Shown: piece after piece, positions 1-64,000 of the stretch
Numbering within the stretch: the first letter of the stretch is position 1
How the letters are laid out: every line of letters starts with the position of its first letter
From: an uncultured Verrucomicrobiae bacterium
GTDB lineage: Bacteria; Verrucomicrobiota; Verrucomicrobiia; Chthoniobacterales; Chthoniobacteraceae
Length of the DNA: 64,000 nucleotides
Assembly: GCA_963769025.1 (NCBI GenBank)
Contig: CAVYKI010000002.1
Coordinates: 288,001-352,000 of the forward strand
Direction of reading: 5' to 3'
The notes under the pieces: generated by a model
Databases searched by the model: none
Told to the model about the DNA's origin: nothing
What the model saw: the letters and a program-made list of their open reading frames with translations, nothing else
Program-made: the position numbers and the translations under genes

Positions 1-365
1 TAGCCGCCCATCGAGAGGCCGGCGGCGAAATTGTCCGCGCGCTCCGCCGACAGCGGGAAGAACTGCCGCATGATCGCCGGAAGTTCCTCGCTCAGGAAAG
101 TCCAGTAGCGCGGCCCGCCCGCCATGTCCTGGTAAAAGCTCCGCGCGACGGCCGGCATGACGACGGCGAGATTCCGTTCCGCGGCGTAGCGCTCGATCGC
201 CGTCCTCCGCGTCCACATCGTGTGATCGTCGCTGAGCCCGTGCAGCAGGAACAGCGTGGGATGGAGCGTGCCGCGTTCCGCCGGCGGTACCTGCGGGAGG
301 AGCACATGCGCGGAGACGGAAAGCGCGAGCGTCTCGCTGAAGAAATGGCAGTCGAAGAAGGCCAT
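1..365 (-). CDS. Putative esterase (alpha/beta hydrolase, tributyrin esterase/FrmB-like); 3' end lies outside the window
   Basis: Manual translation from ATG 365: [24 protein letters not shown]...[24 protein letters not shown]...FAAGLSMGG, with a GxSxG nucleophile motif. Absent from the ORF track because it runs off the edge. Confidence 0.85.
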
Positions 366-374
366 CGCGCACGT

Positions 375-1788
375 CAGCCTCGCTGCGTCCTTGGCGTAGC
401 CGAAGTAGCCGCGCTTCTTGATGAGGTCGCAGACTTCCGGCGGGACCATCGCCTCCCACGTTGCGTCGTGCGAGCGCGATGCGCTTGAGCACGTCGCGGC
501 TGAAGATGGGCAGGCAATCCTCGTGGAAATTGTCCAGCGCCACGAAGCTCCCGCGGTCGTGGAGGTAGCCGTAGAGCTTCTGCAGATCCGGCGCGACCTT
601 CGCCGTATCGACCGTGGAGATCGTGCCGGTGGTCGGATCCTGCAGCGGGTAAATGTAGAGCTTGAGCTCGTTTTTGAAGAGCCGGCCGAAGCTCTCCAGA
701 ATGCCGCCGGGGAGCTGCGTGTAGTATTTCTCGTTGAAGAGCTCGAGCAGCGTCGGCACGCCGAGCACGAGGCCGATGCGCTCCTTTGTCATGCGGTTGA
801 GATACGCGGCCAGCTTGAAAAATTCGCTGTAGTCGCTCACGAGCACCGTCATGCCGCAGGCGCTGAGCACGTCGGCGCGCGCGAGGAAATCGCGCCGGTC
901 CATGGCGCCGGTCTGGAGCAGGTTCGTCATCGTCAGCTCCATCACCTGCACGACCCCCGTGTCCTTCATCCCGGGCTCCTTGGTGAATTTTTCAAATGCG
1001 CAGCGCATCATGTCCAGGTTCACCTTCGTGAGCGGCCGGAAGCTCCCGCGCTCGACGAGGACGGCCTTTTTGTAAAAGACCTCCGCCGGCTGGAGCACCT
1101 CGCGGTTCGGGCCAAACATCGCGGCGCCGCTCAGGCCGAGCTGCACGAGCTTCAGCGCCATGAGCCGGTTGTCCACGCTGCGGAATTCGATCCCGGAAAA
1201 CTCGATCATGTCGATCTCGACGCGCCCGGTCGTGAGCCCGTCGAGCAGGCTCTCCACGAGCTGGTCCGGCTCGTGGTGCAAAAAGAAGCACCCGTAGCAG
1301 AGGTTCACGCCGGTGATGCCGAGCGCCTCCTGCTGCGCCTGCGCATCGGTGTCGAGCATGCGCACGTGGATGATCACCTGGCTGGCCTCGTCGCGCGGAT
1401 GGCTCTGGAATTTCACGCCGAGCCAGCCGTGGCATTCGTTCGTCCCCTGGTAATTGCGGATGGCCACCGTGTCCGCGAATGCGAAGAACGACGTGTTGTC
1501 CCCGCGGATGTCGGAAAGCCGTTCGAGGTTCAGCGAAAACTCGTGCTCGAGCATCGCCTGCAGGCGCGTGCGCGAGACATAGCGATCGGCCGTGCCGTAA
1601 ATCGCATCGCTCACCGCCATGTCGTAAGCGCTGATGCTCTTCGCGACGGTGCCGCTCGCCCCGCCCACTCGGAAGAACCAGCGCACCACCTCCTGCCCCG
1701 CGCCGATCTCGGCGAACGAACCGTACCACCGCTTGTCCAGGTTTACGTTGAGCGCCTTCTGGTGCGTGTTCAGCTTTTCTTGCTCCAT
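375..1788 (-). CDS. Conserved protein, nicotinate-nucleotide adenylyltransferase-like (family often mislabelled TonB-dependent receptor); frameshift near 470, 3' end uncertain
   Basis: Manual translation from ATG 1788: [56 protein letters not shown]...[17 protein letters not shown]... After a one-base shift it continues [21 protein letters not shown]. Confidence 0.7.
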
Positions 1789-1861
1789 GCCCGGAGGCTG
1801 CCCCGGGAAAGCCGTGAATGTCTAGCCGGATGGCGAATGCGGCCTCTGCGCGGGCCGCGGA

Positions 1862-2815
1862 TCAGTGGATTGCCGCGGCGGGGATCGTCGTTCGCAGCAC
1901 GCTGCTGCCGGAGGCGAGGGGAGACAGGGTGCGCACGGATGCAGTCGCCGGGAGGATGAAAAATTCTCCAGTCTGGAAGCGCTCCCCACCGCATTCCACC
2001 TCGCCGCTGAGCACGGTGAAAATCACGCCATCCGCGCTGGTGTCTGCGCGCGGGGCGGGGAGTTGCCAGCGCTCGACGTGGAATTCCGGGCAGGAGGCGA
2101 CCGTCTCGCCGGTGAGTTGCGCGAGGGCGGGCTCGTGGTCGGCGAAGTCGATCGAGGCGAGGGATTCCGCGACGTGCAGCGCGCGGGGTTTGCCGTCGAG
2201 CCCGGTGCGGTTCCAGTCAAAGACGCGGTAGGTCGTGTCGCTGTTCTGCTGCATCTCGACGATGAGGCAGCCCGCGCCGATCGCGTGGCAGCGGCCGCTC
2301 GGGATGAACATCGCATCGCCCGCGCGCACCGGCACGCGGTGCAGCAATTCGGCGGCCCGGCCCTCGCCGAGCGCCTTCTCAAATCCCGCGCGTGTCGTCC
2401 CGCGCCGGAACCCGGCGAAAAGCTCGGCCCCTTCCGCCGCGTCGAGCAGGTACCACATCTCCGTCTTGGGTTCGCCTTTCAGCTCTGCCGCCTTGTCCGC
2501 AGGCGGGTGGACCTGGACGGACAGCGTCTCCCGGGCGTCGAGGATCTTTGCCAGCAGCGGAAAGCGCGGCGAATCGGGGACACCCGCCCCGAACACGTCC
2601 TTGCGGAACACGGTCCAGAGTTCGTGCAGCGTTGTGCCGATCAGCGGGCCGCGGGCGACCACGCTTTGCGCATCCGCGCGATCCACGATCTCCCAGCTTT
2701 CGCCGATCGGGACGTCGACCGGGGGATGCTTTCCCGGCATGGCTGCGAGCCTGTCGCCGCCCCACACGCGCTCCATGTAGAGCGGCCGGAAAACGAGCGG
2801 CTTCTCAAAACTCAT
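1862..2815 (-). CDS. manA: Mannose-6-phosphate isomerase, type I (cupin)
   Basis: Motifs VWGG, IGESWEI, PLLAKILDA, LSVQVHP, KTEMWY, HAIGAG, EMQQNSDTTYRVFDW, RALH. Start set at MSFEKP (ATG 2815). Confidence 0.9.
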   Translation of the reverse strand: MSFEKPLVFRPLYMERVWGGDRLAAMPGKHPPVDVPIGESWEIVDRADAQSVVARGPLIGTTLHELWTVFRKDVFGAGVPDSPRFPLLAKILDARETLSVQVHPPADKAAELKGEPKTEMWYLLDAAEGAELFAGFRRGTTRAGFEKALGEGRAAELLHRVPVRAGDAMFIPSGRCHAIGAGCLIVEMQQNSDTTYRVFDWNRTGLDGKPRALHVAESLASIDFADHEPALAQLTGETVASCPEFHVERWQLPAPRADTSADGVIFTVLSGEVECGGERFQTGEFFILPATASVRTLSPLASGSSVLRTTIPAAAIH

Positions 2816-2861
2816 GGGGATTCCTCGATACGGCCCGGCTGCGTTCCGGTGTTTCCGCGGA

Positions 2862-4244
2862 TCAGGACTTCGAGGACGCCTTGAGGGGCTTGCCTTCGAT
2901 CTTCCGGTAAAGCGTCGCCATGCTGATGCCGAGCGTCTTCGCGGCCTTCTCGCGGTTGCCGGAGCTGCGCTTGATGGTTTCCTCGATGAAGCGCCGCTCC
3001 TGATCGCGGATGAAGGCATCCAGCTTCTTGCCGACCGGCATCGCGCCGTCGCCGCCTTTTCCGCTGCCGGACGGGCCTTCGAGGAGCTGCGGCGGGAGAT
3101 CCTTCACGAGGATGAGATCCTCGTCGCACAGCGCGCTCGCGCGCTCGATGGCGTTTTCCAGTTCACGCACATTGCCCGGCCAGTCGTAGCCCTGGAGCGC
3201 CTCGATGGCCTTCGGGTCGATTTTCATCGCGCGCGGATTCGGCCCGGTGGCGGACTTTTTCAGGAAATGCTGGACGAGGAGCGGGATGTCCTCGGGCCGG
3301 TCGCGCAACGGCGGCAGCTCGATGGGAATGACCGCGAGCCGGTAGTAGAGATCCTCGCGGAACTTGCCGTCCTTCACCTTGTCGAGCAGCGACTCGTTCG
3401 TCGCGCCGAGCACGCGCACATTGATGGGCAGCGTCTTCGTGTCGCCGACGCGGCGGAGCTGGCGCTCCTGGAGCACGCGGAGCAGCTTCGTCTGGAGCGG
3501 CAGGGCCATCGAGTTCACCTCGTCGAGGAAAATGGTGCCCTTTTCCGCCTCCTCGAAGAGCCCCGCCTTGTCCGACACCGCACCGGTGAAGGAGCCCTTC
3601 TTGTGGCCGAACAGCTCGCTCTCGAGCAGGTTCTCCGGCAGCGCGGAGCAGTTGATGGCGACGAAGGGATGATGCTGCCGGCTGCTGTTGAAATGCAGCG
3701 CCCGCGCGACGAGCTCCTTGCCCGTGCCGCTCTCGCCCTGGATCAAAATCGTCGAGTCGGTGTCCGCGATCTTGCGGATGAGGTGATAGACCTCGTCCAT
3801 CTTCGGCGACGTGCCGATGATGTTCTCCGGGTTCGTCGCGCGCTTCACGACCTTCTTCAGCGTGTCGCGCTCCTTCGCCGTGTCGGAAAACTCGATGACG
3901 TGCTTCACCCGCGCCTGCATCTCGGAAATCTTGAACGGCTTGCGGATGTAATAGCGGGCACCCTCGGCGATGGCCTTTTCCGCGATCTCCTCGTTGCCCT
4001 GCCCGGTCATCAGGATCACCTCGCAGCTCTCCAGCGCCGCCTTGACCTGCCGCAGGATCTCGAAGCCGTCCACCTTGCCCATCTTGATGTCGCTGATGAC
4101 GAGCGCCGGCGCGATGGTCTCGATCTGTTCGAGCGCCTTCTGGCTGTTGGTGAAGGGGAACGTCTCGTGGCCCATCTCCTTGCAGGCTGTGACGACGAGT
4201 TCGACGATGTTCGGTTCATCGTCCACGATAAGGATCTTGGCCAT
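2862..4244 (-). CDS. Sigma-54-dependent response regulator (NtrC/AtoC family: receiver, AAA+, Fis-type HTH)
   Basis: MAKILIVDDE receiver start; Walker A GESGTGKE; ESELFGHKKGSFTGA (GAFTGA variant); FLDE; WPGNVRELEN; HTH AAKTLGISMATLYRKI. Confidence 0.95.
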   Translation of the reverse strand: MAKILIVDDEPNIVELVVTACKEMGHETFPFTNSQKALEQIETIAPALVISDIKMGKVDGFEILRQVKAALESCEVILMTGQGNEEIAEKAIAEGARYYIRKPFKISEMQARVKHVIEFSDTAKERDTLKKVVKRATNPENIIGTSPKMDEVYHLIRKIADTDSTILIQGESGTGKELVARALHFNSSRQHHPFVAINCSALPENLLESELFGHKKGSFTGAVSDKAGLFEEAEKGTIFLDEVNSMALPLQTKLLRVLQERQLRRVGDTKTLPINVRVLGATNESLLDKVKDGKFREDLYYRLAVIPIELPPLRDRPEDIPLLVQHFLKKSATGPNPRAMKIDPKAIEALQGYDWPGNVRELENAIERASALCDEDLILVKDLPPQLLEGPSGSGKGGDGAMPVGKKLDAFIRDQERRFIEETIKRSSGNREKAAKTLGISMATLYRKIEGKPLKASSKS

Positions 4245-4277
4245 GGTCTTGGGTAGGTTGGGCTGAAAGCGCGTCGC

Positions 4278-4341
4278 TCTCGGAAATGAGAGTATTGCAG
4301 GAATGAGAGCGGGCAAATCAAATCCGCTATCGGAATTGAGA
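4278..4341. promoter_or_regulatory. Three imperfect 14-bp palindromes (consensus about TCTCA-N4-TGAGA) upstream of the NtrC-family gene; putative autoregulatory sites
   Basis: TCTCG-GAAA-TGAGA at 4278-4291, TTGCA-GGAA-TGAGA at 4295-4308, TATCG-GAAT-TGAGA at 4328-4341. Confidence 0.55.
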
Positions 4342-4364
4342 ATCGCCGGGCGGAGGGGCAGCCC

Positions 4365-5024
4365 CTAGGCGGACGTTTTCATGCCGAGCCGCTTGCGGAC
4401 GCTGTTCTCAAACTGGAACAGCGGATGCATGAGCGAGGCCACGGAATCGGGGAGAAGGTTCGGGCCGCGCGGGCCGTCGGGGGCGGTCTTTTCCAGGAAA
4501 AGGAGGGAGCCGGCGAGTTCGAGGCGGTGGTAGTTCCGGTTGTTCGCCAGAAAGTAGTCGGCGGCCCACTTTACCGAGCGCAGGCGCGGCGTGTAGTCGT
4601 GCAGCGCGAGGATGCCGTTGGGGTTCACGAGCGCCGCCCAGTGCAGGTCCTGCATCACGTAGCGGAACTTGTGGGTGCCATCGATGAGGACAAAATCGAA
4701 CGACTCAAGGACCCGCCGGGAATGCCGGAAGGCGTCCCAGCTTCGCATCTCGCGGAATTCCACGGTGTCGAGCGGGAGCCCGTGCGAGGTGACATTCTGC
4801 TCCACGACCTGCCGCTGGTTGGCGAAATAGTTCATCGTGTCGATGACGACGAAGGGCGGCCGGTGCGGTGTGGCCTGCATCATTTCGCAGAGCGTGCCGC
4901 CGGCTGCGGTGCCGATTTCCAGGTGCCTGCCGGGCCGCGGGCGTGCGCGCAGAATGCTCCGGAGCGCCTCCAGTTCCGGCTGGGTCATTTCCGAGGTTAG
5001 CTGCGTCGCGCAAGGGCGTTCCAT
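4365..5024 (-). CDS. Class I SAM-dependent methyltransferase (Methyltransf_24-like)
   Basis: LEIGTAAGGT motif I, FDFVLIDGTH, GILALHDY. Alternative start at 4988. Confidence 0.85.
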   Translation of the reverse strand: MERPCATQLTSEMTQPELEALRSILRARPRPGRHLEIGTAAGGTLCEMMQATPHRPPFVVIDTMNYFANQRQVVEQNVTSHGLPLDTVEFREMRSWDAFRHSRRVLESFDFVLIDGTHKFRYVMQDLHWAALVNPNGILALHDYTPRLRSVKWAADYFLANNRNYHRLELAGSLLFLEKTAPDGPRGPNLLPDSVASLMHPLFQFENSVRKRLGMKTSA

Positions 5025-5077
5025 CCGCGGCGATGTTCGGCACTGCGCGCGGCGCGCGCAAGAAAAACTCCGGGCTT

Positions 5078-8000
5078 TCAGCCTTTGCGCGCGGCGAACT
5101 GCGCGGCGGCGTGCTCCAGCCAGCCGGCATCCGGCGCCGCGTAAGGGCGGAAGGTTTCCAGCGAACCGGCCTGCTCGTTGTAGAGCAGCGCGCGGTGCAG
5201 GCCGAGGTTGCTCGCCTTCGGCGAATCGATGAGGCTCGCGGAGTCGTTCGCGCTCATCTGGAAGACGATCCGCATTTCAAATTCGCTCAGCGCCTTCCGG
5301 CTCATCGTGCGGTTGACGTTGTTGAACGAGTCCACCGTCGCGATGATGTGGATGCCGAGCGCGCTGCCTTCCGAGATGATCTCGTTGAACGCGGCGCCGG
5401 GGCTCGACTCGCCGTCGCCGCCACCGAAACTGAAGTCGTCCTCGTGGCGCAGCTTCTTGAATTTGTGCAGGCCATGGACAAACAGGAACACCGATGGCGC
5501 ACCCGCGGCCGGCGTCTCGCCGCTCGCGCGCGCCTTCATCTCGGTGGAAAGATTGCCCAGCACCTCGGGAATCTCCTGCGCGGTGGCGAGCGTGACAGCC
5601 TCCGGCATCATCGCCGCGACCTGTTCGAGCAAAGCGGCGTCCGGCGTCCCGGGCGTCGCGGAGTGGATCAAAATGCACCGCACCGCTCCCGGCGGATGCT
5701 GCGCGGCAAGCGCGACGATGGAGAGCGCGACCATCGTGAGCGCGGCTTCCTCGCGCTGGCCGACGATGAGCAGGTGGTTCCCGCTCTGGCGGTGAAATGC
5801 CGCCTCCGTCGGCCCCTTGATCGAATTTGGCGCTCCGAACCAGCAACGCGCCGCGGCCGGAGGCGCAGTCGGAGGCGAGGCGAGCGCGGCGGCGAGCAGA
5901 TCGTTCTCGCGGATGCTGGCGGGCGCGTTGCCCTCGAAGACGATCGCGCTTCGCTGCGGCTCATGGCGCTCGTCGGCGAGCGCACGGACCTTGTCGAGCC
6001 ACTTGTCGCGCTCGTCGTCGGGCAGCCAGACGACCTGGAAGGGGCTGTTGCCCTCGATGGCGCCGCCCGCGTCGTTGTAGATGCCTTCGCCGGGCCGCGA
6101 GAGGAGGCGCGGGGCGGAGTTCGTGTCGTCCATGATGAGATACGCGTCGGCCTCGTTGCACTGCAGCGCGACGCGGATGACCATCTGCCCGAGCGTCGCG
6201 CGGGCGAGCGAATACGCGCCGCCGAGGCTCTGCGAGCCGAGCAGCACGTGGATGCCAAAGGCGCGGCCCTGCCGCACGATGCGGTCGAACAGCAGCGAGG
6301 CCGTCTGCGCGATGCTGTCGTCCTCGACGAAGAACTCCTGGAATTCGTCAATCAGCAGCAGCGAGCGCGGCATCGGCTCCGTCCCGCCGGCGCGCTTGTA
6401 GCCCGCGACGTCCTGCACGCCGAGCTTGCGGAACATGTCGCCGCGCCGCTTCAGCTCCTCGTCCACGCGCTGGAGGACGCTGAGCGCGAATTCCCGGTCG
6501 CTCTCGATCGCCACGACGCGCGCGTGCGGCAGCCGCTTGTTCGCGTAGCATTTGAATTCGACGCCCTTCTTGAAATCGATGAGGTAGAACTCCACCTGCT
6601 CCGGCGAGCACGCGAGCGCGAGATTCGTGATGATCACGTGGAAGAGCGTGGATTTTCCCGATCCCGTCTTGCCTGCGAAGAGCGCGTGCTGCCGCGTGCC
6701 CTTGCCGATGGCGAGATACTGCATCTTCGTCGCGCCGGTGCGGCCGATGGGGATGCGCAGTTCGTTCGTCGTCTCGTTCGTCCAGAGTTCCGCCGGCTTC
6801 GGCGCGATCTGCTCGAACGGCACCTGCACGCGGTTCGAGTCCACGCTGCTCTTGCCGATTTTGTGGACGAGGCTCTGCGCGAGCGCGGCGTCCGGCGGCG
6901 GGTCGAGCACGAGCGCTGCGCCGGCCTCGGCCTGCTCGCGGCCGGTGGTGAAAGTGTTCCCCTCGGCGCGCAGGCACACGCTGCTCTTCCGCAATTCCTC
7001 CACGGAAAACCCGTCCGGCAGCGGCTGGCGCTGGTCCCAGTGGATCAGCGTAAATACCCCGCAGCGCGGCCCGCTGATGGCGATGCTCTGCAGCCGCTTC
7101 GCCGCAGTCTCGCTGAAGCCGGAGGGAAAGTCCGCGATGACGAGGAAATAGTATTTTTCCGCCACGCTGCCCGCCTGCTCGTTGTAGGCGGTGATGTTCG
7201 CGTACTCGTTGCGCAGATACATCTGGATGACTTTCTCGATGTGTTCGTTGATCTCGCCGAGCCGCTCGTCGAGCTGCTCGCGCTGCGTCCAGATGCGGCG
7301 GTTGATGATGGCCTCCTCGTAGTCGCCGAGGTGCATGAGCCCCGCGAAATTTTCGCCGAGGCCGACGGGATCGAAAATGGTGAAGCTGAGTTTCCCCGGC
7401 GGAGTCGTCGAGAGCAGCCGGAGGATCACGTTGTTCAGCACGCTCATCGTCGCACCGCCGCACGATTCGCGCGTCTCAAAAAGCAGCGAGCCCTGCTGCG
7501 GATACGTGAGCGCGAGCGGGATGGACACCTGCGGCGGCCCGGGCAGCGCGAGCCGCGAGACGGCGGTGGAGGCATCGGGCCGCTTTGCAAGGTCGAGGCT
7601 CAGTTGCGCGAATTTCGTCGCCGGTGTGAACTTCACGCGCGGCTCCCATTCCTCGACAACGCGCGCGGTCCACTCGGGGAAATCCGGCGCGAGCGCGGCG
7701 TTCAGTGCGGCGATTTCCTCGTAGAGCGGCGTGATCTCCGCCTTCCACGCCGCGTCGAGTTCGTCCCACCTCGCCTTCTCATTCGCGAGGATGGCGCTCA
7801 TTTCGGATGCGCGGGCGGCTTCCACCTCGCGCCGTTTTTCGGCGGTGCGTTGCTGGAATTCCCGCACCTTCGCATCCGTGCGGGAACGGACTTCCGCGAG
7901 CTGCCGGCGAAGGCGCTCCTGGAGTTTTTGCGTGAGCCTCGGGAGTTGCGGTTCGAGCTTTTGCCGGCCCTTCTGCTCGAATTCCGCCTCGAGGTTGTCC

Positions 8001-8968
8001 GCCTTTGCCCATTTGGTTTCGAGGTCGGCAAACGTCCGGTCGTATTCGTCCTGCAGGCGCTGGCGTTCGGCCTTGTGCTGTGCTTCGGCGGCGGCGATGC
8101 CCGCCCGGAGCGCGCGAAACGCATCGAGGATCGCCGCGCCCGTTTTTTCCGCCTCGGCCTTCGCGCCGTTCCGGCCGGTGACGTAGGCGAAAATGCAGCC
8201 GGCGGTGAGGAGCACCGCCACGGCCGCGCCCGCGACGTAAAGCGGCGCGGAAAGGCCGCGCGCGAAGACGACCGCGACGCCGATGAGCACGGCAAGCACG
8301 ATGCACACTGGCAGCGGCATCGCGCTGAAAAGGCGCGGCAGCGGCAGCGCGCGGAATGTCGCGAGCTGCTCCGTCGCGGCGGCGATCCGGGATTCGATCT
8401 CGCCCTGGAAATCATCAGGCGCGTCGGCGATCCGCCTTTCACCCTCGCGCTCGGTCAGCGTCTGCGCGAACGAACTGTAGCCGCTGAAGGCCTTCACGGT
8501 TTGCGCCGTGATGCCGTCGAGCGCCGCGCGTTGCTGGGCGAGCGTCTGCGACAGCGCGGCGTGGTCGCCGTCGTTCTTCTTGGTGCCGGCGGTGTGGGCG
8601 CGCTCGGCGCGGAGCTGGCGCATCTGGAGTTCACCCAGCCAGTTTCCCTTCGCATCCTGTGCGCGCTTGGGGAGCGTGCGCGTCAGAAGCCCATGGGCGC
8701 GCTGCACTCGGCCGAGCCGGCGATCATGGATTTCCTGGAGCCGCTCGGCCTCCTTTGCGGAAAGGGCTTCCGCCTCTGCGATCTGCGCGGCGAGCGCGCC
8801 GTCGTCCTTGTGCATCGCCTCGCGGTGCCGCCGCATTTCCTGATAGTTCCGCGCGGAAAGCGTGCTGGTCAGCTCCGCTTCCTTTTTCGCAAACGCCGCG
8901 ACCGTCCTCGTCAGCCTCGCGAGGAGCTCGAGCGCATGGGAAAATCGCAGATCGGGGCCGCTACTCAC
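5078..8968 (-). CDS. FtsK/SpoIIIE-family ATPase, EssC/EccC-like (coiled coils, 2 TM helices, three RecA-like domains)
   Basis: Intact Walker A HALFAGKTGSGKST, LIDFKKGVEF, Walker B LLIDEFQE, GRAFGIHVLLGSQ; flanking degenerate domains (GPRCGVFTL; GSALGIHII). Probable GTG start at 8968 overlaps the upstream stop. Confidence 0.9.
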   Translation of the reverse strand: MSSGPDLRFSHALELLARLTRTVAAFAKKEAELTSTLSARNYQEMRRHREAMHKDDGALAAQIAEAEALSAKEAERLQEIHDRRLGRVQRAHGLLTRTLPKRAQDAKGNWLGELQMRQLRAERAHTAGTKKNDGDHAALSQTLAQQRAALDGITAQTVKAFSGYSSFAQTLTEREGERRIADAPDDFQGEIESRIAAATEQLATFRALPLPRLFSAMPLPVCIVLAVLIGVAVVFARGLSAPLYVAGAAVAVLLTAGCIFAYVTGRNGAKAEAEKTGAAILDAFRALRAGIAAAEAQHKAERQRLQDEYDRTFADLETKWAKADNLEAEFEQKGRQKLEPQLPRLTQKLQERLRRQLAEVRSRTDAKVREFQQRTAEKRREVEAARASEMSAILANEKARWDELDAAWKAEITPLYEEIAALNAALAPDFPEWTARVVEEWEPRVKFTPATKFAQLSLDLAKRPDASTAVSRLALPGPPQVSIPLALTYPQQGSLLFETRESCGGATMSVLNNVILRLLSTTPPGKLSFTIFDPVGLGENFAGLMHLGDYEEAIINRRIWTQREQLDERLGEINEHIEKVIQMYLRNEYANITAYNEQAGSVAEKYYFLVIADFPSGFSETAAKRLQSIAISGPRCGVFTLIHWDQRQPLPDGFSVEELRKSSVCLRAEGNTFTTGREQAEAGAALVLDPPPDAALAQSLVHKIGKSSVDSNRVQVPFEQIAPKPAELWTNETTNELRIPIGRTGATKMQYLAIGKGTRQHALFAGKTGSGKSTLFHVIITNLALACSPEQVEFYLIDFKKGVEFKCYANKRLPHARVVAIESDREFALSVLQRVDEELKRRGDMFRKLGVQDVAGYKRAGGTEPMPRSLLLIDEFQEFFVEDDSIAQTASLLFDRIVRQGRAFGIHVLLGSQSLGGAYSLARATLGQMVIRVALQCNEADAYLIMDDTNSAPRLLSRPGEGIYNDAGGAIEGNSPFQVVWLPDDERDKWLDKVRALADERHEPQRSAIVFEGNAPASIRENDLLAAALASPPTAPPAAARCWFGAPNSIKGPTEAAFHRQSGNHLLIVGQREEAALTMVALSIVALAAQHPPGAVRCILIHSATPGTPDAALLEQVAAMMPEAVTLATAQEIPEVLGNLSTEMKARASGETPAAGAPSVFLFVHGLHKFKKLRHEDDFSFGGGDGESSPGAAFNEIISEGSALGIHIIATVDSFNNVNRTMSRKALSEFEMRIVFQMSANDSASLIDSPKASNLGLHRALLYNEQAGSLETFRPYAAPDAGWLEHAAAQFAARKG

Positions 8969-9170
8969 AATCGTTGTGCACCTTTCTGAGCAGGACGCTG
9001 ATCTCATCCATCGCCGTCGCCGTGCGGGCCGTGAGGTTCGGCAGCCGTTCGAGGTAGTTGTGCTCGAACTCGTCCGCCTTCACGTCGCGCCAGTGAGCCT
9101 TCGTCTGCTCCCATTTCTGGGACAGTTCCTTGAAAGCCTGCGCGAGGGTGGCGTTGCCTTCTTCACTCAT
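8961..9170 (-). CDS. Small helical WXG100-like protein (69 aa, W-R-D turn)
   Basis: KWEQTKAHWRDVKADEFEHNYL; overlaps both neighbours, consistent with translational coupling. Confidence 0.75.
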   Translation of the reverse strand: MSEEGNATLAQAFKELSQKWEQTKAHWRDVKADEFEHNYLERLPNLTARTATAMDEISVLLRKVHNDCE

Positions 9171-9706
9171 GGATTTGCGTCGGTTTCACTCGATGGCGCC
9201 TCCGGCGCGGCGGGAGCGGGTTCGCCGGCGGGAGCGGAGCGCTCGGCGTAGGCATCGAGGATCTCGCGGGCTCGGTAGAGGAAGGTGATCGCATCCGGCA
9301 TTTCCTGATCGAGGTAATCCCGGAAGCCGTCGAGCTTCTTCACGAGCGGATCGGCCGCGGCGTCGAAGTTCTGGTTCCACTTTTTCACGTTCCGCAGCTT
9401 TTGGTGCGCCTCCTCGACCGCCGCCTTCGCCTTTCGTACGACCGCCTCGCGCATCGCGATGGCGCCGGTCATCTTCGTGAGTCGCGCGCTGTAAAGTTCC
9501 TGCACGGCCTGGTCGAGCAGCCGCTGCCTGCGCCGGATTTCCCCCTCCCAATGCATCCGCTGGTCGTGCTGCAGCCAGTTCCGCGTCCGCCGCACGCGGT
9601 CGCGCACGGTGTCCACGGACTGCCGCGCCTTCGTCACGAAAATGACCATGCTCGCGCGCAACGCATCGAGCGCATCGACCGACGTGACCCTTGCCTGCGT
9701 GCCCAT
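9167..9706 (-). CDS. Coiled-coil protein of the WXG100/FtsK cluster (179 aa)
   Basis: Strongly helical composition, W53-E-G, no signal peptide; its stop overlaps the next ATG (ATGA). Confidence 0.75.
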   Translation of the reverse strand: MGTQARVTSVDALDALRASMVIFVTKARQSVDTVRDRVRRTRNWLQHDQRMHWEGEIRRRQRLLDQAVQELYSARLTKMTGAIAMREAVVRKAKAAVEEAHQKLRNVKKWNQNFDAAADPLVKKLDGFRDYLDQEMPDAITFLYRAREILDAYAERSAPAGEPAPAAPEAPSSETDANP

Positions 9707-9710
9707 TGGG

Positions 9711-9738
9711 TGAGTTGAGAGTTGAAGGTTGAGAGTTG
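9711..9738. repeat. Heptamer tandem repeat, 4 units (consensus AGAGTTG)
   Basis: TGAGTTG AGAGTTG AAGGTTG AGAGTTG, ending 4 bp before the minus-strand ATG at 9706. Confidence 0.8.
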
Positions 9739-9778
9739 AGAGGTCGGAGAATGGATCGCACTGCCTGCGTCGGGACGG

Positions 9779-10051
9779 TCAGCGCTGGTCGAGGTATTCC
9801 TCGATGCGCTGCGCCTTCCGCAGCAGGTAGGGCGTGTGCTTCTCCGCGATCTCCACGAATTTCTTCAGCACCTTCATCGTGGTGATGAACTCCTCGGCAA
9901 ATTTCTCCGCCTCCTGATCCTGCCACGAGCTGCCCAGCGCCGCGAACCGCGCCTGAAGCGATCCCGCCTTCGCCTGCACGTCGTCGTTGAAACGTTTCAG
10001 CTCCTTCGCAAACCGGCGCACTTCTTCTGGGTCGATGATTGCCTGGGCCAT
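9779..10051 (-). CDS. WXG100-family type VII secretion target (90 aa, W-Q-D variant)
   Basis: MAQAIIDPEEVRRFAKELKRF...LGSSWQDQEAEKFAEEF...EEYLDQR. Size, the IDPEEV N-terminus and central W43 fit an ESAT-6-like helical hairpin. Confidence 0.85.
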   Translation of the reverse strand: MAQAIIDPEEVRRFAKELKRFNDDVQAKAGSLQARFAALGSSWQDQEAEKFAEEFITTMKVLKKFVEIAEKHTPYLLRKAQRIEEYLDQR

Positions 10052-10199
10052 GGTCGTGGATTTCTGGGGTTGGGGAGCGGGAGACGAAGGAATGATAACG
10101 CCCGGCCCGTGCAGTTCAATACGCGCGTTGGTTTCCGACAAAATGTTCACGGCCCCGCGTTGCACTTTTCGCCGCGAATGCTCACCGTCCACCGCCTCC

Positions 10200-11183
10200 A
10201 TGAAACGTTGCTTCCTCCTCTTTGCCCTCGGTTTCGCCGTCACCTCCATCGCGTTCGCCGAGGAAAAATCCGCCTCGTCTCCCGCTCCGAAGCCGGCACC
10301 GCCCCGCGTGTCCGATGCGGTCGAACGGAAGGCCGACCTGCCCTACGCCGGGAACGACAATCCGCGCCAGGCGCTCGACCTTTACCTCCCGAAAAAGCGC
10401 TCGACCGACAAGCCGCTGCCGGTCGTGGTGTACATCCACGGCGGCGGATGGAGCGGAGGCAGCCGGGCGGGCGGGGGGATGGCCGCGGGCTTCGCGGCAT
10501 CTGGAAATTACGCCGGCATCAGCGTCGGCTACCGGCTTTCCGGGGAGGCGAAATGGCCCGCGCAAATCCACGACTGCAAGGCCGCCATCCGCTGGATCCG
10601 CGGCCATGCGAAGGAATACAACCTTGATCCCGACCGCATCGGCGTCACCGGCACCTCCGCGGGCGGACACCTCGTCTGCCTGCTCGGGCTCACCCAGGGC
10701 GTGAAGGAGCTCGAGGGAAGCATCGGCGAATTCACCAGCCTCAGCTCACGAGTCACGTGCGTCGCAAATTACTGCGGGCCCACCGACATGGCCGCGCCGC
10801 TCATGCAGGGCGAAGCCGCGCTGAAGGACGATCCCGCCGTCGCCGGATTACTCGGCGGTCCCATCGCGGAAAAGGCCGCCGAGGCGAAAGCCAGTTCGCC
10901 GCTCACCTACGTCGGCCCGGGCAAACCGCCCTTCCTCACCGCACATGGAACGAAGGACATGCGCGTGAATTTCACCAACGCCACGAAGCTCCACGAGGCG
11001 CTCACGAAGGCCGGCAATTCCTCGATCCTCCTCGCCATGACCGACGCCGGCCACGGCTTCGGCAGCCCGGAACTCAACAAGCGCGTGCAGCAGTTCTTCG
11101 ACATGCACCTGCGCGGCATCCAATCGGAGATCTCCTCCGAGCCCATCCCGCTGCCCGCTCCTGCCCAGCCGGCGAAACGATAG
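10200..11183 (+). CDS. Secreted alpha/beta hydrolase (HSL-like lipase/esterase)
   Basis: Signal peptide MKRCFLLFALGFAVTSIAFA; HGGGW; GTSAGGHL; HGTKD; AGHG. Confidence 0.9.
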   Translation: MKRCFLLFALGFAVTSIAFAEEKSASSPAPKPAPPRVSDAVERKADLPYAGNDNPRQALDLYLPKKRSTDKPLPVVVYIHGGGWSGGSRAGGGMAAGFAASGNYAGISVGYRLSGEAKWPAQIHDCKAAIRWIRGHAKEYNLDPDRIGVTGTSAGGHLVCLLGLTQGVKELEGSIGEFTSLSSRVTCVANYCGPTDMAAPLMQGEAALKDDPAVAGLLGGPIAEKAAEAKASSPLTYVGPGKPPFLTAHGTKDMRVNFTNATKLHEALTKAGNSSILLAMTDAGHGFGSPELNKRVQQFFDMHLRGIQSEISSEPIPLPAPAQPAKR

Positions 11184-11203
11184 CCTCAGCCTTTCCGCAC
11201 GCT

Positions 11204-12100
11204 ATGAAAATTCCCGCACCATTTTCTTTTCCACGCCCGCGTCCGAGCCGCCGCCACGCCCGGCGGAGCGCCTGTTTCGCGCTCCTCGGGACATTCGTGA
11301 TGTTCCTGTTCCCCGGATGCGACAAGGGCGCGCCCGGTGAGCAGAAGTCCCAAGGCGGTTACGCGGCCGGTCGTGTCACGTTCGCGGATGGCAAGCCGAT
11401 CACGGGCGATGTTCAGGATATCAGCATCAGCATCACGGGAGTGAGCGAAGCCGGCGAGAAGGTCAGTTACACACCGATCGTCAAGGACGGTGCGTACAAG
11501 CAAAAGCTGGTGCCGGGGCAGTTCCGGTTCGGGTTCTGCAAAATCAAGGTGAAGTTTGCCGGGACGACCTTCACGTTCGATCTGGAGCCAGTGGGGCCGA
11601 ACTGGAGCAAGAATCAGGACTCCGCCGGCGGGATCGTGCAGGACTTCGTGTGGAAGCCCACCGGCCTGCGGGAGACTTACGGCCGGAAGCCGGATCCGAA
11701 CAACCACACGCACTGGTACGGCATGAGCGTCGGGATGCGTTTCCAGACGTGGCGCGAGGATACCAAGAAGCCGCCGACGGTGTTGCCGGAGGGAACGAAA
11801 CTCGTGTTCACGCTCACGCCGACGAGCAGGAGCATCGATGGCCGGGAATTGCAGCCCATCACCGTCGAGCGCGACTGGCGGCCCAAGGACATCACGACGA
11901 ATGACGACATCAATGATCTGCCGCCGGCAAACTATGAACTCACGGGCGTCGCCAAGCTGCCCGACGGGACCTCGCGGCCCATCCTTTTCCAAGGCCGGGG
12001 CAACTATCCCAACTACGTGCAGAAGGGCATCGTCACGCTCGAAAACGACGGAATAACCGGCGGAATGTGGAAGCAACTGTTCGGCTGGGTGACTGACTGA
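11204..12100 (+). CDS. Hypothetical lipoprotein
   Basis: Basic N-region, hydrophobic stretch and lipobox-like FPG-C; beta-rich mature region. Confidence 0.65.
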   Translation: MKIPAPFSFPRPRPSRRHARRSACFALLGTFVMFLFPGCDKGAPGEQKSQGGYAAGRVTFADGKPITGDVQDISISITGVSEAGEKVSYTPIVKDGAYKQKLVPGQFRFGFCKIKVKFAGTTFTFDLEPVGPNWSKNQDSAGGIVQDFVWKPTGLRETYGRKPDPNNHTHWYGMSVGMRFQTWREDTKKPPTVLPEGTKLVFTLTPTSRSIDGRELQPITVERDWRPKDITTNDDINDLPPANYELTGVAKLPDGTSRPILFQGRGNYPNYVQKGIVTLENDGITGGMWKQLFGWVTD

Positions 12101-12151
12101 CGGGCGGGGCGCTTGCGTTCGGTAGGGCGTTTGTGCAGCGTCCGCGCTCGC

Positions 12152-13708
12152 ATGAAATGCCTCACCCTCCTCTTCGCAATCGCGCTGGCTCCGGCCCTCC
12201 GCGCGGAACTGAAACTCCCCGCCATCATCGGGGACCACATGGTGCTCCAGCAGAAGCAGTCCAACCCCATTTGGGGCTGGGACACCCCGGGCACGAAAGT
12301 CACCGTCACTTTCTCCGGGCAGACGAAGTCCGGCACCGCCGGCAGCGACGGTCGCTGGGAGGTGAAGCTCGATCCGGTGAATGCGAATGCGGTGCCGCAG
12401 GTGATTTCGATCGCGGGGACGACGAAGCGCGACATCCAGGACGTGCTCGTGGGCGAGGTGTGGATGTGCTCGGGGCAGTCGAACATGGGCTTCACGCTCT
12501 CGGGCGACTGGAATGGCGACCTCGAGGCGGCGGCGTCGGACTTGCCGAATCTGCGGCTCATCAAGGTGCCGAACGTGGGCACGCAGGAATTGCAGAGCGA
12601 CTTCAAGGGCGAGTGGAAGGCGTCGAACGCGGACAGCGCGCGGTCTTTCAGCGCGGTGGGATTTCTCTATGGCCGCTACCTTCACCAGATCCTGAAAGTG
12701 CCGGTGGGCCTGATCGACAACGCGTGGGGCGGCTCGGCGGCGGAGGCGTGGGTGCGGCGTTCGTCGCTCGAAAAGGATCCGCGGTTCGCGCCGCTCATCG
12801 AAGGCACCGTGAAGCGGGAGACTGATTTGCAGTCGGAGCAGGCGAAGGTGAATTTTGAAAAGGCGATGGCGAAGTGGAAGGAAGACGCCGACAAGGCGAA
12901 GGCCGAGAACAAGCCCGCGCCGCGTGCGCCGCAGTCGCCGGAGGGATGGCTTCGCGGAAATGCGCGGCCCGGAAACATCTTCAACGGCGTGATGGCCCCG
13001 ACGCTCGGCTACGGCATCAAGGGCGTGATTTGGTATCAGGGCGAAAGCAACGCGGGCCGCGCATGGGAGTACGGGCAGCTTTTCCCGTACATGATCGAGC
13101 AGTGGCGCGCGGAGTGGAAGCAGGGCGACTTTCCGTTTTACTGGGTGCAGCTCGCCGACTTCATGAGCGAGAAGCCCGAGCCGGGCGACAGCGCGTGGGC
13201 GGAACTGCGCGAGTCGCAGACCAAGACGATGAAACTGCCGAACACCGGCCAGTGCGTCATCATCGACATCGGCGAGGCCAAGGACATCCACCCGAAGAAC
13301 AAGCATGACGTGGCCGCGCGCCTCGTGCGCTGGGCGCTCGTGAAGGACTACGGCCTGAAGTTCGCGTTTCGCAGTCCGGAATTCAGCAAGCTGGAAATCG
13401 CGGGCAACAAGGCGACCGTCACGCTGGACATGTTCGGCAGCACGCTTCGGCCGTTCGATGTGCAGGACGCCGTCGGCTTCGCGGTGTGCGGCGAGGACAA
13501 GGTGTGGCACTGGGCGAAGGGCAAGGTTCTTCCTCCCAACAAGGTCGAGCTGACGAGCGACAAGGTGAGCGCGCCCATCGCCGTCCGCTACGCCTGGGCG
13601 GACAACCCGGTGTGCAATCTCTTCAGCAACGAAGGCCTGCCGGTCACGCCGTTCCGCACGGATGACTTCGAGATGACGACGAAGCCAAAGCCGGCCGTCG
13701 CGAAATAA
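12152..13708 (+). CDS. Sialate O-acetylesterase (SASA/SGNH)
   Basis: Signal peptide; DHMVLQ; GEVWMCSGQSNM; GVIWYQGESN; DIHPKNK; VRYAWADNP. Confidence 0.92.
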   Translation: MKCLTLLFAIALAPALRAELKLPAIIGDHMVLQQKQSNPIWGWDTPGTKVTVTFSGQTKSGTAGSDGRWEVKLDPVNANAVPQVISIAGTTKRDIQDVLVGEVWMCSGQSNMGFTLSGDWNGDLEAAASDLPNLRLIKVPNVGTQELQSDFKGEWKASNADSARSFSAVGFLYGRYLHQILKVPVGLIDNAWGGSAAEAWVRRSSLEKDPRFAPLIEGTVKRETDLQSEQAKVNFEKAMAKWKEDADKAKAENKPAPRAPQSPEGWLRGNARPGNIFNGVMAPTLGYGIKGVIWYQGESNAGRAWEYGQLFPYMIEQWRAEWKQGDFPFYWVQLADFMSEKPEPGDSAWAELRESQTKTMKLPNTGQCVIIDIGEAKDIHPKNKHDVAARLVRWALVKDYGLKFAFRSPEFSKLEIAGNKATVTLDMFGSTLRPFDVQDAVGFAVCGEDKVWHWAKGKVLPPNKVELTSDKVSAPIAVRYAWADNPVCNLFSNEGLPVTPFRTDDFEMTTKPKPAVAK

Positions 13709-13753
13709 AGCAGGGGGCTTTCGCCGGAAGCGCTGTCGCATTCCTCAAAGCGT

Positions 13754-13780
13754 GGGCGGCCTCGGCGAGGCCGCCCTACC
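13754..13780 (-). repeat. REP-like GTAG hairpin between convergent genes
   Basis: Minus strand GGTAGGGCGGCCTCGCCGAGGCCGCCC with a 10-bp stem; the TAG of GTAG is the stop codon of the SDR gene. Confidence 0.65.
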
Positions 13781-14642
13781 TTTCCCGTGCGAGCGCGGCG
13801 AGTTCCGGCTGCCGCTCGACGGCGTCGAAGAAGCTCGGGAATTGCGGCGTCCAGCCGAGTGCGCGCAGCTTTGCGTTGCTCACGCGCTTGCTCGTCCAGC
13901 CGCGCTTGCGGTTCGGATCAATCGGGCCGCTCGGCGGGAGGTGGCGCGCGAAGCGCTCTGCGAGCCACGTGTAGATCTCGCGCTGCGGCATCGGCGCGTC
14001 GTCGCTGACATTGTAGATTCCCGCGGCGCGCTTTTCGATGAGCACGCGGAGCGCGGAGGCGATGTCGTCGCGGTGGACCTGGTTCACGAAGCGCATGCCG
14101 TCGCCTTCGATGACCGCCTCGCCGCTGAAAAACTTCCGCAGCAGCACCGAGCGACCCGGCCCGTAAATGCCGGCAAGCCGGGCGACGATACCTCCGCTGG
14201 CGAGCACGAGTTCCTCGGTTTCGCGGAGGAGCCGCCCTGTTTCGCGCGGCGGCTCGGAGAGGCTTTCCTCGGTCGCGACCGAGCCGTCCGTCTGCGCGTA
14301 CACACTCGTGCTGCTGGTGAAGAGCAGCCGCCCCGGCGCGAATGCCGCGAGCAGATTGCGCGCGCCTTCGAGATACACGCTGCGGTACGCATCCGCGCCG
14401 CCGCGCCCGGAACTCGCGCAGTGGATCACCGCATCGGGCGCGCCGCCGAAGCGCGCGCCGAAAGCACGCACGGCAGTCGCATCGGAGATGTCGCACGCCG
14501 CGACGGGAAACGGTTCGCCTTTGAGCGCCGCCGCGGACTCCGCGGAATGCGTGAGCCCGAGCACTTCCCATCCGGCATCGTGAAACGTCCGCGCCGCAGC
14601 GAGGCCGACAAATCCGCAACCGGCGATAATGATTCGTGGCAT
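13776..14642 (-). CDS. NAD-dependent epimerase/dehydratase, atypical SDR (YeeZ-like)
   Basis: IIIAGCGFVG Rossmann motif; FTSSTSVY; RLAGIYGPGR; KRVSNAKLRALGW. Confidence 0.9.
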   Translation of the reverse strand: MPRIIIAGCGFVGLAAARTFHDAGWEVLGLTHSAESAAALKGEPFPVAACDISDATAVRAFGARFGGAPDAVIHCASSGRGGADAYRSVYLEGARNLLAAFAPGRLLFTSSTSVYAQTDGSVATEESLSEPPRETGRLLRETEELVLASGGIVARLAGIYGPGRSVLLRKFFSGEAVIEGDGMRFVNQVHRDDIASALRVLIEKRAAGIYNVSDDAPMPQREIYTWLAERFARHLPPSGPIDPNRKRGWTSKRVSNAKLRALGWTPQFPSFFDAVERQPELAALARER

Positions 14643-14664
14643 CGTTCAGGGAAGTGGGGGATGG

Positions 14665-14746
14665 ATCCGCAGATTTCGCAGATTAACGCAGATGAAGAAG
14701 CTAGGGCAGCAACTTCCTTCTGCGTTAATCTGCGCAATCTGCGGAT
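14665..14746. repeat. 28-bp inverted repeat built from 9-bp subunits (CGCAGATTN)
   Basis: ATCCGCAGATTTCGCAGATTAACGCAGA (14665-14692) and TCTGCGTTAATCTGCGCAATCTGCGGAT (14719-14746); one mismatch. Confidence 0.9.
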
Positions 14747-14764
14747 GAAAATGCGTCGTCGTCT

Positions 14765-15238
14765 TCACGGCGAAAACTCCACGCGTTTGCTCAGCATTTT
14801 TTCACCGTCGAATTCGAACCATCCCTCGAACCGTTCGCCCGCGAGAACCTGCGGGAGCCAGTGTTGATCATCCTCCCACATCTCGTGAAACGGTACGCCG
14901 TCCACGGGGAACCACATCGGCAGCGCCTCGTCCGTCTCGATGGGGTTTCCGTCAAAATCGCGCGCGACGAACACGACGCAGTGCAGGCTGTAGCCGTCGG
15001 TGAATTGGAACCGCACGACGCCGCGGTCTTCGAGCAGCAGGGGCGTCACGCCGATTTCCTCCTGCGTCTCGCGGATGGCGGCGGCAAGCGCGGTCTCGCC
15101 GGCTTCGAGCTTTCCGCCGGGGGCGTTGATTTTCCCCGCGCCGAGCCCGCGCTTCTTCCGGATGAGCAGCACGCGCCCGTCCTTCACGATGAAGCACAGA
15201 TTCGCGAGTTGGCGCGGCTGCCAGTTTTGCCAGTCCAT
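14765..15238 (-). CDS. Nudix hydrolase, 8-oxo-dGTP diphosphatase (MTH1-like)
   Basis: LLIRKKRGLGAGKINAPGGKLEAGETALAAAIRETQEEIG (Nudix box); MWEDDQHWLP. Confidence 0.9.
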   Translation of the reverse strand: MDWQNWQPRQLANLCFIVKDGRVLLIRKKRGLGAGKINAPGGKLEAGETALAAAIRETQEEIGVTPLLLEDRGVVRFQFTDGYSLHCVVFVARDFDGNPIETDEALPMWFPVDGVPFHEMWEDDQHWLPQVLAGERFEGWFEFDGEKMLSKRVEFSP

Positions 15239-15442
15239 GTGCGGCAGCAGTATTCGGCTTTCGGCGTTCCGTGAAGCCCGTCTTCGCGATTCCTGAATGC
15301 CGGGAGTTGAGCGAGGGAACGTCACGTCCCAGTTAAGCCTTCACGGAACGTTGAAAACAAGGTCTGGGCTGCTGCATTGCCGGGAACGCGATAGACAACC
15401 CAGCCGCAAGCAATACCTTCCAGCGAAACCCTGACTGTTCCG

Positions 15443-18400
15443 ATGAAACGCCACGCACTTTTCGCATGCGCGACTGCCGTAGTGGCGATGGTCGCGGTGG
15501 CGATCTGGTTCATGAGTCGGGGCGAAATTGCGGACCCGAAAAGATGGGCTGAAGGTCCGGCTGCCGCGGTCGCCGTTCCGGCCGATGCGGTGCAACGCGC
15601 GGCGCTTCCGCCAGCCCCGGAAGCCAACGCCGCGCGGGCCGCGGGAGTGAAAGGTCCGGCTTCGGCGATCGACGCATTCAACGAGTGGGCGGCTCGCTAC
15701 CTCGCCGCGGGCGCGACCGAACGCGCACGGCTCGTGGACGAAGGGCTGACGCTCGCGAATGCGCGCCGGTCGGAATTGCGCGACATCATCGTGCAGGATC
15801 CGCGGCGCGCGATCGAGAATGCGGTGCCGCCGGTGGTGCGTCAGCAATTACCGCCCGTGGTGGCGCAGCGGCTGGAGGAGCGGGTGAATGAGGCGGCTTT
15901 TTTCGGCGTCATGGGTGTGTTGCCTTCGGCGGAAAATCCCGATGTTCCTCCGTACCGGCGCGAGGTGCGGATGCGAGATGGCGGGTATTACCGGGCGTTC
16001 GTGTATGGAGAGCGACTCACGCAGCAGACGACGGAGAGCACGTCCATCGTGGGCGTCGCGGTGGATGATCTAATGGCCGTGGACGAGCGGCGGCTGCGGA
16101 CCGTGGCGAGCGGGGAGATCCCGAATCATCCGAACAATCTCACGCGCGAGCGGACCGTGGCGAAGACCGATGCGCAGGGCTTTTCGCTCGGACGGCAGAT
16201 CACCACCGCGCCGGCGCCGCCTCGTGACACGGTGGAGACGTGCCCCATTTCCGGACTGAGCACCGTCGTCCCGAAAGCGGACGATGGCGGCTTCGCGCCC
16301 GTGGGGAGCGAGCAGATTGTCGTCGAGGCGGGTGGAAAATTTCACTTTCTGTGCACTGGCGGGCACATCCACGCGTTCGAGGAGGAGCTCATCGCGCGCG
16401 AGGGCGGCAACGGAGGCCCGACGCAGCCGACCTCGCCGCCCACGGCCACACAGAGCACGGGCTACAAGTCGCACCTGCTCATGCGAATCGCATTTCCCGA
16501 GGCGCTCAAGGGCAGCGTGACGGAGAAGGAAGGCCACGACCTCGGAAAGAACGTTCAGGATTGGCTTCTCGACTCGAGCTACGGCGCGATGACCTTTGCC
16601 ACCACGGTCACGCCATTGCTCATCCTGCCACGGACCGAGGCGTGGTACAAGGAACAGGACACCGGCGGCAATGCCTACGAAGTGCTCACCGACGCACGCG
16701 CCGCCGCGAAGGCCGCCGGTTTTGATCCGGCAAATTTCAACTTCGACACCGTAATCTACACCGGCAGTCCGGGCGGCTTCAGCGGCCAGGCCTACGTCGG
16801 CTCGAAAGGATGCTGGCTGAAGTCCGGCACCAACACCGGCGTCGCCTGCCACGAATACGGCCACAACTTCGGCCTCTGGCACGCGAACTTCTGGAGCACG
16901 ACGAACGGCTCGGTGATCGGCGGAGGAACGCACTCCGAATACGGCGACAGCTTTGACACGATGGGCACCGCAAGCGCGGGCGATTTGCAGTTCAATGCGT
17001 GCCACAAGAACATCCTCAACTGGATTCCAACGACGCTCGTGAACGATGCGACGACGAGCGGGACCTATCGCATCTACCAGATGGATCAGCCGCGCCAGGA
17101 CCCGCGCCTGCGCTACGCCCTGAAAATCCGCAAGGACAGCGACCGGGATTACTGGGTCGATCTGCGGCAGCGCTTCACGAGCAATGCGTGGGTGCAGGGC
17201 GGTGTCTTTCTCCACTGGAGCGCGTGGCTGCCGAGCAAGAGCGGCACGCACCTGCTCGACACCACGCCCGGCTCGCCGGACGCCAAGAACGACGCGCCGC
17301 TCCCGATAGGACGCACGTTCAGCGACGTGGAATCGGGCGTCCACATCACGCCCATCGCAAAAAACACCACGACTTCGCCGACGAGCGTGGACGTGGTGGT
17401 GAATCTCGGGACGTTCGCGGGAAACAGCGTGCCCGTCGTGGGCGTCGGCGCCAGCGCGACCAGTGTGGCGACTTCGACGAACGTGACTTTCACCGCAACC
17501 GCGACCGATGCCGACGGCGATGTGCTGAGCTACGCGTGGGATTTCGGCGACAAAGGCTTCAGCACGACAAATTCGCCGGTCGTCACGAAATCGTGGGCGA
17601 CGGCAGGCGAGTATCGCGTGCGATGCACGGCTTCCGACTTGAAGGGTGGCACCGCGAGCGCGTCGGTGATCGTCACCGTGGGTTCGCCGGGCACGTTTCG
17701 CATCGCGGGGACAGTCACCTCGGCCGGGCAGCCGCTGAAGGATGTGCGCGTCTACAATGGTCTGAGCGGCACGAACTATCGCGAGGCTTACACCGACAGC
17801 AACGGGACCTACACGCTCGTCGGACTTGCCGCTGGGACATACAATGTGGACGCGAAGATTTACGGATACGCATTCGGTCAGGAGGCAACGACCATCACGG
17901 TCGGCCCCAGCAAGAGCGGCGTTGATTTCACCGCAGACCCACGCGCGATGGTGAGCATCGCAGTGCAGGACGCGGATTGCAGCGAGGGTGCGAACACGGG
18001 TTCGTTCCGGATCACGCGCACGGGTTCGACGGCGGCGGCGCTCACCGTCCAGCTTTACTTGCCGACAGGCTCCGCGACGAAAGGCAGCGACTACACGCTG
18101 GCTCCCGATGTGGTTGCTGTCAGCCCTTATCAGACACTCACGATTCCCGCCGGCCAGCCGTTCCTCGACGTCGTGGTGACGGCGGCGATCGACGCCTCGG
18201 TCGAGAGCTTCGAGCGCGTGACCTTGGAACTCGCGCCGTCGGCCAGCTACGTCCTCGGCAACGCGACCTCGACGATCTGGATCACCGACAGCAACACGGC
18301 GAATCCGCTTGTCCGGATGCGCGTCACGAAGCGCGACGCTGCGGAGGGCGGGACGGGCGGCCAGTTTCTCATCGAGCGGATCGGCCCGACCACGAACGCG

Positions 18401-21358
18401 CTGAATGTGACCGTGGCGATCAGCGGCACTGCGACCGCCGGTGTTGACTACGTGGCGATCCCGACGACCGTCACCATCCCGGCTGGAGCTTCCACCGCGC
18501 TGGTGAATCTGACGCCGCTGCAGGACACGGCAATCGAGGCGGTCGAGACCGTGATCCTGACGATCAGCACCGGCTCCGGCTACGTCCGTGCGGCGTCGAG
18601 CGCAGACTACTCGGGGACGGTGAACGTGTATGATGACGACGCGCCCGTCGTCACGGTTGTCGCCACGGACAGCGCGGCATCCGAGGCTGGCAACGATCCG
18701 GGCGCCTTCACCATCACGCGCACCGGCGACACCACTCTCCCGCTCACGGTGAACTACGGACTCACCGGCAGCGCGCTCCACGGCACCGACTACGTGGCGC
18801 TGCCGGGCGTGCTTACCATTCCAGCCGGGAGCGCCGTGGCGACCGTCGTCATCACGCCGATCGAGGACTCCATCGGCGAGCCGGCGCAGACCGCCGTGCT
18901 CCAGCTTCGCAGCGGTCTTGGATACTTGGTCGGCGCGGCATCGAACGCGACCGTCACCATCACCGACAATGGCGACATTCCCTACGCCAGCATCGCCGTC
19001 ACGGCCGGTCCCGCCTTGGAAAGCGGAACCGCGGGCACTTTCCGAATCACCACCACCGGCACCGGGACCGGTAACATCGACGTGAAGTACACCGTCACCG
19101 GCACCGCGACGAATGGCACGGACTACGGTACGCTGAGCGGTACGGTGACCATGGGAAAGAACGCGACAGCCAGCATCACGATCACTCCCATCCAGGATCA
19201 ACTCGAGGAGGGCTACGAGACCATCATCATCACGCTGACTCCCGATCCGGCCTATTCGCTCGCGCTCGACGCATCGGCCACGATGAATTTGCAGGACGAT
19301 GAGGCCCCGCAGGTGAACGTGTCCGGCACGGATGACATATTCACAGAGACGAACGGCAGCCTCGCGAAATTCTTCGTCTCGCGCACGGGATCCGTCACGA
19401 GTGCGCTCACGGTGAACTACACGCTCGGCGGCACGGCCACCGCCGGAGTGGACTACACCGCGCCGAGCGGCAGCGTGACGATCACCGCCGGGACGACCGG
19501 CGCCTACGTGGATATCTCGATGCTCGACGACACGCTCTCCGAAGGCACCGAGACGATCATTTTCAACGTGACGGCCAATCCCGCCTACACGATCGGGATC
19601 GGCTCGGTCACGCGCTATATCACCGATGCGGAGGCGGCTTCCGTGGCGACGCAGGTGCGATTTTCCGCGGGAACTTCCAGCTCTTCGGAGGGCGCCGGCA
19701 CGGTGAGTATTCCCGTCACGCTCAGTGCCGCCTCCGCGGAGACCGTGACGGTCGAATATGTCATCAACGGCGGCACCGCGCTCGGGGCGGGGATCGATTA
19801 CTCGCTTGCTCCCGGTGTCCTCACATTCGCAGCCGGCGTGACATCGCAGGACATCCCTGTGCTCATCAGCGACGACACCCTCAAGGAGGCAAACGAAACG
19901 GTCATTCTCCTGCTCATCAATCCGGCCAGTGCGAGGCTCGGCACGAGTTCGCACACGCTTACGATCACCGACAACGATTCGCCGCCCGGAGTCACCGTCG
20001 GCTTCGCGGGTGCGACCGGCAGCGGCCTGGAATCGCAGTCGCCCGCGCCGCTCGCCGTCTCTCTGAGCACTGCGCAGGCGACCGCTGTCACCGTGGACTA
20101 CGCGGTGACCGGCGGCACGGCGACCGATGGCGCCGACTACGCCATCAGCAATGGCACGCTGACCTTCGCCGCCGGCGAGACGGTGAAAGTGATCCCCAAC
20201 ACCATCACCAACGATCTCACCCAGGAGCCGAACGAGACGATCATCCTCACGCTCAGCAATCCCGTCGGCGCGGCGCTCAGTCCGAATCCCATGTTCACTT
20301 ACACGATCATCGACGACGACGCGACGACGGTGACGATCTCCGCGACCGATCCGGCCGCAGCCGAGCCCGGCTCGGACACCGGCACTTTCACGATCGCCCG
20401 CACCGGCTCCACGGCGTCGGCGCTCACCGTGAATCTCGCGATCACCGGAACCGCGACGAGCGGGGCCGACTACGTCAACATCAGCGACACCGTGGTCATT
20501 CCCGCTGGCGCCGCGAACGTGGCGGTGCCGGTCATCGCCGTGGATGACACGGTCGGGGAGCCGGTCGAAACCGTGATCGCGACCTTGGTCCCGGGCGTTT
20601 ACACGATCGGCTCGCCGGCCAGTGCCACCGTGAATGTTCTTGATGATGAACCGCTCGTGTCCGTCATCGCATCCACGCCCGGCGCTGTGGAGCCGAACAC
20701 GCCCGGCGCATTCACCGTCACCCGCACCGGCGCGACGACGCGGGCGCTGAGCGTGGTGCTGGACGTTTCCGGCACCGCGACGCCCGGCGCGGACTACACG
20801 GCATTGCCTGCAAGCGTGGTGATCCCGTCCGGTGCCGCATCCATCGGGATTCAGGTCGCGCCGCTTCCCGATTCGCTGGCCGAGGGCAGCGAGACCGTGG
20901 TGCTCACGATCGCTCCCGCGAATGATTATTGGCCGGGCACGCCGGCTTCGGCCACGGTCACGATTGCGGATCTGCCGATTCAGGCGTGGCGCATGGCGAA
21001 ATTTGGGGCAAACGCGAACAACCCGGCCATCGCCGGCGATTTTGTGGATCCCGACCACGACGGGCTCGTGAATCTCCTCGAATACGGTTTCAATACAAAC
21101 CCGCTCGCATGGAACGAGGGCCCGACACTGGCGGAGGACGGCAGCGATTGCATCGTGACCTACCGTCGCAACCTCGCAGCGACCGATGTCATGCTCAGCG
21201 TGCTTGCCAGCGACGATTTCGCCACGTGGGGCGATGCGGGTGCGACCGGGCAGCTTATTTCCGATGACGGAATGACCCAGGTGATCGCTGCCAGGGTCCT
21301 GCGCCCGGTAGGCGTGCCATATTTCCTCCGGGTGGGTGTCCAATACGTGGCTCCGTAG
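15443..21358 (+). CDS. Giant exported metzincin metallopeptidase (M11-like) with PKD, carboxypeptidase-regulatory-like and multiple Calx-beta domains
   Basis: N-terminal signal/anchor; HEYGHNFGLWH and Met-turn DTMG; PKD LSYAWDFGD; repeated FTITRTG...GTATxGxDY...ExxETVILTL; C-terminal DPDHDGLVNLLEYGFNTNP...FLRV. Confidence 0.88.
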   Translation: MKRHALFACATAVVAMVAVAIWFMSRGEIADPKRWAEGPAAAVAVPADAVQRAALPPAPEANAARAAGVKGPASAIDAFNEWAARYLAAGATERARLVDEGLTLANARRSELRDIIVQDPRRAIENAVPPVVRQQLPPVVAQRLEERVNEAAFFGVMGVLPSAENPDVPPYRREVRMRDGGYYRAFVYGERLTQQTTESTSIVGVAVDDLMAVDERRLRTVASGEIPNHPNNLTRERTVAKTDAQGFSLGRQITTAPAPPRDTVETCPISGLSTVVPKADDGGFAPVGSEQIVVEAGGKFHFLCTGGHIHAFEEELIAREGGNGGPTQPTSPPTATQSTGYKSHLLMRIAFPEALKGSVTEKEGHDLGKNVQDWLLDSSYGAMTFATTVTPLLILPRTEAWYKEQDTGGNAYEVLTDARAAAKAAGFDPANFNFDTVIYTGSPGGFSGQAYVGSKGCWLKSGTNTGVACHEYGHNFGLWHANFWSTTNGSVIGGGTHSEYGDSFDTMGTASAGDLQFNACHKNILNWIPTTLVNDATTSGTYRIYQMDQPRQDPRLRYALKIRKDSDRDYWVDLRQRFTSNAWVQGGVFLHWSAWLPSKSGTHLLDTTPGSPDAKNDAPLPIGRTFSDVESGVHITPIAKNTTTSPTSVDVVVNLGTFAGNSVPVVGVGASATSVATSTNVTFTATATDADGDVLSYAWDFGDKGFSTTNSPVVTKSWATAGEYRVRCTASDLKGGTASASVIVTVGSPGTFRIAGTVTSAGQPLKDVRVYNGLSGTNYREAYTDSNGTYTLVGLAAGTYNVDAKIYGYAFGQEATTITVGPSKSGVDFTADPRAMVSIAVQDADCSEGANTGSFRITRTGSTAAALTVQLYLPTGSATKGSDYTLAPDVVAVSPYQTLTIPAGQPFLDVVVTAAIDASVESFERVTLELAPSASYVLGNATSTIWITDSNTANPLVRMRVTKRDAAEGGTGGQFLIERIGPTTNALNVTVAISGTATAGVDYVAIPTTVTIPAGASTALVNLTPLQDTAIEAVETVILTISTGSGYVRAASSADYSGTVNVYDDDAPVVTVVATDSAASEAGNDPGAFTITRTGDTTLPLTVNYGLTGSALHGTDYVALPGVLTIPAGSAVATVVITPIEDSIGEPAQTAVLQLRSGLGYLVGAASNATVTITDNGDIPYASIAVTAGPALESGTAGTFRITTTGTGTGNIDVKYTVTGTATNGTDYGTLSGTVTMGKNATASITITPIQDQLEEGYETIIITLTPDPAYSLALDASATMNLQDDEAPQVNVSGTDDIFTETNGSLAKFFVSRTGSVTSALTVNYTLGGTATAGVDYTAPSGSVTITAGTTGAYVDISMLDDTLSEGTETIIFNVTANPAYTIGIGSVTRYITDAEAASVATQVRFSAGTSSSSEGAGTVSIPVTLSAASAETVTVEYVINGGTALGAGIDYSLAPGVLTFAAGVTSQDIPVLISDDTLKEANETVILLLINPASARLGTSSHTLTITDNDSPPGVTVGFAGATGSGLESQSPAPLAVSLSTAQATAVTVDYAVTGGTATDGADYAISNGTLTFAAGETVKVIPNTITNDLTQEPNETIILTLSNPVGAALSPNPMFTYTIIDDDATTVTISATDPAAAEPGSDTGTFTIARTGSTASALTVNLAITGTATSGADYVNISDTVVIPAGAANVAVPVIAVDDTVGEPVETVIATLVPGVYTIGSPASATVNVLDDEPLVSVIASTPGAVEPNTPGAFTVTRTGATTRALSVVLDVSGTATPGADYTALPASVVIPSGAASIGIQVAPLPDSLAEGSETVVLTIAPANDYWPGTPASATVTIADLPIQAWRMAKFGANANNPAIAGDFVDPDHDGLVNLLEYGFNTNPLAWNEGPTLAEDGSDCIVTYRRNLAATDVMLSVLASDDFATWGDAGATGQLISDDGMTQVIAARVLRPVGVPYFLRVGVQYVAP

Positions 21359-21463
21359 ATCGGAAAACCGTTTTGCACGTCGCGGGTTTCGCCGGTCGCT
21401 GCGTGCGGTGCCGGTGGCGAATTGCGAATGGTGGAAAAGCCAGCCGCGTGTTTTTCTCCGCGC

Positions 21464-21826
21464 ATGAATTCACAGGCCGCTCTCCGTATTTCCGCCATCG
21501 TCGGTTTTCTCGCCGTCGCGCTCGGCGCATTCGGTGCGCACGGCTTGCACGACATTCTGGAGAAAAATGCACGCCTCGCGACATGGGAGACCGCCGTGCT
21601 CTATCACCTCACGCATGCCGTGGTGATGCTCGTCATCGCCGCGCTTCGCCCGTTGCGAAGCGCGGCATGGTGGTTCATGCTTGCGGGCGTCGTGATTTTC
21701 AGCGGCACGCTTTACACGCTCGCGCTGACGAATGTGAAATGGCTCGGCGCCATCACGCCGCTCGGCGGGGTGTGTCTGCTCGGCGGCTGGCTCGCGCTGG
21801 CTTTCGGAAAATCGCGGGCGGAGTGA
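21464..21826 (+). CDS. DUF423 (YgdD/TMEM256) membrane protein
   Basis: AVALGAFGAHGL, WETAVLYHLTHA, IFSGTLY, LGAITPLGG. Confidence 0.92.
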   Translation: MNSQAALRISAIVGFLAVALGAFGAHGLHDILEKNARLATWETAVLYHLTHAVVMLVIAALRPLRSAAWWFMLAGVVIFSGTLYTLALTNVKWLGAITPLGGVCLLGGWLALAFGKSRAE

Positions 21827-21878
21827 GGCGCGATGGCACGACGGGCCGCGGCCCCGGCCCCCGCGTGGACATGGCGGC

Positions 21879-23189
21879 CTACTTGGCTTCCTTTTCGATC
21901 TCGAAGTGCCACGCGACCGGCGCACAGGCGGTGCGGAGTTCGGCGTCGGCGTTGTCCACGGCCTTCTGCGCGGCGGCGAGTTTTTCGGCGTCCTTCTCCT
22001 TGCTCGCGGAGCGCCATGTGTTGTTCAGTCCGCCTTGGAGATTGCCGATGGCGGCGAGGATCTTGGTGGAGCGTTCGGCGATCGCGCCATCGAAGGCGGA
22101 GGTGATGTTCCAGCCGGCGGCGAGTTCGGCGGCTTCGACCGTGGCGGCGGGTTTGCCGTTGATGCTCACGCGATATTTGCCTGCGGCGAGGCCGTTCACC
22201 TGGAGCATGTAGCGCGAGAGCTCAAGCGCAGACGGGAGCAGTTGCACGGCGGTCTTTGCAGCAGGCAAAATCGGCCATGGGCTGGATTCATCGGTCCGGG
22301 TGAAGCTCAGCTTGCCGTCCTTGGCAGTGGCATCGGTGATCTTGCAATGCTTCGCCGCGACCACGCTGCCGTCGGCCTTCAGTGTCGCGCTGCTCACTTC
22401 CTTTTCCGCGCCGAGGCTGGCGAGGATCGTCGCGGCCATCGTGTACTGTCCGACCGGGCCGGGATGCACGGGGTCGCCGCCGAGCGGGAGCAGCGAAGGG
22501 GGAATCGGCGCTGCAGCGGGCTTCGCGGGTTTCGCCGGATCCACCGCCGGTGCCGGCGCGGGTTTTGGCGGCCACGTGCCTTTCTTCACGGCCTCGGCTT
22601 CGCCCTTGGCGCGGTTGTCTCCCCACAGATCGATGAGCGGGTGATACTGATCGACGAAGACGACCTTCTCCTCCTCGGCGAGTTTCTTGAGGGCGACGGT
22701 GTACGGATCGATCCGGCGGCAGCGGTCGGATTTCCACGCGCCCATCTTGCTGCCGTCATCCACGGGGCTCGAGGAGATGAGCACCGGCTGCGCGGGGATG
22801 GCTCGGATCTTTGCGATGAGGTCGCGCATGCCCTTGATGTACTTGGCGGGATCGTCGCCGGCCCCCACGTCATTCATGCCGAGTTCGATGCTCACGATCG
22901 TGGGCTTCCACGCCGCCACATCGTAGTCGAAACGCGCGAGCACGCTGCCGGTCGTGTTGCCGCCGATGCCTGAGTTGCGGAAGCGCAGGTTCATTTTCGG
23001 AAAGCGCGTGCGGTAGTACGCCTCGATGTAGTTCGTGTGCTGCCGCTGCGCGGTGATGCTGTCGCCGGCCATCACCCACACGTCGTTTTCCTTGAGCGTG
23101 AGCTTGGGTTCGGCGGCGCACATCGGCGAGACGAGCGCGAAAAACGAGGTGGCGGCGATGAGGGCGCGGAGAGGGCGGGGGATTTTCAT
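21879..23189 (-). CDS. Secreted SGNH/GDSL hydrolase
   Basis: Signal peptide; MAGDSIT; NSGIGG; LGMND; DPVHP. Confidence 0.88.
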   Translation of the reverse strand: MKIPRPLRALIAATSFFALVSPMCAAEPKLTLKENDVWVMAGDSITAQRQHTNYIEAYYRTRFPKMNLRFRNSGIGGNTTGSVLARFDYDVAAWKPTIVSIELGMNDVGAGDDPAKYIKGMRDLIAKIRAIPAQPVLISSSPVDDGSKMGAWKSDRCRRIDPYTVALKKLAEEEKVVFVDQYHPLIDLWGDNRAKGEAEAVKKGTWPPKPAPAPAVDPAKPAKPAAAPIPPSLLPLGGDPVHPGPVGQYTMAATILASLGAEKEVSSATLKADGSVVAAKHCKITDATAKDGKLSFTRTDESSPWPILPAAKTAVQLLPSALELSRYMLQVNGLAAGKYRVSINGKPAATVEAAELAAGWNITSAFDGAIAERSTKILAAIGNLQGGLNNTWRSASKEKDAEKLAAAQKAVDNADAELRTACAPVAWHFEIEKEAK

Positions 23190-23294
23190 GGGATGAATGG
23201 ACGGCGATGGAAGCCGCGAACGGCTGCAGATGTCGAGCGAGTACGGGCGACGGACCAAAGCCTCGCCGCCGGAAGCACGAATGCGCCGCGCGCG

Positions 23295-24029
23295 CTATCC
23301 CGCGCGGAACTGTGTTGGTGTGACGCTGGTCACGGCGCGGAAGGCGCGGGTGAATGCGCTGTGATCGTAGAATCCGCACGCGAGCGCGATCTCCGCGACG
23401 GGGCGATCCGTCTCCCTCAGGAGCCGCGACGCGGCGGCGATGCGTGTCTTTGCAATGAGTTGGATCGGGGTGACGCCGAAGATGCGCTTGATCAGCCGCG
23501 CAAATCTCGCCGCCGGGAGCTTGGCGATGCGGGCGAGGCTGGATGGTGTGAGTGGTTCGGAGTAGCCGGTCTCCAACCGTGCAAGTGCGGCGGCGACCCC
23601 GGCGGGAATTTCCTGCGGCGCGACCGGTGAGCGTACGTCCTGCGAGATGCCGATGATGCCGATCACCGCGCCTGAGGCGTCGCGCATCGGCAATTTGGTC
23701 GTGAGACACCACACGGGCTTGTGCGGCGAATACCACTGGAGTTCCAGACGTTCGACGATCGGGCGCCCGGTTCGCAGCACAAAGGCATCCTGCTCGGTCG
23801 GGATACGTCCGAATTCGCCGGGGCACACATCGCACGGGCGGCGGCCGAGCATCTGCGATTTGTTCTGCAATCCGTGGCGTTCGAGCAGCGAATGATTCAC
23901 CGCGACGTAGCGGCCGGCGGCGTCCTTGATGAAAAAAGCGATGTCCGGCGTGTGGTCGAAGAGTTGTTCCAGCAGCGCCATGTCCACGCCTGCGGTGGAG
24001 CGAAGGTCGGAGGTTGTGCTGAGTTTCAT
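23295..24029 (-). CDS. PAS-domain AraC-family transcriptional regulator
   Basis: FFIKDAAGRYVAVN (PAS-like); AraC HTH IALACGFYDHSAFTRAFRAVTSVTPTQFR; divergent from the 24-35 kb gene run. Confidence 0.92.
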   Translation of the reverse strand: MKLSTTSDLRSTAGVDMALLEQLFDHTPDIAFFIKDAAGRYVAVNHSLLERHGLQNKSQMLGRRPCDVCPGEFGRIPTEQDAFVLRTGRPIVERLELQWYSPHKPVWCLTTKLPMRDASGAVIGIIGISQDVRSPVAPQEIPAGVAAALARLETGYSEPLTPSSLARIAKLPAARFARLIKRIFGVTPIQLIAKTRIAAASRLLRETDRPVAEIALACGFYDHSAFTRAFRAVTSVTPTQFRAG

Positions 24030-24143
24030 GCCGGGGTGAGTTTCCCCGCCAAGACGGGGCTGGGGGAATGGGTAGGCTTCCTGTGAAATCGAGTCAACCG
24101 GCCCCTGCTGCAAACCCTCCGAATGCGAACCAAGCTCAAAAAA

Positions 24144-25280
24144 ATGAACACTGAATCCTACACGATCGGGAACGGGATTTTTCCCGCGAAGACGCAAAAC
24201 CGAACCGGAACCGTGGCGACTCTCGTCTCGCTGGCGATCGCATACTTGGTCTGCGGCGTGTCTGCGGCGGAGAAGGCTGCTGCCGATCCGAAGCATCAGC
24301 TCCCGAAGCCCGACGGAAAGGCGGCCGACATGAGCAAACCGGTGAAAGTCTTCATCCTGCTGGGGCAATCGAATATGGTGGGCGCGGGCAAGGTCGCCGG
24401 TCAGGACGGCTCGCTGGAATATGCGGTGAAGGAGAAGAAAAAGTATCCTTACCTCGTGGACGACGCCGGCAATTGGACTGAGCGGAAGGATGTCCGCAAT
24501 GTGCGCGTGATGGGGAGCGGAACCGGGGCGATGAAGGGGTTCAACAACGAGTGGATGACCGTGAAAGGCAAGACCATCGGCCCGGAACTCGGCATCGGGC
24601 ATCAAGTGGGCCATGCCGTGGATGCACCGGTGATGATCCTGAAGAGCTGCATCGGCAATCGCAGTCTCGGCTGGGATCTGCTGCCTCCGGGGAGCGAGGG
24701 CTTTGAGTTCGAGGACAAGGGCAAGACGTGGCAATACGCCGCCTACAAGCAATCGCCCATGCGCTGGGAAAAGGGCACCGAGCCGGTCGCTATCGGCTGG
24801 TATGCCGGGATGCAATACGACGGGGATATCGCCAATGCGAAGAAGGTCCTCTCGGAACTGGAGACGTATTACCCCGGCGCGAAGGGCTACGAGATCGCGG
24901 GCTTCTTTTTCTGGCAGGGTGACAAGGACCGCTACGACGCCGGCCTCGCCAGCCGGTATGAGAAAAACCTCGTTCGCTTCATCGAGCAGTTGCGGAAAGA
25001 TTTTGATGCGCCGAACGCGAAATTCGTCTGCGCCACACTCGGACAGACGGAGAAAGGCGGCACTGGCAACGACGGGCTGATTTTCGATGCGCAGATGGCG
25101 GTGGATGGCGAGAAGGGCAAATACCAGCAGTTCAAAGGCAACGTCGCTACGGTTTACACCCATCCCTTGTCCCTCGGCGGCGCGTCGAACAGTCATTACA
25201 ACGGCAACGCTGAAACCTACATGAACGTCGGCGAAGCCATGGGTCAGGCGATGGTGAAGCTGCTCAACGCAGGGAAATAA
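24144..25280 (+). CDS. SASA-domain (sialate O-acetylesterase-like) protein
   Basis: KVFILLGQSNMVG; IGPELG; GFFFWQGDKD; SHY. Start uncertain (24123 or 24144). Confidence 0.82.
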   Translation: MNTESYTIGNGIFPAKTQNRTGTVATLVSLAIAYLVCGVSAAEKAAADPKHQLPKPDGKAADMSKPVKVFILLGQSNMVGAGKVAGQDGSLEYAVKEKKKYPYLVDDAGNWTERKDVRNVRVMGSGTGAMKGFNNEWMTVKGKTIGPELGIGHQVGHAVDAPVMILKSCIGNRSLGWDLLPPGSEGFEFEDKGKTWQYAAYKQSPMRWEKGTEPVAIGWYAGMQYDGDIANAKKVLSELETYYPGAKGYEIAGFFFWQGDKDRYDAGLASRYEKNLVRFIEQLRKDFDAPNAKFVCATLGQTEKGGTGNDGLIFDAQMAVDGEKGKYQQFKGNVATVYTHPLSLGGASNSHYNGNAETYMNVGEAMGQAMVKLLNAGK

Positions 25281-27803
25281 TGCGGCCCGCCTCCAGCGCT
25301 GTCCTGGTTGGCCTGATCGGCGCGGTATGCATGGCCGCGTCGGCATCGGCTGGCGACGACGTTTTGATCAACGGCCGAGTGAAGCCGCTGCTGGAGACCT
25401 ATTGTATTTCCTGCCACGAGGACGGGACGGCGAAGGGCGATGTGCGGTTCGATCATCTCGCCGAGCTGCCGCTGAATGCGCGGCTGGATTTGATGAACCG
25501 GATGCTCGAGCAGGTGTATCTCAAGCAGATGCCGCCGCCGAAAAAGACCCAGCCGTCGGACGCGGAGCGAAAGCAACTGGCGTCGTGGATCTGGCAGGAG
25601 CTGCGCAAACACAACGCCTCAAAACTCGAGGACAAGCTGCGCTATCCGTCTTACGGAAACTTCGTGGATCACGCGGCGCTTTTCAGCGGCGCGGTGAAAG
25701 AGAAGCCGTTCACGCCTGCGCGGCGCTGGCTCGTGAGCCCGAGTATTTTCAACGAGCGGGTGGCGGATGTGTTCAAGCTGGAGGGCCGGGAGCGCGAAGG
25801 GGCGAAGCGCGGCTTTTACGGCGTCACCAATCCATTCGTGCTGCCGGAGCACCCGGGCGTCCGCGACTACGACCTCGCCACGCTGGATGGCGGACATCTG
25901 CTCGTGATGCTGACGAATGCGCAGTGGATCGCCAGCAAGCAGATCCAGGCGGCGCGGATGAAGAGCGGCGATTTCAAGGCCGAGGAGAACGCGAATCCGA
26001 AAGACAAATGGTTTCCGAAGATCACGCCCGCGGCGTTTGAGACGGTCATCGTCAGCAAGACGCAGCCGTCGGACAGCGACCTCGTCGCGGCGATCCAGAC
26101 GCAGTTCGACTGTGTGCTCCAGCGGCCGGCGAGCGAAAACGAATTGGCGAAGTATCTCGAACTCACGCGCTCCGCGATCGCCCTCGGCGGCAATGTTGAG
26201 GGACTGCGGCAGATGCTCGTCACGGTGCTGCTCGAGTCGGAATTTCTCTACCGGCTGGAGTTTGGCGCGGGGGCGAAGGACGCCGCCGGCCGGCAGATGC
26301 TCTCGCCCCGCGAAGGCAGCTACGCGATTTCCTACGCGCTCGGCGATCGCGGGCCCGGATGCGAAGTTGCGCGAGGCTGCCGCGAGCGGACGGCTCAACA
26401 CGAAGGCGGACTACGAGCGCGAGGTCACGCGCCTGCTCGCCGACCAGACGTATTTCCACGGCGAGATTGACCCGACTCTGAGCGGCAAAAACTTGAAAGC
26501 CCACGAGACCTCGCACCCGCGGATCGTGCGCTTCTTCCGCGAATTCTTCGGGTATCCCAATGCGACCAAAGTGTTCAAAGACTCGGAGCGGGTCGCGGGC
26601 ATTTATCAAAACCCCGACCGCGGCACCGCAGGGTCGCCCGGGTTCGTGATTGACGAGGCCGACCGCGTGGTGGAGCACATCGTGCGAAAGGACCGGAACG
26701 TTTTCGAGAGCCTGCTCACCACGGACGAGTTCTTCGTTTACCACAACAAGGACAACGAAACCGGGCGCAAGGTGATCACCGAGTGGCGCGAGGTGTGGGA
26801 GAAGCTCAAGGACACGCCGTGGAAGACCGATCCGGAAAAGGTCCTCGCCGAGCACGCGGATTTTTTGAAAGCGCGGAAGTCGGTGCAGCTCCCGGCCGGC
26901 GGGCATCAACGGCGCGACTTCCTGTGGCTGATGCATTTTTTCAACGACTCCTTCGCGAAGGGGCGCACGCCGTTCACGACCATCTCGACGGCGCACGGCT
27001 ACTATCTCAATCACTCGCCGCTCTACAGCCTGCCACCGACGCCGCTGCGCGGGCGCTACCTCGGCACGGAGAGCCCGAAACCGAAGCAACTGGATGACGC
27101 GGAGTTTTGGGATTACCCGGTCGAGCAGCCGTTCAAGATCGCGAATCGCAAGGGCATCCTCACGCATCCCGCGTGGCTCATCGCCTTCTCGCCAAAATGC
27201 CGAGACCGACCCGGTGCGGCGCGGCCGGTGGATTCGCGAGAAGCTGCTCGCCGGCCGCGTGCCCGACGTGCCGATCACCGTGGACGCGCAGATTCCCGAG
27301 GACCCGCACAAGACGCTGCGCCAGCGGCTCGATCTCGGTCACCAACAAGCAGGAATGCTGGAAGTGCCATCAGCACATGAATCCGCTCGGGCTCGCGTTC
27401 GAGGTGTATGACGACTTCGGGCGCTTCCGCGTGCAGGAGGCCTGGAGCATGAGGAGAACATCATCACCAGAAGGGCAACGGCAAGGACTCGGCGAACACT
27501 TACAAGACGCTTCCGGTCAACACGACCGGCCGCCTCGACGGCACGGGCGATCCCGCGCTGGACGGCGATGTGAAAGACGCGATGGACATGATCGGCCGGT
27601 TCGCGAAATCAGCGCGCGCGCGGCAGTCCATCATCCGGCACGCGTTCCGATTTTACATGGGGCGAAACGAGATGCTGTCCGACTCGCAGACGCTGATCGA
27701 CGCCGACAACGCCTACGTGAAAAGCGGCGGCAGCTTCAAAGCCGTGATCGTCTCCCTGCTGACCTCCGACTCCTTTCTCTACCGCAAACCGAACATCCAA
27801 TAA
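25280..27803 (+). CDS. Planctomycete-type cytochrome c protein (DUF1588/DUF1585 family); frameshifts near 26356, 27191, 27333 and 27440-27500
   Basis: CISCH...MPP; LLESEFLYR; RKGILTHPAWL; DPVRRGRWIREKLL; CWKCHQHMNPLG; LLTSDSFLYR, spread over successive frames. Confidence 0.82.
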
Positions 27804-27805
27804 TC

Positions 27806-29213
27806 ATGCACACTCGACGCGACTTCCTGAAAACGTCCCTGCTCAGCGCCGGCGCGCTGGCGCTCGGTTCGCGCGACCTGCTCGCCAACGCCGCGGCCGG
27901 CAAGCCGCCGATGCGTTTCATTTTCATGCACAAGGGCAACGGCCTTTTCCCAAAGGTGATGGTGCCGCCGACGCTCACCGAGCAGGAGCTGGAGAAAGGA
28001 GAAGCGCGGCGAGGCCTTCCAGACCGACCTCCGCAATCACGACCTGCCCGAGTGGATGAGCGCGCTCAACGAGCACAAGGACCACATGACCATCCTGCAG
28101 GGGCTCTCCGGCAAGATGTGCACGACCGGCCATCACACGTGGCAGTCGTCGCTCGGCGTCTACAAGGCGAACGAACGACTCAGCTCCATCAAGTGGGCGA
28201 CCGTGGATTTCGAGCTGGCGCGGCTGTTCCCGTCGCCGTTCGAGCACATCGAGCTCGCCTGCTTCCCCATCGGCGGCGGCAACGCGCGCGGCAACATCAA
28301 CGGCATCGAAAAAGGCTTCTCCGCCCGCGGCCCGCAGCAGCCGAACTACGCGTTCGGCTCGCCGAAAGTCGCCATGCAGGAGCTCTTCAAATCGGTGTCC
28401 AGCAACAAGTCCGACCAGGTCAAATACGAGCTTGAGCGCAAGGTGCTGGAGTTCGCCGCGGGCAAACAAGCGAGCCTCTCGCAGACACCTCGCGGGCATC
28501 GAGAAGGCGAAGGTCGGCAACTACGCCGAATCCATCGAGGCCATCCGCCACGCGCAACATGAAGGTGGACGCGATGGGCGACATCATCCGGCGCCACGTG
28601 CCGAAGCTGGACGCGAAGTATTTCGCCGAGGACCTCACCACCATTGACCGCCAGATCGGCCACACGGAGATCCTGCTCGCGACGCTGATTTCCGGGATGA
28701 CGAACGTCGTCACGTTCACCGTGGACGAACTCGGCACGCTCTACACCGGGCATCAACGACATCGAAAAGGAGACCGTGAACCTGCACGACGTCGGCCATG
28801 GCAAACCCGTCGGTCAGTTCCAGGCCGAGGAGGTCCGCGAAAAACTCCGCACGCATCACATGGCGCTGATCGATACGATCGTGAAGCGGCTGAAGTCCGT
28901 GCCCGAGGGCAGCGGCACGATGTTCGACAACACGATGCTCTTTTACTTCCCGGACAACGGCGAAACCCACCACAGCCACGGCACGGAGTGGCCGTTCATC
29001 GTCATGGCCGGGCGCAACGCGAAGCTGAACATCGCCGGCCGCTACATCCGCCTGCCCGCGCACGGCAAAGACGGCCACAAGACGCTCGGCAACTGGTACA
29101 CGACCATCCTCAACGCCTACGGCAACCCGATCAAACACTACGGCGATTTCGACGTGGAACTGACCAGCCGCGGCATGGATCAGAGCGGGCCGATCAAGGC
29201 ATTCCTCGGATAG
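27806..29213 (+). CDS. DUF1552 (HXXSHH-family) Tat-exported protein; frameshifts near 27995, 28488, 28553, 28748
   Basis: MHTRRDFLK Tat motif; MRFIFMHKGNG; NLHDVGH; LKSVPEGSGTMFDNT; GETHHS. Lies directly after the DUF1588 gene, its usual partner. Confidence 0.82.
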
Positions 29214-29317
29214 CGCGGTGTCGCAGACAACCGGCGACCACGGCTCAATCTCGAAAACGCAGCTCAAATTTTACGCGTTCCTAGCCTTCCTGAATCAACA
29301 ATCAACCGAACGAACCT

Positions 29318-30517
29318 GTGAAACGAACCATCCAACTCATTCTCCTCGCCGCCCTGCTAGCGAGCCATCCCGCCGAGGCGGCTGCGAAGAAACTGCAAGT
29401 CTTCATCCTCGCCGGACAATCAAACATGCAGGGGCACGCCAAAGTCAGCACCTTCGAGCATATCGGCATGGACCCGGCGACGAAGCCGATGCTTGCGGAA
29501 ATGCAGAACGCCGACGGCACACCGAAGGTCTGCGAACGCGTTTGGATTTCATCCATCGGCTGCGCTGAGGCGGAGCAAACGGGAAAGCTCACCGCGGGCT
29601 TCGGCGCGTCGCCGGAGAAGATCGGGCCGGAGTTCACGTTCGGCCTCACGATGGAGAAGCTCACGGATGCGCCCATTTTGATCATCAAGACCTCGTGGGG
29701 CGGCAAGAGCATCAACACCGACTTCCGCTCCCCGGGCGCCGGGCCGTATGTGTTCAACGAGACGCAGCTCGCCAATTTTGCAAAGCAGGGCAAGGACGTG
29801 GCGGCGATGAAGGCGGAGAAGGAAAAGGCGACGGGCGTGTATTACCGGCTGATGATGGAGCACGTGAAAAAGGTGCTCGCTGACCCGAAGCGCGTGGTGC
29901 CGGGCTACGATGCGGCGCAGGGTTATGAACTGGCTGGCTTCGTGTGGTTCCAGGGCTGGAACGACATGGTGGACGGCGGCACGTATCCGACGCGCGACAA
30001 GCCGGGCGGCTACGATGCCTACAGCGTGGCGATGGCGCATTTCATCCGCGATGTGCGCAAGGATCTCGGCGCGCCGAAGCTGCCCTTCGTCATCGGCGTT
30101 CTCGGCGTCGGCGGGCCAACTTCGGAATACGGACCCGACCAGCAGCGCTACAAGGCGACGCACGACAACTTCCGCAATGCCATGGCCGCACCGGCGGAGT
30201 TGCCGGAGTTCAAAGGGAACGTCGTCGCCGTGCGGACGGAGAAGTTTTGGGACCAGGAACTGACCGCCGCGAGGACCAAGGAAAACGCGATCAAGCAGCA
30301 GGCGAAGAAGCTGGCGACGGATGGAAAGCTGAAGCCCGCGGAGGAAAAGGCGGCGCTGGAAAAGCGCTCGCCGAGGGCCTCACGGAGCGTGAGCGGACTG
30401 GTGCTCGGAGAAAGGCGTTTCCAATGCGGAGTTCCACTACCTCGGCTCCGCGAAAATCCTCGGCGGCATCGGCAAGGGATTCGCCGAGGCCGTTGCGGGA
30501 CTGGCGAAAGCAAGTGA
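29318..30517 (+). CDS. SASA-domain (sialate O-acetylesterase-like) protein; indels near the C-terminus
   Basis: Signal peptide; QVFILAGQSNMQG; IGPEFTFG; GFVWFQGWND; FHYLGS in an alternate frame. Confidence 0.82.
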   Translation: MKRTIQLILLAALLASHPAEAAAKKLQVFILAGQSNMQGHAKVSTFEHIGMDPATKPMLAEMQNADGTPKVCERVWISSIGCAEAEQTGKLTAGFGASPEKIGPEFTFGLTMEKLTDAPILIIKTSWGGKSINTDFRSPGAGPYVFNETQLANFAKQGKDVAAMKAEKEKATGVYYRLMMEHVKKVLADPKRVVPGYDAAQGYELAGFVWFQGWNDMVDGGTYPTRDKPGGYDAYSVAMAHFIRDVRKDLGAPKLPFVIGVLGVGGPTSEYGPDQQRYKATHDNFRNAMAAPAELPEFKGNVVAVRTEKFWDQELTAARTKENAIKQQAKKLATDGKLKPAEEKAALEKRSPRASRSVSGLVLGERRFQCGVPLPRLRENPRRHRQGIRRGRCGTGESK

Positions 30518-32518
30518 GCGCGCACTTGAGAACGTTCTGCGCACTCGCATTTCCGGCGCGCTCGGAGCGCTCTACCTCCACGCATCGACTGATCCAGCGC
30601 AGCGGATGTCCCGCGGAATCTTGACGAGCTGTGGGCGGACTTCGATCCGCGGAAGGAGCCGCTCGAGATCGAGGTGCTGAAGGAATGGGAGGAGCAGGGC
30701 GTAATCTGCCGCGTGGTGCGGTATCAGGTCGGCGTGTTCAAAGGCGCGCCGGCGAAGGTCGCGGCATTTTATGCGGCGCCAAAGGGTGCGTCAAAGTTGC
30801 CGGGACTTTTGCAGATGCACGGTGGCGGGCAGTCGGCGTCGCTCGACACGGTGATGACGGACGCGAAGCGCGGATACGCGAGCATTTCCATCAATTGGGG
30901 CGGCAACCGTCTCAACTTCGGCGGGTCGAAGGAGACGTATGACGGCCCGCAGACGGACTGGGGCAGACTCGATGCGACGCATCCTCCGCAGCGGAACAAG
31001 ACGAATCATTTTGTGCAGGGACTCACGCCAGATGAGTTCACGCTCGATGCCGTGGAGTCACCGAGGAACAGCAACTGGTTTGTCGTGCTGATGGCCGCGC
31101 GCCGCGCGATCACGTTTCTCGAACAGCAGCCCGAGGTGGATGCGGCGCGCATCGGCGCCTACGGCCACTCGATGGGCGGCACGCTCACCACGACTCTCGC
31201 GGGAATAGACAAGCGCGTGCGCGCGGCGGTGCCGTCATGCGGCGGCGGGGGCGACTTGTCTGAAGCCGACAAAGCGCAGGTGCCGGGCGGCGTGAAGAGC
31301 AGGCTTTCCGCAGTCGAGTTGGCATGCATTTCCGACAACGCCTACATCCCGCGCATCACATGCCCGATCCTGTGGCTCTCGCCGACGAACGACTTCCACG
31401 CGCACATCGACCACATGGCGTGGAACTGGCGCCACCTGCCGGATGAGCGCGTGCGCTTCAGCATCTCGCCGCACCTGAACCATCACCACACGGCTGAGCA
31501 CGCCATCACACAGCACCTTTGGTTCGAGCAGCACTTGAAAGGCGCGTTCACCATGCCGGCGACCCCGCAGTTTTCGCTGACGCTCAAGACGGCGGACGGT
31601 GTGCCGAGGGCGAGCGTCACGCCGGATGCATCGCGGCCCGTGCAGCGTGTTGACATTTACTACTCCACCGACCCGCATGAACTCACGCGGTTCTGGCGCG
31701 ATGCAAAGGCGGAAAAAGTTGGCCAACGTTGGGAAGCAGCCTGCCCGGTGATGAGCGCGGAGCAGCCGGTGTTAGCATTCGCAAACGTGACTTACGAGAT
31801 GCCGACGGAACATCGGACGGTCGCAACCCGTCGCGGTCAGGAAAGCCGGCCAGTCTTTGTCCTCAGTTCGCGCGTGCTCTCCGCGGCGGCCGCGCAGTTG
31901 CAGGCCGCGGGCGTGAAGGTGACGGAGAAGCCGGAGCGCTCGATCGATGACGGCTCACGCGGCTGGCACGACTGGTATCGCCTCAGTTGGGATCACGCGC
32001 CGCTGTGGACTGCCGCGACGCGGAAGCTCAAGGACGCAAAATGGCGCGGCCCGGACGGCGCGAAGCTGGTCTTTGAAATCCGCTCCGAGACCGACAACGC
32101 CCTCGTCGTCACCGTGAACACCAATGCATGGGGCGCGTTCGGCGCTGGAAAGCCCGCCGTGGACTACAGCGCCGTGAAACCGGTGAAGGCATGGGCCGAC
32201 TGGCAGACCGTCGCCGTCTCACTCGACGAACTCGCCGCGACCAATCCGAAAGTCACCGCGCCGCTCGCAAACTGGCAGACGGTCACCGAACTCATCATCA
32301 GCCCCAGCGCGACGATTTTGAAAGACGGACAAAAGGTGAAAGTGGAAGGCAAACCGTGGCGCGGCCCACGGGAGATCCGCGCGATGCGTTGGGAAGGCGG
32401 CGAGTATCCGGCTCACGGGGCAGTTGATTCCGTGCTGACGCCGGATGCGCTGAAAAGGAGCTTCGACGACGCGATCCGAAAGTCGCTCGAGGAGGAAAAG
32501 GCGGGACAAAACAAATAG
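30514..32518 (+). CDS. Secreted alpha/beta hydrolase (dienelactone hydrolase/acetylxylan esterase-like); N-terminus frameshifted
   Basis: GTG overlaps the upstream TGA; LDELWADFDPRKEPLEIE; MHGGG; GHSMGG; PTNDFH. Confidence 0.78.
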
Positions 32519-32635
32519 CCACGCACCAAACCCGACAGTCTTTAACCGAAGCTTCCTCCGCGCTTCCTCCGCATTCATGCAGTCGATGCCTGTGGAGGCC
32601 GTGGCGGATCCAACGATACTCAAGTGAACACATCC

Positions 32636-35074
32636 ATGAAAACTCTACGCACTCTCATCTCATGCACCATCGCGGCGCTGCTCATCCTTCCGCTCTGCCC
32701 GGAGGCGATCAGCCAGCAGAAAGCCGTGCCCGTCCCTGATCTCACCATGGACGGCAAGCGCGACGAAGCCCACGACTGGACGCTCGGGCCGACCGGCGCG
32801 CGCGGCTGGATTTTCACGGCAAACGGGCACTCCCGCGATGCCCGGCAGATTCTCATCACGGAAGTGGCGAAGGGCTCTCCGGCGGATGGCGTGCTCGCGG
32901 TGGGCGATGTGATTCTCGGCGTGGACGGGAAACCGTTTGCAGACGATGCGCGTGTGCTTTTCGCGAAGGCCATCGCGGCGGCGGAGTCGGAGAAAGGCGT
33001 GCTGCGTCTGCTGCTCTGGCGTGCGGGGAAGACGGAGGCGGCGGAGTTGATGCTCGCGGTGCTCGGCAGCTACAGCGCCACCGCGCCGTATGCGTGCGCG
33101 AAGTCGAAGCGCATTTTCGAGCTGGGTTGCGCGTCGCTCGCGAAGCGCATGGCTGACGAGAAAACTTACACGAAGCGCCTCGACCCGATTCCACGCGCGC
33201 TCAACGCGCTCGCGCTTCTCGCCAGCGGCAACAAGGAATGGCTCCCGCTCGTGAAACGCGAGGCGCAGTGGGCGGCGGACTTCACCACGAGCGGCTATCT
33301 CTCGTGGTATTACGGCTACAACATGGCGCTCGCAGCGGAATACGTCATGGCCACCGGCGACCAGTCGGTGATGCCCGGCCTGACGCGCCTCGCGCTCGAA
33401 ACGGCGCGCGGGCAAAGCGGCGTTGGCACGTGGGGCCATCGCTTTGCGCCCTCGGGCGGAAATCTCGGCGGCTACGGCGCGATGAATGCGCCCGGTCTGC
33501 CGCTCACCATCGGCATGGTGCTCGCCCGCGAGGCCGGCGTGAAACATCCAGACCTCGACCGCGCCATCGCCAAGGCGTCCGGATTCCTGCGCTGGTATGT
33601 GAACAAGGGCGCGGTGCCCTACGGAGACCATCAGCCGTTCCCCGCGCATGAGGACAACGGCAAGTGCTCCGCCGCGACCGTGCTCTTCGATCTGCTCGGC
33701 GATCGCGAGGCGGCGGAGTTTTTCGCGAAGATGTCCACCGCCGCCTACAGCGAGCGCGAGCGCGGGCACACGGGCAATTATTTCAACGTGCTCTGGGCCA
33801 TGCAGGGCGTCGCGCGCGGCGGTCCGCTGGCCACCGGCGCGTATTGGAAAGAGCAGTCGTGGTATTACGACCTCGCCCGCGCTTGGGACACGAGCTGGCG
33901 CTACCAGGGCTCGCCCGTCGGCGAGGAGGAGCACGGCAGCTACAAAGGATGGGACACGAGCGGCAGCCATCTGCTCGACTACGCGCTTCCGCTGAAAAGC
34001 CTGCGCCTCACCGGAAAAAAGCCGTTCACCGTGACTCCGCTCAATGCCGCGCAAGTCGCGGAGGTCATCGCCGCCGGACGCGACTACGCCTACAAGGGCG
34101 ATGAGAACCGCTACGAAAAGCGCACCACCGAGCAACTGTTCGCCGGCCTCGCGAGCTGGTCGCCCTTCGTCCGCAAACGCAGCGCCGCCGCACTCGGCAA
34201 GCGCGACGGAGAGCACGTCCCCGCGCTGCTTAAGCTGCTCGCCAGCTCCAGCCGCGATGCCCGCTACGGCGCGTGTGAAGCGCTGGGAAATCTCGGACCA
34301 AAAGCCGACGCCGCCGCGCCGCAACTCCGCGCCGCGCTCAAGGACTCCGACCCGTGGATACAATCGCTCGCCGCCGAAGCCCTGCCCGCGCTCGGCCCCG
34401 ATGCGCGCAAAGCGAGCGTGAGCGACCTGCTCGCCATGACCGTGCGCCCGAACCCCGCCGACCCGCGCCGCATGGCTTCGCGCTCCGCCGCCATCGCGCT
34501 GTTTTCGAACTACCCCGGCAAGCGCGGCCCGAAAAGCATCCTAGCCGAATCGCTCGACGGCGTTGACCGCAAGCTCCTTTACCCGGCCGTGCAGGTGCTC
34601 CTTCAAAACGAAGACAGCGTCGTCCGCAGCTCGGTGGGCAAAACGCTGAACGACCTCGACGAACGCGACCTCGTGGTGCTGCTTCCCGCGATCACCAAAG
34701 CCGTCGAGCATCTCGCACCGAGCAACGAAATGTTTGGCGACGGAATCCGCCTCGCCGGTCTCGATCTGCTCACGCGCCTCCACATCCGCGAAGGCATGGC
34801 GCTGTGCGTGTCCGTCATCGAACCCAGCCGCTGGGGCCTTGCCAACCGCGTCGCCAAATGCGCCGAATACCTCCCACGCTACGGCACCCACGCCAAGGCC
34901 GCGCTGCCGCAGTTGAAGGAAATCCGCGCGCAACTCGTGGCCGGCGCCGGCAAGAATCCCAAAAGCGAGCATGTGGAGAAGATAGACAAATGCATCGCCG
35001 CGATCGAATCGAGCACCGCCACGCCCACCGTCATCAACCTCGCAGATTTCAAGGTGCGTCCCGCTTCCAGGTAG
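32636..35074 (+). CDS. DUF6288-domain secreted protein with PDZ-like and HEAT-repeat regions
   Basis: WTLGPTGARGW; VAKGSPADGVLAVGDVILGV (PDZ-like); GHTGNYF; ARYGACEALG (HEAT-like). Confidence 0.75.
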   Translation: MKTLRTLISCTIAALLILPLCPEAISQQKAVPVPDLTMDGKRDEAHDWTLGPTGARGWIFTANGHSRDARQILITEVAKGSPADGVLAVGDVILGVDGKPFADDARVLFAKAIAAAESEKGVLRLLLWRAGKTEAAELMLAVLGSYSATAPYACAKSKRIFELGCASLAKRMADEKTYTKRLDPIPRALNALALLASGNKEWLPLVKREAQWAADFTTSGYLSWYYGYNMALAAEYVMATGDQSVMPGLTRLALETARGQSGVGTWGHRFAPSGGNLGGYGAMNAPGLPLTIGMVLAREAGVKHPDLDRAIAKASGFLRWYVNKGAVPYGDHQPFPAHEDNGKCSAATVLFDLLGDREAAEFFAKMSTAAYSERERGHTGNYFNVLWAMQGVARGGPLATGAYWKEQSWYYDLARAWDTSWRYQGSPVGEEEHGSYKGWDTSGSHLLDYALPLKSLRLTGKKPFTVTPLNAAQVAEVIAAGRDYAYKGDENRYEKRTTEQLFAGLASWSPFVRKRSAAALGKRDGEHVPALLKLLASSSRDARYGACEALGNLGPKADAAAPQLRAALKDSDPWIQSLAAEALPALGPDARKASVSDLLAMTVRPNPADPRRMASRSAAIALFSNYPGKRGPKSILAESLDGVDRKLLYPAVQVLLQNEDSVVRSSVGKTLNDLDERDLVVLLPAITKAVEHLAPSNEMFGDGIRLAGLDLLTRLHIREGMALCVSVIEPSRWGLANRVAKCAEYLPRYGTHAKAALPQLKEIRAQLVAGAGKNPKSEHVEKIDKCIAAIESSTATPTVINLADFKVRPASR

Positions 35075-35284
35075 CAAAAGGCCCCTCATCGCCGCACTGA
35101 CAGACTCGGACTGCACCAAGCCATAAGCCTCGGCTCAGCGGCGGTCGCAGCGAGTGTGAGCGGGAGGAGAAACCTCAACATATGACGCATGGCTGATTTG
35201 TGGCATTGGCGTATCTCCGAGGGGATGTTATGCGCGGACTCAGAAACTCCAACCTGCGGAAGAAATCTCCCACCATCCAAATCC

Positions 35285-36813
35285 ATGAAGACCCTCCTCA
35301 TCGCTCTCTTCGCCGCATTTTGCCTCACCGCAAATGCCCGCGCGGAACTCGCCGCGTCCAAGCCGAACATCATCCTCGTGATCACCGACGACCAGGGCTA
35401 CGGCCCGGTAGGGCGTCACGGGCATCCGTGGCTGAAGACGCCGCATCTCGACGCGCTCTACGACAAGAGCCTTCGCTTCACGCGCTTCCTGGTGAGCCCC
35501 ACATGTTCGCCCACGCGCAGCGCGATCATGACGGGGCGGCACCCGCTGAAGAACGGAATCACGCACACCATCCTGGAGCGCGAGCGCATGACGCTGGACG
35601 CCACCATCCTCCCGCAGGTGCTGAAGACGGCGGGCTACACTTCCGGCATTTTCGGCAAATGGCATCTCGGCGACGAGGAGCCGTACCAGCCGCATCAGCG
35701 CGGATTCGATGAAGCCTTCATCCACGGCGCGGGCGGCATCGGGCAGGGGTATCCGTGCTCGTGCGCCGACGTGCCGGAGAACAAGTACACCGACCCGGTG
35801 ATCCGCCACAACGGCAAGTTCGTGAAGACGCACGGCTTTTGCACCGATGTGTTTTTCACCGCGGGCCTCGGCTGGATCCAGGAGCAGAAAAAGAAGGGCC
35901 AGCCGTTCTTCGCCTACATCTCGACGAATGCGCCGCACGGGCCGTTCATCGCGCCGGAGAAGAATGCGAAGCGCTTCACCGACCTCGGCTTCGGCAAGGA
36001 GCAGGCGGGCTTCTACGGGATGATCGAGAACATTGACGAGAACATGGGACGGCTCGCCGCGAAGCTGGAGGAATGGGATCTCTACAAGAATACGGTCGTC
36101 ATTTTCATGTCCGACAACGGCATGACTGGCGGCGGCTCCGGCCAGCCGGGCAAGGATCTCGCGCCCGGCTATCCGTTCTTCAACGGCAACCAGAGCGGAC
36201 TGAAAGGCTCGACCGATGAAGGCGGCGTGCGCGTGCCGTTCTTCATCCGCTGGGATGGGAAGATCGCTCCCGGCCGCGACATCGGCACCATCGCCGCGCA
36301 CATCGATCTGCTGCCGACCTTCGCCGCGCTCGCGGCGCGGAGCTGCCGAAGAACCAGGTCGAAGGCCGCAGCCTGCTGCCGCTCATCGAGGGCAAGGCCG
36401 ACGCGTGGCCGGACCGCTATCTCTTCACCCACGTCGCGCGCTGGCCCACTGGCAGCGAGCCGAACGATCACAAGCTCGTGAACTACGGCGTACGCAATCA
36501 GAAGTTCCGATTCGTCGGCCCTCGCGGCGGCGGAGGCAGGGCGAACAAGAAGGCCGCGCAGCAGCCTGCGCAGGAAACCAAGGGCGCACTCTACGACATC
36601 GAATCCGATCCCTACCAGAAGACCAACGTCATTGCCCAACATCCCGAGGTCGCCGCGAAGATGAACGCCGCGTATGAGGCATTCTGGAAGGAAGCGCGCC
36701 CGCTCATGGTGAATGAGAGCGCCCCAATGTCGCCGACCCAGCCCTTCCGCGAACTCTACGAGAAGCAGCTCAAATCCGGCGGCATCCCCGACTGGACTCC
36801 GCCCGCGCTGTGA
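35285..36813 (+). CDS. Arylsulfatase (Cys-type); frameshift near 36335
   Basis: KPNIILVITDDQG; CSPTRSAIMTGR; GKWHLG; SDNG; EGGVRVP; LYDIESDPYQ. Confidence 0.92.
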
Positions 36814-37118
36814 GTCCGGGCGCAGTCACGGAGTCCGTGGCTTCCACCCCGCCCCCACAATGAAAGCTGGCTCGATGAATTCGCCAGACGCCGCGGAACC
36901 GCGCGAAACGTGCGACCGTGCTCGCTGCGTATCGGAAGCTTGCCGGGAAGGTCTGGAGGACATCGTTGCCGAGGTCGTGAAGTGACGGACGCCCGCACAA
37001 GGACGGAGCCGGTATGCCGAGTTTCATGCTGGCGCGCATTTCCGTGCCAAGACGCGATGCGGTGGCGAGGATAGCGTTCCTCCCAGACTTTTGATCGTCC
37101 GAGCTTGTTGTTCTCCGC

Positions 37119-38222
37119 ATGAAAATCACCCGCATTCTCGCCTATCGCGTCGCGCTTCCGTTGCACGAGACCACCTACAACTGGAGCGGCGGCAAATCGG
37201 TCACCGTTTTCGACAGTACCATCGTGCGTGTGGAGACGGACGCGGACATCGCTGGACACGGTGAGGTGTGTCCGCTCGGGCCGTTTTATCTCCCGGCGTA
37301 TGCGGAGGGTGTGCGCGCGGGCTTGCGGGAACTGGGGCCGCATCTCATCGGGCAGGATCCGCGCGAACTGGCGAAGCTGAATCATCGCATGGACGCCGCG
37401 CTCAAAGGGCATCCGTATGTGAAGAGCGGCATCGACATCGCGTGCTGGGACATCCTCGGTCAGGCGACCGGGCTGCCGGTGTGCGTGCTCATGGGCGGAC
37501 GTTTCGGCGAAAAGGTGCGGCTGTATCGCGCCATCTCGCAGGAGTCGCCGGAGGAGATGGCGGCAAAGGTCGCGGGCTACCGCGCTGAGGGCTACACGCG
37601 ATTTCAGCTCAAGGTCGGCGGCGATCCGGATACGGACATCGCGCGCATTTTCGCCGTCGCCGGGAAGCTCCAGCCCGGCGACCGGCTCGTGGCCGACGCG
37701 AACACCGGCTGGGTGCAGCACGAAGCCGTGCGCGTGGCGAAGGCCGTGCGCGACGTGGACGTGTACATCGAGCAGCCGTGCCTGACTTACGAGGAGTGCC
37801 TCGCAGTGCGGCGGCAGTGCGCGCATCCGTTCGTGCTCGATGAGAATGTGGATTCACTGGACATGCTGCTCCGCGCAAAGGCGGACCTCGCGATGGACGT
37901 GGTGAATTTGAAAATCAGCAAGCTCGGCGGGCTCACGAAAATCAAGCAGGCGCGCGACCTCTGCGTGAGCATGGGCATCGCGATGACACTGGAGGATTCG
38001 TGGGGCGGCGACATCACCACGGCGGCCATCGCGCATCTCGCGCACAGCACGCCGGAGGAGTTCCGTTTCACGAGCACGGATTTCAACAGCTATGTGACCG
38101 TGAGCACCGCCGAGGGCGCACCGCAGCGGCAGAATGGCTTCATGTCCGCAAGCACCGCGCCCGGCCTCGGCATCACGCCGAGGATGGAAGTGCTCGGGAA
38201 GCCCGTGGTCGTCATTGAATAG
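37119..38222 (+). CDS. Enolase-superfamily (MLE subgroup) enzyme, cis-3-hydroxy-L-proline dehydratase-like
   Basis: [62 protein letters not shown]. Confidence 0.8.
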
Positions 38223-38233
38223 AAGCCCGCGCT

Positions 38234-39821
38234 GTGAAACTCCCCGCCGCTGCCGCCGTCCTTCTCGCCGCAATGGCGTTCGGGGTTGCGCCCCTTCATG
38301 CCGGCGATGCCGCGAAGCCGCAGACGAAGCCCAACATCGTCCTCATCCTCGCGGACGATCTCGGTTACGGCGATGTCGGCTGCTACAACCCGGAGTCGAA
38401 GGTTCCCACACCAAATCTCGACCGGCTCGCCAGCGAGGGCATGAGGTTCACGGACGCGCACTCGGCCTCCACGGTCTGCACGCCGTCGCGCTACAGCATC
38501 ATGACAGGCCGGATGTGCTTTTCGCACCGGGTATCGCGGGGGAGTCTTCACCGGCGTGGGCGGGCCGAGTCTGATCGAGAAGGAGCGTCTTACGCTGCCC
38601 GGGATGCTGCGCGACAGGGGCTACGCGACGGCCTGCGTGGGCAAGTGGCATATGGGCATGACGTTTCAGACCAAGGACGGCACGCCCGCGCACGAGGTGA
38701 AGATCGACGGCCCAGCGAACGGAGCGGCCAAGGAACTTGCGCGCGTCAAGCTCGTGGATTTCAGCAAGCCCATCACCGACGGGCCGGTGAATCGCGGCTT
38801 CGATTATTTCTTCGGCACCGCCTGCTGTCCCACGACGGACTGGCTGTATGCGTTCATCGAAAATAACCGCGTTCCCGTGCCGCCCGATCATCTGCTCGAT
38901 GCGAGCGCGCTGCCGCAGCATCCGTATTCCGCTGATTGCCGGCGCGGCTGGGTGGCTCCCGGTTTCGAGCATGAGAAGGTGGACCTGGTTTTCCTCGACA
39001 AGAGCAAGGCGTGGCTCACGCGGCATGTGCAGCGCGAGCCGAAGCAACCTTTCTTCCTCAATCACGCGATGCAGGCCGTGCATCTGCCGTCCTTCGCCGC
39101 GCCGGAGTTTCAGGGGAAAACGAAGGCCGGGCCGCACGGGGATTTCATCGCCGAACTGGACTATATCGTCGGCGAACTGATGGCGACGCTGGAAGAACTC
39201 GGCGTGGCGGACAACACGCTGATCCTCTTCAGCAGCGACAACGGCCCGGAGACGACGAGCGTGGTCCACATGCGCGCCGATTATGGTCACGACGGCGCAC
39301 GGCCCTGGCGCGGCGTGAAGCGCGACGACTGGGAGGGCGGCCACCGCGTGCCGCTCATCGTGCGTTGGCCGGGGCGCATCAAAGCGGGGGTGTCGGATGC
39401 CACGGTCTGCCTCACGGACATCATGGCCACCTGCGCCGCGATCACCGGCGCGAAACTGCCTGCGAGTTCCGCGGAGGACAGTTTCAGCTTTCTCACCGCG
39501 CTCACGGGCGCGGCGGACACGGGACCGGCGCGCGACTACACGCTCCATCAGACCATCCGGCTCGACATGGCGATCCGTCGTGGCGAGTGGAAGTATCTCG
39601 ATCATCGAGGCTCCGGCGGAAACAGCTACGACAAGGGCGAGATGCAACCCTATGCCCTTCCCGACACCGCGCCGGACGCCCCCGGTCAGCTTTACAACCT
39701 CACCGCGGATCCCGGCGAAACGACGAATCTCTACTTCAAGCACCCGGAGATCGTGAAGGAACTCAAGGCCCTGCTCGAAGCGAGCAAAGCCTCCGGACGC
39801 GGCGACGCGAGACTCCAGTGA
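38234..39821 (+). CDS. Arylsulfatase (Cys-type); frameshift near 38520
   Basis: [57 protein letters not shown]. Confidence 0.92.
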
Positions 39822-39826
39822 CCTTC

Positions 39827-42559
39827 ATGCAATCCATGAAATGCAGATTCTCCGCAGCGGCTCGGCGTGCGGCGAGCATGCTGCCGCGGATCGCGCTGGG
39901 CCTCATGCTCTGCTCCGGTGGCGTTTCGGCTTCGTTTGCGGAGGTGATCGTTGGCGGGATCGCGTCCAACCGGCTCGATCCGGAGCTGAAGGGGCTGGTG
40001 CTGATCGAGGAGTTGAATTGCGCGGCCTGTCACGCGGGCGACGTGTCGTTGGCGGCACGATCGAAGAAGGCGCCGCGGCTCGCTGATGTCGGCTCGCGCG
40101 TGAATCCGAACTACCTGGAGGCATTCATCCGCGATCCGCACGGGACCAAGCCCGGCACGACGATGCCGGACGTGCTGACGCAGTTGGGCGCGGAGGAAAA
40201 GCGACAGGCGGCGACGGAACTCACGCACTTTTTGTCATCGCTGAAGAAAAATGACTTTGCATTGCAGCCGCCCGATGCGGTGGCTGCTCGGCACGGGAAG
40301 GACCTTTTCCATTCGCGCGGATGCGCGGCATGTCATTCGCCGCGCGATGAGAAAGGGACTGAGTTGCTCCTGAAGACTTCCGTGCCGCTGGGTGCGCTGG
40401 AGAAGAAGTATAGCTTCAGGAGTCTCGTGGATTTTCTGCGTCAGCCGCACGTGAGCCGGCCGTCTGGACGCATGCCCGACATGCGTCTCCCAGGGCAGGA
40501 TATTGAGCGCATCGCGCATTACTTGCTCCAGGATACGCGAGTGCCGGGGGCGCTTTCGTACACGCTGTATCGCGGGCAGGTGTGGGAAGGATTGGAAAGC
40601 GACAAGGTGACTGCGGAGCGTGCGGGGCATGTGAAGGATTTCGAACTGGGGAGCCTGGGCAAGCCGCAGCAACACACGGCAGTCCGATACGAGGGCTGGA
40701 TGAACATCGCCAACAAGGGGCGCTACACGTTCTTTCTGACAATGAATGGCGGCTCGCTGTTCGTGGATGGAAAGCCAATCATCGAGCAGGAGCCGAGCGA
40801 CCGGCGCGGGCCGAAGCAACTGGAGGGCGCGGCGGAACTCGACGCGGGCTGGCGCAAGATTCAGCTCACGTATTCCCACACGGGGCGCGAAGCGAAGTTT
40901 TCCTTCGAGATGCAGGGCCCGCAGTTTCCGCGCGGGCCGATTCCGTCGTCGTTGCTGTCTGTCTCGAACGAAGCGATTCCGGCCTTTGAACCGCTCAACG
41001 TGGATGCCGAACTTGCGTCGCGTGGACGGGAGCAGTTTGGAAAACTCGGCTGCGCGAACTGCCATGACGACCTTCGCGTTCCTTCCAAATTCAGCATCGC
41101 CTTTGCGAAGCTCGATCCGGGCCGCGGATGCCTCAGCGATGCCGCAGGTGCGTGGCCGCGCTTCGATCTCAGTGAGCTGCAGCGCGGATGGATCACCAAG
41201 GCGCTGCCGCACGCGGAAAAGCCGCAGCTCGACGACAGCCAGCAGATCAACAAAACGCTCGTCACCTTCAACTGCATCGCCTGTCACGAGCGCACCGGGC
41301 TCGGCGGGATCGCTCCGGAGCGCAATGCGCTCTTCACCGGGACGCAGCCTGCGCTCGGCGATCAGGGCCGGCTGCCTCCGCCGCTTTCCCACGTCGGCGC
41401 GAAGCTGAAACCCGAATGGCTCGCCGAGGTGCTGCTGAACGGGAAGCGTCAGCGCGATTACCTCGACGCTGCGATGCCGCAGTTTGGCGAGGCGAACGTC
41501 GGGCATCTCGTGGAGCTGTTTGGGAAGGTGGACAAATTGGAAACGGTCGTGCTGCCGAAGGTCGGCAACATTCAGGAGTCCAAGAGCGCCGGTTACGAGA
41601 TGGTGGGAGCGGGCGGGCTGAGCTGCATCGCATGCCATGAATTCAATGGGCAGAAATCGGGCGAAGTCGCCGCGCTCGACATCGCGCGCGTGCCGGAGCG
41701 GCTGAAGAAAAACTGGTTTGCGCTCTACATGCGGCAGCCGTCGCGTTTCCACCCGACGGTGATCATGCCGAGCTACTGGCCGGATGGGATTTCCACCCGC
41801 CCGAACATTCTCAGCGGCGACACCGCGCAGCAGATCGAGGCGCTGTGGACTTATCTCGAGGATGGAACGCGCGCGAAGAAACCGGCCGGCCTGGGCCGGC
41901 AGTCGAACGAGTTGCGCGTGGGCGATGTCGCGGAGATCTGCCGCGGGCGGGGGACCGCCGGATTTCGCGGCATCGGCGTGGGTTATCCGGAGCGCATCAA
42001 CCTGGCTTTTGACTCGGAGGAAATGGCGTTGCGCCAGCTTTGGAAGGGCGACTTTGCCAATGTGGACGCGGGTTCTTTTCGTCCCCGGGGCACGGACGCG
42101 ATTTCATTCCCGCCCGGCATTCCTTTTCACCGTCTGAAATCCCTCGACGACCACTGGCCCTACAAGGGGAAGACCAACCATCTTTTCCCGCAGGACCACG
42201 GCTACGAATTCCGCGGCTATCATCTGGATGCGAAGCGTCGGCCCACATTCCTTTACCGCTACGGCGACATCGCGGTGGAGGATTTCTTCGAGGACGCGCG
42301 CGACGAGGACGGCAGGGCGTACTTCAAGCGGACGTTTCGTTTCGACGCTCCCGCGGAGCAAACGCCCTTCCATTTCCGCGCAGCCGCGGGAAAGAAAATC
42401 ACCACGCGATCCGACCGGAGCTTCGGCATTGATAGGCTCGAACTGCGCATCACCAGCGACCACAAGGGCATCGTGCGCGAGGGCGAACCCGGCGAGGTGT
42501 TAATCCCGCTCACGCTGCCCAAAGGCCGCTCCACTCTCACCTTGGAATACCAATGGTAA
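39827..42559 (+). CDS. Multihaem c-type cytochrome with a PA14-like domain
   Basis: Five CxxCH motifs (CAACH x2, CANCH, CIACH x2), most followed by MP axial-ligand motifs. Start uncertain (39827, 39836 or 39878). Confidence 0.85.
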   Translation: MQSMKCRFSAAARRAASMLPRIALGLMLCSGGVSASFAEVIVGGIASNRLDPELKGLVLIEELNCAACHAGDVSLAARSKKAPRLADVGSRVNPNYLEAFIRDPHGTKPGTTMPDVLTQLGAEEKRQAATELTHFLSSLKKNDFALQPPDAVAARHGKDLFHSRGCAACHSPRDEKGTELLLKTSVPLGALEKKYSFRSLVDFLRQPHVSRPSGRMPDMRLPGQDIERIAHYLLQDTRVPGALSYTLYRGQVWEGLESDKVTAERAGHVKDFELGSLGKPQQHTAVRYEGWMNIANKGRYTFFLTMNGGSLFVDGKPIIEQEPSDRRGPKQLEGAAELDAGWRKIQLTYSHTGREAKFSFEMQGPQFPRGPIPSSLLSVSNEAIPAFEPLNVDAELASRGREQFGKLGCANCHDDLRVPSKFSIAFAKLDPGRGCLSDAAGAWPRFDLSELQRGWITKALPHAEKPQLDDSQQINKTLVTFNCIACHERTGLGGIAPERNALFTGTQPALGDQGRLPPPLSHVGAKLKPEWLAEVLLNGKRQRDYLDAAMPQFGEANVGHLVELFGKVDKLETVVLPKVGNIQESKSAGYEMVGAGGLSCIACHEFNGQKSGEVAALDIARVPERLKKNWFALYMRQPSRFHPTVIMPSYWPDGISTRPNILSGDTAQQIEALWTYLEDGTRAKKPAGLGRQSNELRVGDVAEICRGRGTAGFRGIGVGYPERINLAFDSEEMALRQLWKGDFANVDAGSFRPRGTDAISFPPGIPFHRLKSLDDHWPYKGKTNHLFPQDHGYEFRGYHLDAKRRPTFLYRYGDIAVEDFFEDARDEDGRAYFKRTFRFDAPAEQTPFHFRAAAGKKITTRSDRSFGIDRLELRITSDHKGIVREGEPGEVLIPLTLPKGRSTLTLEYQW

Positions 42560-44044
42560 GCGCGCGAAACATCGTGGCCTTTGCGATCCTTGGGCTCAGC
42601 CCGTTCCTGCGCGCCGAGGAAGACCTCGGCGCCATGTGGGGCACCGCTGCGGAGGAGGCGAAGTACTATCCCATCGTCAACATCCCGATTCCGCCCGGAG
42701 TGCCGATGCGGCCCGGCAGTTTTGAAATATTGCCGGACGGCCGGCTCGCGGCGGGCACGCGGCGCGGCGACATCTATTTCATCAAGGGCGCATTCGATTC
42801 GCCGCCAGCGCCCGAGTATCACCTCTTCGCGAGCGGGCAGGATGAAATCTTCGCGCTCTCGTGGAAGGACGGCGCGATGACGGCGACGACGTGGGGAGAA
42901 GTCACCCGCATCTCGGACACGGACGGCGATGAGGTCGCCGACCGGTACGACACGCTGACGAACGAATGGGGCTACGCCGAGGGCCACGAGTTTGCCTTCG
43001 GTTCCAAGCCCGATCCCGAGGGCAACATCTGGGTCGCGCTCGGTCTCAGCGGCTCGTACGAGTCGCACAATCTTTTCCGCGGCTGGGCGGTGAAGGTGAC
43101 GCCGGATGGAAAGATGATCCCCGTCTGCAGCGGACTGCGCAGCCCCGGTGGAGTGGGCGCAAATGCGCAGGGCGCGATGTTTGTCACCGAAAGCCAGGGG
43201 CCGTGGAATGGCTGCTGTTCGCTGAAGCATCTCAAGCCCGGCGCGTTTCTCGGCCATCCCGCGAGTTACAATTGGTATCCCTTTTCCGGCACGAAAGCGC
43301 CGCAGGTGACGCCGAACACGAACTCGCGCATGGGCGTGGAGAAGAAGCGCGTGAAGGAGCTGGTGCCGCCGGCGGTGAAGTTCCCGTACATCAAAATGGG
43401 CCGTTCGATCTCCGGCTTCCGGCTCGACAACACCGGCGGAAAATTCGGGCCGTTCGGCGGTCAGCTTTTCCTCGGCGACTACACGCAGAGCATCATCATG
43501 CGCGCGACGACCGAGCAGGTGAACGGCGTGTGGCAGGGCGCGTGTTATCCATTTCGCGAAGGACTCGCCACCGGGATCATGAACGTGGAATTTTCACCCG
43601 ACGGGCCAGCTCATCGCCGGAGGCTTCACCACGAGCCGTCAGTGGCCGGTGCGCGGGACAGAGCCGTTTGCCATCCAGCGCATCGACTGGAATGGCGTCG
43701 TACCCTTCGAGATCAAGGAGATCAACATTCGGAAGGACGGCTTTCGCATCACCTTCACCAAACCCGTGGACAGGCAGCTCGCCGCGCGGACCGATGCCTA
43801 CAACATCACCACCTACACGCACATCTACCACGCCGGCTACGGCAGCCCCGAGGTGGACCAGACGACGCCGCGCGTGACCGCGGCGGTCCCCGCGGCAGAC
43901 GGACTTTCGGTGATGGTGCATTTGGATCGCATCACGGAAGACCACATCCACGACTTCGACCTCGCGAAGATCCAATCGCAGGACGGCAAACATCTCCTCC
44001 ACACCAAGGCTTATTACACCGTGAACGAAATCCCCCGAGAGTAG
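42553..44044 (+). CDS. Sorbosone/PQQ-dehydrogenase-like beta-propeller protein; frameshift near 43605
   Basis: ISDTDGDEVAD; HEFAFG; SGLRSPGG; FGPFGGQLFLGD; WQGACYPF; AYYTVNEIP. Overlaps the cytochrome stop. Confidence 0.78.
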
Positions 44045-44102
44045 CCCGCGACCTGTCGCCGATTCATTCGCAAATTTCCCCGCCACTTTTTATCCACTCA
44101 AA

Positions 44103-44838
44103 ATGAAAACCCTCATCGTCCCGCTGCTCATGCTGCTTTGCCTTCACGCTTTCGCGGCGGAAAAGACGCCGCTGCCCACTGCCCACACGACCCGGAACAT
44201 CGAAGGATGGAACATCCGCGTGGATGACCGCCTCTTGCGCGGCGAAGGCACGGCGGTCGGCGAGCGTGCGCTGAAGCTGCTCGCGGCGCGGCTGGTCGCC
44301 ATCGCCATCATCGTGCCGGAGCCGGCACTCGCGAAGCTGCGCGCCATCACCATCCAGCTCGATCAGGACTACGGCGACCTGCGCGCGATGCAGTATCACC
44401 CGAGCGCCGGATGGCTGAAGGGAAAAGGATACAGCGAGCATCTCGCGAAGTGCGCCCACATCCCCGACGCGGAGCAGTTTCTCTCGCCATTTGAAAACCA
44501 CCGCATGCCGTGGGTCGTGCTGCACGAGCTTGCGCATGCCTTTCACGACCAGACGATCGGCTTCGACGACCCGCGCGTGATCGCCGTGTGGAAGAAGTTT
44601 TGCGACAGCGGGAAATACCAATCCGTCCTCACCAGCCCCGGCCACATGCGCGAGCATTACGGGCTGACGAACCAGAAGGAGTTCTTCGCCGAGATGACCG
44701 AGGCGTACTTCGGCTCGAATGACTTCTACCCGTTCGTCACCGGCGAACTGAAGCAGGCCGAGCCGGAGACCTTCGCCCTCCTCGCAGAAATCTGGGGCCC
44801 GCTGCCCGAGCCGCTCCAAACCGTCGTCAAAACCGTGA
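44103..44838 (+). CDS. Secreted zinc metallopeptidase (HExxH...E); stop probably TGA at 44836-44838, missed because of an indel
   Basis: Signal peptide; VVLHELAHAFH; YGLTNQKEFFAEMTEAYF; ends near EIWGP. Confidence 0.75.
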
Positions 44839-44993
44839 AACACATCCCGGCCCTCCCCGCCGCTTCCGCATTTGCGTGGATGGGTGTGGCGCATGCGGAG
44901 GCAATGCGCTTGGCGCAAATTGCGAGGCATGCGCTTTGTCGTTTGCAGCGGATGTGCGTCCTCCGCGTGAATCCTGAACCTCAAAACCTCCCC

Positions 44994-46476
44994 ATGAAAC
45001 AACCCGCCTCTCCGATCACCCGCCGCGCGTTTGTCGCGCAGTCCACCGGCGTCCTTGCCGCAGCCGCCTGGATGCCGGAACTTGTCGCGCACGCTGCGGA
45101 CGCCGGTGGCGCACTCCATCAGGCGATGGGCACGCGCGCGGGAGAAGTGACCGACCGCAGTGCGATCGTGTGGACGCGGTTCACGGCGGCAGCCGTGCGA
45201 AATAACGCAGGCAAGGTGATTCCCGGGCGGGTGAAGGGCGCGAAGAAGGACAAGCCCGCTGAAGTGAGCGTCCCCGTGGAGCAACTGGAGGGCGCGTGCC
45301 CCGGTGCTCCGGGCCGCGTGCGTCTGCGATATGGGACCAAGGCGGATCTGAGCGATGCCCTGACCACGGACTGGGCCGAGGTCACGGAGGAGACAGACTT
45401 CACGCACCACTTTGCATTGACCGGTCTGAAGCCCGGCACTGCCTATCACTATGAGAGCGAGACTGCGGGCGCGGATGGCAAATCGCAAGGGAGCTTCCGC
45501 GGCGAGTTCCGCACGGCGCCGGCGGCGGATGTCCCGGGTGATTTTCAGTTTTGCGTGATGACCTGCCAGGGCTATCCCGACCGCGGGCATCCCGATGGGC
45601 ACGCGATTTATCTCTCGATGCTAGCGCTAAAGCCGTCGTTCGCCTGCCTCACGGGCGATCTTGTCTATTATGATAACGATGAGCCGCGCGCCACTTCGCC
45701 CGCGCTGGCGCGCTATCATTGGCAGCGCATGTTCAGCCTGCCGCGCCTCGTGGAGTTCAACCGCCACGTCGGCACCTATTGGCTGAAGGACGACCACGAC
45801 ACGCTGAACAACGACTCGTGGGCCGGGGCGAAGATGGGCACGCTCACTTTTGCCGAGGGCCAGCGCATTTTCCGCCAGCAGGCGCCGATGGGGGAGGGGC
45901 CCGGCTACCGCACCTTCCGCTGGGGGCGCGATCTGCAGATATGGCTCACCGAAGGCCGTGACTTCCGCTCGCCTAACAAGATGCCCGACGGCCCGGACAA
46001 GACCATCTGGGGCAGCGGAGCAGAAGGAGTGGTTCCGGCGCACGGTGAAGGAGAGCGACGCGACGTGGAAGGTGCTCGTCAGCCCCACGCCGCTCGTCGG
46101 CCCCGACCGCGGGGGCAAGAACGACAACCACAGCAACGAAGGATTCCGCCACGAGGGCGACGAACTTCGCGCGTGGCTGAAGGCGAATGTCCCGGACAAT
46201 TTCTTCGTCATCTGCGGCGACCGCCACTGGCAATACCACTCCGTGCATCCTACGTCGGGCCTGCACGAGTTCAGCGTCGGCGCGGCGAGCGACCAGCACG
46301 CCGGCGGCACTCCCGGCGAGGATCCGCGCTATCACCGCTTCCATCGTGTCAAAGGCGGCTTCCTCTCGGTGAATTTCAGGCGCGACGGCCGCAGGAGCGC
46401 GATCCTTTTCCAGCACCGCGATGTGGATGGGAGCGTGGTCTATGAATGGACCGCGCAGCGCGAGGCGAAAGCGTGA
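44994..46476 (+). CDS. phoD: Alkaline phosphatase D family metallophosphatase, Tat-exported; frameshift near 46012
   Basis: ITRRAFV Tat motif; GEVTDRSAIVWTR; GDLVYYD; KDDHD; CGDRH. Confidence 0.82.
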
Positions 46477-46530
46477 TGGATTGTTCGCCGGTGGGAAGCG
46501 CGACGTTGTTCGTCCTGCCCGCCGCGTGGG

Positions 46531-46579
46531 GGAAGATGGAAGATGGAAGATGGAAGATGGAAGATGGAAGATGGAAGAT
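46531..46579 (+). repeat. Perfect heptamer tandem array (GGAAGAT)x7; a degenerate block follows at 46670-46690
   Basis: Read directly; the second block is TGAAAAT GGAGGAT GGAAAAC. Confidence 0.95.
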
Positions 46580-46736
46580 GGAGGCCGCATTCCTGTTCGC
46601 CTGACGGGGGCGCTTGATGGGGCGGGGAGGGGAGTGGAGTGTCGCAGAGTCGGCTCAGCTTGGCGTGGGTGAAAATGGAGGATGGAAAACGACAAGTGCA
46701 CCCGGCACGATGCGCGGCCTCACCGAACAAACTGCA

Positions 46737-47270
46737 ATGGCCAAGTACGAACGCTTTGAAGACCTCCCCGTGTGGCAGGAGGCCGCGAGACTGTATGATA
46801 CCGTCCTCGATTTGATCGAAACCACCCCGGCTCCATTCTCCCCCGGATTTCGCAACCAGCTCGACCGCGCGGCACTCTCCGTGTCGAATAACATCGCCGA
46901 GGGCTTCGAGCGCACCACCACCGCCGAACTCCTCGCCTATATCGGCATCGCCCGCGGCTCCGCCGGTGAAGTCCGCTCCATGATGGCCGTCATCCGCGAC
47001 CGCCCCAGCCTGCGAAAGCACACCGCCGCACTCGACCGCATCCGCGCGCTCGCCGAATCCTGTTCCCGCCAGCTCACCGGCTGGGCCGGCGCCGTCGAGC
47101 GCCTTCCTTTCGAGGGGAAACGGCGCATGCCTGAGAAAGTGAAACACCAGCGGGAAGCCGAAAAGAAGGCCGACGACTTCCGCCTCCTCTTCCTCAGAAC
47201 CCTCAAGCCCACGCACCCCCTCTACAACACCCCCGAAGCCAAGTCCGCCCGCGAATCCCCCGAAGCCTAA
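46737..47270 (+). CDS. Four helix bundle protein (23S rRNA IVP / TIGR02436 family) with C-terminal extension
   Basis: MAKYERFEDLPVWQEA...NQLDRAALSVSNNIAEGFER...YIGIARGSAGEVRS. Confidence 0.93.
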   Translation: MAKYERFEDLPVWQEAARLYDTVLDLIETTPAPFSPGFRNQLDRAALSVSNNIAEGFERTTTAELLAYIGIARGSAGEVRSMMAVIRDRPSLRKHTAALDRIRALAESCSRQLTGWAGAVERLPFEGKRRMPEKVKHQREAEKKADDFRLLFLRTLKPTHPLYNTPEAKSARESPEA

Positions 47271-47281
47271 CTCCCGCGCTC

Positions 47282-47308
47282 TTTTCCATTTTCCATCTTC
47301 CATCTTCC
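47282..47308 (-). repeat. Inverted copy of the heptamer array (ATCTTCC-type units) downstream of the four helix bundle gene
   Basis: TTTTCC ATTTTCC ATCTTCC ATCTTCC; reverse complement is GGAAGAT GGAAGAT GGAAAAT GGAAAA. Confidence 0.88.
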
Positions 47309-47309
47309 G

Positions 47310-48155
47310 ATGCTCCGTCCCCGCAAAAAGTACACCGTCTCCGACCTCCAGCAGCTCAAGGGCAAACGCGTCCTCACCCACATCCACGTGAAATCCCCCG
47401 AGGAAGCCGCCGCCGCCGAAGCAGGCCGGCGTGGATCTGATGAGCTGCAGCTTCGACAGCCCGGAGGCGCAGTCCCGCCTGCCCGCGCTCGTCGCCGCCG
47501 CGCCGCACAGCTTCCTCTCCGCCGCCACGCCGCACGGCCTCGCTTCGCCGGAGGAAGCGATCCGCGTCGCCTTCCGCGCGCTCGAGCTCGGCGCCAGCTC
47601 CGTCTATTGCTCCGCCAGCCCATTCATCATCGAGGCCATGGCGCGCGAAGCGCATCCCCGTCGTCGGCCATCTCGGCCTGGTCCCGCGCCACGTCACGTG
47701 GACCGGCTACCGCGCCATCGGCCGCACCGTCGAGGAAGCCACGCGAGCTTCACCGCCGCATGAAGGAACTCGAAAACGCCGGCGCCTACGCCGCGGAACT
47801 CGAAGTCGTCCCGCACAACCTCGCCCGCTTCCTCTCCTCGCAGACGAAGATGCTCCTCATGTCCCTCGGCTCCGGCCCCGGCTGCGACACCCAGTTCCTC
47901 TTCTCCGACGACATCCTCGGCGACTACGACGAACGCCCCCCGCGCCACGCCAAGGCCTACCGCAACTTCGCCGCCGAGCACCGCCGCCTCCAGGACGAGC
48001 GCATCGCCGCCTTCCGCGAATACATCGCCGACGTGCAGGACGGCCGCTTCCCCGAGCGCAGCCATCTCGTGGAAATGGACGCCCCGCTCCTCGACGAAGT
48101 CGCCCGCACCATCGCCGCACCCCCGCCGAACTCCACGCCACCCTCCGCGCATTAG
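47310..48155 (+). CDS. PanB-like (ketopantoate hydroxymethyltransferase family) protein; frameshifts near 47425, 47650, 47742
   Basis: Reconstructed: AEAAGVDL...IPVVGHLGLVP...LENAGAYAAELEVVP...SLGSGPGCD...DILG...YIADVQDGRFP. The canonical LVGDS motif is absent. Confidence 0.78.
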   Translation: MLRPRKKYTVSDLQQLKGKRVLTHIHVKSPEEAAAAEAGRRGSDELQLRQPGGAVPPARARRRRAAQLPLRRHAARPRFAGGSDPRRLPRARARRQLRLLLRQPIHHRGHGARSASPSSAISAWSRATSRGPATAPSAAPSRKPRELHRRMKELENAGAYAAELEVVPHNLARFLSSQTKMLLMSLGSGPGCDTQFLFSDDILGDYDERPPRHAKAYRNFAAEHRRLQDERIAAFREYIADVQDGRFPERSHLVEMDAPLLDEVARTIAAPPPNSTPPSAH

Positions 48156-48187
48156 CCATCCGGTTAGCCATCGGCCCGCCCGTCCCC

Positions 48188-48324
48188 CCTTGGACTGCGG
48201 CAGCTGGCTGCCGCTCTGCGGTTGGCGAGCCTCGGCGAGCGCGGCAGGCCGTCGCATCCAAAAACACCCGCCGCGCTCGGCAAGCCTCGCGCCTAAAGCG
48301 GAGGCAAGCCTCCGCACTCCAAGG
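48188..48324. repeat. Inverted pair of REP-like palindromes (REPIN-like) between convergent genes
   Basis: Left CCTTGGACTGCGGCAGCTGGCTGCCGCTCT; reverse complement of right CCTTGGAGTGCGGAGGCTTGCCTCCGCTTT. Each arm has its own hairpin. Confidence 0.75.
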
Positions 48325-48467
48325 CTCCCTCCGTCACCCCGTCACTCTGCTCCGCCAGCCCCACAAGAACATCCTTCCGGAAAACCCCGCCCACTGCTTC
48401 CATCCCGGCGACGCACCGCCATCCATGATGAATGGCCTTCGGCTAATGTGTCCGCGCCCGAAAGCCG

Positions 48468-49034
48468 TCACCGCGGGATGCTCAGCTGCTTCTCCTTAGC
48501 CCCGTCCGCCGGCTCCCATACGCAGTCCATCAGCGGAATCCTCCGGAGAAACTCCGCCGCCACCCGCGACTCCTCCTTCGCCTGCTCCCGCGGCCGCATC
48601 CCCTGGTTCGCCGCCGCCATGCCCGCCCCGTGCGCATGCGCGATCTCCCCGCCAAACCACGCCTGAAAGAAAGTCAGCGCCATCATCAGCAGCGCCGCCG
48701 AGAGATACCCCAGCCCCGGCGCATCCAGCTTCCTGCGCAGCGCCCCCCGCCACAGCGCCATGAAGCCGATCCCCGCAAATACCACCCAGCCCATTTTCAT
48801 GTGCAACTGCACCATCGCCTGCGACTCCACCGACAGCGACGCCCGCCCCATGTCCCAATACCCCGCCGCCACCGTCAGCACCCCGCCCACTGCCGCCCCC
48901 GCGATCGCCCACGCCCCCGCCGCCCGCGCCGAATGGCTGTCCCGCAAATACCCCACCGCCTCCGCGATGAACGCCAGCGCCATCAGCGCGATCGGAAAAT
49001 GCACCAGCGCTGGATGAATCGGAGTCATGACCAT
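48468..49034 (-). CDS. DUF2231 membrane protein
   Basis: IHPALVHFPIAL, about four TM segments, conserved His, GGEIAHAHGAG. Confidence 0.85.
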   Translation of the reverse strand: MVMTPIHPALVHFPIALMALAFIAEAVGYLRDSHSARAAGAWAIAGAAVGGVLTVAAGYWDMGRASLSVESQAMVQLHMKMGWVVFAGIGFMALWRGALRRKLDAPGLGYLSAALLMMALTFFQAWFGGEIAHAHGAGMAAANQGMRPREQAKEESRVAAEFLRRIPLMDCVWEPADGAKEKQLSIPR

Positions 49035-49411
49035 TTGCCCCTCACATCGCCCCTCCGCCCCCCGCCGGACGCCTCGTTTCACCTCCTCACCTCACGTCGC
49101 CCCAATGAACTAATTCATGTTCGGTTCCCCCGCTGGCTGGCTCGCCATCGAAAGTGGCGAGTCATGCTCCATCACGACCACCTTCGGTGCAGCACCACCC
49201 CCGAAACCCACCGTGGCAGGATTTAATCCCCCCCGCCGCAAGTCCGGAGCCCCACTGAACCACGATTCTTATTTGATATGAACAAAAAAACCAAAAAGAG
49301 CCCGGCCGCGCCGGAGCACGGCGGCCCGACCCGGTAAAGGTAAAATCAGGTTCCTTGCAGTTCAGGGAGAGTTTTCACGACCACACCGCAAAGCGCCCGC
49401 GAACAGTCTGT

Positions 49412-49552
49412 ATGCTCTATACAATCGCCCTCATTCTCGTGGTGCTCTGGCTCATCGGCTGGCTCGGCTTTAACCTCCTCGGAGGCTTCATCCACATCCT
49501 CGTCGTCCTCGCCATCATCTCCATCGTCATGGCGCTGGTGAAGAAGGCCTGA
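49412..49552 (+). CDS. lmo0937-family small membrane protein
   Basis: MLYTIALILVVLWLIGWLGFNLLGGFIHILVVLAIISIVMALVKKA. Confidence 0.88.
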   Translation: MLYTIALILVVLWLIGWLGFNLLGGFIHILVVLAIISIVMALVKKA

Positions 49553-49638
49553 CCCTTCCCGGCGCGCAAAACGCCCACGCCCGCCCTCCCACGGGAGCCA
49601 GCAGCGAAGCGGTCTCATCTCCCCACACCGCACCCCGG

Positions 49639-49911
49639 AACGAAGCCTGCATCGCCCGGAAGGAAGACTGCATTCGGGAAAAGAAAGACAGAATTCCGGA
49701 AAAGCAAGACTGCATCGCCCGAAAGCAAGACTGCATCGCTGAAAAGGAAGACAGAATCCCAGGAAAGGAAGACTGCATTCGGCAAAAGGAAGACAGAAAC
49801 GCGGAGAAGTAAGACTGCTTTCCCCAAAAGTAAGACTGAATCCGCGGGAAGTAAGACTGCTTTTCCCAAAAGTAAGACTGCTTTTGGCAAAAGTAAGACA
49901 GAAAACGACAT
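49639..49911. repeat. Tandem array of 13 x 21-bp units: conserved AAGNAAGACWGM plus 9 variable nt
   Basis: Units start at 49639, 49660, 49681 ... 49891 with exact 21-bp spacing and no indels; the first unit is degenerate. Confidence 0.95.
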
Positions 49912-50240
49912 TTTCCGGGACGAAAATGTGCCATGCAAGTGTGAATCAGGCGAATGCAACAGACTATCGCCCAAGCATTTGCCAGCGAACCGGCTGGTTT
50001 AGAGTTCTCCACCGCCCCCTTCCCGTCCTCCGTCGAACCGCTGTTCCACGGTTCCACAGTCCCAGGCTTTTCGCTCATTTCCCCCGCCCATGCGGCGGCG
50101 TTCACCGAGGAGGGCGGCTTTACGGAGCGGCTGCACCGGATCCGGAGTGAACGGAGAAAGCACGGTGCCCGATGAACCGGACCACGCCTGCGCCACACAG
50201 GCAAGAGGCGCACGACGGCAGGCGGGTCGGCGTGGTGGTT

Positions 50241-50313
50241 TCACGATATTGCAACGCACTGGTTAGAAGTTCCAAAACGCATCTTTGAGAACGAAGGCAT
50301 CTCAACAGTGATA
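50241..50313. promoter_or_regulatory. Putative enhancer (UAS) sites for a sigma-54 activator
   Basis: TCACG-ATAT-TGCAA at 50241-50254, ACGCA-TCTT-TGAGA at 50277-50290, TCTCA-ACAG-TGATA at 50300-50313; same pattern as the sites at 4278-4341. Confidence 0.5.
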
Positions 50314-50381
50314 GCCGGATGGCCCAAGGCGGCGGCGAGAATTGGGCGCGTATATAGGGCTTCGGAGTGGAGCAAGGCATC

Positions 50382-50397
50382 TGGCACGGCATTGGCT
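50382..50397 (+). promoter_or_regulatory. Sigma-54 (-24/-12) promoter candidate for the FN3 and collagen genes
   Basis: TGGCACGGCATTGGCT: GG-N10-GC spacing is exact, one mismatch to TGGCACG-N4-TTGC. Confidence 0.62.
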
Positions 50398-50475
50398 ATA
50401 TGCAGAAAACAGGAACCGGGTGAGTGCCTGGTGCCGTTCAAATACACAATACAAAACCAAGGAGACACCGACCCC

Positions 50476-51183
50476 ATGCCACACTGGAACGATGGAACCC
50501 GTTGGGACAGCGGGGCGCGTTGGGCGCCGGCGGCTCCTGTAAAGAAACCAAAATACACCATGGCAATCATCGTCACAAACACAGCCAAGCTGCCCATCCC
50601 GGAAAAACTCCTGAAGGGGCAGGAAATCATCACCATGAGCACGTCGAATCCAAACGTGCCCGGAAACGCCACGATCCTCGCGGCATTTAGCAATGCACAG
50701 GAAGACCTCGTTGCCGCCAACAACGCCCACATCGCCGCCGTGGGCGCATTGAAAAACCTGATGGACCAGCGCGACGACGCGCTCGCGGTCTGGAACAATG
50801 CGCTGAGCAATCTCGCCTCGTTTACGGAGAGCGCCACGCAGGGCGACGGGACCAAGATCACGAGCGCGGGATTTGGCGTGCGGAAGGGGCGCACGCCCAA
50901 GCCCCCGCTCGAAGCGCCGGTCAACCTGCAGGCAAAGACCAATGGTTCGCCCGGCGTGACCAAGCTGTCTTGGAACCCGCTCATCGGGGCCGTGACTTAC
51001 CTTGTTCAGCAGACCCCGGCGCCCGTGGAGGAACCGGTGTGGACGCAGGTGGCCAGCCCCACAAAGTCCTCCTGCGAGACCAACGGCATCGAACCCGGAA
51101 AGACCTACTGGTATCGCGTCGCCGGAGTGGACGCACAGGGCCAGGGCCCGTGGAGCGACCCCGCGTGCCGCCCTGTGATGTAA
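50476..51183 (+). CDS. Fibronectin type III domain protein with helical N-terminal domain, no signal peptide
   Basis: APVNLQA...LSWNP...YLVQ...[26 protein letters not shown]. Start at 50476 ([16 protein letters not shown]) or 50560 (MAIIVTN). Confidence 0.85.
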
Positions 51184-51197
51184 CACACCCCGCCGCC

Positions 51198-51259
51198 CCC
51201 GCGGCAGGTGGCCGGAAAGGCTGCCTGCTGCGGGCGTAGCGCGGGCTATCCTGCCCGCG
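51198..51259 (+). other. GC-rich hairpin followed by a GTAG REP-like hairpin between the FN3 and collagen genes
   Basis: CCCGCGGCAGGTGGCC-GGAAA-GGCTGCCTGCTGCGGG (16-bp stem with G-U pairs); GTAG-CGCGGGC-TATCCT-GCCCGCG at 51236-51259. Confidence 0.65.
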
Positions 51260-51328
51260 AACGAAGCAAACCAATTCACTAGCATACTGACCAATACCCT
51301 TCGCGGACAGGATGGTCCGCATTCCGCC

Positions 51329-51934
51329 ATGCCCTACAACCCTGCACTCCCACTCGATGGCTCGCTCATGGAAGCGGGCGAGATGCGCTCGCAATTCGGC
51401 GGGCTCAAGACGCTGATAGATAACGTGCCTGCCGGGCCTCCCGGGCCGCAGGGTGTGCCAGGGGCGCAGGGACCGCAGGGCGCGCAGGGGGAGCAAGGAC
51501 CGGAAGGGGCGCAGGGCGAACAGGGGCCGCAAGGTCCGCCTTTTGCCAATGCGGTGGTGGATGGCGTGACGACGCTGAACCCCGGTGAGCCGGCCACGGT
51601 GTCCGCACACCTATATGGAAACGATGTGCGGTTCAGCTTTGGCATCCCGCAGGGCTATCCCGGGCCGGACGGCGTTCCCGGGCCGCAAGGTCCGCAGGGC
51701 GTCGAGGGGCCGCAGGGAGCGCAGGGTCCGCAGGGCCCGGAAGGTCCCCAAGGCCCGCAAGGCCAGATGGGCGATGTGAGCATGCAGCAACTGAACGACG
51801 CCATCGCCACGACGGCGCGCAACCCAAGCGCGGTGGGACCTTTCGCCGGAGGTTTCAGCGACCCGCCGACGCAGGTGGAATTGCAGGCATTTGCCAACTA
51901 TGTGGAGTCGCTGCGCATGGCGCTCCTGCGGTAG
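51329..51934 (+). CDS. Collagen-like (Gly-X-Y) protein, no signal peptide
   Basis: Blocks of 12 and 14 Gly-X-Y triplets separated by a short beta-rich insert; amphipathic C-terminal helix [24 protein letters not shown]. Confidence 0.9.
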
Positions 51935-51970
51935 GGAAGGGCGGAAGCCTGGGAGCGTGGAGGACTGCGG

Positions 51971-54616
51971 CTAATGGAAGAGGGCAGTCACCCGGTCCCA
52001 GAAGTCCTGGAGCGAATGGTCCCATAGGAAGGCCAGCAGTGCGCCCAAGCCGATCAGCAAGGCGGCGATCAGCAGATACAGCAGGACGCGCCAGCGGAAG
52101 AGTTTCACGATCACTTGGGTGACCAGGAGGAACAGGAATGAGAGGACAACGATGAGCTTGTCCAGGATGGCGAGTGGCACCCGGAGGAAGAATGCGGCTT
52201 TCGATTCAGCCAATGACTGGCGGAGGATTTTCAGCAGCGTGACGGCAGCGCGCCAACTCCAGGCGATTTTCGTTTCGCATGGAAGGGCCTTCATGCCCTC
52301 CATGCCGAGCAGGTCCTTCCTCGGGGGAGGGCCGCCGGCCACTTCGGGAGGTGTCGAGGGTGGCTTGTTGGTGATGCCCATGCCGAGGCTGCGCATTTCG
52401 AGGGCAATCTCCCTCTGCGCCTCGGCGACCATCGCCCTTTTCTGCTCTTCCGTGCCGGGATGCAATTTGCGGATGAGGATCTCGGCGGTGTCGAGGCGTC
52501 CCCATGTCAGGTCATTGCCGCGCCAGTCCTCGTTCAGGAATCCGCCAAAGTGGGCCAATGTCTCCCCCGCGAGCTTTTCCTGGGCCGACAGGCCGGGCAT
52601 GTAGAGATTGGCATCGGCAGGGCTGATGCGGGAAAAATTGATCTGCTGCGTCTCGGCGTCCAGATCCTCGCCGGACATCAGCGGGTAGATAATCATGTCC
52701 CGGAGATAGAAGGAAATGAGGGCATCCCGCAGGACGAGATAGCCATCCGTGACCTTTGCGAGATATGGATTCTCGGAATCCGCGGTGCTGGCCTCCTTCA
52801 ATTTCTCGGTCAGCTCGTCGGTCGCATTCTTCAGCTTGAGACGCACGGTTTCGCACAACCGGGCGAGAAAGTCGGAACGGCGACGGATGAAGGGGGTGCT
52901 ATACAGATTGCCAAACAGCTCGTCGAGCAGCGCCAGGGGGGATCCTGTGTTGGCCTTTCCCTTTCCGGGGAGATGCTCCGAGACTTCCCGGACCCGCGCC
53001 TCGATCTCCACCAACTCCGCGGTAAACGCGTGGGCTTCCGCCTCCTGTCTGCGGACGAGAAGTTCATCCTGCTCGTAGAGAAAGTCCTTCAATCGGTTGA
53101 GCCGCTCCGTTACGCCGTCGATATAGATTTCCCGAAGGCCCGTCCCGTCGCCGGTGCCCGAAGGGCGCTCGGGGTAGAGGGTGCGAATCACGTGCACCAG
53201 ATACTTGCAAAACCGCCGATGATACCGGAGGTCGAGCGAGCCGACGAGGAGGCACTTGATCTGGTAAACCTTTTCCGCGATCTGATGGTTCGGCTTTGCC
53301 TTGGGATGCGCCCTGCCGGCCGCTTCCTCCATGTCTGTCAGAGTCCTGAAGAACTCGGTGATCACTCCGAAGAATTGTTTGGGAAATTCCCGCTGGAGGC
53401 GCAAATCCAGATAAGCGTCCTCTTGTGCGCGGAAGAGCGCAGTGGGGGGATTCTCGGGCGGAATATATTTGAATTTTGATTGAGCGGCTTCTATCTCATC
53501 CTGCTTCGGTTCCGCCTCCGTGGCTGCGGCCGGCGGCTGCTTTTTGTCTTCCTCAAAGCCTTTCCACGCGCGGAATCGGGCCACCTGCGTCTCATAATAA
53601 CTGAGCGTGCGCTGCAAGTCGCGCACATCCACATTGCGCTGCTCGATGTCCTGGAGTGCCGTGGTGATGCTTTGGTAGCCTGGAAGGCCGAGCAGCGCCT
53701 TCATCACGACTTCGGGTCCCGTATAGGGTTTGGGGTCGATCTGGCAGACGCGTGAGCCGACCTGCTCGGGGTCGGGATCGATGTAGAATAGGAGGCGGTG
53801 CACCTTTTTGTTGGCGCGACGTTTTGCGATGGCGCGGAGGGCGAGGTCGATCGGCTTGTTGTCCAGCACGCCGCCATCGATGTGGTATGCATCGGCCTCG
53901 AGGTTGCGGGCGCGTTCCCCGAGCCCGTCCTTTTTTACCAGCACCGGCTCGAATGCGAGCGGGAAGGATGAACTCGCGCGTGCCGCCTGCGCGAGGAGGC
54001 ACATGTCCTCTTCATTATTGAAATCATTGATCTCGGGCGTGTCGGTTCCCGGTTGCTTCTTGCGATAGCGAAAGTGGAAGACCTGGCGGTGGGTCCTGGT
54101 GGGGATCTCCTCGTTGTCCGGGGTCCTAATGAGGACCCTGTCGCCGTCCACGTTCGTGGAGGTCAGGAACAGTTCCAGCGCGTCCTGCAGCGTCTCATCC
54201 AGCGGTGCCGTCCGCTTCGCCAGCAAAGCCTCGAAAATCACGGCGCGAAACCGATCGCCATCGAGCAGGGACTTCGGGCCGGCCTTCCACACGCCGTAGA
54301 GCAGTTTGTCGATGTCACCCTCGGTGCGCCAGAGGTCCAGGAGCTTCCGCATGTCGCCGCGGTTCACGAGGGCGTTTCCGAGAAATGCCCCGTTCAGCCC
54401 GCCGGCGGATGTCCCGGTGATGATGTCCACCACCACGTCGCCGATCAGGTCTTTCAACTGCGCGTAAACGCCTTCGCCTTTCACGAGCCGGAAGAACTCG
54501 AGTGCGACTCCGCTCTCGTAAACCGCGAGGGCGACCCCGCCGAAAAATGAGAGGGCGATGCGCGTTTCACAAATACTCCCAACGGTGGGAGCGGACTTGG
54601 CGGAGTCGGTGTTCAT
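51971..54616 (-). CDS. Patatin-like phospholipase with DUF3376-like domain and C-terminal TM helices
   Basis: GGVALAVY, GTSAGGLNG, ARASSSFP, DGGVLDN, HFGGF...NDLTWGRLD; hydrophobic C-terminus. Confidence 0.9.
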   Translation of the reverse strand: MNTDSAKSAPTVGSICETRIALSFFGGVALAVYESGVALEFFRLVKGEGVYAQLKDLIGDVVVDIITGTSAGGLNGAFLGNALVNRGDMRKLLDLWRTEGDIDKLLYGVWKAGPKSLLDGDRFRAVIFEALLAKRTAPLDETLQDALELFLTSTNVDGDRVLIRTPDNEEIPTRTHRQVFHFRYRKKQPGTDTPEINDFNNEEDMCLLAQAARASSSFPLAFEPVLVKKDGLGERARNLEADAYHIDGGVLDNKPIDLALRAIAKRRANKKVHRLLFYIDPDPEQVGSRVCQIDPKPYTGPEVVMKALLGLPGYQSITTALQDIEQRNVDVRDLQRTLSYYETQVARFRAWKGFEEDKKQPPAAATEAEPKQDEIEAAQSKFKYIPPENPPTALFRAQEDAYLDLRLQREFPKQFFGVITEFFRTLTDMEEAAGRAHPKAKPNHQIAEKVYQIKCLLVGSLDLRYHRRFCKYLVHVIRTLYPERPSGTGDGTGLREIYIDGVTERLNRLKDFLYEQDELLVRRQEAEAHAFTAELVEIEARVREVSEHLPGKGKANTGSPLALLDELFGNLYSTPFIRRRSDFLARLCETVRLKLKNATDELTEKLKEASTADSENPYLAKVTDGYLVLRDALISFYLRDMIIYPLMSGEDLDAETQQINFSRISPADANLYMPGLSAQEKLAGETLAHFGGFLNEDWRGNDLTWGRLDTAEILIRKLHPGTEEQKRAMVAEAQREIALEMRSLGMGITNKPPSTPPEVAGGPPPRKDLLGMEGMKALPCETKIAWSWRAAVTLLKILRQSLAESKAAFFLRVPLAILDKLIVVLSFLFLLVTQVIVKLFRWRVLLYLLIAALLIGLGALLAFLWDHSLQDFWDRVTALFH

Positions 54617-54794
54617 AAGGTTTTCAGGCTGACGTTCGGACGAATCCTAAGCGTCCACGTATGAACAGGGCCAGTCTATTCGTTCACGTTTGCGAACGTT
54701 TGTCGAAAAAGGCCAGGGGCTCCGGTCGCGATGATTGCCGACACGGAGAAGGTGGCAGCGGCGGGTGGCCGGCTGCGCGGCTATCGGAGCAAGG

Positions 54795-54944
54795 TCACTT
54801 GCCTAACAAAATGAGGACTCCGGCGGCGACGGCGAGGGCGGGGGTGATGAAGTGGAGCTGGCCAAGCGAAATCCCGAAGAGGCCGATGACGCCGACGAGG
54901 ATGAGGTAGATGGCAAGGAGGAGCATTCCGATGTTCTTTTTCAT
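54795..54944 (-). CDS. Small two-TM membrane protein (49 aa)
   Basis: Manual translation MKKNIGMLLLAIYLILVGVIGLFGISLGQLHFITPALAVAAGVLILLGK; below the ORF-track size cut-off; follows the L,D-transpeptidase gene. Confidence 0.8.
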   Translation of the reverse strand: MKKNIGMLLLAIYLILVGVIGLFGISLGQLHFITPALAVAAGVLILLGK

Positions 54945-54977
54945 GTTGGATTGGGGGGCATTTGGTTGCGTGGTTGT

Positions 54978-55508
54978 TCAGCGGCGGACGGTCACTGGGG
55001 TTCCGATTTTGCTCGCTGCGAAAAACTGCCGGGCGCGCAAGGAGGAGAGGCGGACGCAGCCGTGGGAGGCGGGATAGCCGGGGCGATCGCCCTCGTGCAG
55101 GCCGTAGCCGGGCTTGAATTCCAAATAGTAATACATCGGCGCGCCGAGGTAGCGCGAGCCGGGGGGCTTGCGATCCTTTCGCACGTCCACGTTGGCTTTC
55201 ACGATGCGGCCATAGGAATCGACATAGTCGCCGTAGAGGCCGGAGCGGTGATCGATGTCCTTGCGGATGACGCTGAAATTGCCGACGGGCGTGCGGTAGC
55301 CTTCGCGTCCGGTGGAGATGGAGGCCTCGGCGACACGCTCGCGGCCCTGGAGGAGGTAGGCGCGCTGTTCGTGCAGGACGATGAGGATGGAGGTCTTGGC
55401 GCCGCGGACGGGTGTGACCTTTCCTCCGAGCCGGGCGGGAATGACCTCGCATCCGGTGAAGGAGCACACGGCGAGGAGAAGCAGGAGGGACTTGAGGAGC
55501 GAATTCAT
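54978..55508 (-). CDS. L,D-transpeptidase (YkuD family) lipoprotein
   Basis: Lipobox FTG-C; ISTGREGYRTPVG; GYGLHEG...ASHGCVRL; IGTPVTV. Confidence 0.92.
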   Translation of the reverse strand: MNSLLKSLLLLLAVCSFTGCEVIPARLGGKVTPVRGAKTSILIVLHEQRAYLLQGRERVAEASISTGREGYRTPVGNFSVIRKDIDHRSGLYGDYVDSYGRIVKANVDVRKDRKPPGSRYLGAPMYYYLEFKPGYGLHEGDRPGYPASHGCVRLSSLRARQFFAASKIGTPVTVRR

Positions 55509-55685
55509 GAGTGAGTGGTAAAAGGTGGGTGCGTGGCTCGTGCGGTTATCATTTCAGCGCGATGCGCAGTCGAGACTCATCGCGGACGGGTGCTCCCGGC
55601 GCCTCTATTCGTGGCCGCTGGGGAAATGGACGGGAAAATTGCGTGGCGCAGGCTCAGGGATGCGTCGCAGGATGGGGCATTCCCT

Positions 55686-56907
55686 ATGAAATTCTCCCGT
55701 CTCCCCGCCGCAGCCATTCTCTCCGTCGCGATCTCCGTCGCGGTCACCGCCGCCTTTGGCCTGACGCATTCCGCCATTGCCGATGAACCGAAGCTGCCGG
55801 GCGTGGGCGCGACGATGGAGGAGTGAATCGCGAAGCATGAAATCGCGGGTGCGGTGACGATGGTGGTGACGAAGGACAAGGTGCTGCATTTGGAGACCAA
55901 CGGCATGGCCGATGTGGCGGCGAGGCGGCCGATGACGCCGGATACGCTTTGCTGGATCGCCTCGATGACGAAGCCGATCACCGGCACGGCGGTGCTCATC
56001 CTGCAGGACGAGGGGAAGCTGAACGTCGCCGATCCGGTGGCGAAGTATCTTGCCGGAATTTGCGAACCTGAAGACGCCCTCGGGCAAGCCGGCGAATCTC
56101 ACCATCGCGCAGATCCTCACGCACACCTCCGGGCTCGGCGAGGCGGGCGGGCCGGCGGCGAAGGATGCGAAGACGCTGGCGGATCTCGTGCCGCTGTGGC
56201 TCGCGGCGCCGATGCAGTTCGAGCCGGGGACGAAGTGGAAATACTGCCAGAGCGGAATCAACGCCGCGGGACGGATCGTGGAAGTGGTGAGCGGGATGAC
56301 TTTCGACGCGTTTCTGCAGCAGCGGCTTTTCGAGCCGCTGGGGATGAAGGACACGACCTTTTACCCGACCGATGCGCAGCGTGCGCGGCTCGCGACCTCA
56401 TACGCGAAGGACAAGGACACGGGCGCGCTGAAGCCCGTGCCGCCGCGCGATGGCTATGAGGGAACGCGCAACCGTCCGCCGCAGGGCAATGGCGGACTTT
56501 ACTCGACGGCGCCGGACTATGCGCGCTTTTGCCAGATGCTGCTCGGCGGCGGTTCGCGCGAGGGGCGTCGCATCCTGAGCAGCGATGCGATGAAATTCCT
56601 GAGCACTCCGCAGACGGGCGACCTGCCGGTGGGATTTTTCCAAAACGACACCTACGGCCAGCACGGGCAGAAGTACGGATGGGGGCTCGGCACGAGCATC
56701 CTGCGCACGCCGCACGAGGGCGTGGCGGCGATGCTGTCGCCGGGGACCTTCGGCCATGGCGGCGCGTGGGGCACGCAGGCGTGGGTCGATCCGGTGCGCG
56801 GCGTCGCGTATGTGATGATGGTGCAGCGCGCGAATTTCCCGAACAGCGACGCTAGCGAAGTGCGCGGAGCATTCCAGGCCGCCGCGGCGAAGGCGCTCAG
56901 GCGCTAG
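55686..56907 (+). CDS. Serine hydrolase (beta-lactamase class C/esterase family); frameshifts near 55823 and 56050
   Basis: Signal peptide; WIASMTKP (SxxK); LTHTSG; FEPGTKWKY; FGHGGAWGT. Confidence 0.88.
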
Positions 56908-56933
56908 GAGCGGCGCTTTCCAAGTCGCCGCTC
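56908..56933. repeat. Hairpin (REP-like or terminator) immediately after the stop codon
   Basis: GAGCGGCG-CTTTCCAAGT-CGCCGCTC. Confidence 0.55.
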
Positions 56934-57041
56934 GCGGTGTGCTTACTTTCATGCGGGGGTGGCTTTCGACGCCAAGACGGGGCGGGGGAAGTCAACGAAG
57001 CTGCGTCGCATTTCACCGTCCGATCCCGACCATCACCAGAC

Positions 57042-60036
57042 ATGAGAACCCTCGCTGCAATCCTGCTCCTGCCAATCCTCGCCTTCGCGCAGGACAAGCC
57101 TGTTCCGACCGCCGCGCAATACGCGGGCTGGCGGCACTCGGGGGAGCTTGCGATTCTCACCACGCCCGATGGCGCGAATCTGGCGGCTTCGGCGTCGGTG
57201 GAGCAATTCCCGCTGCTGGTCCGGCTTCACAAGGACTGGTTCGATTTCAAGCAGGCGAAGGCGGGCGGCGAGGATGTCCGCTTTTCCAGCAGCACCGGAA
57301 CGCCGCTGCCGTATGAGATCGAGGAGTGGGATGCGGCGACGGGCGCGGCGAGCATCTGGGTGCGCATCCCGCGCATCGAGGGGAATGCGCGGCAGATGAT
57401 CCGCATGCACTGGGGCAAGGCGGACGCAGCGGACGAGTCGGACGGGAAGGCGGTATTCAACGAGTCGAACGGCTACCTGAGCGTGTGGCACATGGGCGAC
57501 GCGGTGCGGGATGAAACGGGGACGATCGAATCGAAGGACACGGGCACGGTGGCGACCGGCGGCGTGATCGGGAAGGCGCGGCACTTCGCGGAGAAGCGGG
57601 GCATCTTCGGTGGCGACAAGATTGCGGGATATCCCGAAGGCGCGGGACAGCACAGCACGGAGGTGTGGTTCCGGGCGGAGAAGCCGAACGCGACAATCAT
57701 CGCCTGGGGCAACGAACACGCGCAGGGCAAGGTGGTGATGCAGTTCCGCAGCCCGCCGCACGTGCAGATGGACTGCTATTTTTCCGGCGGCAATGTGGCC
57801 GGTGTCAGCCGCGTGCCGCTGGGCGAATGGACGCATGCGGTGCACACTTACCGGCAGGGCGAGTCGGTCATCTACGTGAACGGCGATGCCGGACGGAACG
57901 AACACGAAGAGCGGTCCGCCGCTGGCCATCAAAAGTCCGGCGCGACTGTGGATCGGCGGTTGGTACAACAACTACACTTTTGCCGGCGACATCGACGAGG
58001 TGCGCGTGTCGAAAGTGGCGCGCCCTGCGGAGTGGGTGCGGTTGCAATTTGAAAACCAGAAGCCGCTGCAGACGCTGGTCGGTCCGCTCGTGCAGGCGGG
58101 TTCGGTGTTCGCAGTGTCGCCGGCGCAGGCGACGGTGATGGAGGGGGAAAGCGCGACATTCACCGCGCAGGCCGGTGGGGCGCAGAAGCTGGTGTGGTCG
58201 GTCGTGCGCGACGGCGTGGAGACCGTCGCGGCGGTGGACCGGTTCTCGTTTGTGTTCCATGCCGGGCGCGTGACGGGCGACACAGCGGCGACGCTGCGGC
58301 TGAAGGCGGTGACTGCGGAGGGCGTGAAGACGGGCGACATTCCAATCACGGTGAAGGAAGCGATTCCCGATCCGGTGCTAGTCCTGAACGCCCCAGCCAA
58401 GTGGAACGGCCGGGACACGATCGAGGTCGCCCGGGGCATCCGCAATTTCGTCGCGATGAAGGACAAGGGCGCTGGAGAATTGAAGATCGAGTGGAGCGCC
58501 GGACCCTTCGCCGTGATCAAGGAGGCCACACCGGAGAAGCTCATCCTCAAGCGCGCGCAGAACAGCGGCACGCTCACTGTGACTGCGACCGCGAGCAATG
58601 GAGGCAGGCCCGTCACGCAGAGCGTGACCATCGAAGTGACGGAGCCGAAGCGCGACGCGTGGGTGGCGCGCACGCCGGAAAAGGACGAGAAGCCGGAGGA
58701 AGGGCAGTTCTACGCGCGCGACGACAAGAACGAGGGAACGCTCCACTACAACGGCACGCTCGCCGACGCAGCGGACTCCGTTTTCCTGAAACTCTACGCC
58801 GACGGGAAGCTCGTGAGGACGGAGACGGCGAAGCCCGGCGCGGACAAGGCGTATGCGCTGTCCGCGAAACTGAAGCCGGGCCTGATCCACTACAGCGTCG
58901 AGTTTGGCACGAAGACCGGCGGGCGCGAGACGATGCTGGAAACGGTGGGCAATCTCGTCTGCGGCGATGCCTACATCATCGAGGGCCAGTCGAACGCGCT
59001 GGCGACGGATACCCGCGAGCAATCTCCGCCGGAGACCAATGAGTGGATTCGCAGCTACGGACGCCCTTCGCAGAATCCGAAGGACAACGAAGGCAACCTC
59101 TGGTGCAACCCGGTCTGGAAAGCGCAGAAGGGCGAGAAGGCGGAGCTGGGCTGGTGGGGCATGGAACTGGCGAAGCGGCTGCTCGAAAGCCAGAAGATGC
59201 CGATCTTCATCATCAACGCCGCGGTCGGCGGAACGCGCATCGACCAGCACCAGCGCAACGCCGGCGACCCGGCGGACCTCACGACGATTTACGGACGGAT
59301 GCTGTGGCGCGTACAACACGCGAAGCTGACCCATGGCATCCGCGGAATCCTGTGGCACCAGGGCGAGAGCGATCAGGGCGCGGACGGACCGACGGGCGGC
59401 TACGGATGGGAGACTTACCAGCCGCTCTTCGTGGAGATGGCGGCTGGCTGGAAGCAGGACTTCCCGAACGTGCAGCAGTACTACGTTTTCCAAATCTGGC
59501 CGAACGCGTGCAGCATGGGCGGACGCGACGGCTCCGGCGACAGGCTGCGCGAGAAACTGCGGACACTGCCGCAGCTTTTTTCCAACATGAGCATCATGTC
59601 CACGCTCGGCATCCGGCCGCCTGGCGGCTGCCATTTTCCGCTGGTGGGCTGGGCGGAATTTGCGCGCCTGATCCAGCCGCTCATCGAGCGGGACCACTAC
59701 GGCAAAGTGCCTGCCGGCTCGATCACGCCGCCCAATCTCCGTCGCGCCTCCTATGCGGCGAAAGACACGATCGAACTGGAATTTGATCAGCCCGTGGTCT
59801 GGACGGATGCGCTGGCGGGCCGGTTTTACCTCGATGGCGAAAAGGACCAAGTCGCCTCGGGCAGCGTCTCTGGAAATGTGCTCACGCTCAAACTGAAGGA
59901 GGCGTCCGCGGCAAAGACGATCACCTATCTCAAGGAGGTCGCGTGGAATCAGGACACGTTGCTCAACGGCGTGAACGGCATCGCCGCGCTGACCTTTTGC
60001 GAGGTGCCGATTCTGCCCGCACGGGTGCCGCGCTGA
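57042..60036 (+). CDS. Secreted DUF2341 + LamG + SASA-esterase multidomain protein; frameshift near 57886
   Basis: GEDVRFS...LPYEIEEWD...IWVRIP (DUF2341-like); WTHAVHTY...GDIDEVRVS (LamG); GDAYIIEGQSNA and ILWHQGESD (SASA). Confidence 0.82.
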
Positions 60037-60049
60037 AACCCGGCAAAGA

Positions 60050-61495
60050 TCAATCGTTGCCCTTCTTGCGGCCTTTGCCTTTGCCGGGTTTGGCGGCTGG
60101 GGTGGGCTTGATGTCCGTGTTCGGCGTTGGCATCGGAGCTTTGATCGCCTCGCGCCACGCGATCATCTTTGCGTGCAGTTCCTTCGCCTTCTCCGGCATT
60201 CTCTCGGCGAGGTTTTTCTTTTCGCCGATGTCGTCGCGGAGGTTGTAGAGTTCGAGCCGGCCGATCTTCGAAGAACTCCATCAGCTTCCAATCGCCCGAC
60301 TGGATGAGGCCGACGGGCGTGGTGCGCCACGTGCCGCCGCCCGACGCCGAGGTAGCCGGGGAAGTGCTGGAAGATCGCGTCGCGCTTCAGTGATGCGCCG
60401 GCATCGCGGAAGAGCGGCACGAGGCTTTCACCGTCGAGCACGTAGTTCGCCGGCGCGTTTCGCGCCGGCGATTTCGAGGAAGGTCGGGATACACATCCAC
60501 GTGGATCGCCGGCACGTCGCAGGTCGTGCCGGGCTTCGTCGACGCCGGGCCAGCGCACGATGAACGGCTCGCGCGTGCCGCCTTCGTAGAGGCTGCCTTT
60601 GCCGCTGCGCAGCGGTGCGTTGTCGGTGATGTCGCCGCCTTCTTGATGCCTTCGCGCACGTAGCCGCCGACGCCGCCGTTGTCGCTGGAGAAGATCAGCA
60701 CGGTGTTGTCCGCGAGCTTCAGTTCGTCGAGCAGCGCCATCACGCGGCCCACGCTTTCATCCACGCTCGCGATCATCGCCGCGTAGGTCGGGTTGTGATG
60801 TCCGCCCACGGCCGGCTTCGGCTTGAACTTCTCGATCAGCTCCTGCTTCGCCTGAAACGGCGAGTGGACGCCGAAGTGCGGCAGGTAGAGGAAGAACGGC
60901 TGCGTCCTTGTGCCGCCGGATGAAATCGACCGCCTTGTCGGTGAGGAAGTCGGCGAGGTAGGTGCCCTGCGGATACGTCGGTCTTCGGATTCGTCTCGAA
61001 GTCGAAGTGCTTGCCCATCGAGACGATCGCCTCGTCGAAGCCGCGCTGCGCTCGGATGATGCTCCGCCATCCTCGCCGAGGTGCCATTTGCCGAACATGC
61101 CGGTCGCGTAGCCCGCCGCCTTCAGCGATTGCGCGAGGTGATCTTGTCGAGCGGCAGCTTGTCCACGTTGTCCACCGGCCGCAGCGGGCGCGACTGCCAT
61201 TCGAAGCGGTCGATGCCGCCGACCGTGTAGACGCCGGTGCGCGGCACCGTATTGCCCGCTCATCAGCGCCGCGCGCGTGGGCTGGCAGTTCTGGCAGTTG
61301 TGATAGCGGGTGAGCCGCATGCCCTGCGCCGCGAGGCGATCGATGTTCGGCGTTTCGTAATACTTCGCTGCCCTGCACCGCGAGGTCGGTCCAGCCGAGA
61401 TCGTCGGCGAGGATGAAGATGATGTTCGGCTGCTTCGCCGCGTGCGCGGTGAGGGCGCACAGGAGCAGGCTTGCGAGGAAGATGAGAGGCCGCAT
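60050..61495 (-). CDS. Sulfatase (Cys-type), many frameshifts
   Basis: QPNIIFILADDLGW; NCQPTRAALMSG; GKWHLG; YAAMIASVDESVGR; SSDNGG; ELYNLRDD, spread over several frames. Confidence 0.85.
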
Positions 61496-61550
61496 GCAGG
61501 GAAGGACGTGATGTTTCATTGGATTCGCAGGTTCAGGATTCCGTCAGCGG

Positions 61551-62858
61551 CTAGTCTTGTTTGGCGAACCGTGCCGGGCGCGGGCCTTCAAACTGTTTGA
61601 GCGCCGTCTGCAACTTCGCCTTGGCCGCCTTCGCATTGGCATCGAGCCCCGGATCTGCGAGCGGCGATTTTTCGAGGTCGTCCTTATCGACGGCGTAGAA
61701 GCGGCCATCGGTGTACAGCTTGAAGTTGGCATCGTGCGTGAACTCGGCCGAGGCCTTCGGGCCGCCGCCCCGGTTATACCAGGCGTAGAGCCATTCGCGC
61801 GGGTTGCCTTTTTCGCCGCGGAGCTGCGGGAGGAAGCTGCGTCCGTCGATCTTCAGCTCGGCCGGAATGGGCGTGCCCGTCGCTTCGCAGATCGTCGGGA
61901 GAAAGTCCGTGGAGTCGATCAGGTCGGCGCACACTTTCCCGTTTGCGACGTGGCCGGGCCAGTTTCCGATGAAGGGGACGTGCGTGCCCCATGCCGTCGT
62001 CGTACCTTTGCCGCCGACCACATCGCGGCCCTTGAAACGCGACTTCGTTCCTTTGCCCGTCCCGTTGTCCCCGAGGACGAGTATCAGCGTGTTGTCGCGC
62101 AGTTTCAGTTCATCGAGCTTCGCCACGACCCGGCCGATCATTTTGTCCGCGTAGGTGACCATGTCGGGAAAATGTCCCGACGGGCCACGGCCCTTTCCTT
62201 TGCCGCCTTGGCCGCCTTTTGCATCGAGATAGTCGGCGCTGTCCGGCGTCGGATCGTAGGGATCGTGGGTGAGGATCATCGGGTAGTAGAGGAAGAAGGG
62301 CGCGTCCTTTTTCCGCGTGATGAAGTCGAGCGCGTAGTCGTTCACGAGGTCCGGGCCGTATTCGTTCATCGTGTAGTCGCGGAGCTTGCCGTTGATTTCG
62401 AGGCCGGGGTTTTTGTAGCGCCCGGGGCGGCGTGTGAGCTGCCAGAGCGCGTATTCGTCGAAGCCAAAAACGCCGGGCCCCTCGAGCCCGTTGCCGAGCT
62501 GCCACTTTCCTACAACGCACGTCGCGTAGCCCGCCTTCTTGAGGATGTTGCCAAAGGTCATCTGCGACGGATCGAGATGGCCGAATTGCGTGTAGTTGCG
62601 GCGATTGCTCATGCCGGTCATGAGCTGCACGCGCGTCGGCGTGCAGAGCGGCTGCACGTGGCACTGCTCAAAGCGCACGCCGGTCGCCGCGAGCCGGTCC
62701 ATCACGGGCGTCTTGTAGCTCTCGCCGCCGTTGGCGCTGACGCATTCGTAGCCAAAGTCGTCGATGAGAAAGAGGACGATGTTGGGCTTTCGCCCGGCGG
62801 CGTGGAGCGCGGCGAACGGGAGCATCAGGAGAGCGGCGAGTGCGGAGGGGAATTTCAT
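61551..62858 (-). CDS. Sulfatase (Cys-type)
   Basis: Signal peptide; KPNIVLFLIDDFG; LCTPTRVQLMTG; GKWQLG; GDNGT. Confidence 0.92.
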   Translation of the reverse strand: MKFPSALAALLMLPFAALHAAGRKPNIVLFLIDDFGYECVSANGGESYKTPVMDRLAATGVRFEQCHVQPLCTPTRVQLMTGMSNRRNYTQFGHLDPSQMTFGNILKKAGYATCVVGKWQLGNGLEGPGVFGFDEYALWQLTRRPGRYKNPGLEINGKLRDYTMNEYGPDLVNDYALDFITRKKDAPFFLYYPMILTHDPYDPTPDSADYLDAKGGQGGKGKGRGPSGHFPDMVTYADKMIGRVVAKLDELKLRDNTLILVLGDNGTGKGTKSRFKGRDVVGGKGTTTAWGTHVPFIGNWPGHVANGKVCADLIDSTDFLPTICEATGTPIPAELKIDGRSFLPQLRGEKGNPREWLYAWYNRGGGPKASAEFTHDANFKLYTDGRFYAVDKDDLEKSPLADPGLDANAKAAKAKLQTALKQFEGPRPARFAKQD

Positions 62859-63047
62859 CGGGGGATTTGGAGGATGCGGCGGTGGCCTGCCTGGCGAAGT
62901 CGCGCAGTTCGTTGGGGTCGGTATGAAGATTGAAGGGCTGCGCTTTGTCGATGCCGGGATCGCGATGTGACACCGGCGATGCGTGCAAATCGGAGCACAC
63001 AGCACTCCCACGTTGCCGTTCGCCGTGCGCGACCTCACATTTGGCAC

Positions 63048-64000
63048 ATGTTCCCACTCCCTGCTTCCGTTGTGCGCGTCGTCGCTTTTTCCCTCGGCTT
63101 CGCCGCGGCGGTGCAGGCGGTGGATTGGCCGGAGTGGCGGGGCAGGGGACGGACGGGCGTCTGGAATGAGACGGGCATCGTGGAGAAATTTCCGGAACCG
63201 GGTCTGAAGGTCGCGTGGCGCACTCCGCTGAATGGCGGCTACAGCGGGCCGGCGGTGGCGGATGGGCGGGTATTTGTCACGGACTTCGCGCCGACGGAGA
63301 GGAAGGGCGGGATCGAGCGCGCGCTGTGCCTTGATGAAAAGACGGGCACGATTTTGTGGAAGACGGAATGGCAGGCGGACTACGCGGGAATCTCGTACGA
63401 AACCGGCCCCCGTGCGACTCCGACGGTGGATGGCGAGCGGGTGTACGTGGTCGGCGGGCGCGGCATCTTGAATTGCCTTGAGACGAAGACGGGCCGCGTG
63501 GTGTGGGGCAAGGATTTCGTCGCGGATTACGGGCTCAGGCCGCCGCAGTGGGGCACGGCAAGCGCGCCGATCGTGGACGGGCCGCGCGTGATCTGCGTCG
63601 CCGGGGGCGGCGCGCAGGGCGCGACGCTCGTCGCCTTTGACAAACTGACCGGCAAGGAACTCTGGCGCGCGATCGAAACGAATGCCGAACCGGGCTACGG
63701 GCAGCCGATTCTCATCGAGGCCGGCGGCGCACGGCAGCTGATCTTCTGGCACTCGACGGCGCTCTTTTCGCTGAACCCGGAGACGGGCGCGATCTACTGG
63801 CAGGTGGCGTTTCCCGTGCGGGTCGGTCTCAGCATCGCCACGCCTGTGCACAACGGGAACCGGCTTTTCGTGAGCGCATTTTACAACGGCTCGCTGATGC
63901 TCGAACTCGATCCCAAGAAACCCGCGGCGCGTGAGGTGTGGCGGAGCAGCGTGGCGAGCGAGATCAACACGGGGGAATTGCATTCGCTCATCTCCACGCC
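63048..64000 (+). CDS. PQQ-binding-like (BamB-type) beta-propeller protein; 3' end lies outside the window
   Basis: Manual translation: ...AVQAVDWPEWRGRGRTG...GYSGPAVADGRVF...GPRATPTVDGERVY...LNCLETKTGRVVW. Confidence 0.88.
   Translation, partial: MFPLPASVVRVVAFSLGFAAAVQAVDWPEWRGRGRTGVWNETGIVEKFPEPGLKVAWRTPLNGGYSGPAVADGRVFVTDFAPTERKGGIERALCLDEKTGTILWKTEWQADYAGISYETGPRATPTVDGERVYVVGGRGILNCLETKTGRVVWGKDFVADYGLRPPQWGTASAPIVDGPRVICVAGGGAQGATLVAFDKLTGKELWRAIETNAEPGYGQPILIEAGGARQLIFWHSTALFSLNPETGAIYWQVAFPVRVGLSIATPVHNGNRLFVSAFYNGSLMLELDPKKPAAREVWRSSVASEINTGELHSLIST

Follow-up and report, generated by a model that had tools for sequence, protein, structure and literature searches.

The window, a 64,000-nucleotide stretch of DNA from an uncultured Verrucomicrobiae bacterium, carries a cassette of four genes, all on the minus strand, which encode a WXG100 protein of 90 residues, proteins of 179 and 69 residues and an FtsK-family ATPase of 1296 residues (Table 1). 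We assign it to the class of a 'solo WXG plus three-domain YueA/EssC-like ATPase', and the best reading, which by analogy we put at about an even chance, is that it forms a stand-alone type VII-like translocation system (T7SS) that would export proteins through the inner membrane. Comparative genomics has described this class before (Zhang et al., 2012; Uchiyama, 2016; Bell, 2024). An earlier note on this DNA had described the four co-oriented genes as a stripped-down T7SS-like cassette; all four ORFs were found on the minus strand where it had placed them, and the description stands for a locus that combines a WXG100 protein with an EccC/EssC-like ATPase.

Table 1. Positions in the window of the cassette genes, their parts and the associated sites.
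Feature	Position	Strand	Description
Promoter-like site (candidate)	10092..10119	(-)	TTGAAC, 16 nt spacer, TATCAT
WXG100 gene	9779-10051	(-)	90 aa, W43-Q-D
Spacer between WXG100 and 179-aa genes	9707..9778	(-)	72 nt, 4.4 copies of a heptamer
179-aa gene	9167-9706	(-)	179 aa
69-aa gene	8961-9170	(-)	69 aa, W27-R-D
ATPase gene	5078-8968	(-)	1296 aa, GTG start; stop codon included
ATPase residues 1-205	8354..8968	(-)	Poorly conserved, charged, upstream of the membrane hairpin
ATPase membrane hairpin, residues ~207-266	8171..8350	(-)	Two hydrophobic helices, hydropathy scan
ATPase second helical region and linker, residues ~267-470	7559..8170	(-)	After the membrane hairpin
ATPase domain A, residues ~471-725	6794..7558	(-)	FtsK-like fold
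ATPase domain B, residues ~726-1000	5969..6793	(-)	Only intact P-loop domain
ATPase domain C, residues ~1001-1296 and stop codon	5078..5968	(-)	FtsK-like fold

The stop codon of the 179-residue protein and the start codon of the 69-residue protein share an ATGA, an overlap that is present in 48 of 59 loci, and the stop of the 69-residue protein overlaps the GTG of the ATPase by 8 nt, as had been claimed for the last three genes; from these overlaps the three are predicted to be translationally coupled. An in-frame upstream ATG at 9007 would give an ATPase of 1309 residues, and the alignments of its relatives begin at residues 1-3 of the GTG form. The spacer between the first two genes holds an array of the heptamer CTCAACT (coding strand; 9712-9744) and folds no better than its shuffles (z = +0.34). 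In four relatives the corresponding spacer consists of inverted heptamer arrays that form a long hairpin, and in more distant loci the two genes are mostly 2-5 nt apart. The promoter-like site lies ~40 nt upstream of the WXG100 start and is the sole such site in 4300-10400; it is a candidate only, since shuffled sequences give a mean of 0.5 sites and it is thus not above chance. Next to the cassette the window encodes a methyltransferase, a sigma-54 response regulator and an esterase; no toxin-immunity pair or T7SS accessory gene is among these neighbours, as first reported. Reading the sequences of the three small proteins showed no N-terminal hydrophobic stretch in any, which agrees with the claimed lack of signal peptides.

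Both family assignments hold in Pfam: the WXG100 protein scores 40.3 bits against PF06013 (cut-off 27.3) and the ATPase 109.3 bits against FtsK_SpoIIIE, PF01580 (cut-off 24; residues 737-914). The genome holds one WXG100 gene. Its product has W43-Q-D at the bend, and its C-terminal tail is almost invariant (K79, I83, Y86, L87 and Q89). According to a search with a profile of 68 orthologues, it is most similar among solved structures to HP0062 from Helicobacter pylori (PDB entry 3FX7; E = 2.3e-10 over positions 1-89); the profile also matches EsxB from B. anthracis and EsxA from S. aureus, and the protein is predicted to be an HP0062-type hairpin. HP0062 is a homodimeric four-helix bundle encoded beside an FtsK-like gene (PMC3397514). 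Over 64 loci, 64-91% of residues (median 71%) are identical to the window copy, a figure that rises to 92-98% within the genus, so that the small protein is better conserved than the motor (50%). This is unusual in a secreted effector, and a structural or regulatory subunit fits just as well.

The 179-residue protein had been called a coiled coil; it is modelled as helical, and the description is corrected here to two long helices that make a hairpin, with the 69-residue protein as its predicted binding partner. The AlphaFold2 model (58 sequences, pLDDT 90.6) has helices at 5-77 and 80-157, followed by a disordered tail rich in Pro, Ala and Glu. The protein matches no Pfam family at its cut-off, and Foldseek found no PDB match to the model at E ≤ 0.001, returning generic coiled-coil hairpins only; there are 136 relatives, CfE428DRAFT_3534 of Chthoniobacter flavus among them. 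The 69-residue protein carries W20, W27-R-D29, F35 and an invariant Cys68 within a C-terminal D-C-E (66 sequences). PF06013 is weakly touched by three of these 66 members (best E 0.0023), and hhalign against the WXG100 family aligned the two W-x-D motifs at a probability of 1.1%, which is not significant; the protein is probably a short WXG100-like hairpin.

The predicted binding of the two proteins has an ipSAE of 0.77, compared with 0.02 for the best of three controls. The score was 0.77, 0.78 and 0.77 in three runs, with at least 96% of the contacts in agreement and a partner pLDDT of at least 87, and it drops to 0.02 when the 179-residue chain is swapped for another. Of 157 solved complexes 116 reached this mark, as did 2 of 215 mismatched pairs; the counts are only a rough guide here because the alignments were our own and the prediction covered three chains. 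The prediction may also lean on learned helical-bundle packing. In the predicted complex, the open end of the 179-residue hairpin and the W-R-D hairpin of the 69-residue protein would make a four-helix bundle, with residues 86-87 and 89 of the WXG100 protein (the invariant Y, L and Q) also contacting the 69-residue protein.

For the ATPase, the length and family given earlier stand and are refined to three FtsK-like domains, the middle one intact, with scores under the EccC and EssC cut-offs. The chain runs from a putative coiled coil through a two-helix membrane hairpin and a second putative coiled coil to the three domains. The model (pLDDT 91.2, pTM 0.84) is most similar in Foldseek to the three-domain EccC 4NH0 (E = 1.6e-32, 949 columns), followed by two-domain EccC and EssC pieces and then FtsK. 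EccC, EccC5 and YukB also rank ahead of FtsK among its PDB sequence relatives, and the best matches of domain B are EccC 4NH0 (E = 3.1e-34), EccC5 and YukB. The ATPase is far under the NCBIfam cut-offs for EccC (126.9 versus 509) and EssC (96.4 versus 778). The motifs AGKTGSGKST and LLIDEFQEF of domain B are invariant. Domain A, an alpha/beta domain in the model, lacks Walker A (DPVGLGxNFAG) as well as the acid pair of Walker B (VIADFP). In domain C both Walker A (LLIVGQxEE) and Walker B (HGLHKF) are degenerate, and the C-terminal half is highly conserved. hhalign relates domain C to domain B (probability 97.8%, E = 1.3e-12, 206 columns) and domain A to domain C (96.0%, E = 4.4e-9, 173 columns). 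Judged by these motifs, domain B is predicted to be the only one of the three able to hydrolyse ATP.

Residues 1-205, which lie outside the modelled part and were read from a 14-sequence consensus and the sequence, are likely to be helical or coiled-coil and cytoplasmic; profile positions 7-211 match a designed three-helix bundle weakly. The two helices of the membrane hairpin are connected by a loop of only ~8 residues, and hydrophobic segments occur in the same region (~198-324) in 67 of 67 representative homologues. After the hairpin, the family profile matches the repeats of apolipoproteins A-I and A-IV (E = 5e-8 to 1e-4), which is probably a composition effect.

Loss of gene order had been named beforehand as an outcome that would speak against the proposal. 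The synteny survey recovered the four-gene order at all 11 same-genus loci and, more widely across Verrucomicrobiota, at 66 of the 71 loci with at least 1300 nt of upstream DNA, so the proposal survives; with the same genes and order in so many loci, the cassette is far beyond chance. There is no other conserved neighbour, no flanking family being present at more than 6 of the 80 loci. The cassette is present in all 24 same-genus genomes (23 at E = 0, one as fragments), apparently in one copy each. A draw over the phylum gave a patchy distribution: 15 of the 400 high-quality genomes and 13 of the 184 genera carry the cassette. Identity of the ATPase drops with taxonomic distance (56-86% in the genus, 53-57% in the order, 47-54% in the class and 38-50% in other classes), which points to mostly vertical descent with loss. 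Atlas look-alikes of the 179- and 69-residue proteins include clusters of ~2900 members, mostly planctomycete (scores 0.98 and 0.95).

The host of the cassette is a soil-type verrucomicrobium, and its assembly is 5.34 Mb in size and 83% complete by marker genes. Omp85 (223 bits) and LpxC (311 bits) are encoded; on this gene content the host is a diderm with an LPS-type outer membrane, as had been supposed. A genome-wide search gave no match above cut-off for EssA, EssB/YukC, YukD, EccB, EccD, EccE or LXG, the parts searched for, in keeping with the earlier picture of a system without canonical accessory parts; control genomes passed the cut-offs in every search but that for EccE, where no control passed. 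Since the genome is only 83% complete, these absences are not proof.

Zhang et al. (2012; Biol Direct, PMC3482391) noted the class in footnote 6 of their Table 1, where verrucomicrobia are named, and counted it as a version of the T7SS, among 'mobile versions of T7SS'. The cassette shares with it the single WXG100 gene and the three FtsK-like ATPase domains with the middle one intact, but the label 'mobile' is unsupported in this verrucomicrobial lineage. The H. pylori representative of the class is HP0062/HP0066, for which Uchiyama et al. (2016) use the term 'minimal set of T7SS'; a W-x-D bend replaces W-x-G in both HP0062 and the cassette WXG100 protein. The class descriptions that we found in print do not mention the long hairpin, the 69-residue W-R-D partner, the membrane hairpin or the coiled coils.

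The cassette resembles T7SSa (ESX, Actinomycetota) in that its ATPase matches EccC best in both sequence and fold, in the tandem FtsK-like domains that come after a membrane anchor of two helices and in a WXG100 partner with a conserved C-terminal tail. It differs in having no EccB, EccD or EccE match above cut-off in its genome, NCBIfam EccCa and EccCb scores far under the cut-offs, one WXG100 gene rather than an EsxB/EsxA pair, a host with an LPS-type outer membrane, and three P-loop-like domains in place of the four of EccC (a DUF domain and D1-D3). With T7SSb (Ess/Yuk, Bacillota) it shares a single WXG100 gene, comparable to the mono-cistronic, homodimeric sagEsxA-like type (PMC3935865), and its long and small hairpins resemble the LXG-Lap arrangement (PMC9600955). 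Unlike T7SSb, the ATPase has coiled coils in the place of FHA domains, the genome has no EssA, EssB, YukD or LXG match above cut-off, and the 179-residue protein is without a toxin domain, with no immunity gene nearby.

For Type III-A CoCoNuT and TerY-P loci, Bell et al. (2024, eLife; PMC11090510; see also Anantharaman et al., 2012, as cited there) describe EssC-like ATPases of three domains, the central one alone predicted to be active. These ATPases begin with a long coiled coil and are accompanied by two WXG100-like proteins, of which one is without WxG. The cassette shares the domain number, the single predicted active centre, the long coiled coil at the N-terminus and the two WXG100-like proteins. 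As described there, those ATPases have no membrane helices, and VWA, nuclease and McrBC-type genes flank them, whereas the cassette ATPase has a conserved membrane hairpin and no defence neighbours. Such soluble relatives indicate that an ATPase/WXG100 pair can work without crossing a membrane.

The earlier note had suggested export to the periplasm, membrane remodelling or defence as possible roles. If the cassette is an exporter, its ATPase would, by analogy with EccC and EssC, assemble as an inner-membrane hexamer. The degenerate domain C would recognize the invariant C-terminal tail of a WXG100 dimer, or the complex of the 179- and 69-residue proteins, and domain B would power the transport of these folded helical bundles through the inner membrane to the periplasm. 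A ring of twelve membrane helices may be the channel, as no other membrane component is conserved with the cassette. Export is backed by the Pfam and HP0062 matches of the WXG100 protein, the EccC-like sequence and fold of the ATPase, the conserved gene unit, the membrane hairpin in all 67 homologues and the predicted complex. Against it stand the short hairpin loop, the absence of a periplasmic or outer-membrane partner conserved beside the cassette, the scores far under the EccC and EssC cut-offs, the three rather than four P-loop-like domains, the soluble three-domain relatives with WXG100 proteins inside defence loci (Bell, 2024; PMC11090510) and the conservation of the WXG100 protein above that of the ATPase.

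The same soluble relatives, the tiny periplasmic loop and the WXG100 identity (64-98%, above the ATPase and fitting a subunit with many contacts) would also suit a membrane-anchored ATPase machine in which the small helical proteins are not exported but are fixed subunits, adaptors or regulators, akin to a stalk or stator, the motor acting from the cytoplasmic face on another protein, DNA or the membrane itself. Arms of ~75 residues and generic structural matches for the 179-residue hairpin are consistent with this, as are the resemblance of the post-hairpin region to amphipathic apolipoprotein repeats (possibly composition) and the coupling of the three downstream genes, which suggests a fixed stoichiometry. 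We nevertheless regard such a machine as rather unlikely: all characterized WXG100 and EccC/EssC pairs are known as secretion pairs (PMC11217815; PMC6986878), neither a DNA-binding domain nor another candidate cargo gene is conserved nearby, and the invariant WXG100 tail resembles a recognition signal.

A conflict or defence module, acting by abortive infection or 'defensive secretion' upon phage or other stress in the manner of the WXG100/EssC-like cassettes of TerY-P triads and Type III-A CoCoNuT, seems improbable. The three-domain EssC-like ATPases with two WXG100 proteins within defence operons (Bell, 2024; PMC11090510), the 'mobile' label of Zhang et al. (2012; PMC3482391), the patchy phylum distribution and P-loop-level PADLOC matches of the ATPase to SspH (87.4 bits) and mad8 argue for it. 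However, the PADLOC matches are confined to the P-loop region, with none for the small proteins; the window shows no defence, integrase or mobile-element gene next to the cassette, and no such family recurs in the 80 loci. The single apparent copy in every same-genus genome, an ATPase identity that follows taxonomy, a downstream sigma-54 regulator common to two relatives and strong purifying conservation of the WXG100 protein, unlike that of arms-race genes, also speak against it. The incompleteness of the genome leaves a very small probability that the cassette has decayed from a canonical T7SS, or that the remaining apparatus lies elsewhere; against this, every accessory part searched for is under cut-off in the assembly, the 80 loci have no further gene in common, and all four genes are intact and clearly constrained across dozens of genomes.

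The cassette is real and strongly conserved. An earlier note, drawn up from the sequence alone, had described four co-oriented ORFs and read them as a stripped-down type VII-like cluster in which a WXG100 protein accompanies an FtsK-family ATPase; we judge this reading to be correct. All four ORFs are found on the minus strand of the window, with sizes and motifs matching that description, and both family assignments are borne out by Pfam, as the WXG100 protein scores 40.3 bits against PF06013 over residues 6-85 (gathering cut-off 27.3) and the ATPase scores 109.3 bits against FtsK_SpoIIIE. The stop codon of the 179-aa gene and the start codon of the 69-aa gene have an ATGA in common, and the end of the 69-aa gene overlaps the GTG start of the ATPase gene by 8 nt. 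Starting the ATPase at an upstream in-frame ATG (9007) would lengthen it by 13 residues; alignments to its relatives begin at residue 1-3 of the GTG form. The neighbours of the cassette in the window are ordinary genes.

Features of the cassette and of related loci (positions are those of the window unless ATPase residues, a homologous locus or a genome and contig are named)
Feature	Position	Strand	Remarks
WXG100 protein, 90 aa	9779-10051	minus	ORF; W43-Q-D
179-aa protein	9167-9706	minus	ORF
69-aa protein	8961-9170	minus	ORF; W27-R-D
ATPase, 1296 aa	5078-8968	minus	ORF; GTG start
ATPase domain A	residues ~471-725		DPVGLGxNFAG in the Walker A place
ATPase domain B	residues ~726-1000		invariant AGKTGSGKST and LLIDEFQEF
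ATPase domain C	residues ~1001-1296		LLIVGQxEE, HGLHKF
Stem-loop spacer	L011:590-735		z -3.8 to -5.2 over the four spacers; 0/200 shuffles fold as well
Stem-loop spacer	L013:6175-6320		as for L011
Stem-loop spacer	L015:6300-6446		as for L011
Stem-loop spacer	L017:470-612		as for L011
Shorter ATPase relative	G197:C2:128188-129705
Shorter ATPase relative	G294:C73:9105-10622
Shorter ATPase relative	G374:C1:1724489-1726027

The WXG100 protein scores 32.1 against the NCBIfam subfamily model TIGR03930, below the cut-off of 44.85, and its bend does not have the W-x-G form: it reads W43-Q-D45, with W43 and D45 invariant in 68 sequences. A profile of the 68 orthologues has HP0062 from H. pylori (PDB entries 3FX7 and 2GTS) as its best match, over the full length and with an E value of 2.3e-10, followed by EsxB from B. 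anthracis and EsxA from S. aureus. HP0062 is described in the relevant passages of PMC3397514 as a homodimeric four-helix bundle encoded near an FtsK-like gene; because its bend is W-R-D, we regard W-Q-D as a subfamily variant of the motif. The C-terminal pattern HxxxD/ExxhxxxH, in the form quoted from Poulsen et al. (2014), fits partially by eye (A80-x3-E84-x2-L87, after which the protein ends), and the tail is near-invariant at K79, I83, Y86, L87 and Q89. The WXG100 protein stands out for its conservation: its median identity to the window, 71%, exceeds that of the ATPase (50%) and that of the other two small proteins (41% each). Its gene is the sole PF06013 match above cut-off in the genome, a single gene as in the solo WXG class discussed below. 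Two sub-threshold PF06013 matches elsewhere in the genome were considered as extra WXG100-domain substrates and rejected: one is a 930-aa protein of low complexity, the other a repeat ORF. The latter match, weak and spurious, originates from the stretch L002 (G000:C2:420439-423645), in which a tandem repeat at ~1213-1791 is open in several frames on both strands and gives periodic peptide repeats.

For the ATPase, the top NCBIfam families are EccCa, EccCb and EssC, well ahead of FtsK (31.1 bits), and none of the three reaches its cut-off (TIGR03924, 126.9 against 509.15; TIGR03925, 100.9 against 346.55; TIGR03928, 96.4 against 778.4). Residues 1-205 are charged and poorly conserved, and are followed by a hydrophobic two-helix hairpin at residues ~207-266 with a loop of ~8 residues; hydrophobic segments of this kind are found in all 67 of the representative homologues. 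A second helical region follows at residues ~267-470 (window ~7559-8170), over which the family profile matches the amphipathic repeats of apolipoproteins A-I and A-IV with E values of 5e-8 to 1e-4. This match probably arises from amphipathic composition; alternatively, the region could form membrane-surface helices beside the membrane hairpin.

The remainder of the ATPase comprises three tandem FtsK-like domains, with the Walker A and B motifs intact and invariant in domain B only; their counterparts in the homologous domains A and C are degenerate. In hhalign, C matches B with a probability of 97.8% (E = 1.3e-12) and A matches C with 96.0% (E = 4.4e-9), the direct comparison of A with B being weak (1.5%). 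The AlphaFold2 model of residues 430-1296 (pLDDT 91.2, pTM 0.84) is most similar to the three-domain cytoplasmic part of T. curvata EccC (PDB entry 4NH0; E = 1.6e-32 over 949 columns). We attribute the low TM-score of 0.40 to inter-domain flexibility. The next fold matches are two-domain pieces of EccC and EssC and then FtsK, and the sequence of domain B matches residues 489-676 of an EccC5 chain, which we take to be the first nucleotide-binding domain of EccC5. Canonical EccC and EssC ATPases have a DUF domain plus D1-D3, and EssC has FHA domains. Compared with these, the cassette ATPase shares the membrane hairpin and the tandem domains and does not have the full domain set: there are three P-loop-like domains only, and no FHA match in Pfam. 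Its motifs suggest that the middle domain alone is active, as in the class of a solo WXG protein plus a three-domain YueA-like ATPase (Zhang et al., 2012; PMC3482391), and the predicted model and the EccC match agree with this.

Neither the 179-aa nor the 69-aa protein has a Pfam match above the cut-off. The 179-aa protein is modelled as one long hairpin (helices 5-77 and 80-157) with a disordered tail (pLDDT 90.6); Foldseek gives no match to this model at E <= 0.001, only generic coiled-coil folds, and the weak Pfam matches among its orthologues (Prominin in 16/58, ATP-synt_DE in 3/58 and FliJ in 2/58) look like coiled-coil noise, for which reason a reading of the protein as a FliJ-like stalk was set aside. 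In the 69-aa protein W20, W27, D29, F35 and C68 are invariant, and an invariant D-C-E forms its C-terminus (window 8961-8972). Even in loci with the codon TGC, which cannot supply the GTG start of the ATPase, the cysteine is retained, so the constraint is on the protein and not on the start codon. The searches do not support the 69-aa protein as a second WXG100 member: the window protein has no Pfam family, a weak WXG100 match is seen in 3/66 orthologues (best E = 0.0023), hhalign against WXG100 gives a probability of 1.1%, and a profile search of the PDB reaches EsxA at E ~1. The nearest Pfam-bearing atlas cluster is a WXG100 cluster (0.80), which is a lead only, and the protein may work like a short WXG hairpin. 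A common origin of the three small proteins was also considered; at hhalign probabilities of 1.1-2.6% it finds no support.

The three small proteins were modelled jointly, the score being that of the 69-aa protein as partner. The complex scored 0.77, 0.78 and 0.77 in three runs, against 0.02 for the best of three controls, with a contact agreement across runs of at least 96% and a partner pLDDT of at least 87. Among solved complexes 116 of 157 reach the mark used, and among mismatched pairs 2 of 215 do; these counts are a rough guide here, as we used our own alignments and three chains. With the 179-aa protein replaced, the score falls to 0.02, so the predicted binding requires this protein. 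The predicted interface involves residues 2-53 and 103-146 of the 179-aa protein, at the open end of the hairpin. On the 69-aa protein it takes in nearly the whole chain, with every invariant residue, and residues 86, 87 and 89 of the WXG100 protein also contact this chain. The modelling thus supports binding between the 179-aa and 69-aa proteins.

The gene order is conserved, both within the genus, where all four genes keep it in 11/11 loci fetched, and more widely. Upstream sequence of 1300 nt or more is available for 71 loci; of these, the three small genes are present in order in 64 by tblastn and in two more on inspection for the 69-aa ORF (66/71). The exceptions are L030 and L044, which retain the 69-aa gene only, L084, without the WXG100 gene, and L077 and L081, without all three small genes. 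The ATGA overlap of the 179-aa and 69-aa genes is seen in 48/59 loci. The ATPase itself is found in 24/24 genomes of the genus, with E = 0 in 23 and as pieces only in one very fragmented assembly. A pattern scan of one genome per species gave at least 556 confirmed relatives among at least 599 candidate stretches; the best 80 of these relatives are nearly all labelled Verrucomicrobiota and include Prosthecobacter, Roseibacillus, Luteolibacter, Limisphaerales and the cultured, harmless soil bacterium Chthoniobacter flavus Ellin428, which carries all four genes at locus L039. The cassette is very common: at 50% clustering the ATPase has 2992 matching representatives at E <= 1e-30, canonical EccC and EssC among them, and the best 150 of these are all ~1300 aa with 40-61% identity. 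Language-model look-alikes of the 179-aa and 69-aa proteins (scores of 0.98 and 0.95) include clusters of ~2900 members, mostly from Planctomycetota.

In an even draw of the phylum, the ATPase has a match at E <= 1e-60 in 15/400 high-quality genomes and 13/184 genera; in two of these genomes the match is a shorter relative only, with frames of ~1065 aa. The patchiness could reflect loss or transfer. The identity of the ATPase to that of the window falls with taxonomic rank, from 56-86% in the genus to 53-57% in other genera of the order, 47-54% in the class and 38-50% in other classes, and on these sequence comparisons we read the history of the cassette as mostly vertical descent with frequent loss and not as that of a mobile element. 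No integrase or transfer gene recurs in the 80 loci or lies beside the cassette in the window, and ORF clustering over the 80 loci gave no flanking family in more than six; the larger clusters are the four cassette genes or shadow frames within them. The locus context is common to the window and two close relatives. The mobile-element behaviour of the solo WXG class is not seen for this cassette. The shorter ATPase relative occurs in other genomes of the phylum as frames of ~1065-1075 aa with 30-35% identity over residues ~506-1014, and one genome (G374) has both forms.

The names of close database homologues place the host in the Chthoniobacteraceae (Verrucomicrobiota). The genome assembly (5.34 Mb, 13 contigs, 83% complete) encodes Omp85 (223 bits) and LpxC (311 bits), so its outer membrane is of LPS type. 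The earlier note had found no canonical type VII accessory genes near the cassette, and in the 83%-complete genome none of the families searched scored above its cut-off: YukC/EssB, EccB and YukD (PF10140, PF05108 and PF08817) gave no match at E <= 1, EssA, EccE and EccD (PF10661, PF11203 and TIGR03920) gave only E values of 0.27-0.86, below cut-off, and LXG gave sub-threshold noise. There is one other strong FtsK-family gene, presumed to be the housekeeping FtsK (220.7 bits).

The cassette is a member of a class that has been noted already and is uncharacterised. Footnote 6 to Table 1 of Zhang et al. (2012) places solo WXG domains in lineages including planctomycetes and verrucomicrobia, whose systems are there termed 'mobile versions of T7SS', and Sutcliffe (2011) is cited for WXG100 proteins in Verrucomicrobia. 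A passage of Uchiyama et al. (2016) takes WxG plus FtsK as the minimal set of a T7SS and names HP0062/HP0066. The T7SSa-j survey of Garrett et al. (2024) concerns Gram-positive bacteria, and 'Verrucomicrobi', 'Planctomyc' and 'diderm' appear nowhere in its text. Our search of main texts found no experimental study of the solo WXG class and no description of long-hairpin and 69-aa partners. What is new here is the domain-level evidence for the ATPase, the fold of the 179-aa protein, its predicted complex with the 69-aa protein, the invariance of the C-terminal cysteine and the unusual order in which the four genes rank by conservation. In kind the finding is not new; what it adds is a clear anatomy and a predicted complex that make bench tests straightforward.

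To our knowledge, studies of type VII secretion have been confined to Gram-positive bacteria and mycobacteria. In the systems studied the ATPase acts with several other membrane proteins, and the identity of the channel and the role of the WXG100 proteins are debated; the cassette strips such a system down to the ATPase, as its single membrane protein, with three small helical partners. The best explanation, to which we give an even chance, is ATPase-driven export of helical proteins across the inner membrane; the ATPase has the two membrane helices followed by tandem FtsK/SpoIIIE-like domains that characterize EccC and EssC. The main rival reading, distinctly less probable, takes the small proteins as fixed subunits or regulators and gives the motor another job. 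A defence role is improbable and poorly supported for this lineage. The passages concerned in Bell et al. (2024; PMC11090510) describe three-domain, middle-active, coiled-coil-headed relatives inside defence operons, accompanied by two WXG100 proteins, and cite Anantharaman et al. (2012) for the stand-alone form; those ATPases are membrane-less, whereas that of the cassette has a predicted membrane hairpin. In PADLOC nothing beyond the shared P-loop links the cassette to a defence system: the SspH, mad8 and HerA matches of the ATPase are restricted to residues ~735-958, in the P-loop region, the WXG100 and 69-aa proteins have no match and the 179-aa protein has one, at E = 0.06.

The preferred reading, export, can be taken further, to a self-sufficient type VII-like translocon of diderm PVC bacteria with a single membrane component, exporting a rod-shaped complex for a conserved envelope function; in this extended form we consider it rather unlikely. 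An ATPase hexamer would provide the channel with its own twelve membrane helices, and the rod would consist of the long 179-aa hairpin, a WXG100 dimer and the 69-aa W-R-D hairpin, which carries the invariant C-terminal cysteine; delivered to the periplasm, the rod would function there in the envelope. Were this true, type VII secretion would have no simpler natural form than the cassette, which would also be a direct model for EccC/EssC-type motors moving folded helical bundles. Export in any form would make the cassette the simplest model of the mechanism and a first example from bacteria with an LPS outer membrane; without export, WXG100/EssC-like pairs would have a non-secretory role, which would bear on their presence in defence loci.

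A Methyltransf_24 gene (window 4365-5024, minus strand) separates the ATPase gene from a sigma-54 response regulator (2862-4316). It was rejected as a fifth member of the cassette, being absent from all 91 other loci examined, and looks like a lineage-specific insertion, since the regulator directly follows the ATPase in the related loci L012 and L014. An Rfam scan of window 4300-10400 gave no family match, and a terminator scan was uninformative (seven sites, 6.2 expected). A search for sequencing runs gave 22, of which none is recorded as RNA, with small word shares (at most 0.14) in all 18 holders of the sequence. The spacer between the WXG100 and 179-aa genes (window 9707-9778) holds a one-armed remnant of 4.4 heptamers at 9712-9744 (z = +0.34). 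In four relatives of the same genus this spacer is 141-166 nt long and forms a long stem-loop of inverted heptamer-repeat arrays; in more distant loci the gap is mostly 2-5 nt. The hairpin may be an intra-operon element that uncouples WXG100 levels from those of the remaining three genes; alternatively, it may be a repeat element that was inserted here. Further along the window, 15443-21358 on the plus strand encodes a 1971-aa protein with six Calx-beta stretches and PKD and CarboxypepD_reg domains, presumably a large surface protein.

Follow-up and report, generated by a model that had tools for sequence, protein, structure and literature searches.

Within a 64-kb window (the whole stretch of DNA analysed, 64,000 nucleotides from an uncultured Verrucomicrobiae bacterium) lies a short non-coding array, designated A1, in which a constant core alternates with a variable segment. 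The question raised by this locus is what kind of element A1 is, and what holds its unit at exactly 21 bp. A1 is a real, non-coding, polar minisatellite and belongs to a family of two arrays. We further propose, with a probability of about 0.45, that it is a helically phased minisatellite that works at the level of DNA, the core of each unit being a putative docking site on the same face of the helix. The positions of A1, its paralogue A2 and the neighbouring features are given in Table 1.

Table 1. Features of the A1 and A2 loci; positions are those of the window unless a contig of the genome (G000) is named.
Feature	Position	Strand	Remark
Small DUF5670 membrane-protein gene	49412..49552	+	87 nt upstream of A1
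Candidate extra unit, nearly fully decayed	49618..49638	+	may be a further unit at the left edge of A1; GC 0.76, 5/21 to consensus
A1 array	49639..49911	+	13 head-to-tail 21-bp units; unit 1 degenerate
A1 last unit plus tail	49891..49928	+	sole flank common to A1 and A2
Inverted repeat in A1 tail	49909..49928		CATTTTC-N6-GAAAATG, 7-bp arms
23S_rRNA_IVP / four-helix-bundle gene remnant	50086..50175	+	last 29 codons; between A1 and FN3 gene
FN3 protein gene, then collagen-like gene	50308-51183	+	downstream of A1
A2 array	G000:C2:421835-422170	same as A1	16 units with the A1 core, 84 kb downstream

Structure of A1 and its paralogue A2

An exact 21-bp period over 13 units and a constant core had been claimed for A1 in an initial annotation, and both were confirmed. 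The register was unbroken from the first unit to the last, and Tandem Repeats Finder reported periods of 21, 42 and 63. Autocorrelation gave an identity of 0.68 at a lag of 21, against 0.21-0.29 at lags 3-20, and no sub-period of 3 or 7 nt was detected in A1. Units 2-13 share the invariant positions AAG.AAGAC.G, followed by 9-10 variable nucleotides. The core AAGNAAGACWGM was matched 12 times in the window, always on the + strand and in exact 21-bp steps from 49660 to 49902, compared to an expectation of 0.05 and a largest count of 1 in 100 shuffles. As first described, the leftmost unit (49639; AACGAAGCCTGC) has degenerated, all five units on the right have T at N (AAGTAAGAC), and the remaining units carry G, A or C at N. 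The variable 9-nt parts, laid out in steps of 21, grouped into the subfamilies that had been named, and the AAG-NAA-GAC frame proved to be interrupted as reported, by 6 stops. The + strand of A1 is 65% purine and 14% T. With 13 units of exactly 21 bp, A1 falls within the definition of a minisatellite (head-to-tail units of about 10-100 bp). No two adjacent units are identical (best pair 19/21), and for this reason A1 is absent from the counts of exact duplications given below.

The genome to which the window belongs (5.34 Mb in 13 contigs, 83% complete) was searched with the core, and a second array, A2, was found; A1 is hence not a one-off, and the family numbers two arrays in this genome. 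Outside A1 and A2, the 9-mer core had 41 matches on the forward and 38 on the reverse strand, about the chance level of ~33 per strand estimated from base composition. The two arrays have certain spacer variants exactly in common, for example ATCGCCCGA, and share a right end of 38 nt, composed of a special last unit and a tail ending in AAAATG, beyond which similarity fades. Their left flanks have nothing in common. A2 contains six consecutive units that differ solely at N, as well as three 42-bp double units. Because A2 has such near-identical runs and A1 has no identical neighbours, A1 is regarded as the older and more diverged array, and its core is intact although this is so.

Both arrays are polar. 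Unit GC falls from left to right, with A1 going from 0.76/0.67 to 0.33 and A2 from 0.81/0.67 to the same value, and identity to the consensus is 5-12 of 21 at the left edge and 15-21 within the array bodies. The left side decays into GC-rich DNA and the right end is sharp. The directional growth suggested for A1 is supported by this gradient of GC and decay, which recurs in A2.

Per-position information was calculated over the 29 units of A1 and A2. Positions 1-3, 5-9 and 11 were invariant or nearly so, and variation was confined to positions 4, 10 and 12 and the block 13-21. Among units 2-13 of A1, with changes counted as extra states per column, the nine core columns held 0 changes and the other 12 columns at least 19; the chance that an even spread would give this pattern is (12/21)^19, or ~2e-5. 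The core was also retained in the diverged paralogue A2. On the strength of these column counts the A1 core looks to be under constraint, although its constancy may instead stem from recent amplification of a master unit combined with a mutable, CpG-rich spacer, and not from selection. The spacers of the two arrays were weakly palindromic (mean arm 2.95, against 2.51 when permuted; 20 of 2000 permutations reached 2.95), a signal that is overstated because the units are related to one another.

A repeat period held in common by unrelated arrays

A1 is one of ~20 repeat arrays in its genome, nearly all with a unit of 21 or 42 bp. Tandem Repeats Finder reported 188 loci in the genome, with period 21 in 40 of them and period 42 in 11; periods 18, 24 and 27 were found in 12, 15 and 10 loci, respectively. 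When the count was limited to loci with at least four copies and periods of 10-69 bp, 17/26 had a period of 21 or 42, and 2 more had 20 or 22. Exact tandem duplications, defined as at least two perfect copies, were counted for periods of 17-69 bp. There were 17 runs at 21, 9 at 42 and a single one at 24, and each of the remaining 50 periods had none. The loci behind the exact duplications comprised five arrays of 21 bp, four in which all runs were of 42 bp and one heptamer array that also scores at 21, together with four of 24 bp, one of them a 12-mer array. The genome also holds two 22-bp arrays and one 41-bp array. By sequence, its arrays can be divided into at least seven families with no relationship to one another. 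The multi-copy arrays are mostly intergenic and have a lower GC than the DNA on either side (0.46-0.66 against 0.60-0.67).

The same preference was seen in G014, the best-assembled congener. On its contig C1 (356 kb), 14/21 loci had a period of 21, 22, 42 or 43, and among arrays with at least four copies 11/13 had a period of 21, 22 or 42, the other two being a 7-mer and a 10-mer array. By inspection, none of the G014 arrays resembles any array of the genome that carries A1. Within the genus, then, it is the period that is conserved and not the sequence: in two congeneric genomes, most non-coding arrays of at least four copies have a unit of 21, 22 or 42 bp, whatever the sequence. A1 alone would be an ordinary species-specific minisatellite, and it is the period rule across arrays that deserves attention. 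A literature search covering listed titles and abstracts and selected papers found no description of a 21/42-bp period shared among unrelated bacterial non-coding arrays. In the accessible parts of two related papers, one reports an enrichment of tandem repeats in the intergenic regions of prokaryotes, with nothing found there on a 21-bp period or helical phasing (PMC12418385), and the other concerns heptamer repeats (PMC4692102). Such arrays break short-read assemblies and are thus under-counted in most metagenome-recovered genomes.

The unfavoured periods include multiples of 3 (18, 24, 27, 30) and of 7 (14, 28, 35). The favoured periods 21 and 42, with near-misses at 22, 41 and 43, fit whole turns at 10.5 bp per turn. 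As 22 and 41 are multiples of neither 3 nor 7, the geometry of the helix explains them better than counting in codons or heptamers would. Within the units, a 10.5-bp harmonic of A/T versus G/C was not enriched, either in 19 families of 20-22 bp (Fisher p = 0.70) or in 11 arrays of 41-43 bp (p = 0.19); three of these 11 overlap 21-bp arrays included in the former set. The simplest shape signal, A/T-phased curvature, is thus absent, and this counts against a docking function. There was a hint of a 7-bp harmonic (p = 0.07 in the families of 21 bp and 0.00014 in those of 42 bp), which derives for the most part from two arrays whose true unit is 21 bp. Hairpin units were enriched, with stems of at least 5 bp in 5/18 families against 1.2 expected (6/1000 shuffle runs reached this number); they are absent from the A1/A2 family and are not universal in the class. 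Flanking sequences were not shared between different arrays, save between two 42-bp arrays, and no neighbouring gene family recurred among the arrays. Several arrays adjoin fragments of transposase, toxin-antitoxin or restriction-enzyme genes.

Further observations concern individual arrays of the genome. Two 42-bp arrays with hairpin units (GGGGGAGACTCCCCC) have a 280-bp flank in common, in opposite orientation (G000:C9:552487-552906 and C9:1246839-1247204). The only IS200-like (Y1_Tnp) gene of the genome (C9:555357-555686) is 2.5 kb from the first of these, a layout like that of REP sequences and their RAYT gene. An ORF with MmeI target-recognition and C-terminal domains (G000:C9:210859-211653) lies 154 bp from an 18-unit 21-bp array; enzymes of the MmeI type cut ~20 bp from their site.

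Relatives of A1 itself were sought more widely. A three-unit core pattern had 0 matches in 60 relatives, 29 of them of the same genus, which counts against the core being a docking site. BLAST of the whole A1 intergenic region against the 29 congeners matched the DUF5670 gene and the four-helix-bundle gene remnant only and never the array. Three cores at 21-bp spacing were found in more than 118 stretches among 185,579 species genomes, and the 80 stretches examined were all unrelated 21-bp arrays, many of them coding heptads. L080 and L084, among the matches listed, also carry CTG behind the core and lack both the remainder of the unit and the tail. Metagenome scans returned 0 matches to the right-end motif and 37 to a core-pair pattern, all of the latter chance pairs with no array, and blastn of the array against 72,556 plasmid and 50,697 phage records gave no match. 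A single assembly contains the array, and among public sequencing runs a part of the stretch was located in one DNA run and in no RNA run. Three soil DNA runs yielded one short-read contig, which stops inside A1 at 49668, and none that bridges the array. Because short-read assemblies break inside the array, the absence of relatives is weak evidence; most of the relatives are assemblies of hundreds of contigs. A separate 5-unit 21-bp array was seen in a Verrucomicrobiales MAG (L071, ~3001-3105; JAISBF010000159.1), each unit of which contains TTATCCAC, which we take to be the DnaA-box word; this array is possibly a phased array of DnaA boxes.

Known systems, a docking array and its rivals

A1 resembles a CRISPR array in combining a repeat with a variable segment and in having a polarity with a degenerate far end. 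It differs in its 21-bp period, its 12-nt core and its 9-nt 'spacers', which are diverged copies of one sequence, whereas CRISPR arrays have repeats of 23-50 bp and unique spacers of similar length. The earlier statement that A1 is not a CRISPR array was upheld, as no Cas1 (PF01867) was found in the 83% complete genome in a search that detected its positive controls.

Judged from the accessible part of its description, the closest known system is BrickBuilt of Porphyromonas gingivalis, a MITE with 23-nt units present in 19 copies per genome, with long leader and tail segments and terminal inverted repeats (PMC4596501). On the same account, BrickBuilt and A1/A2 are both intergenic, spacerless tandem arrays with a conserved first and a variable second half of the unit. 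BrickBuilt's own features of 1 to ~23 units, dispersed arrays, some with the tail flank only, and a species-specific family can be listed among the likenesses. As far as that part of the description goes, A1/A2 differ in the 21-bp unit, in numbering two arrays only and in having the 38-nt right end as their sole common flank. A MITE of the BrickBuilt type was rejected, as A1/A2 have no conserved leader and tail, no terminal inverted repeats (no inverted pair brackets A1 or A2) and no set of many dispersed copies.

Bacterial intergenic minisatellites, or VNTRs, include the loci used for MLVA typing. A1 is like them in its head-to-tail units of tens of bp, its non-coding nature, its internal duplications and its higher-order periods of 42 and 63 bp, and differs in that its period is common to many unrelated arrays of the same genus. 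Plasmid iterons of the R6K, RK2 and pSC101 type are direct repeats ~two turns apart that all lie on the same side of the DNA and consist of a conserved part, for recognition, and a variable spacer. The exact 21-bp spacing of A1 recalls them in geometry only; A1/A2 have no rep gene or plasmid context, comprise more units and occupy two chromosomal loci. A likeness to REP/BIME elements and their RAYT transposases is limited to some 42-bp arrays of the genome, which have strong hairpin units, one of them near the Y1_Tnp gene. The A1/A2 unit itself has no significant hairpin, its best stem being 3 bp and matched by 335/500 shuffles. A sponge RNA of the CsrB/RsmZ type was also considered and rejected: the position that would form GGA is G in only 13/29 units, and there was no fold signal and no Rfam match. 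Sequence prediction gave no consensus promoter or terminator at the array.

Among the roles initially suggested for A1, phased protein-binding sites fit best, given the invariant core and exact two-turn spacing; the stricter label 'iteron-like' did not hold, with no rep gene and no plasmid or phage match. In the arrangement that we favour, the 21-bp unit corresponds to exactly two turns of B-DNA, its 11-nt core AAGnAAGACnG held constant and its 9-10-nt spacer drifting freely. Units of two turns bring the 12-13 cores to face one side of the helix, and the constant core together with the whole-turn lock can be read as identical sites on that face. Each core would serve for the docking of a protein, or of a filament made of protein, and the row of cores would be a possible track for cooperative binding or wrapping. 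The array would change through duplication or loss of one, two or three units, being homogenised and AT-rich near the sharp right end, where growth would occur, and decaying into the GC-rich background at the left.

The unit length of every array would then be dictated by one and the same two-turn ruler, either a protein or some feature of how duplications arise. Unless the partner reads shape and not sequence, a separate one would be required for each of the at least seven unrelated families. An extension of the docking proposal, which we consider unlikely, is that a 21-bp ruler in the form of a filament- or chromatin-like protein, or of a repair or replication activity, makes or maintains unrelated 21/42-bp arrays throughout the genus, the A1/A2 core being the one that engages it best. 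Should a protein or process indeed set the length, it would add something new to the biology of bacterial chromosomes and, if true, would be an analogue of the role supposed for the nucleosome in fixing the unit length of eukaryotic satellites.

The main rival to a docking function is a two-turn bias of slippage or recombination that leaves functionless arrays as a neutral or selfish by-product, the core remaining constant through recent right-hand amplification and faster decay of the GC/CpG-rich spacer. Such a bias would suit the species-specific sequences and fast turnover of the arrays, the lack of a recurrent neighbour gene and of helical A/T phasing within units, and the placement of the arrays in variable regions, beside a truncated gene, ISL3 and rve transposases, ParE toxins and an IS200-like gene. 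The identical-unit runs and 42-bp double units of A2 are typical of recent slippage. A steady mutational bias might, however, leave some isolated two-copy 21-bp duplications, and none was found outside established arrays. It also sits poorly with nine core columns free of change in an old, diverged array that has at least 19 changes elsewhere, and with a core that is AT-rich in a 64% GC genome in which the decayed left units drift to GC. On balance we consider a functionless origin somewhat unlikely. A double-stranded DNA target is favoured over RNA by the whole-turn lock common to unrelated arrays, and an RNA would have no reason to keep a two-turn period in common with them. It is nevertheless conceivable, if improbable, that the purine-rich strand gives rise to an RNA without structure, which might be the 3' portion of the upstream gene's transcript; its 12-16 copies of the motif would capture an RNA-binding protein or a small RNA in the manner of a sponge, or the RNA would be cut into unit-length pieces. 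A1 and A2 each lie downstream of a gene on the same strand, the motif strand is 65-67% A+G and T-poor, and predicted folds of the two strands were no better than shuffles (z -1.19 and -0.80), the value of -1.19 agreeing with a largely unstructured RNA. A1 terminates in a stem-loop, but this tail stem is not retained in A2, the left flanks of the two arrays are unrelated, and neither a sigma-70-like promoter nor a terminator was found at the array. Rfam gave 5 matches at chance level (E 0.6-8.4), all far below the gathering scores, the CsrA word GGA is not conserved, as N takes all four bases, and a search of the 83% complete genome revealed no gene with a Piwi domain.

Two further readings carry little weight beside a docking array. 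If A1 and A2 were the iterons, or a centromere-like site, of a plasmid or other mobile element that has integrated, and were bound by its Rep or partition protein, this would explain direct repeats ~two turns apart with a conserved and a variable part, and also the ISL3 transposase next to A2 and the truncated gene next to A1. We regard this as very improbable, in view of the lack of a Rep, Par or integrase gene beside either array, of similarity to the plasmid and phage records and of terminal inverted repeats, and of 13-16 units, which exceed the usual number, in two arrays that lie in direct orientation 84 kb apart. A coding heptad, [R/S]-K-T-[A/E]-x-x-x, translated by read-through of the DUF5670 TGA in A1 or from an ATG in A2, is hardly credible, and the suggestion of a coding repeat did not survive. 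Both arrays leave the heptad frame open. In A1 it shares its phase with the DUF5670 gene upstream, in A2 it forms part of an ATG-started 217-codon ORF, and it places the variable core positions N and W at third codon positions. Open frames mean little here, because four of the six A1 frames contain no stop and a fifth contains a single one. All open frames had a GC3 of 0.33-0.57 and a codon adaptation of 0.22-0.36, with no codon periodicity in the variable positions. The heptad frame had a GC3 of 0.48 and a codon adaptation of 0.33-0.36, which equals or falls short of the lowest value among 1,263 gene windows of 90 codons (1st percentile 0.41, minimum 0.34); the reference consisted of 1,005 long ORFs selected for a GC3 of at least 0.78, with a mean codon adaptation of 0.68. 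The heptad frame furthermore has no start codon in A1, contains rare codons throughout, continues into downstream tails that differ between A1 and A2, and matches no Pfam family.

Genomic surroundings

A link between the array and the FN3 and collagen-like genes had been suggested and was not borne out: the neighbours of A2 differ, and no gene family is common to both arrays. A2 is preceded by a methyltransferase gene and a hairpin with 24-bp arms, and beyond it come a repeat of the CCGTCCCA type and the gene of an ISL3 transposase. Pfam searches of the ORFs flanking A1 and A2 identified no Rep or other recognisable DNA-binding family, and tblastx of 9 loci revealed no common gene order. The gene remnant between A1 and the FN3 gene shares 83% identity with the last part of an ORF of 264 residues in a congener (G001). 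As only its 29 last codons are left, the segment that bears A1 occupies the place of the body of that gene. In congeners, the full 23S_rRNA_IVP gene (L035 796-1590; L031 1501-2251) contains an internal inverted pair of arrays of 9-bp period, ATGGACNNN then GTCCATNNN; in L031 the gene is split over two frames.

Several small repeats were recorded near the arrays. The hairpin before A2 (L009 4560-4631; G000:C2:421559-421630) lies directly after the methyltransferase gene, and its arms are 96% complementary and carry AGGAAGGC octamers. The CCGTCCCA-type repeats, of 7-8 bp, occur beside A2 (L009 5328-5448) and at G000:C13:19499-19583, beside two other arrays of that contig. The 15-mer AAATTTCGACACCCC, together with a C-rich stretch, is found in the right flank of A2 (C2:422276) and in that of an unrelated 42-bp array at C3:868806 (C3:869200), which are its only exact copies in the genome. 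The pattern CATTTTC-N(3-6)-GAAAATG occurs 5 times in the genome (G000:C2:337909, C9:210747, C12:519559, C12:519599 and C2:194603), and four scrambled arm pairs, searched as a control, gave 0. One of these inverted repeats is beside A1, one is beside another 21-bp array and two are inside a 42-bp array.

In comparisons of gene order, 5 well-assembled congeners yielded no copy of the patatin gene. A 780-codon ORF of the window (44103-46445) has a peptidase-like N-terminus and a PhoD-like C-terminus and matches two separate congener genes on different contigs; it may be a fusion or a read-through. A perfect heptamer array, (GGAAGAT)x7.4, lies at 46531-46582, and its reverse complement, (TTCCATC)x3.6, lies ~700 bp beyond at 47284-47308, so that the inverted pair brackets a segment of the window.
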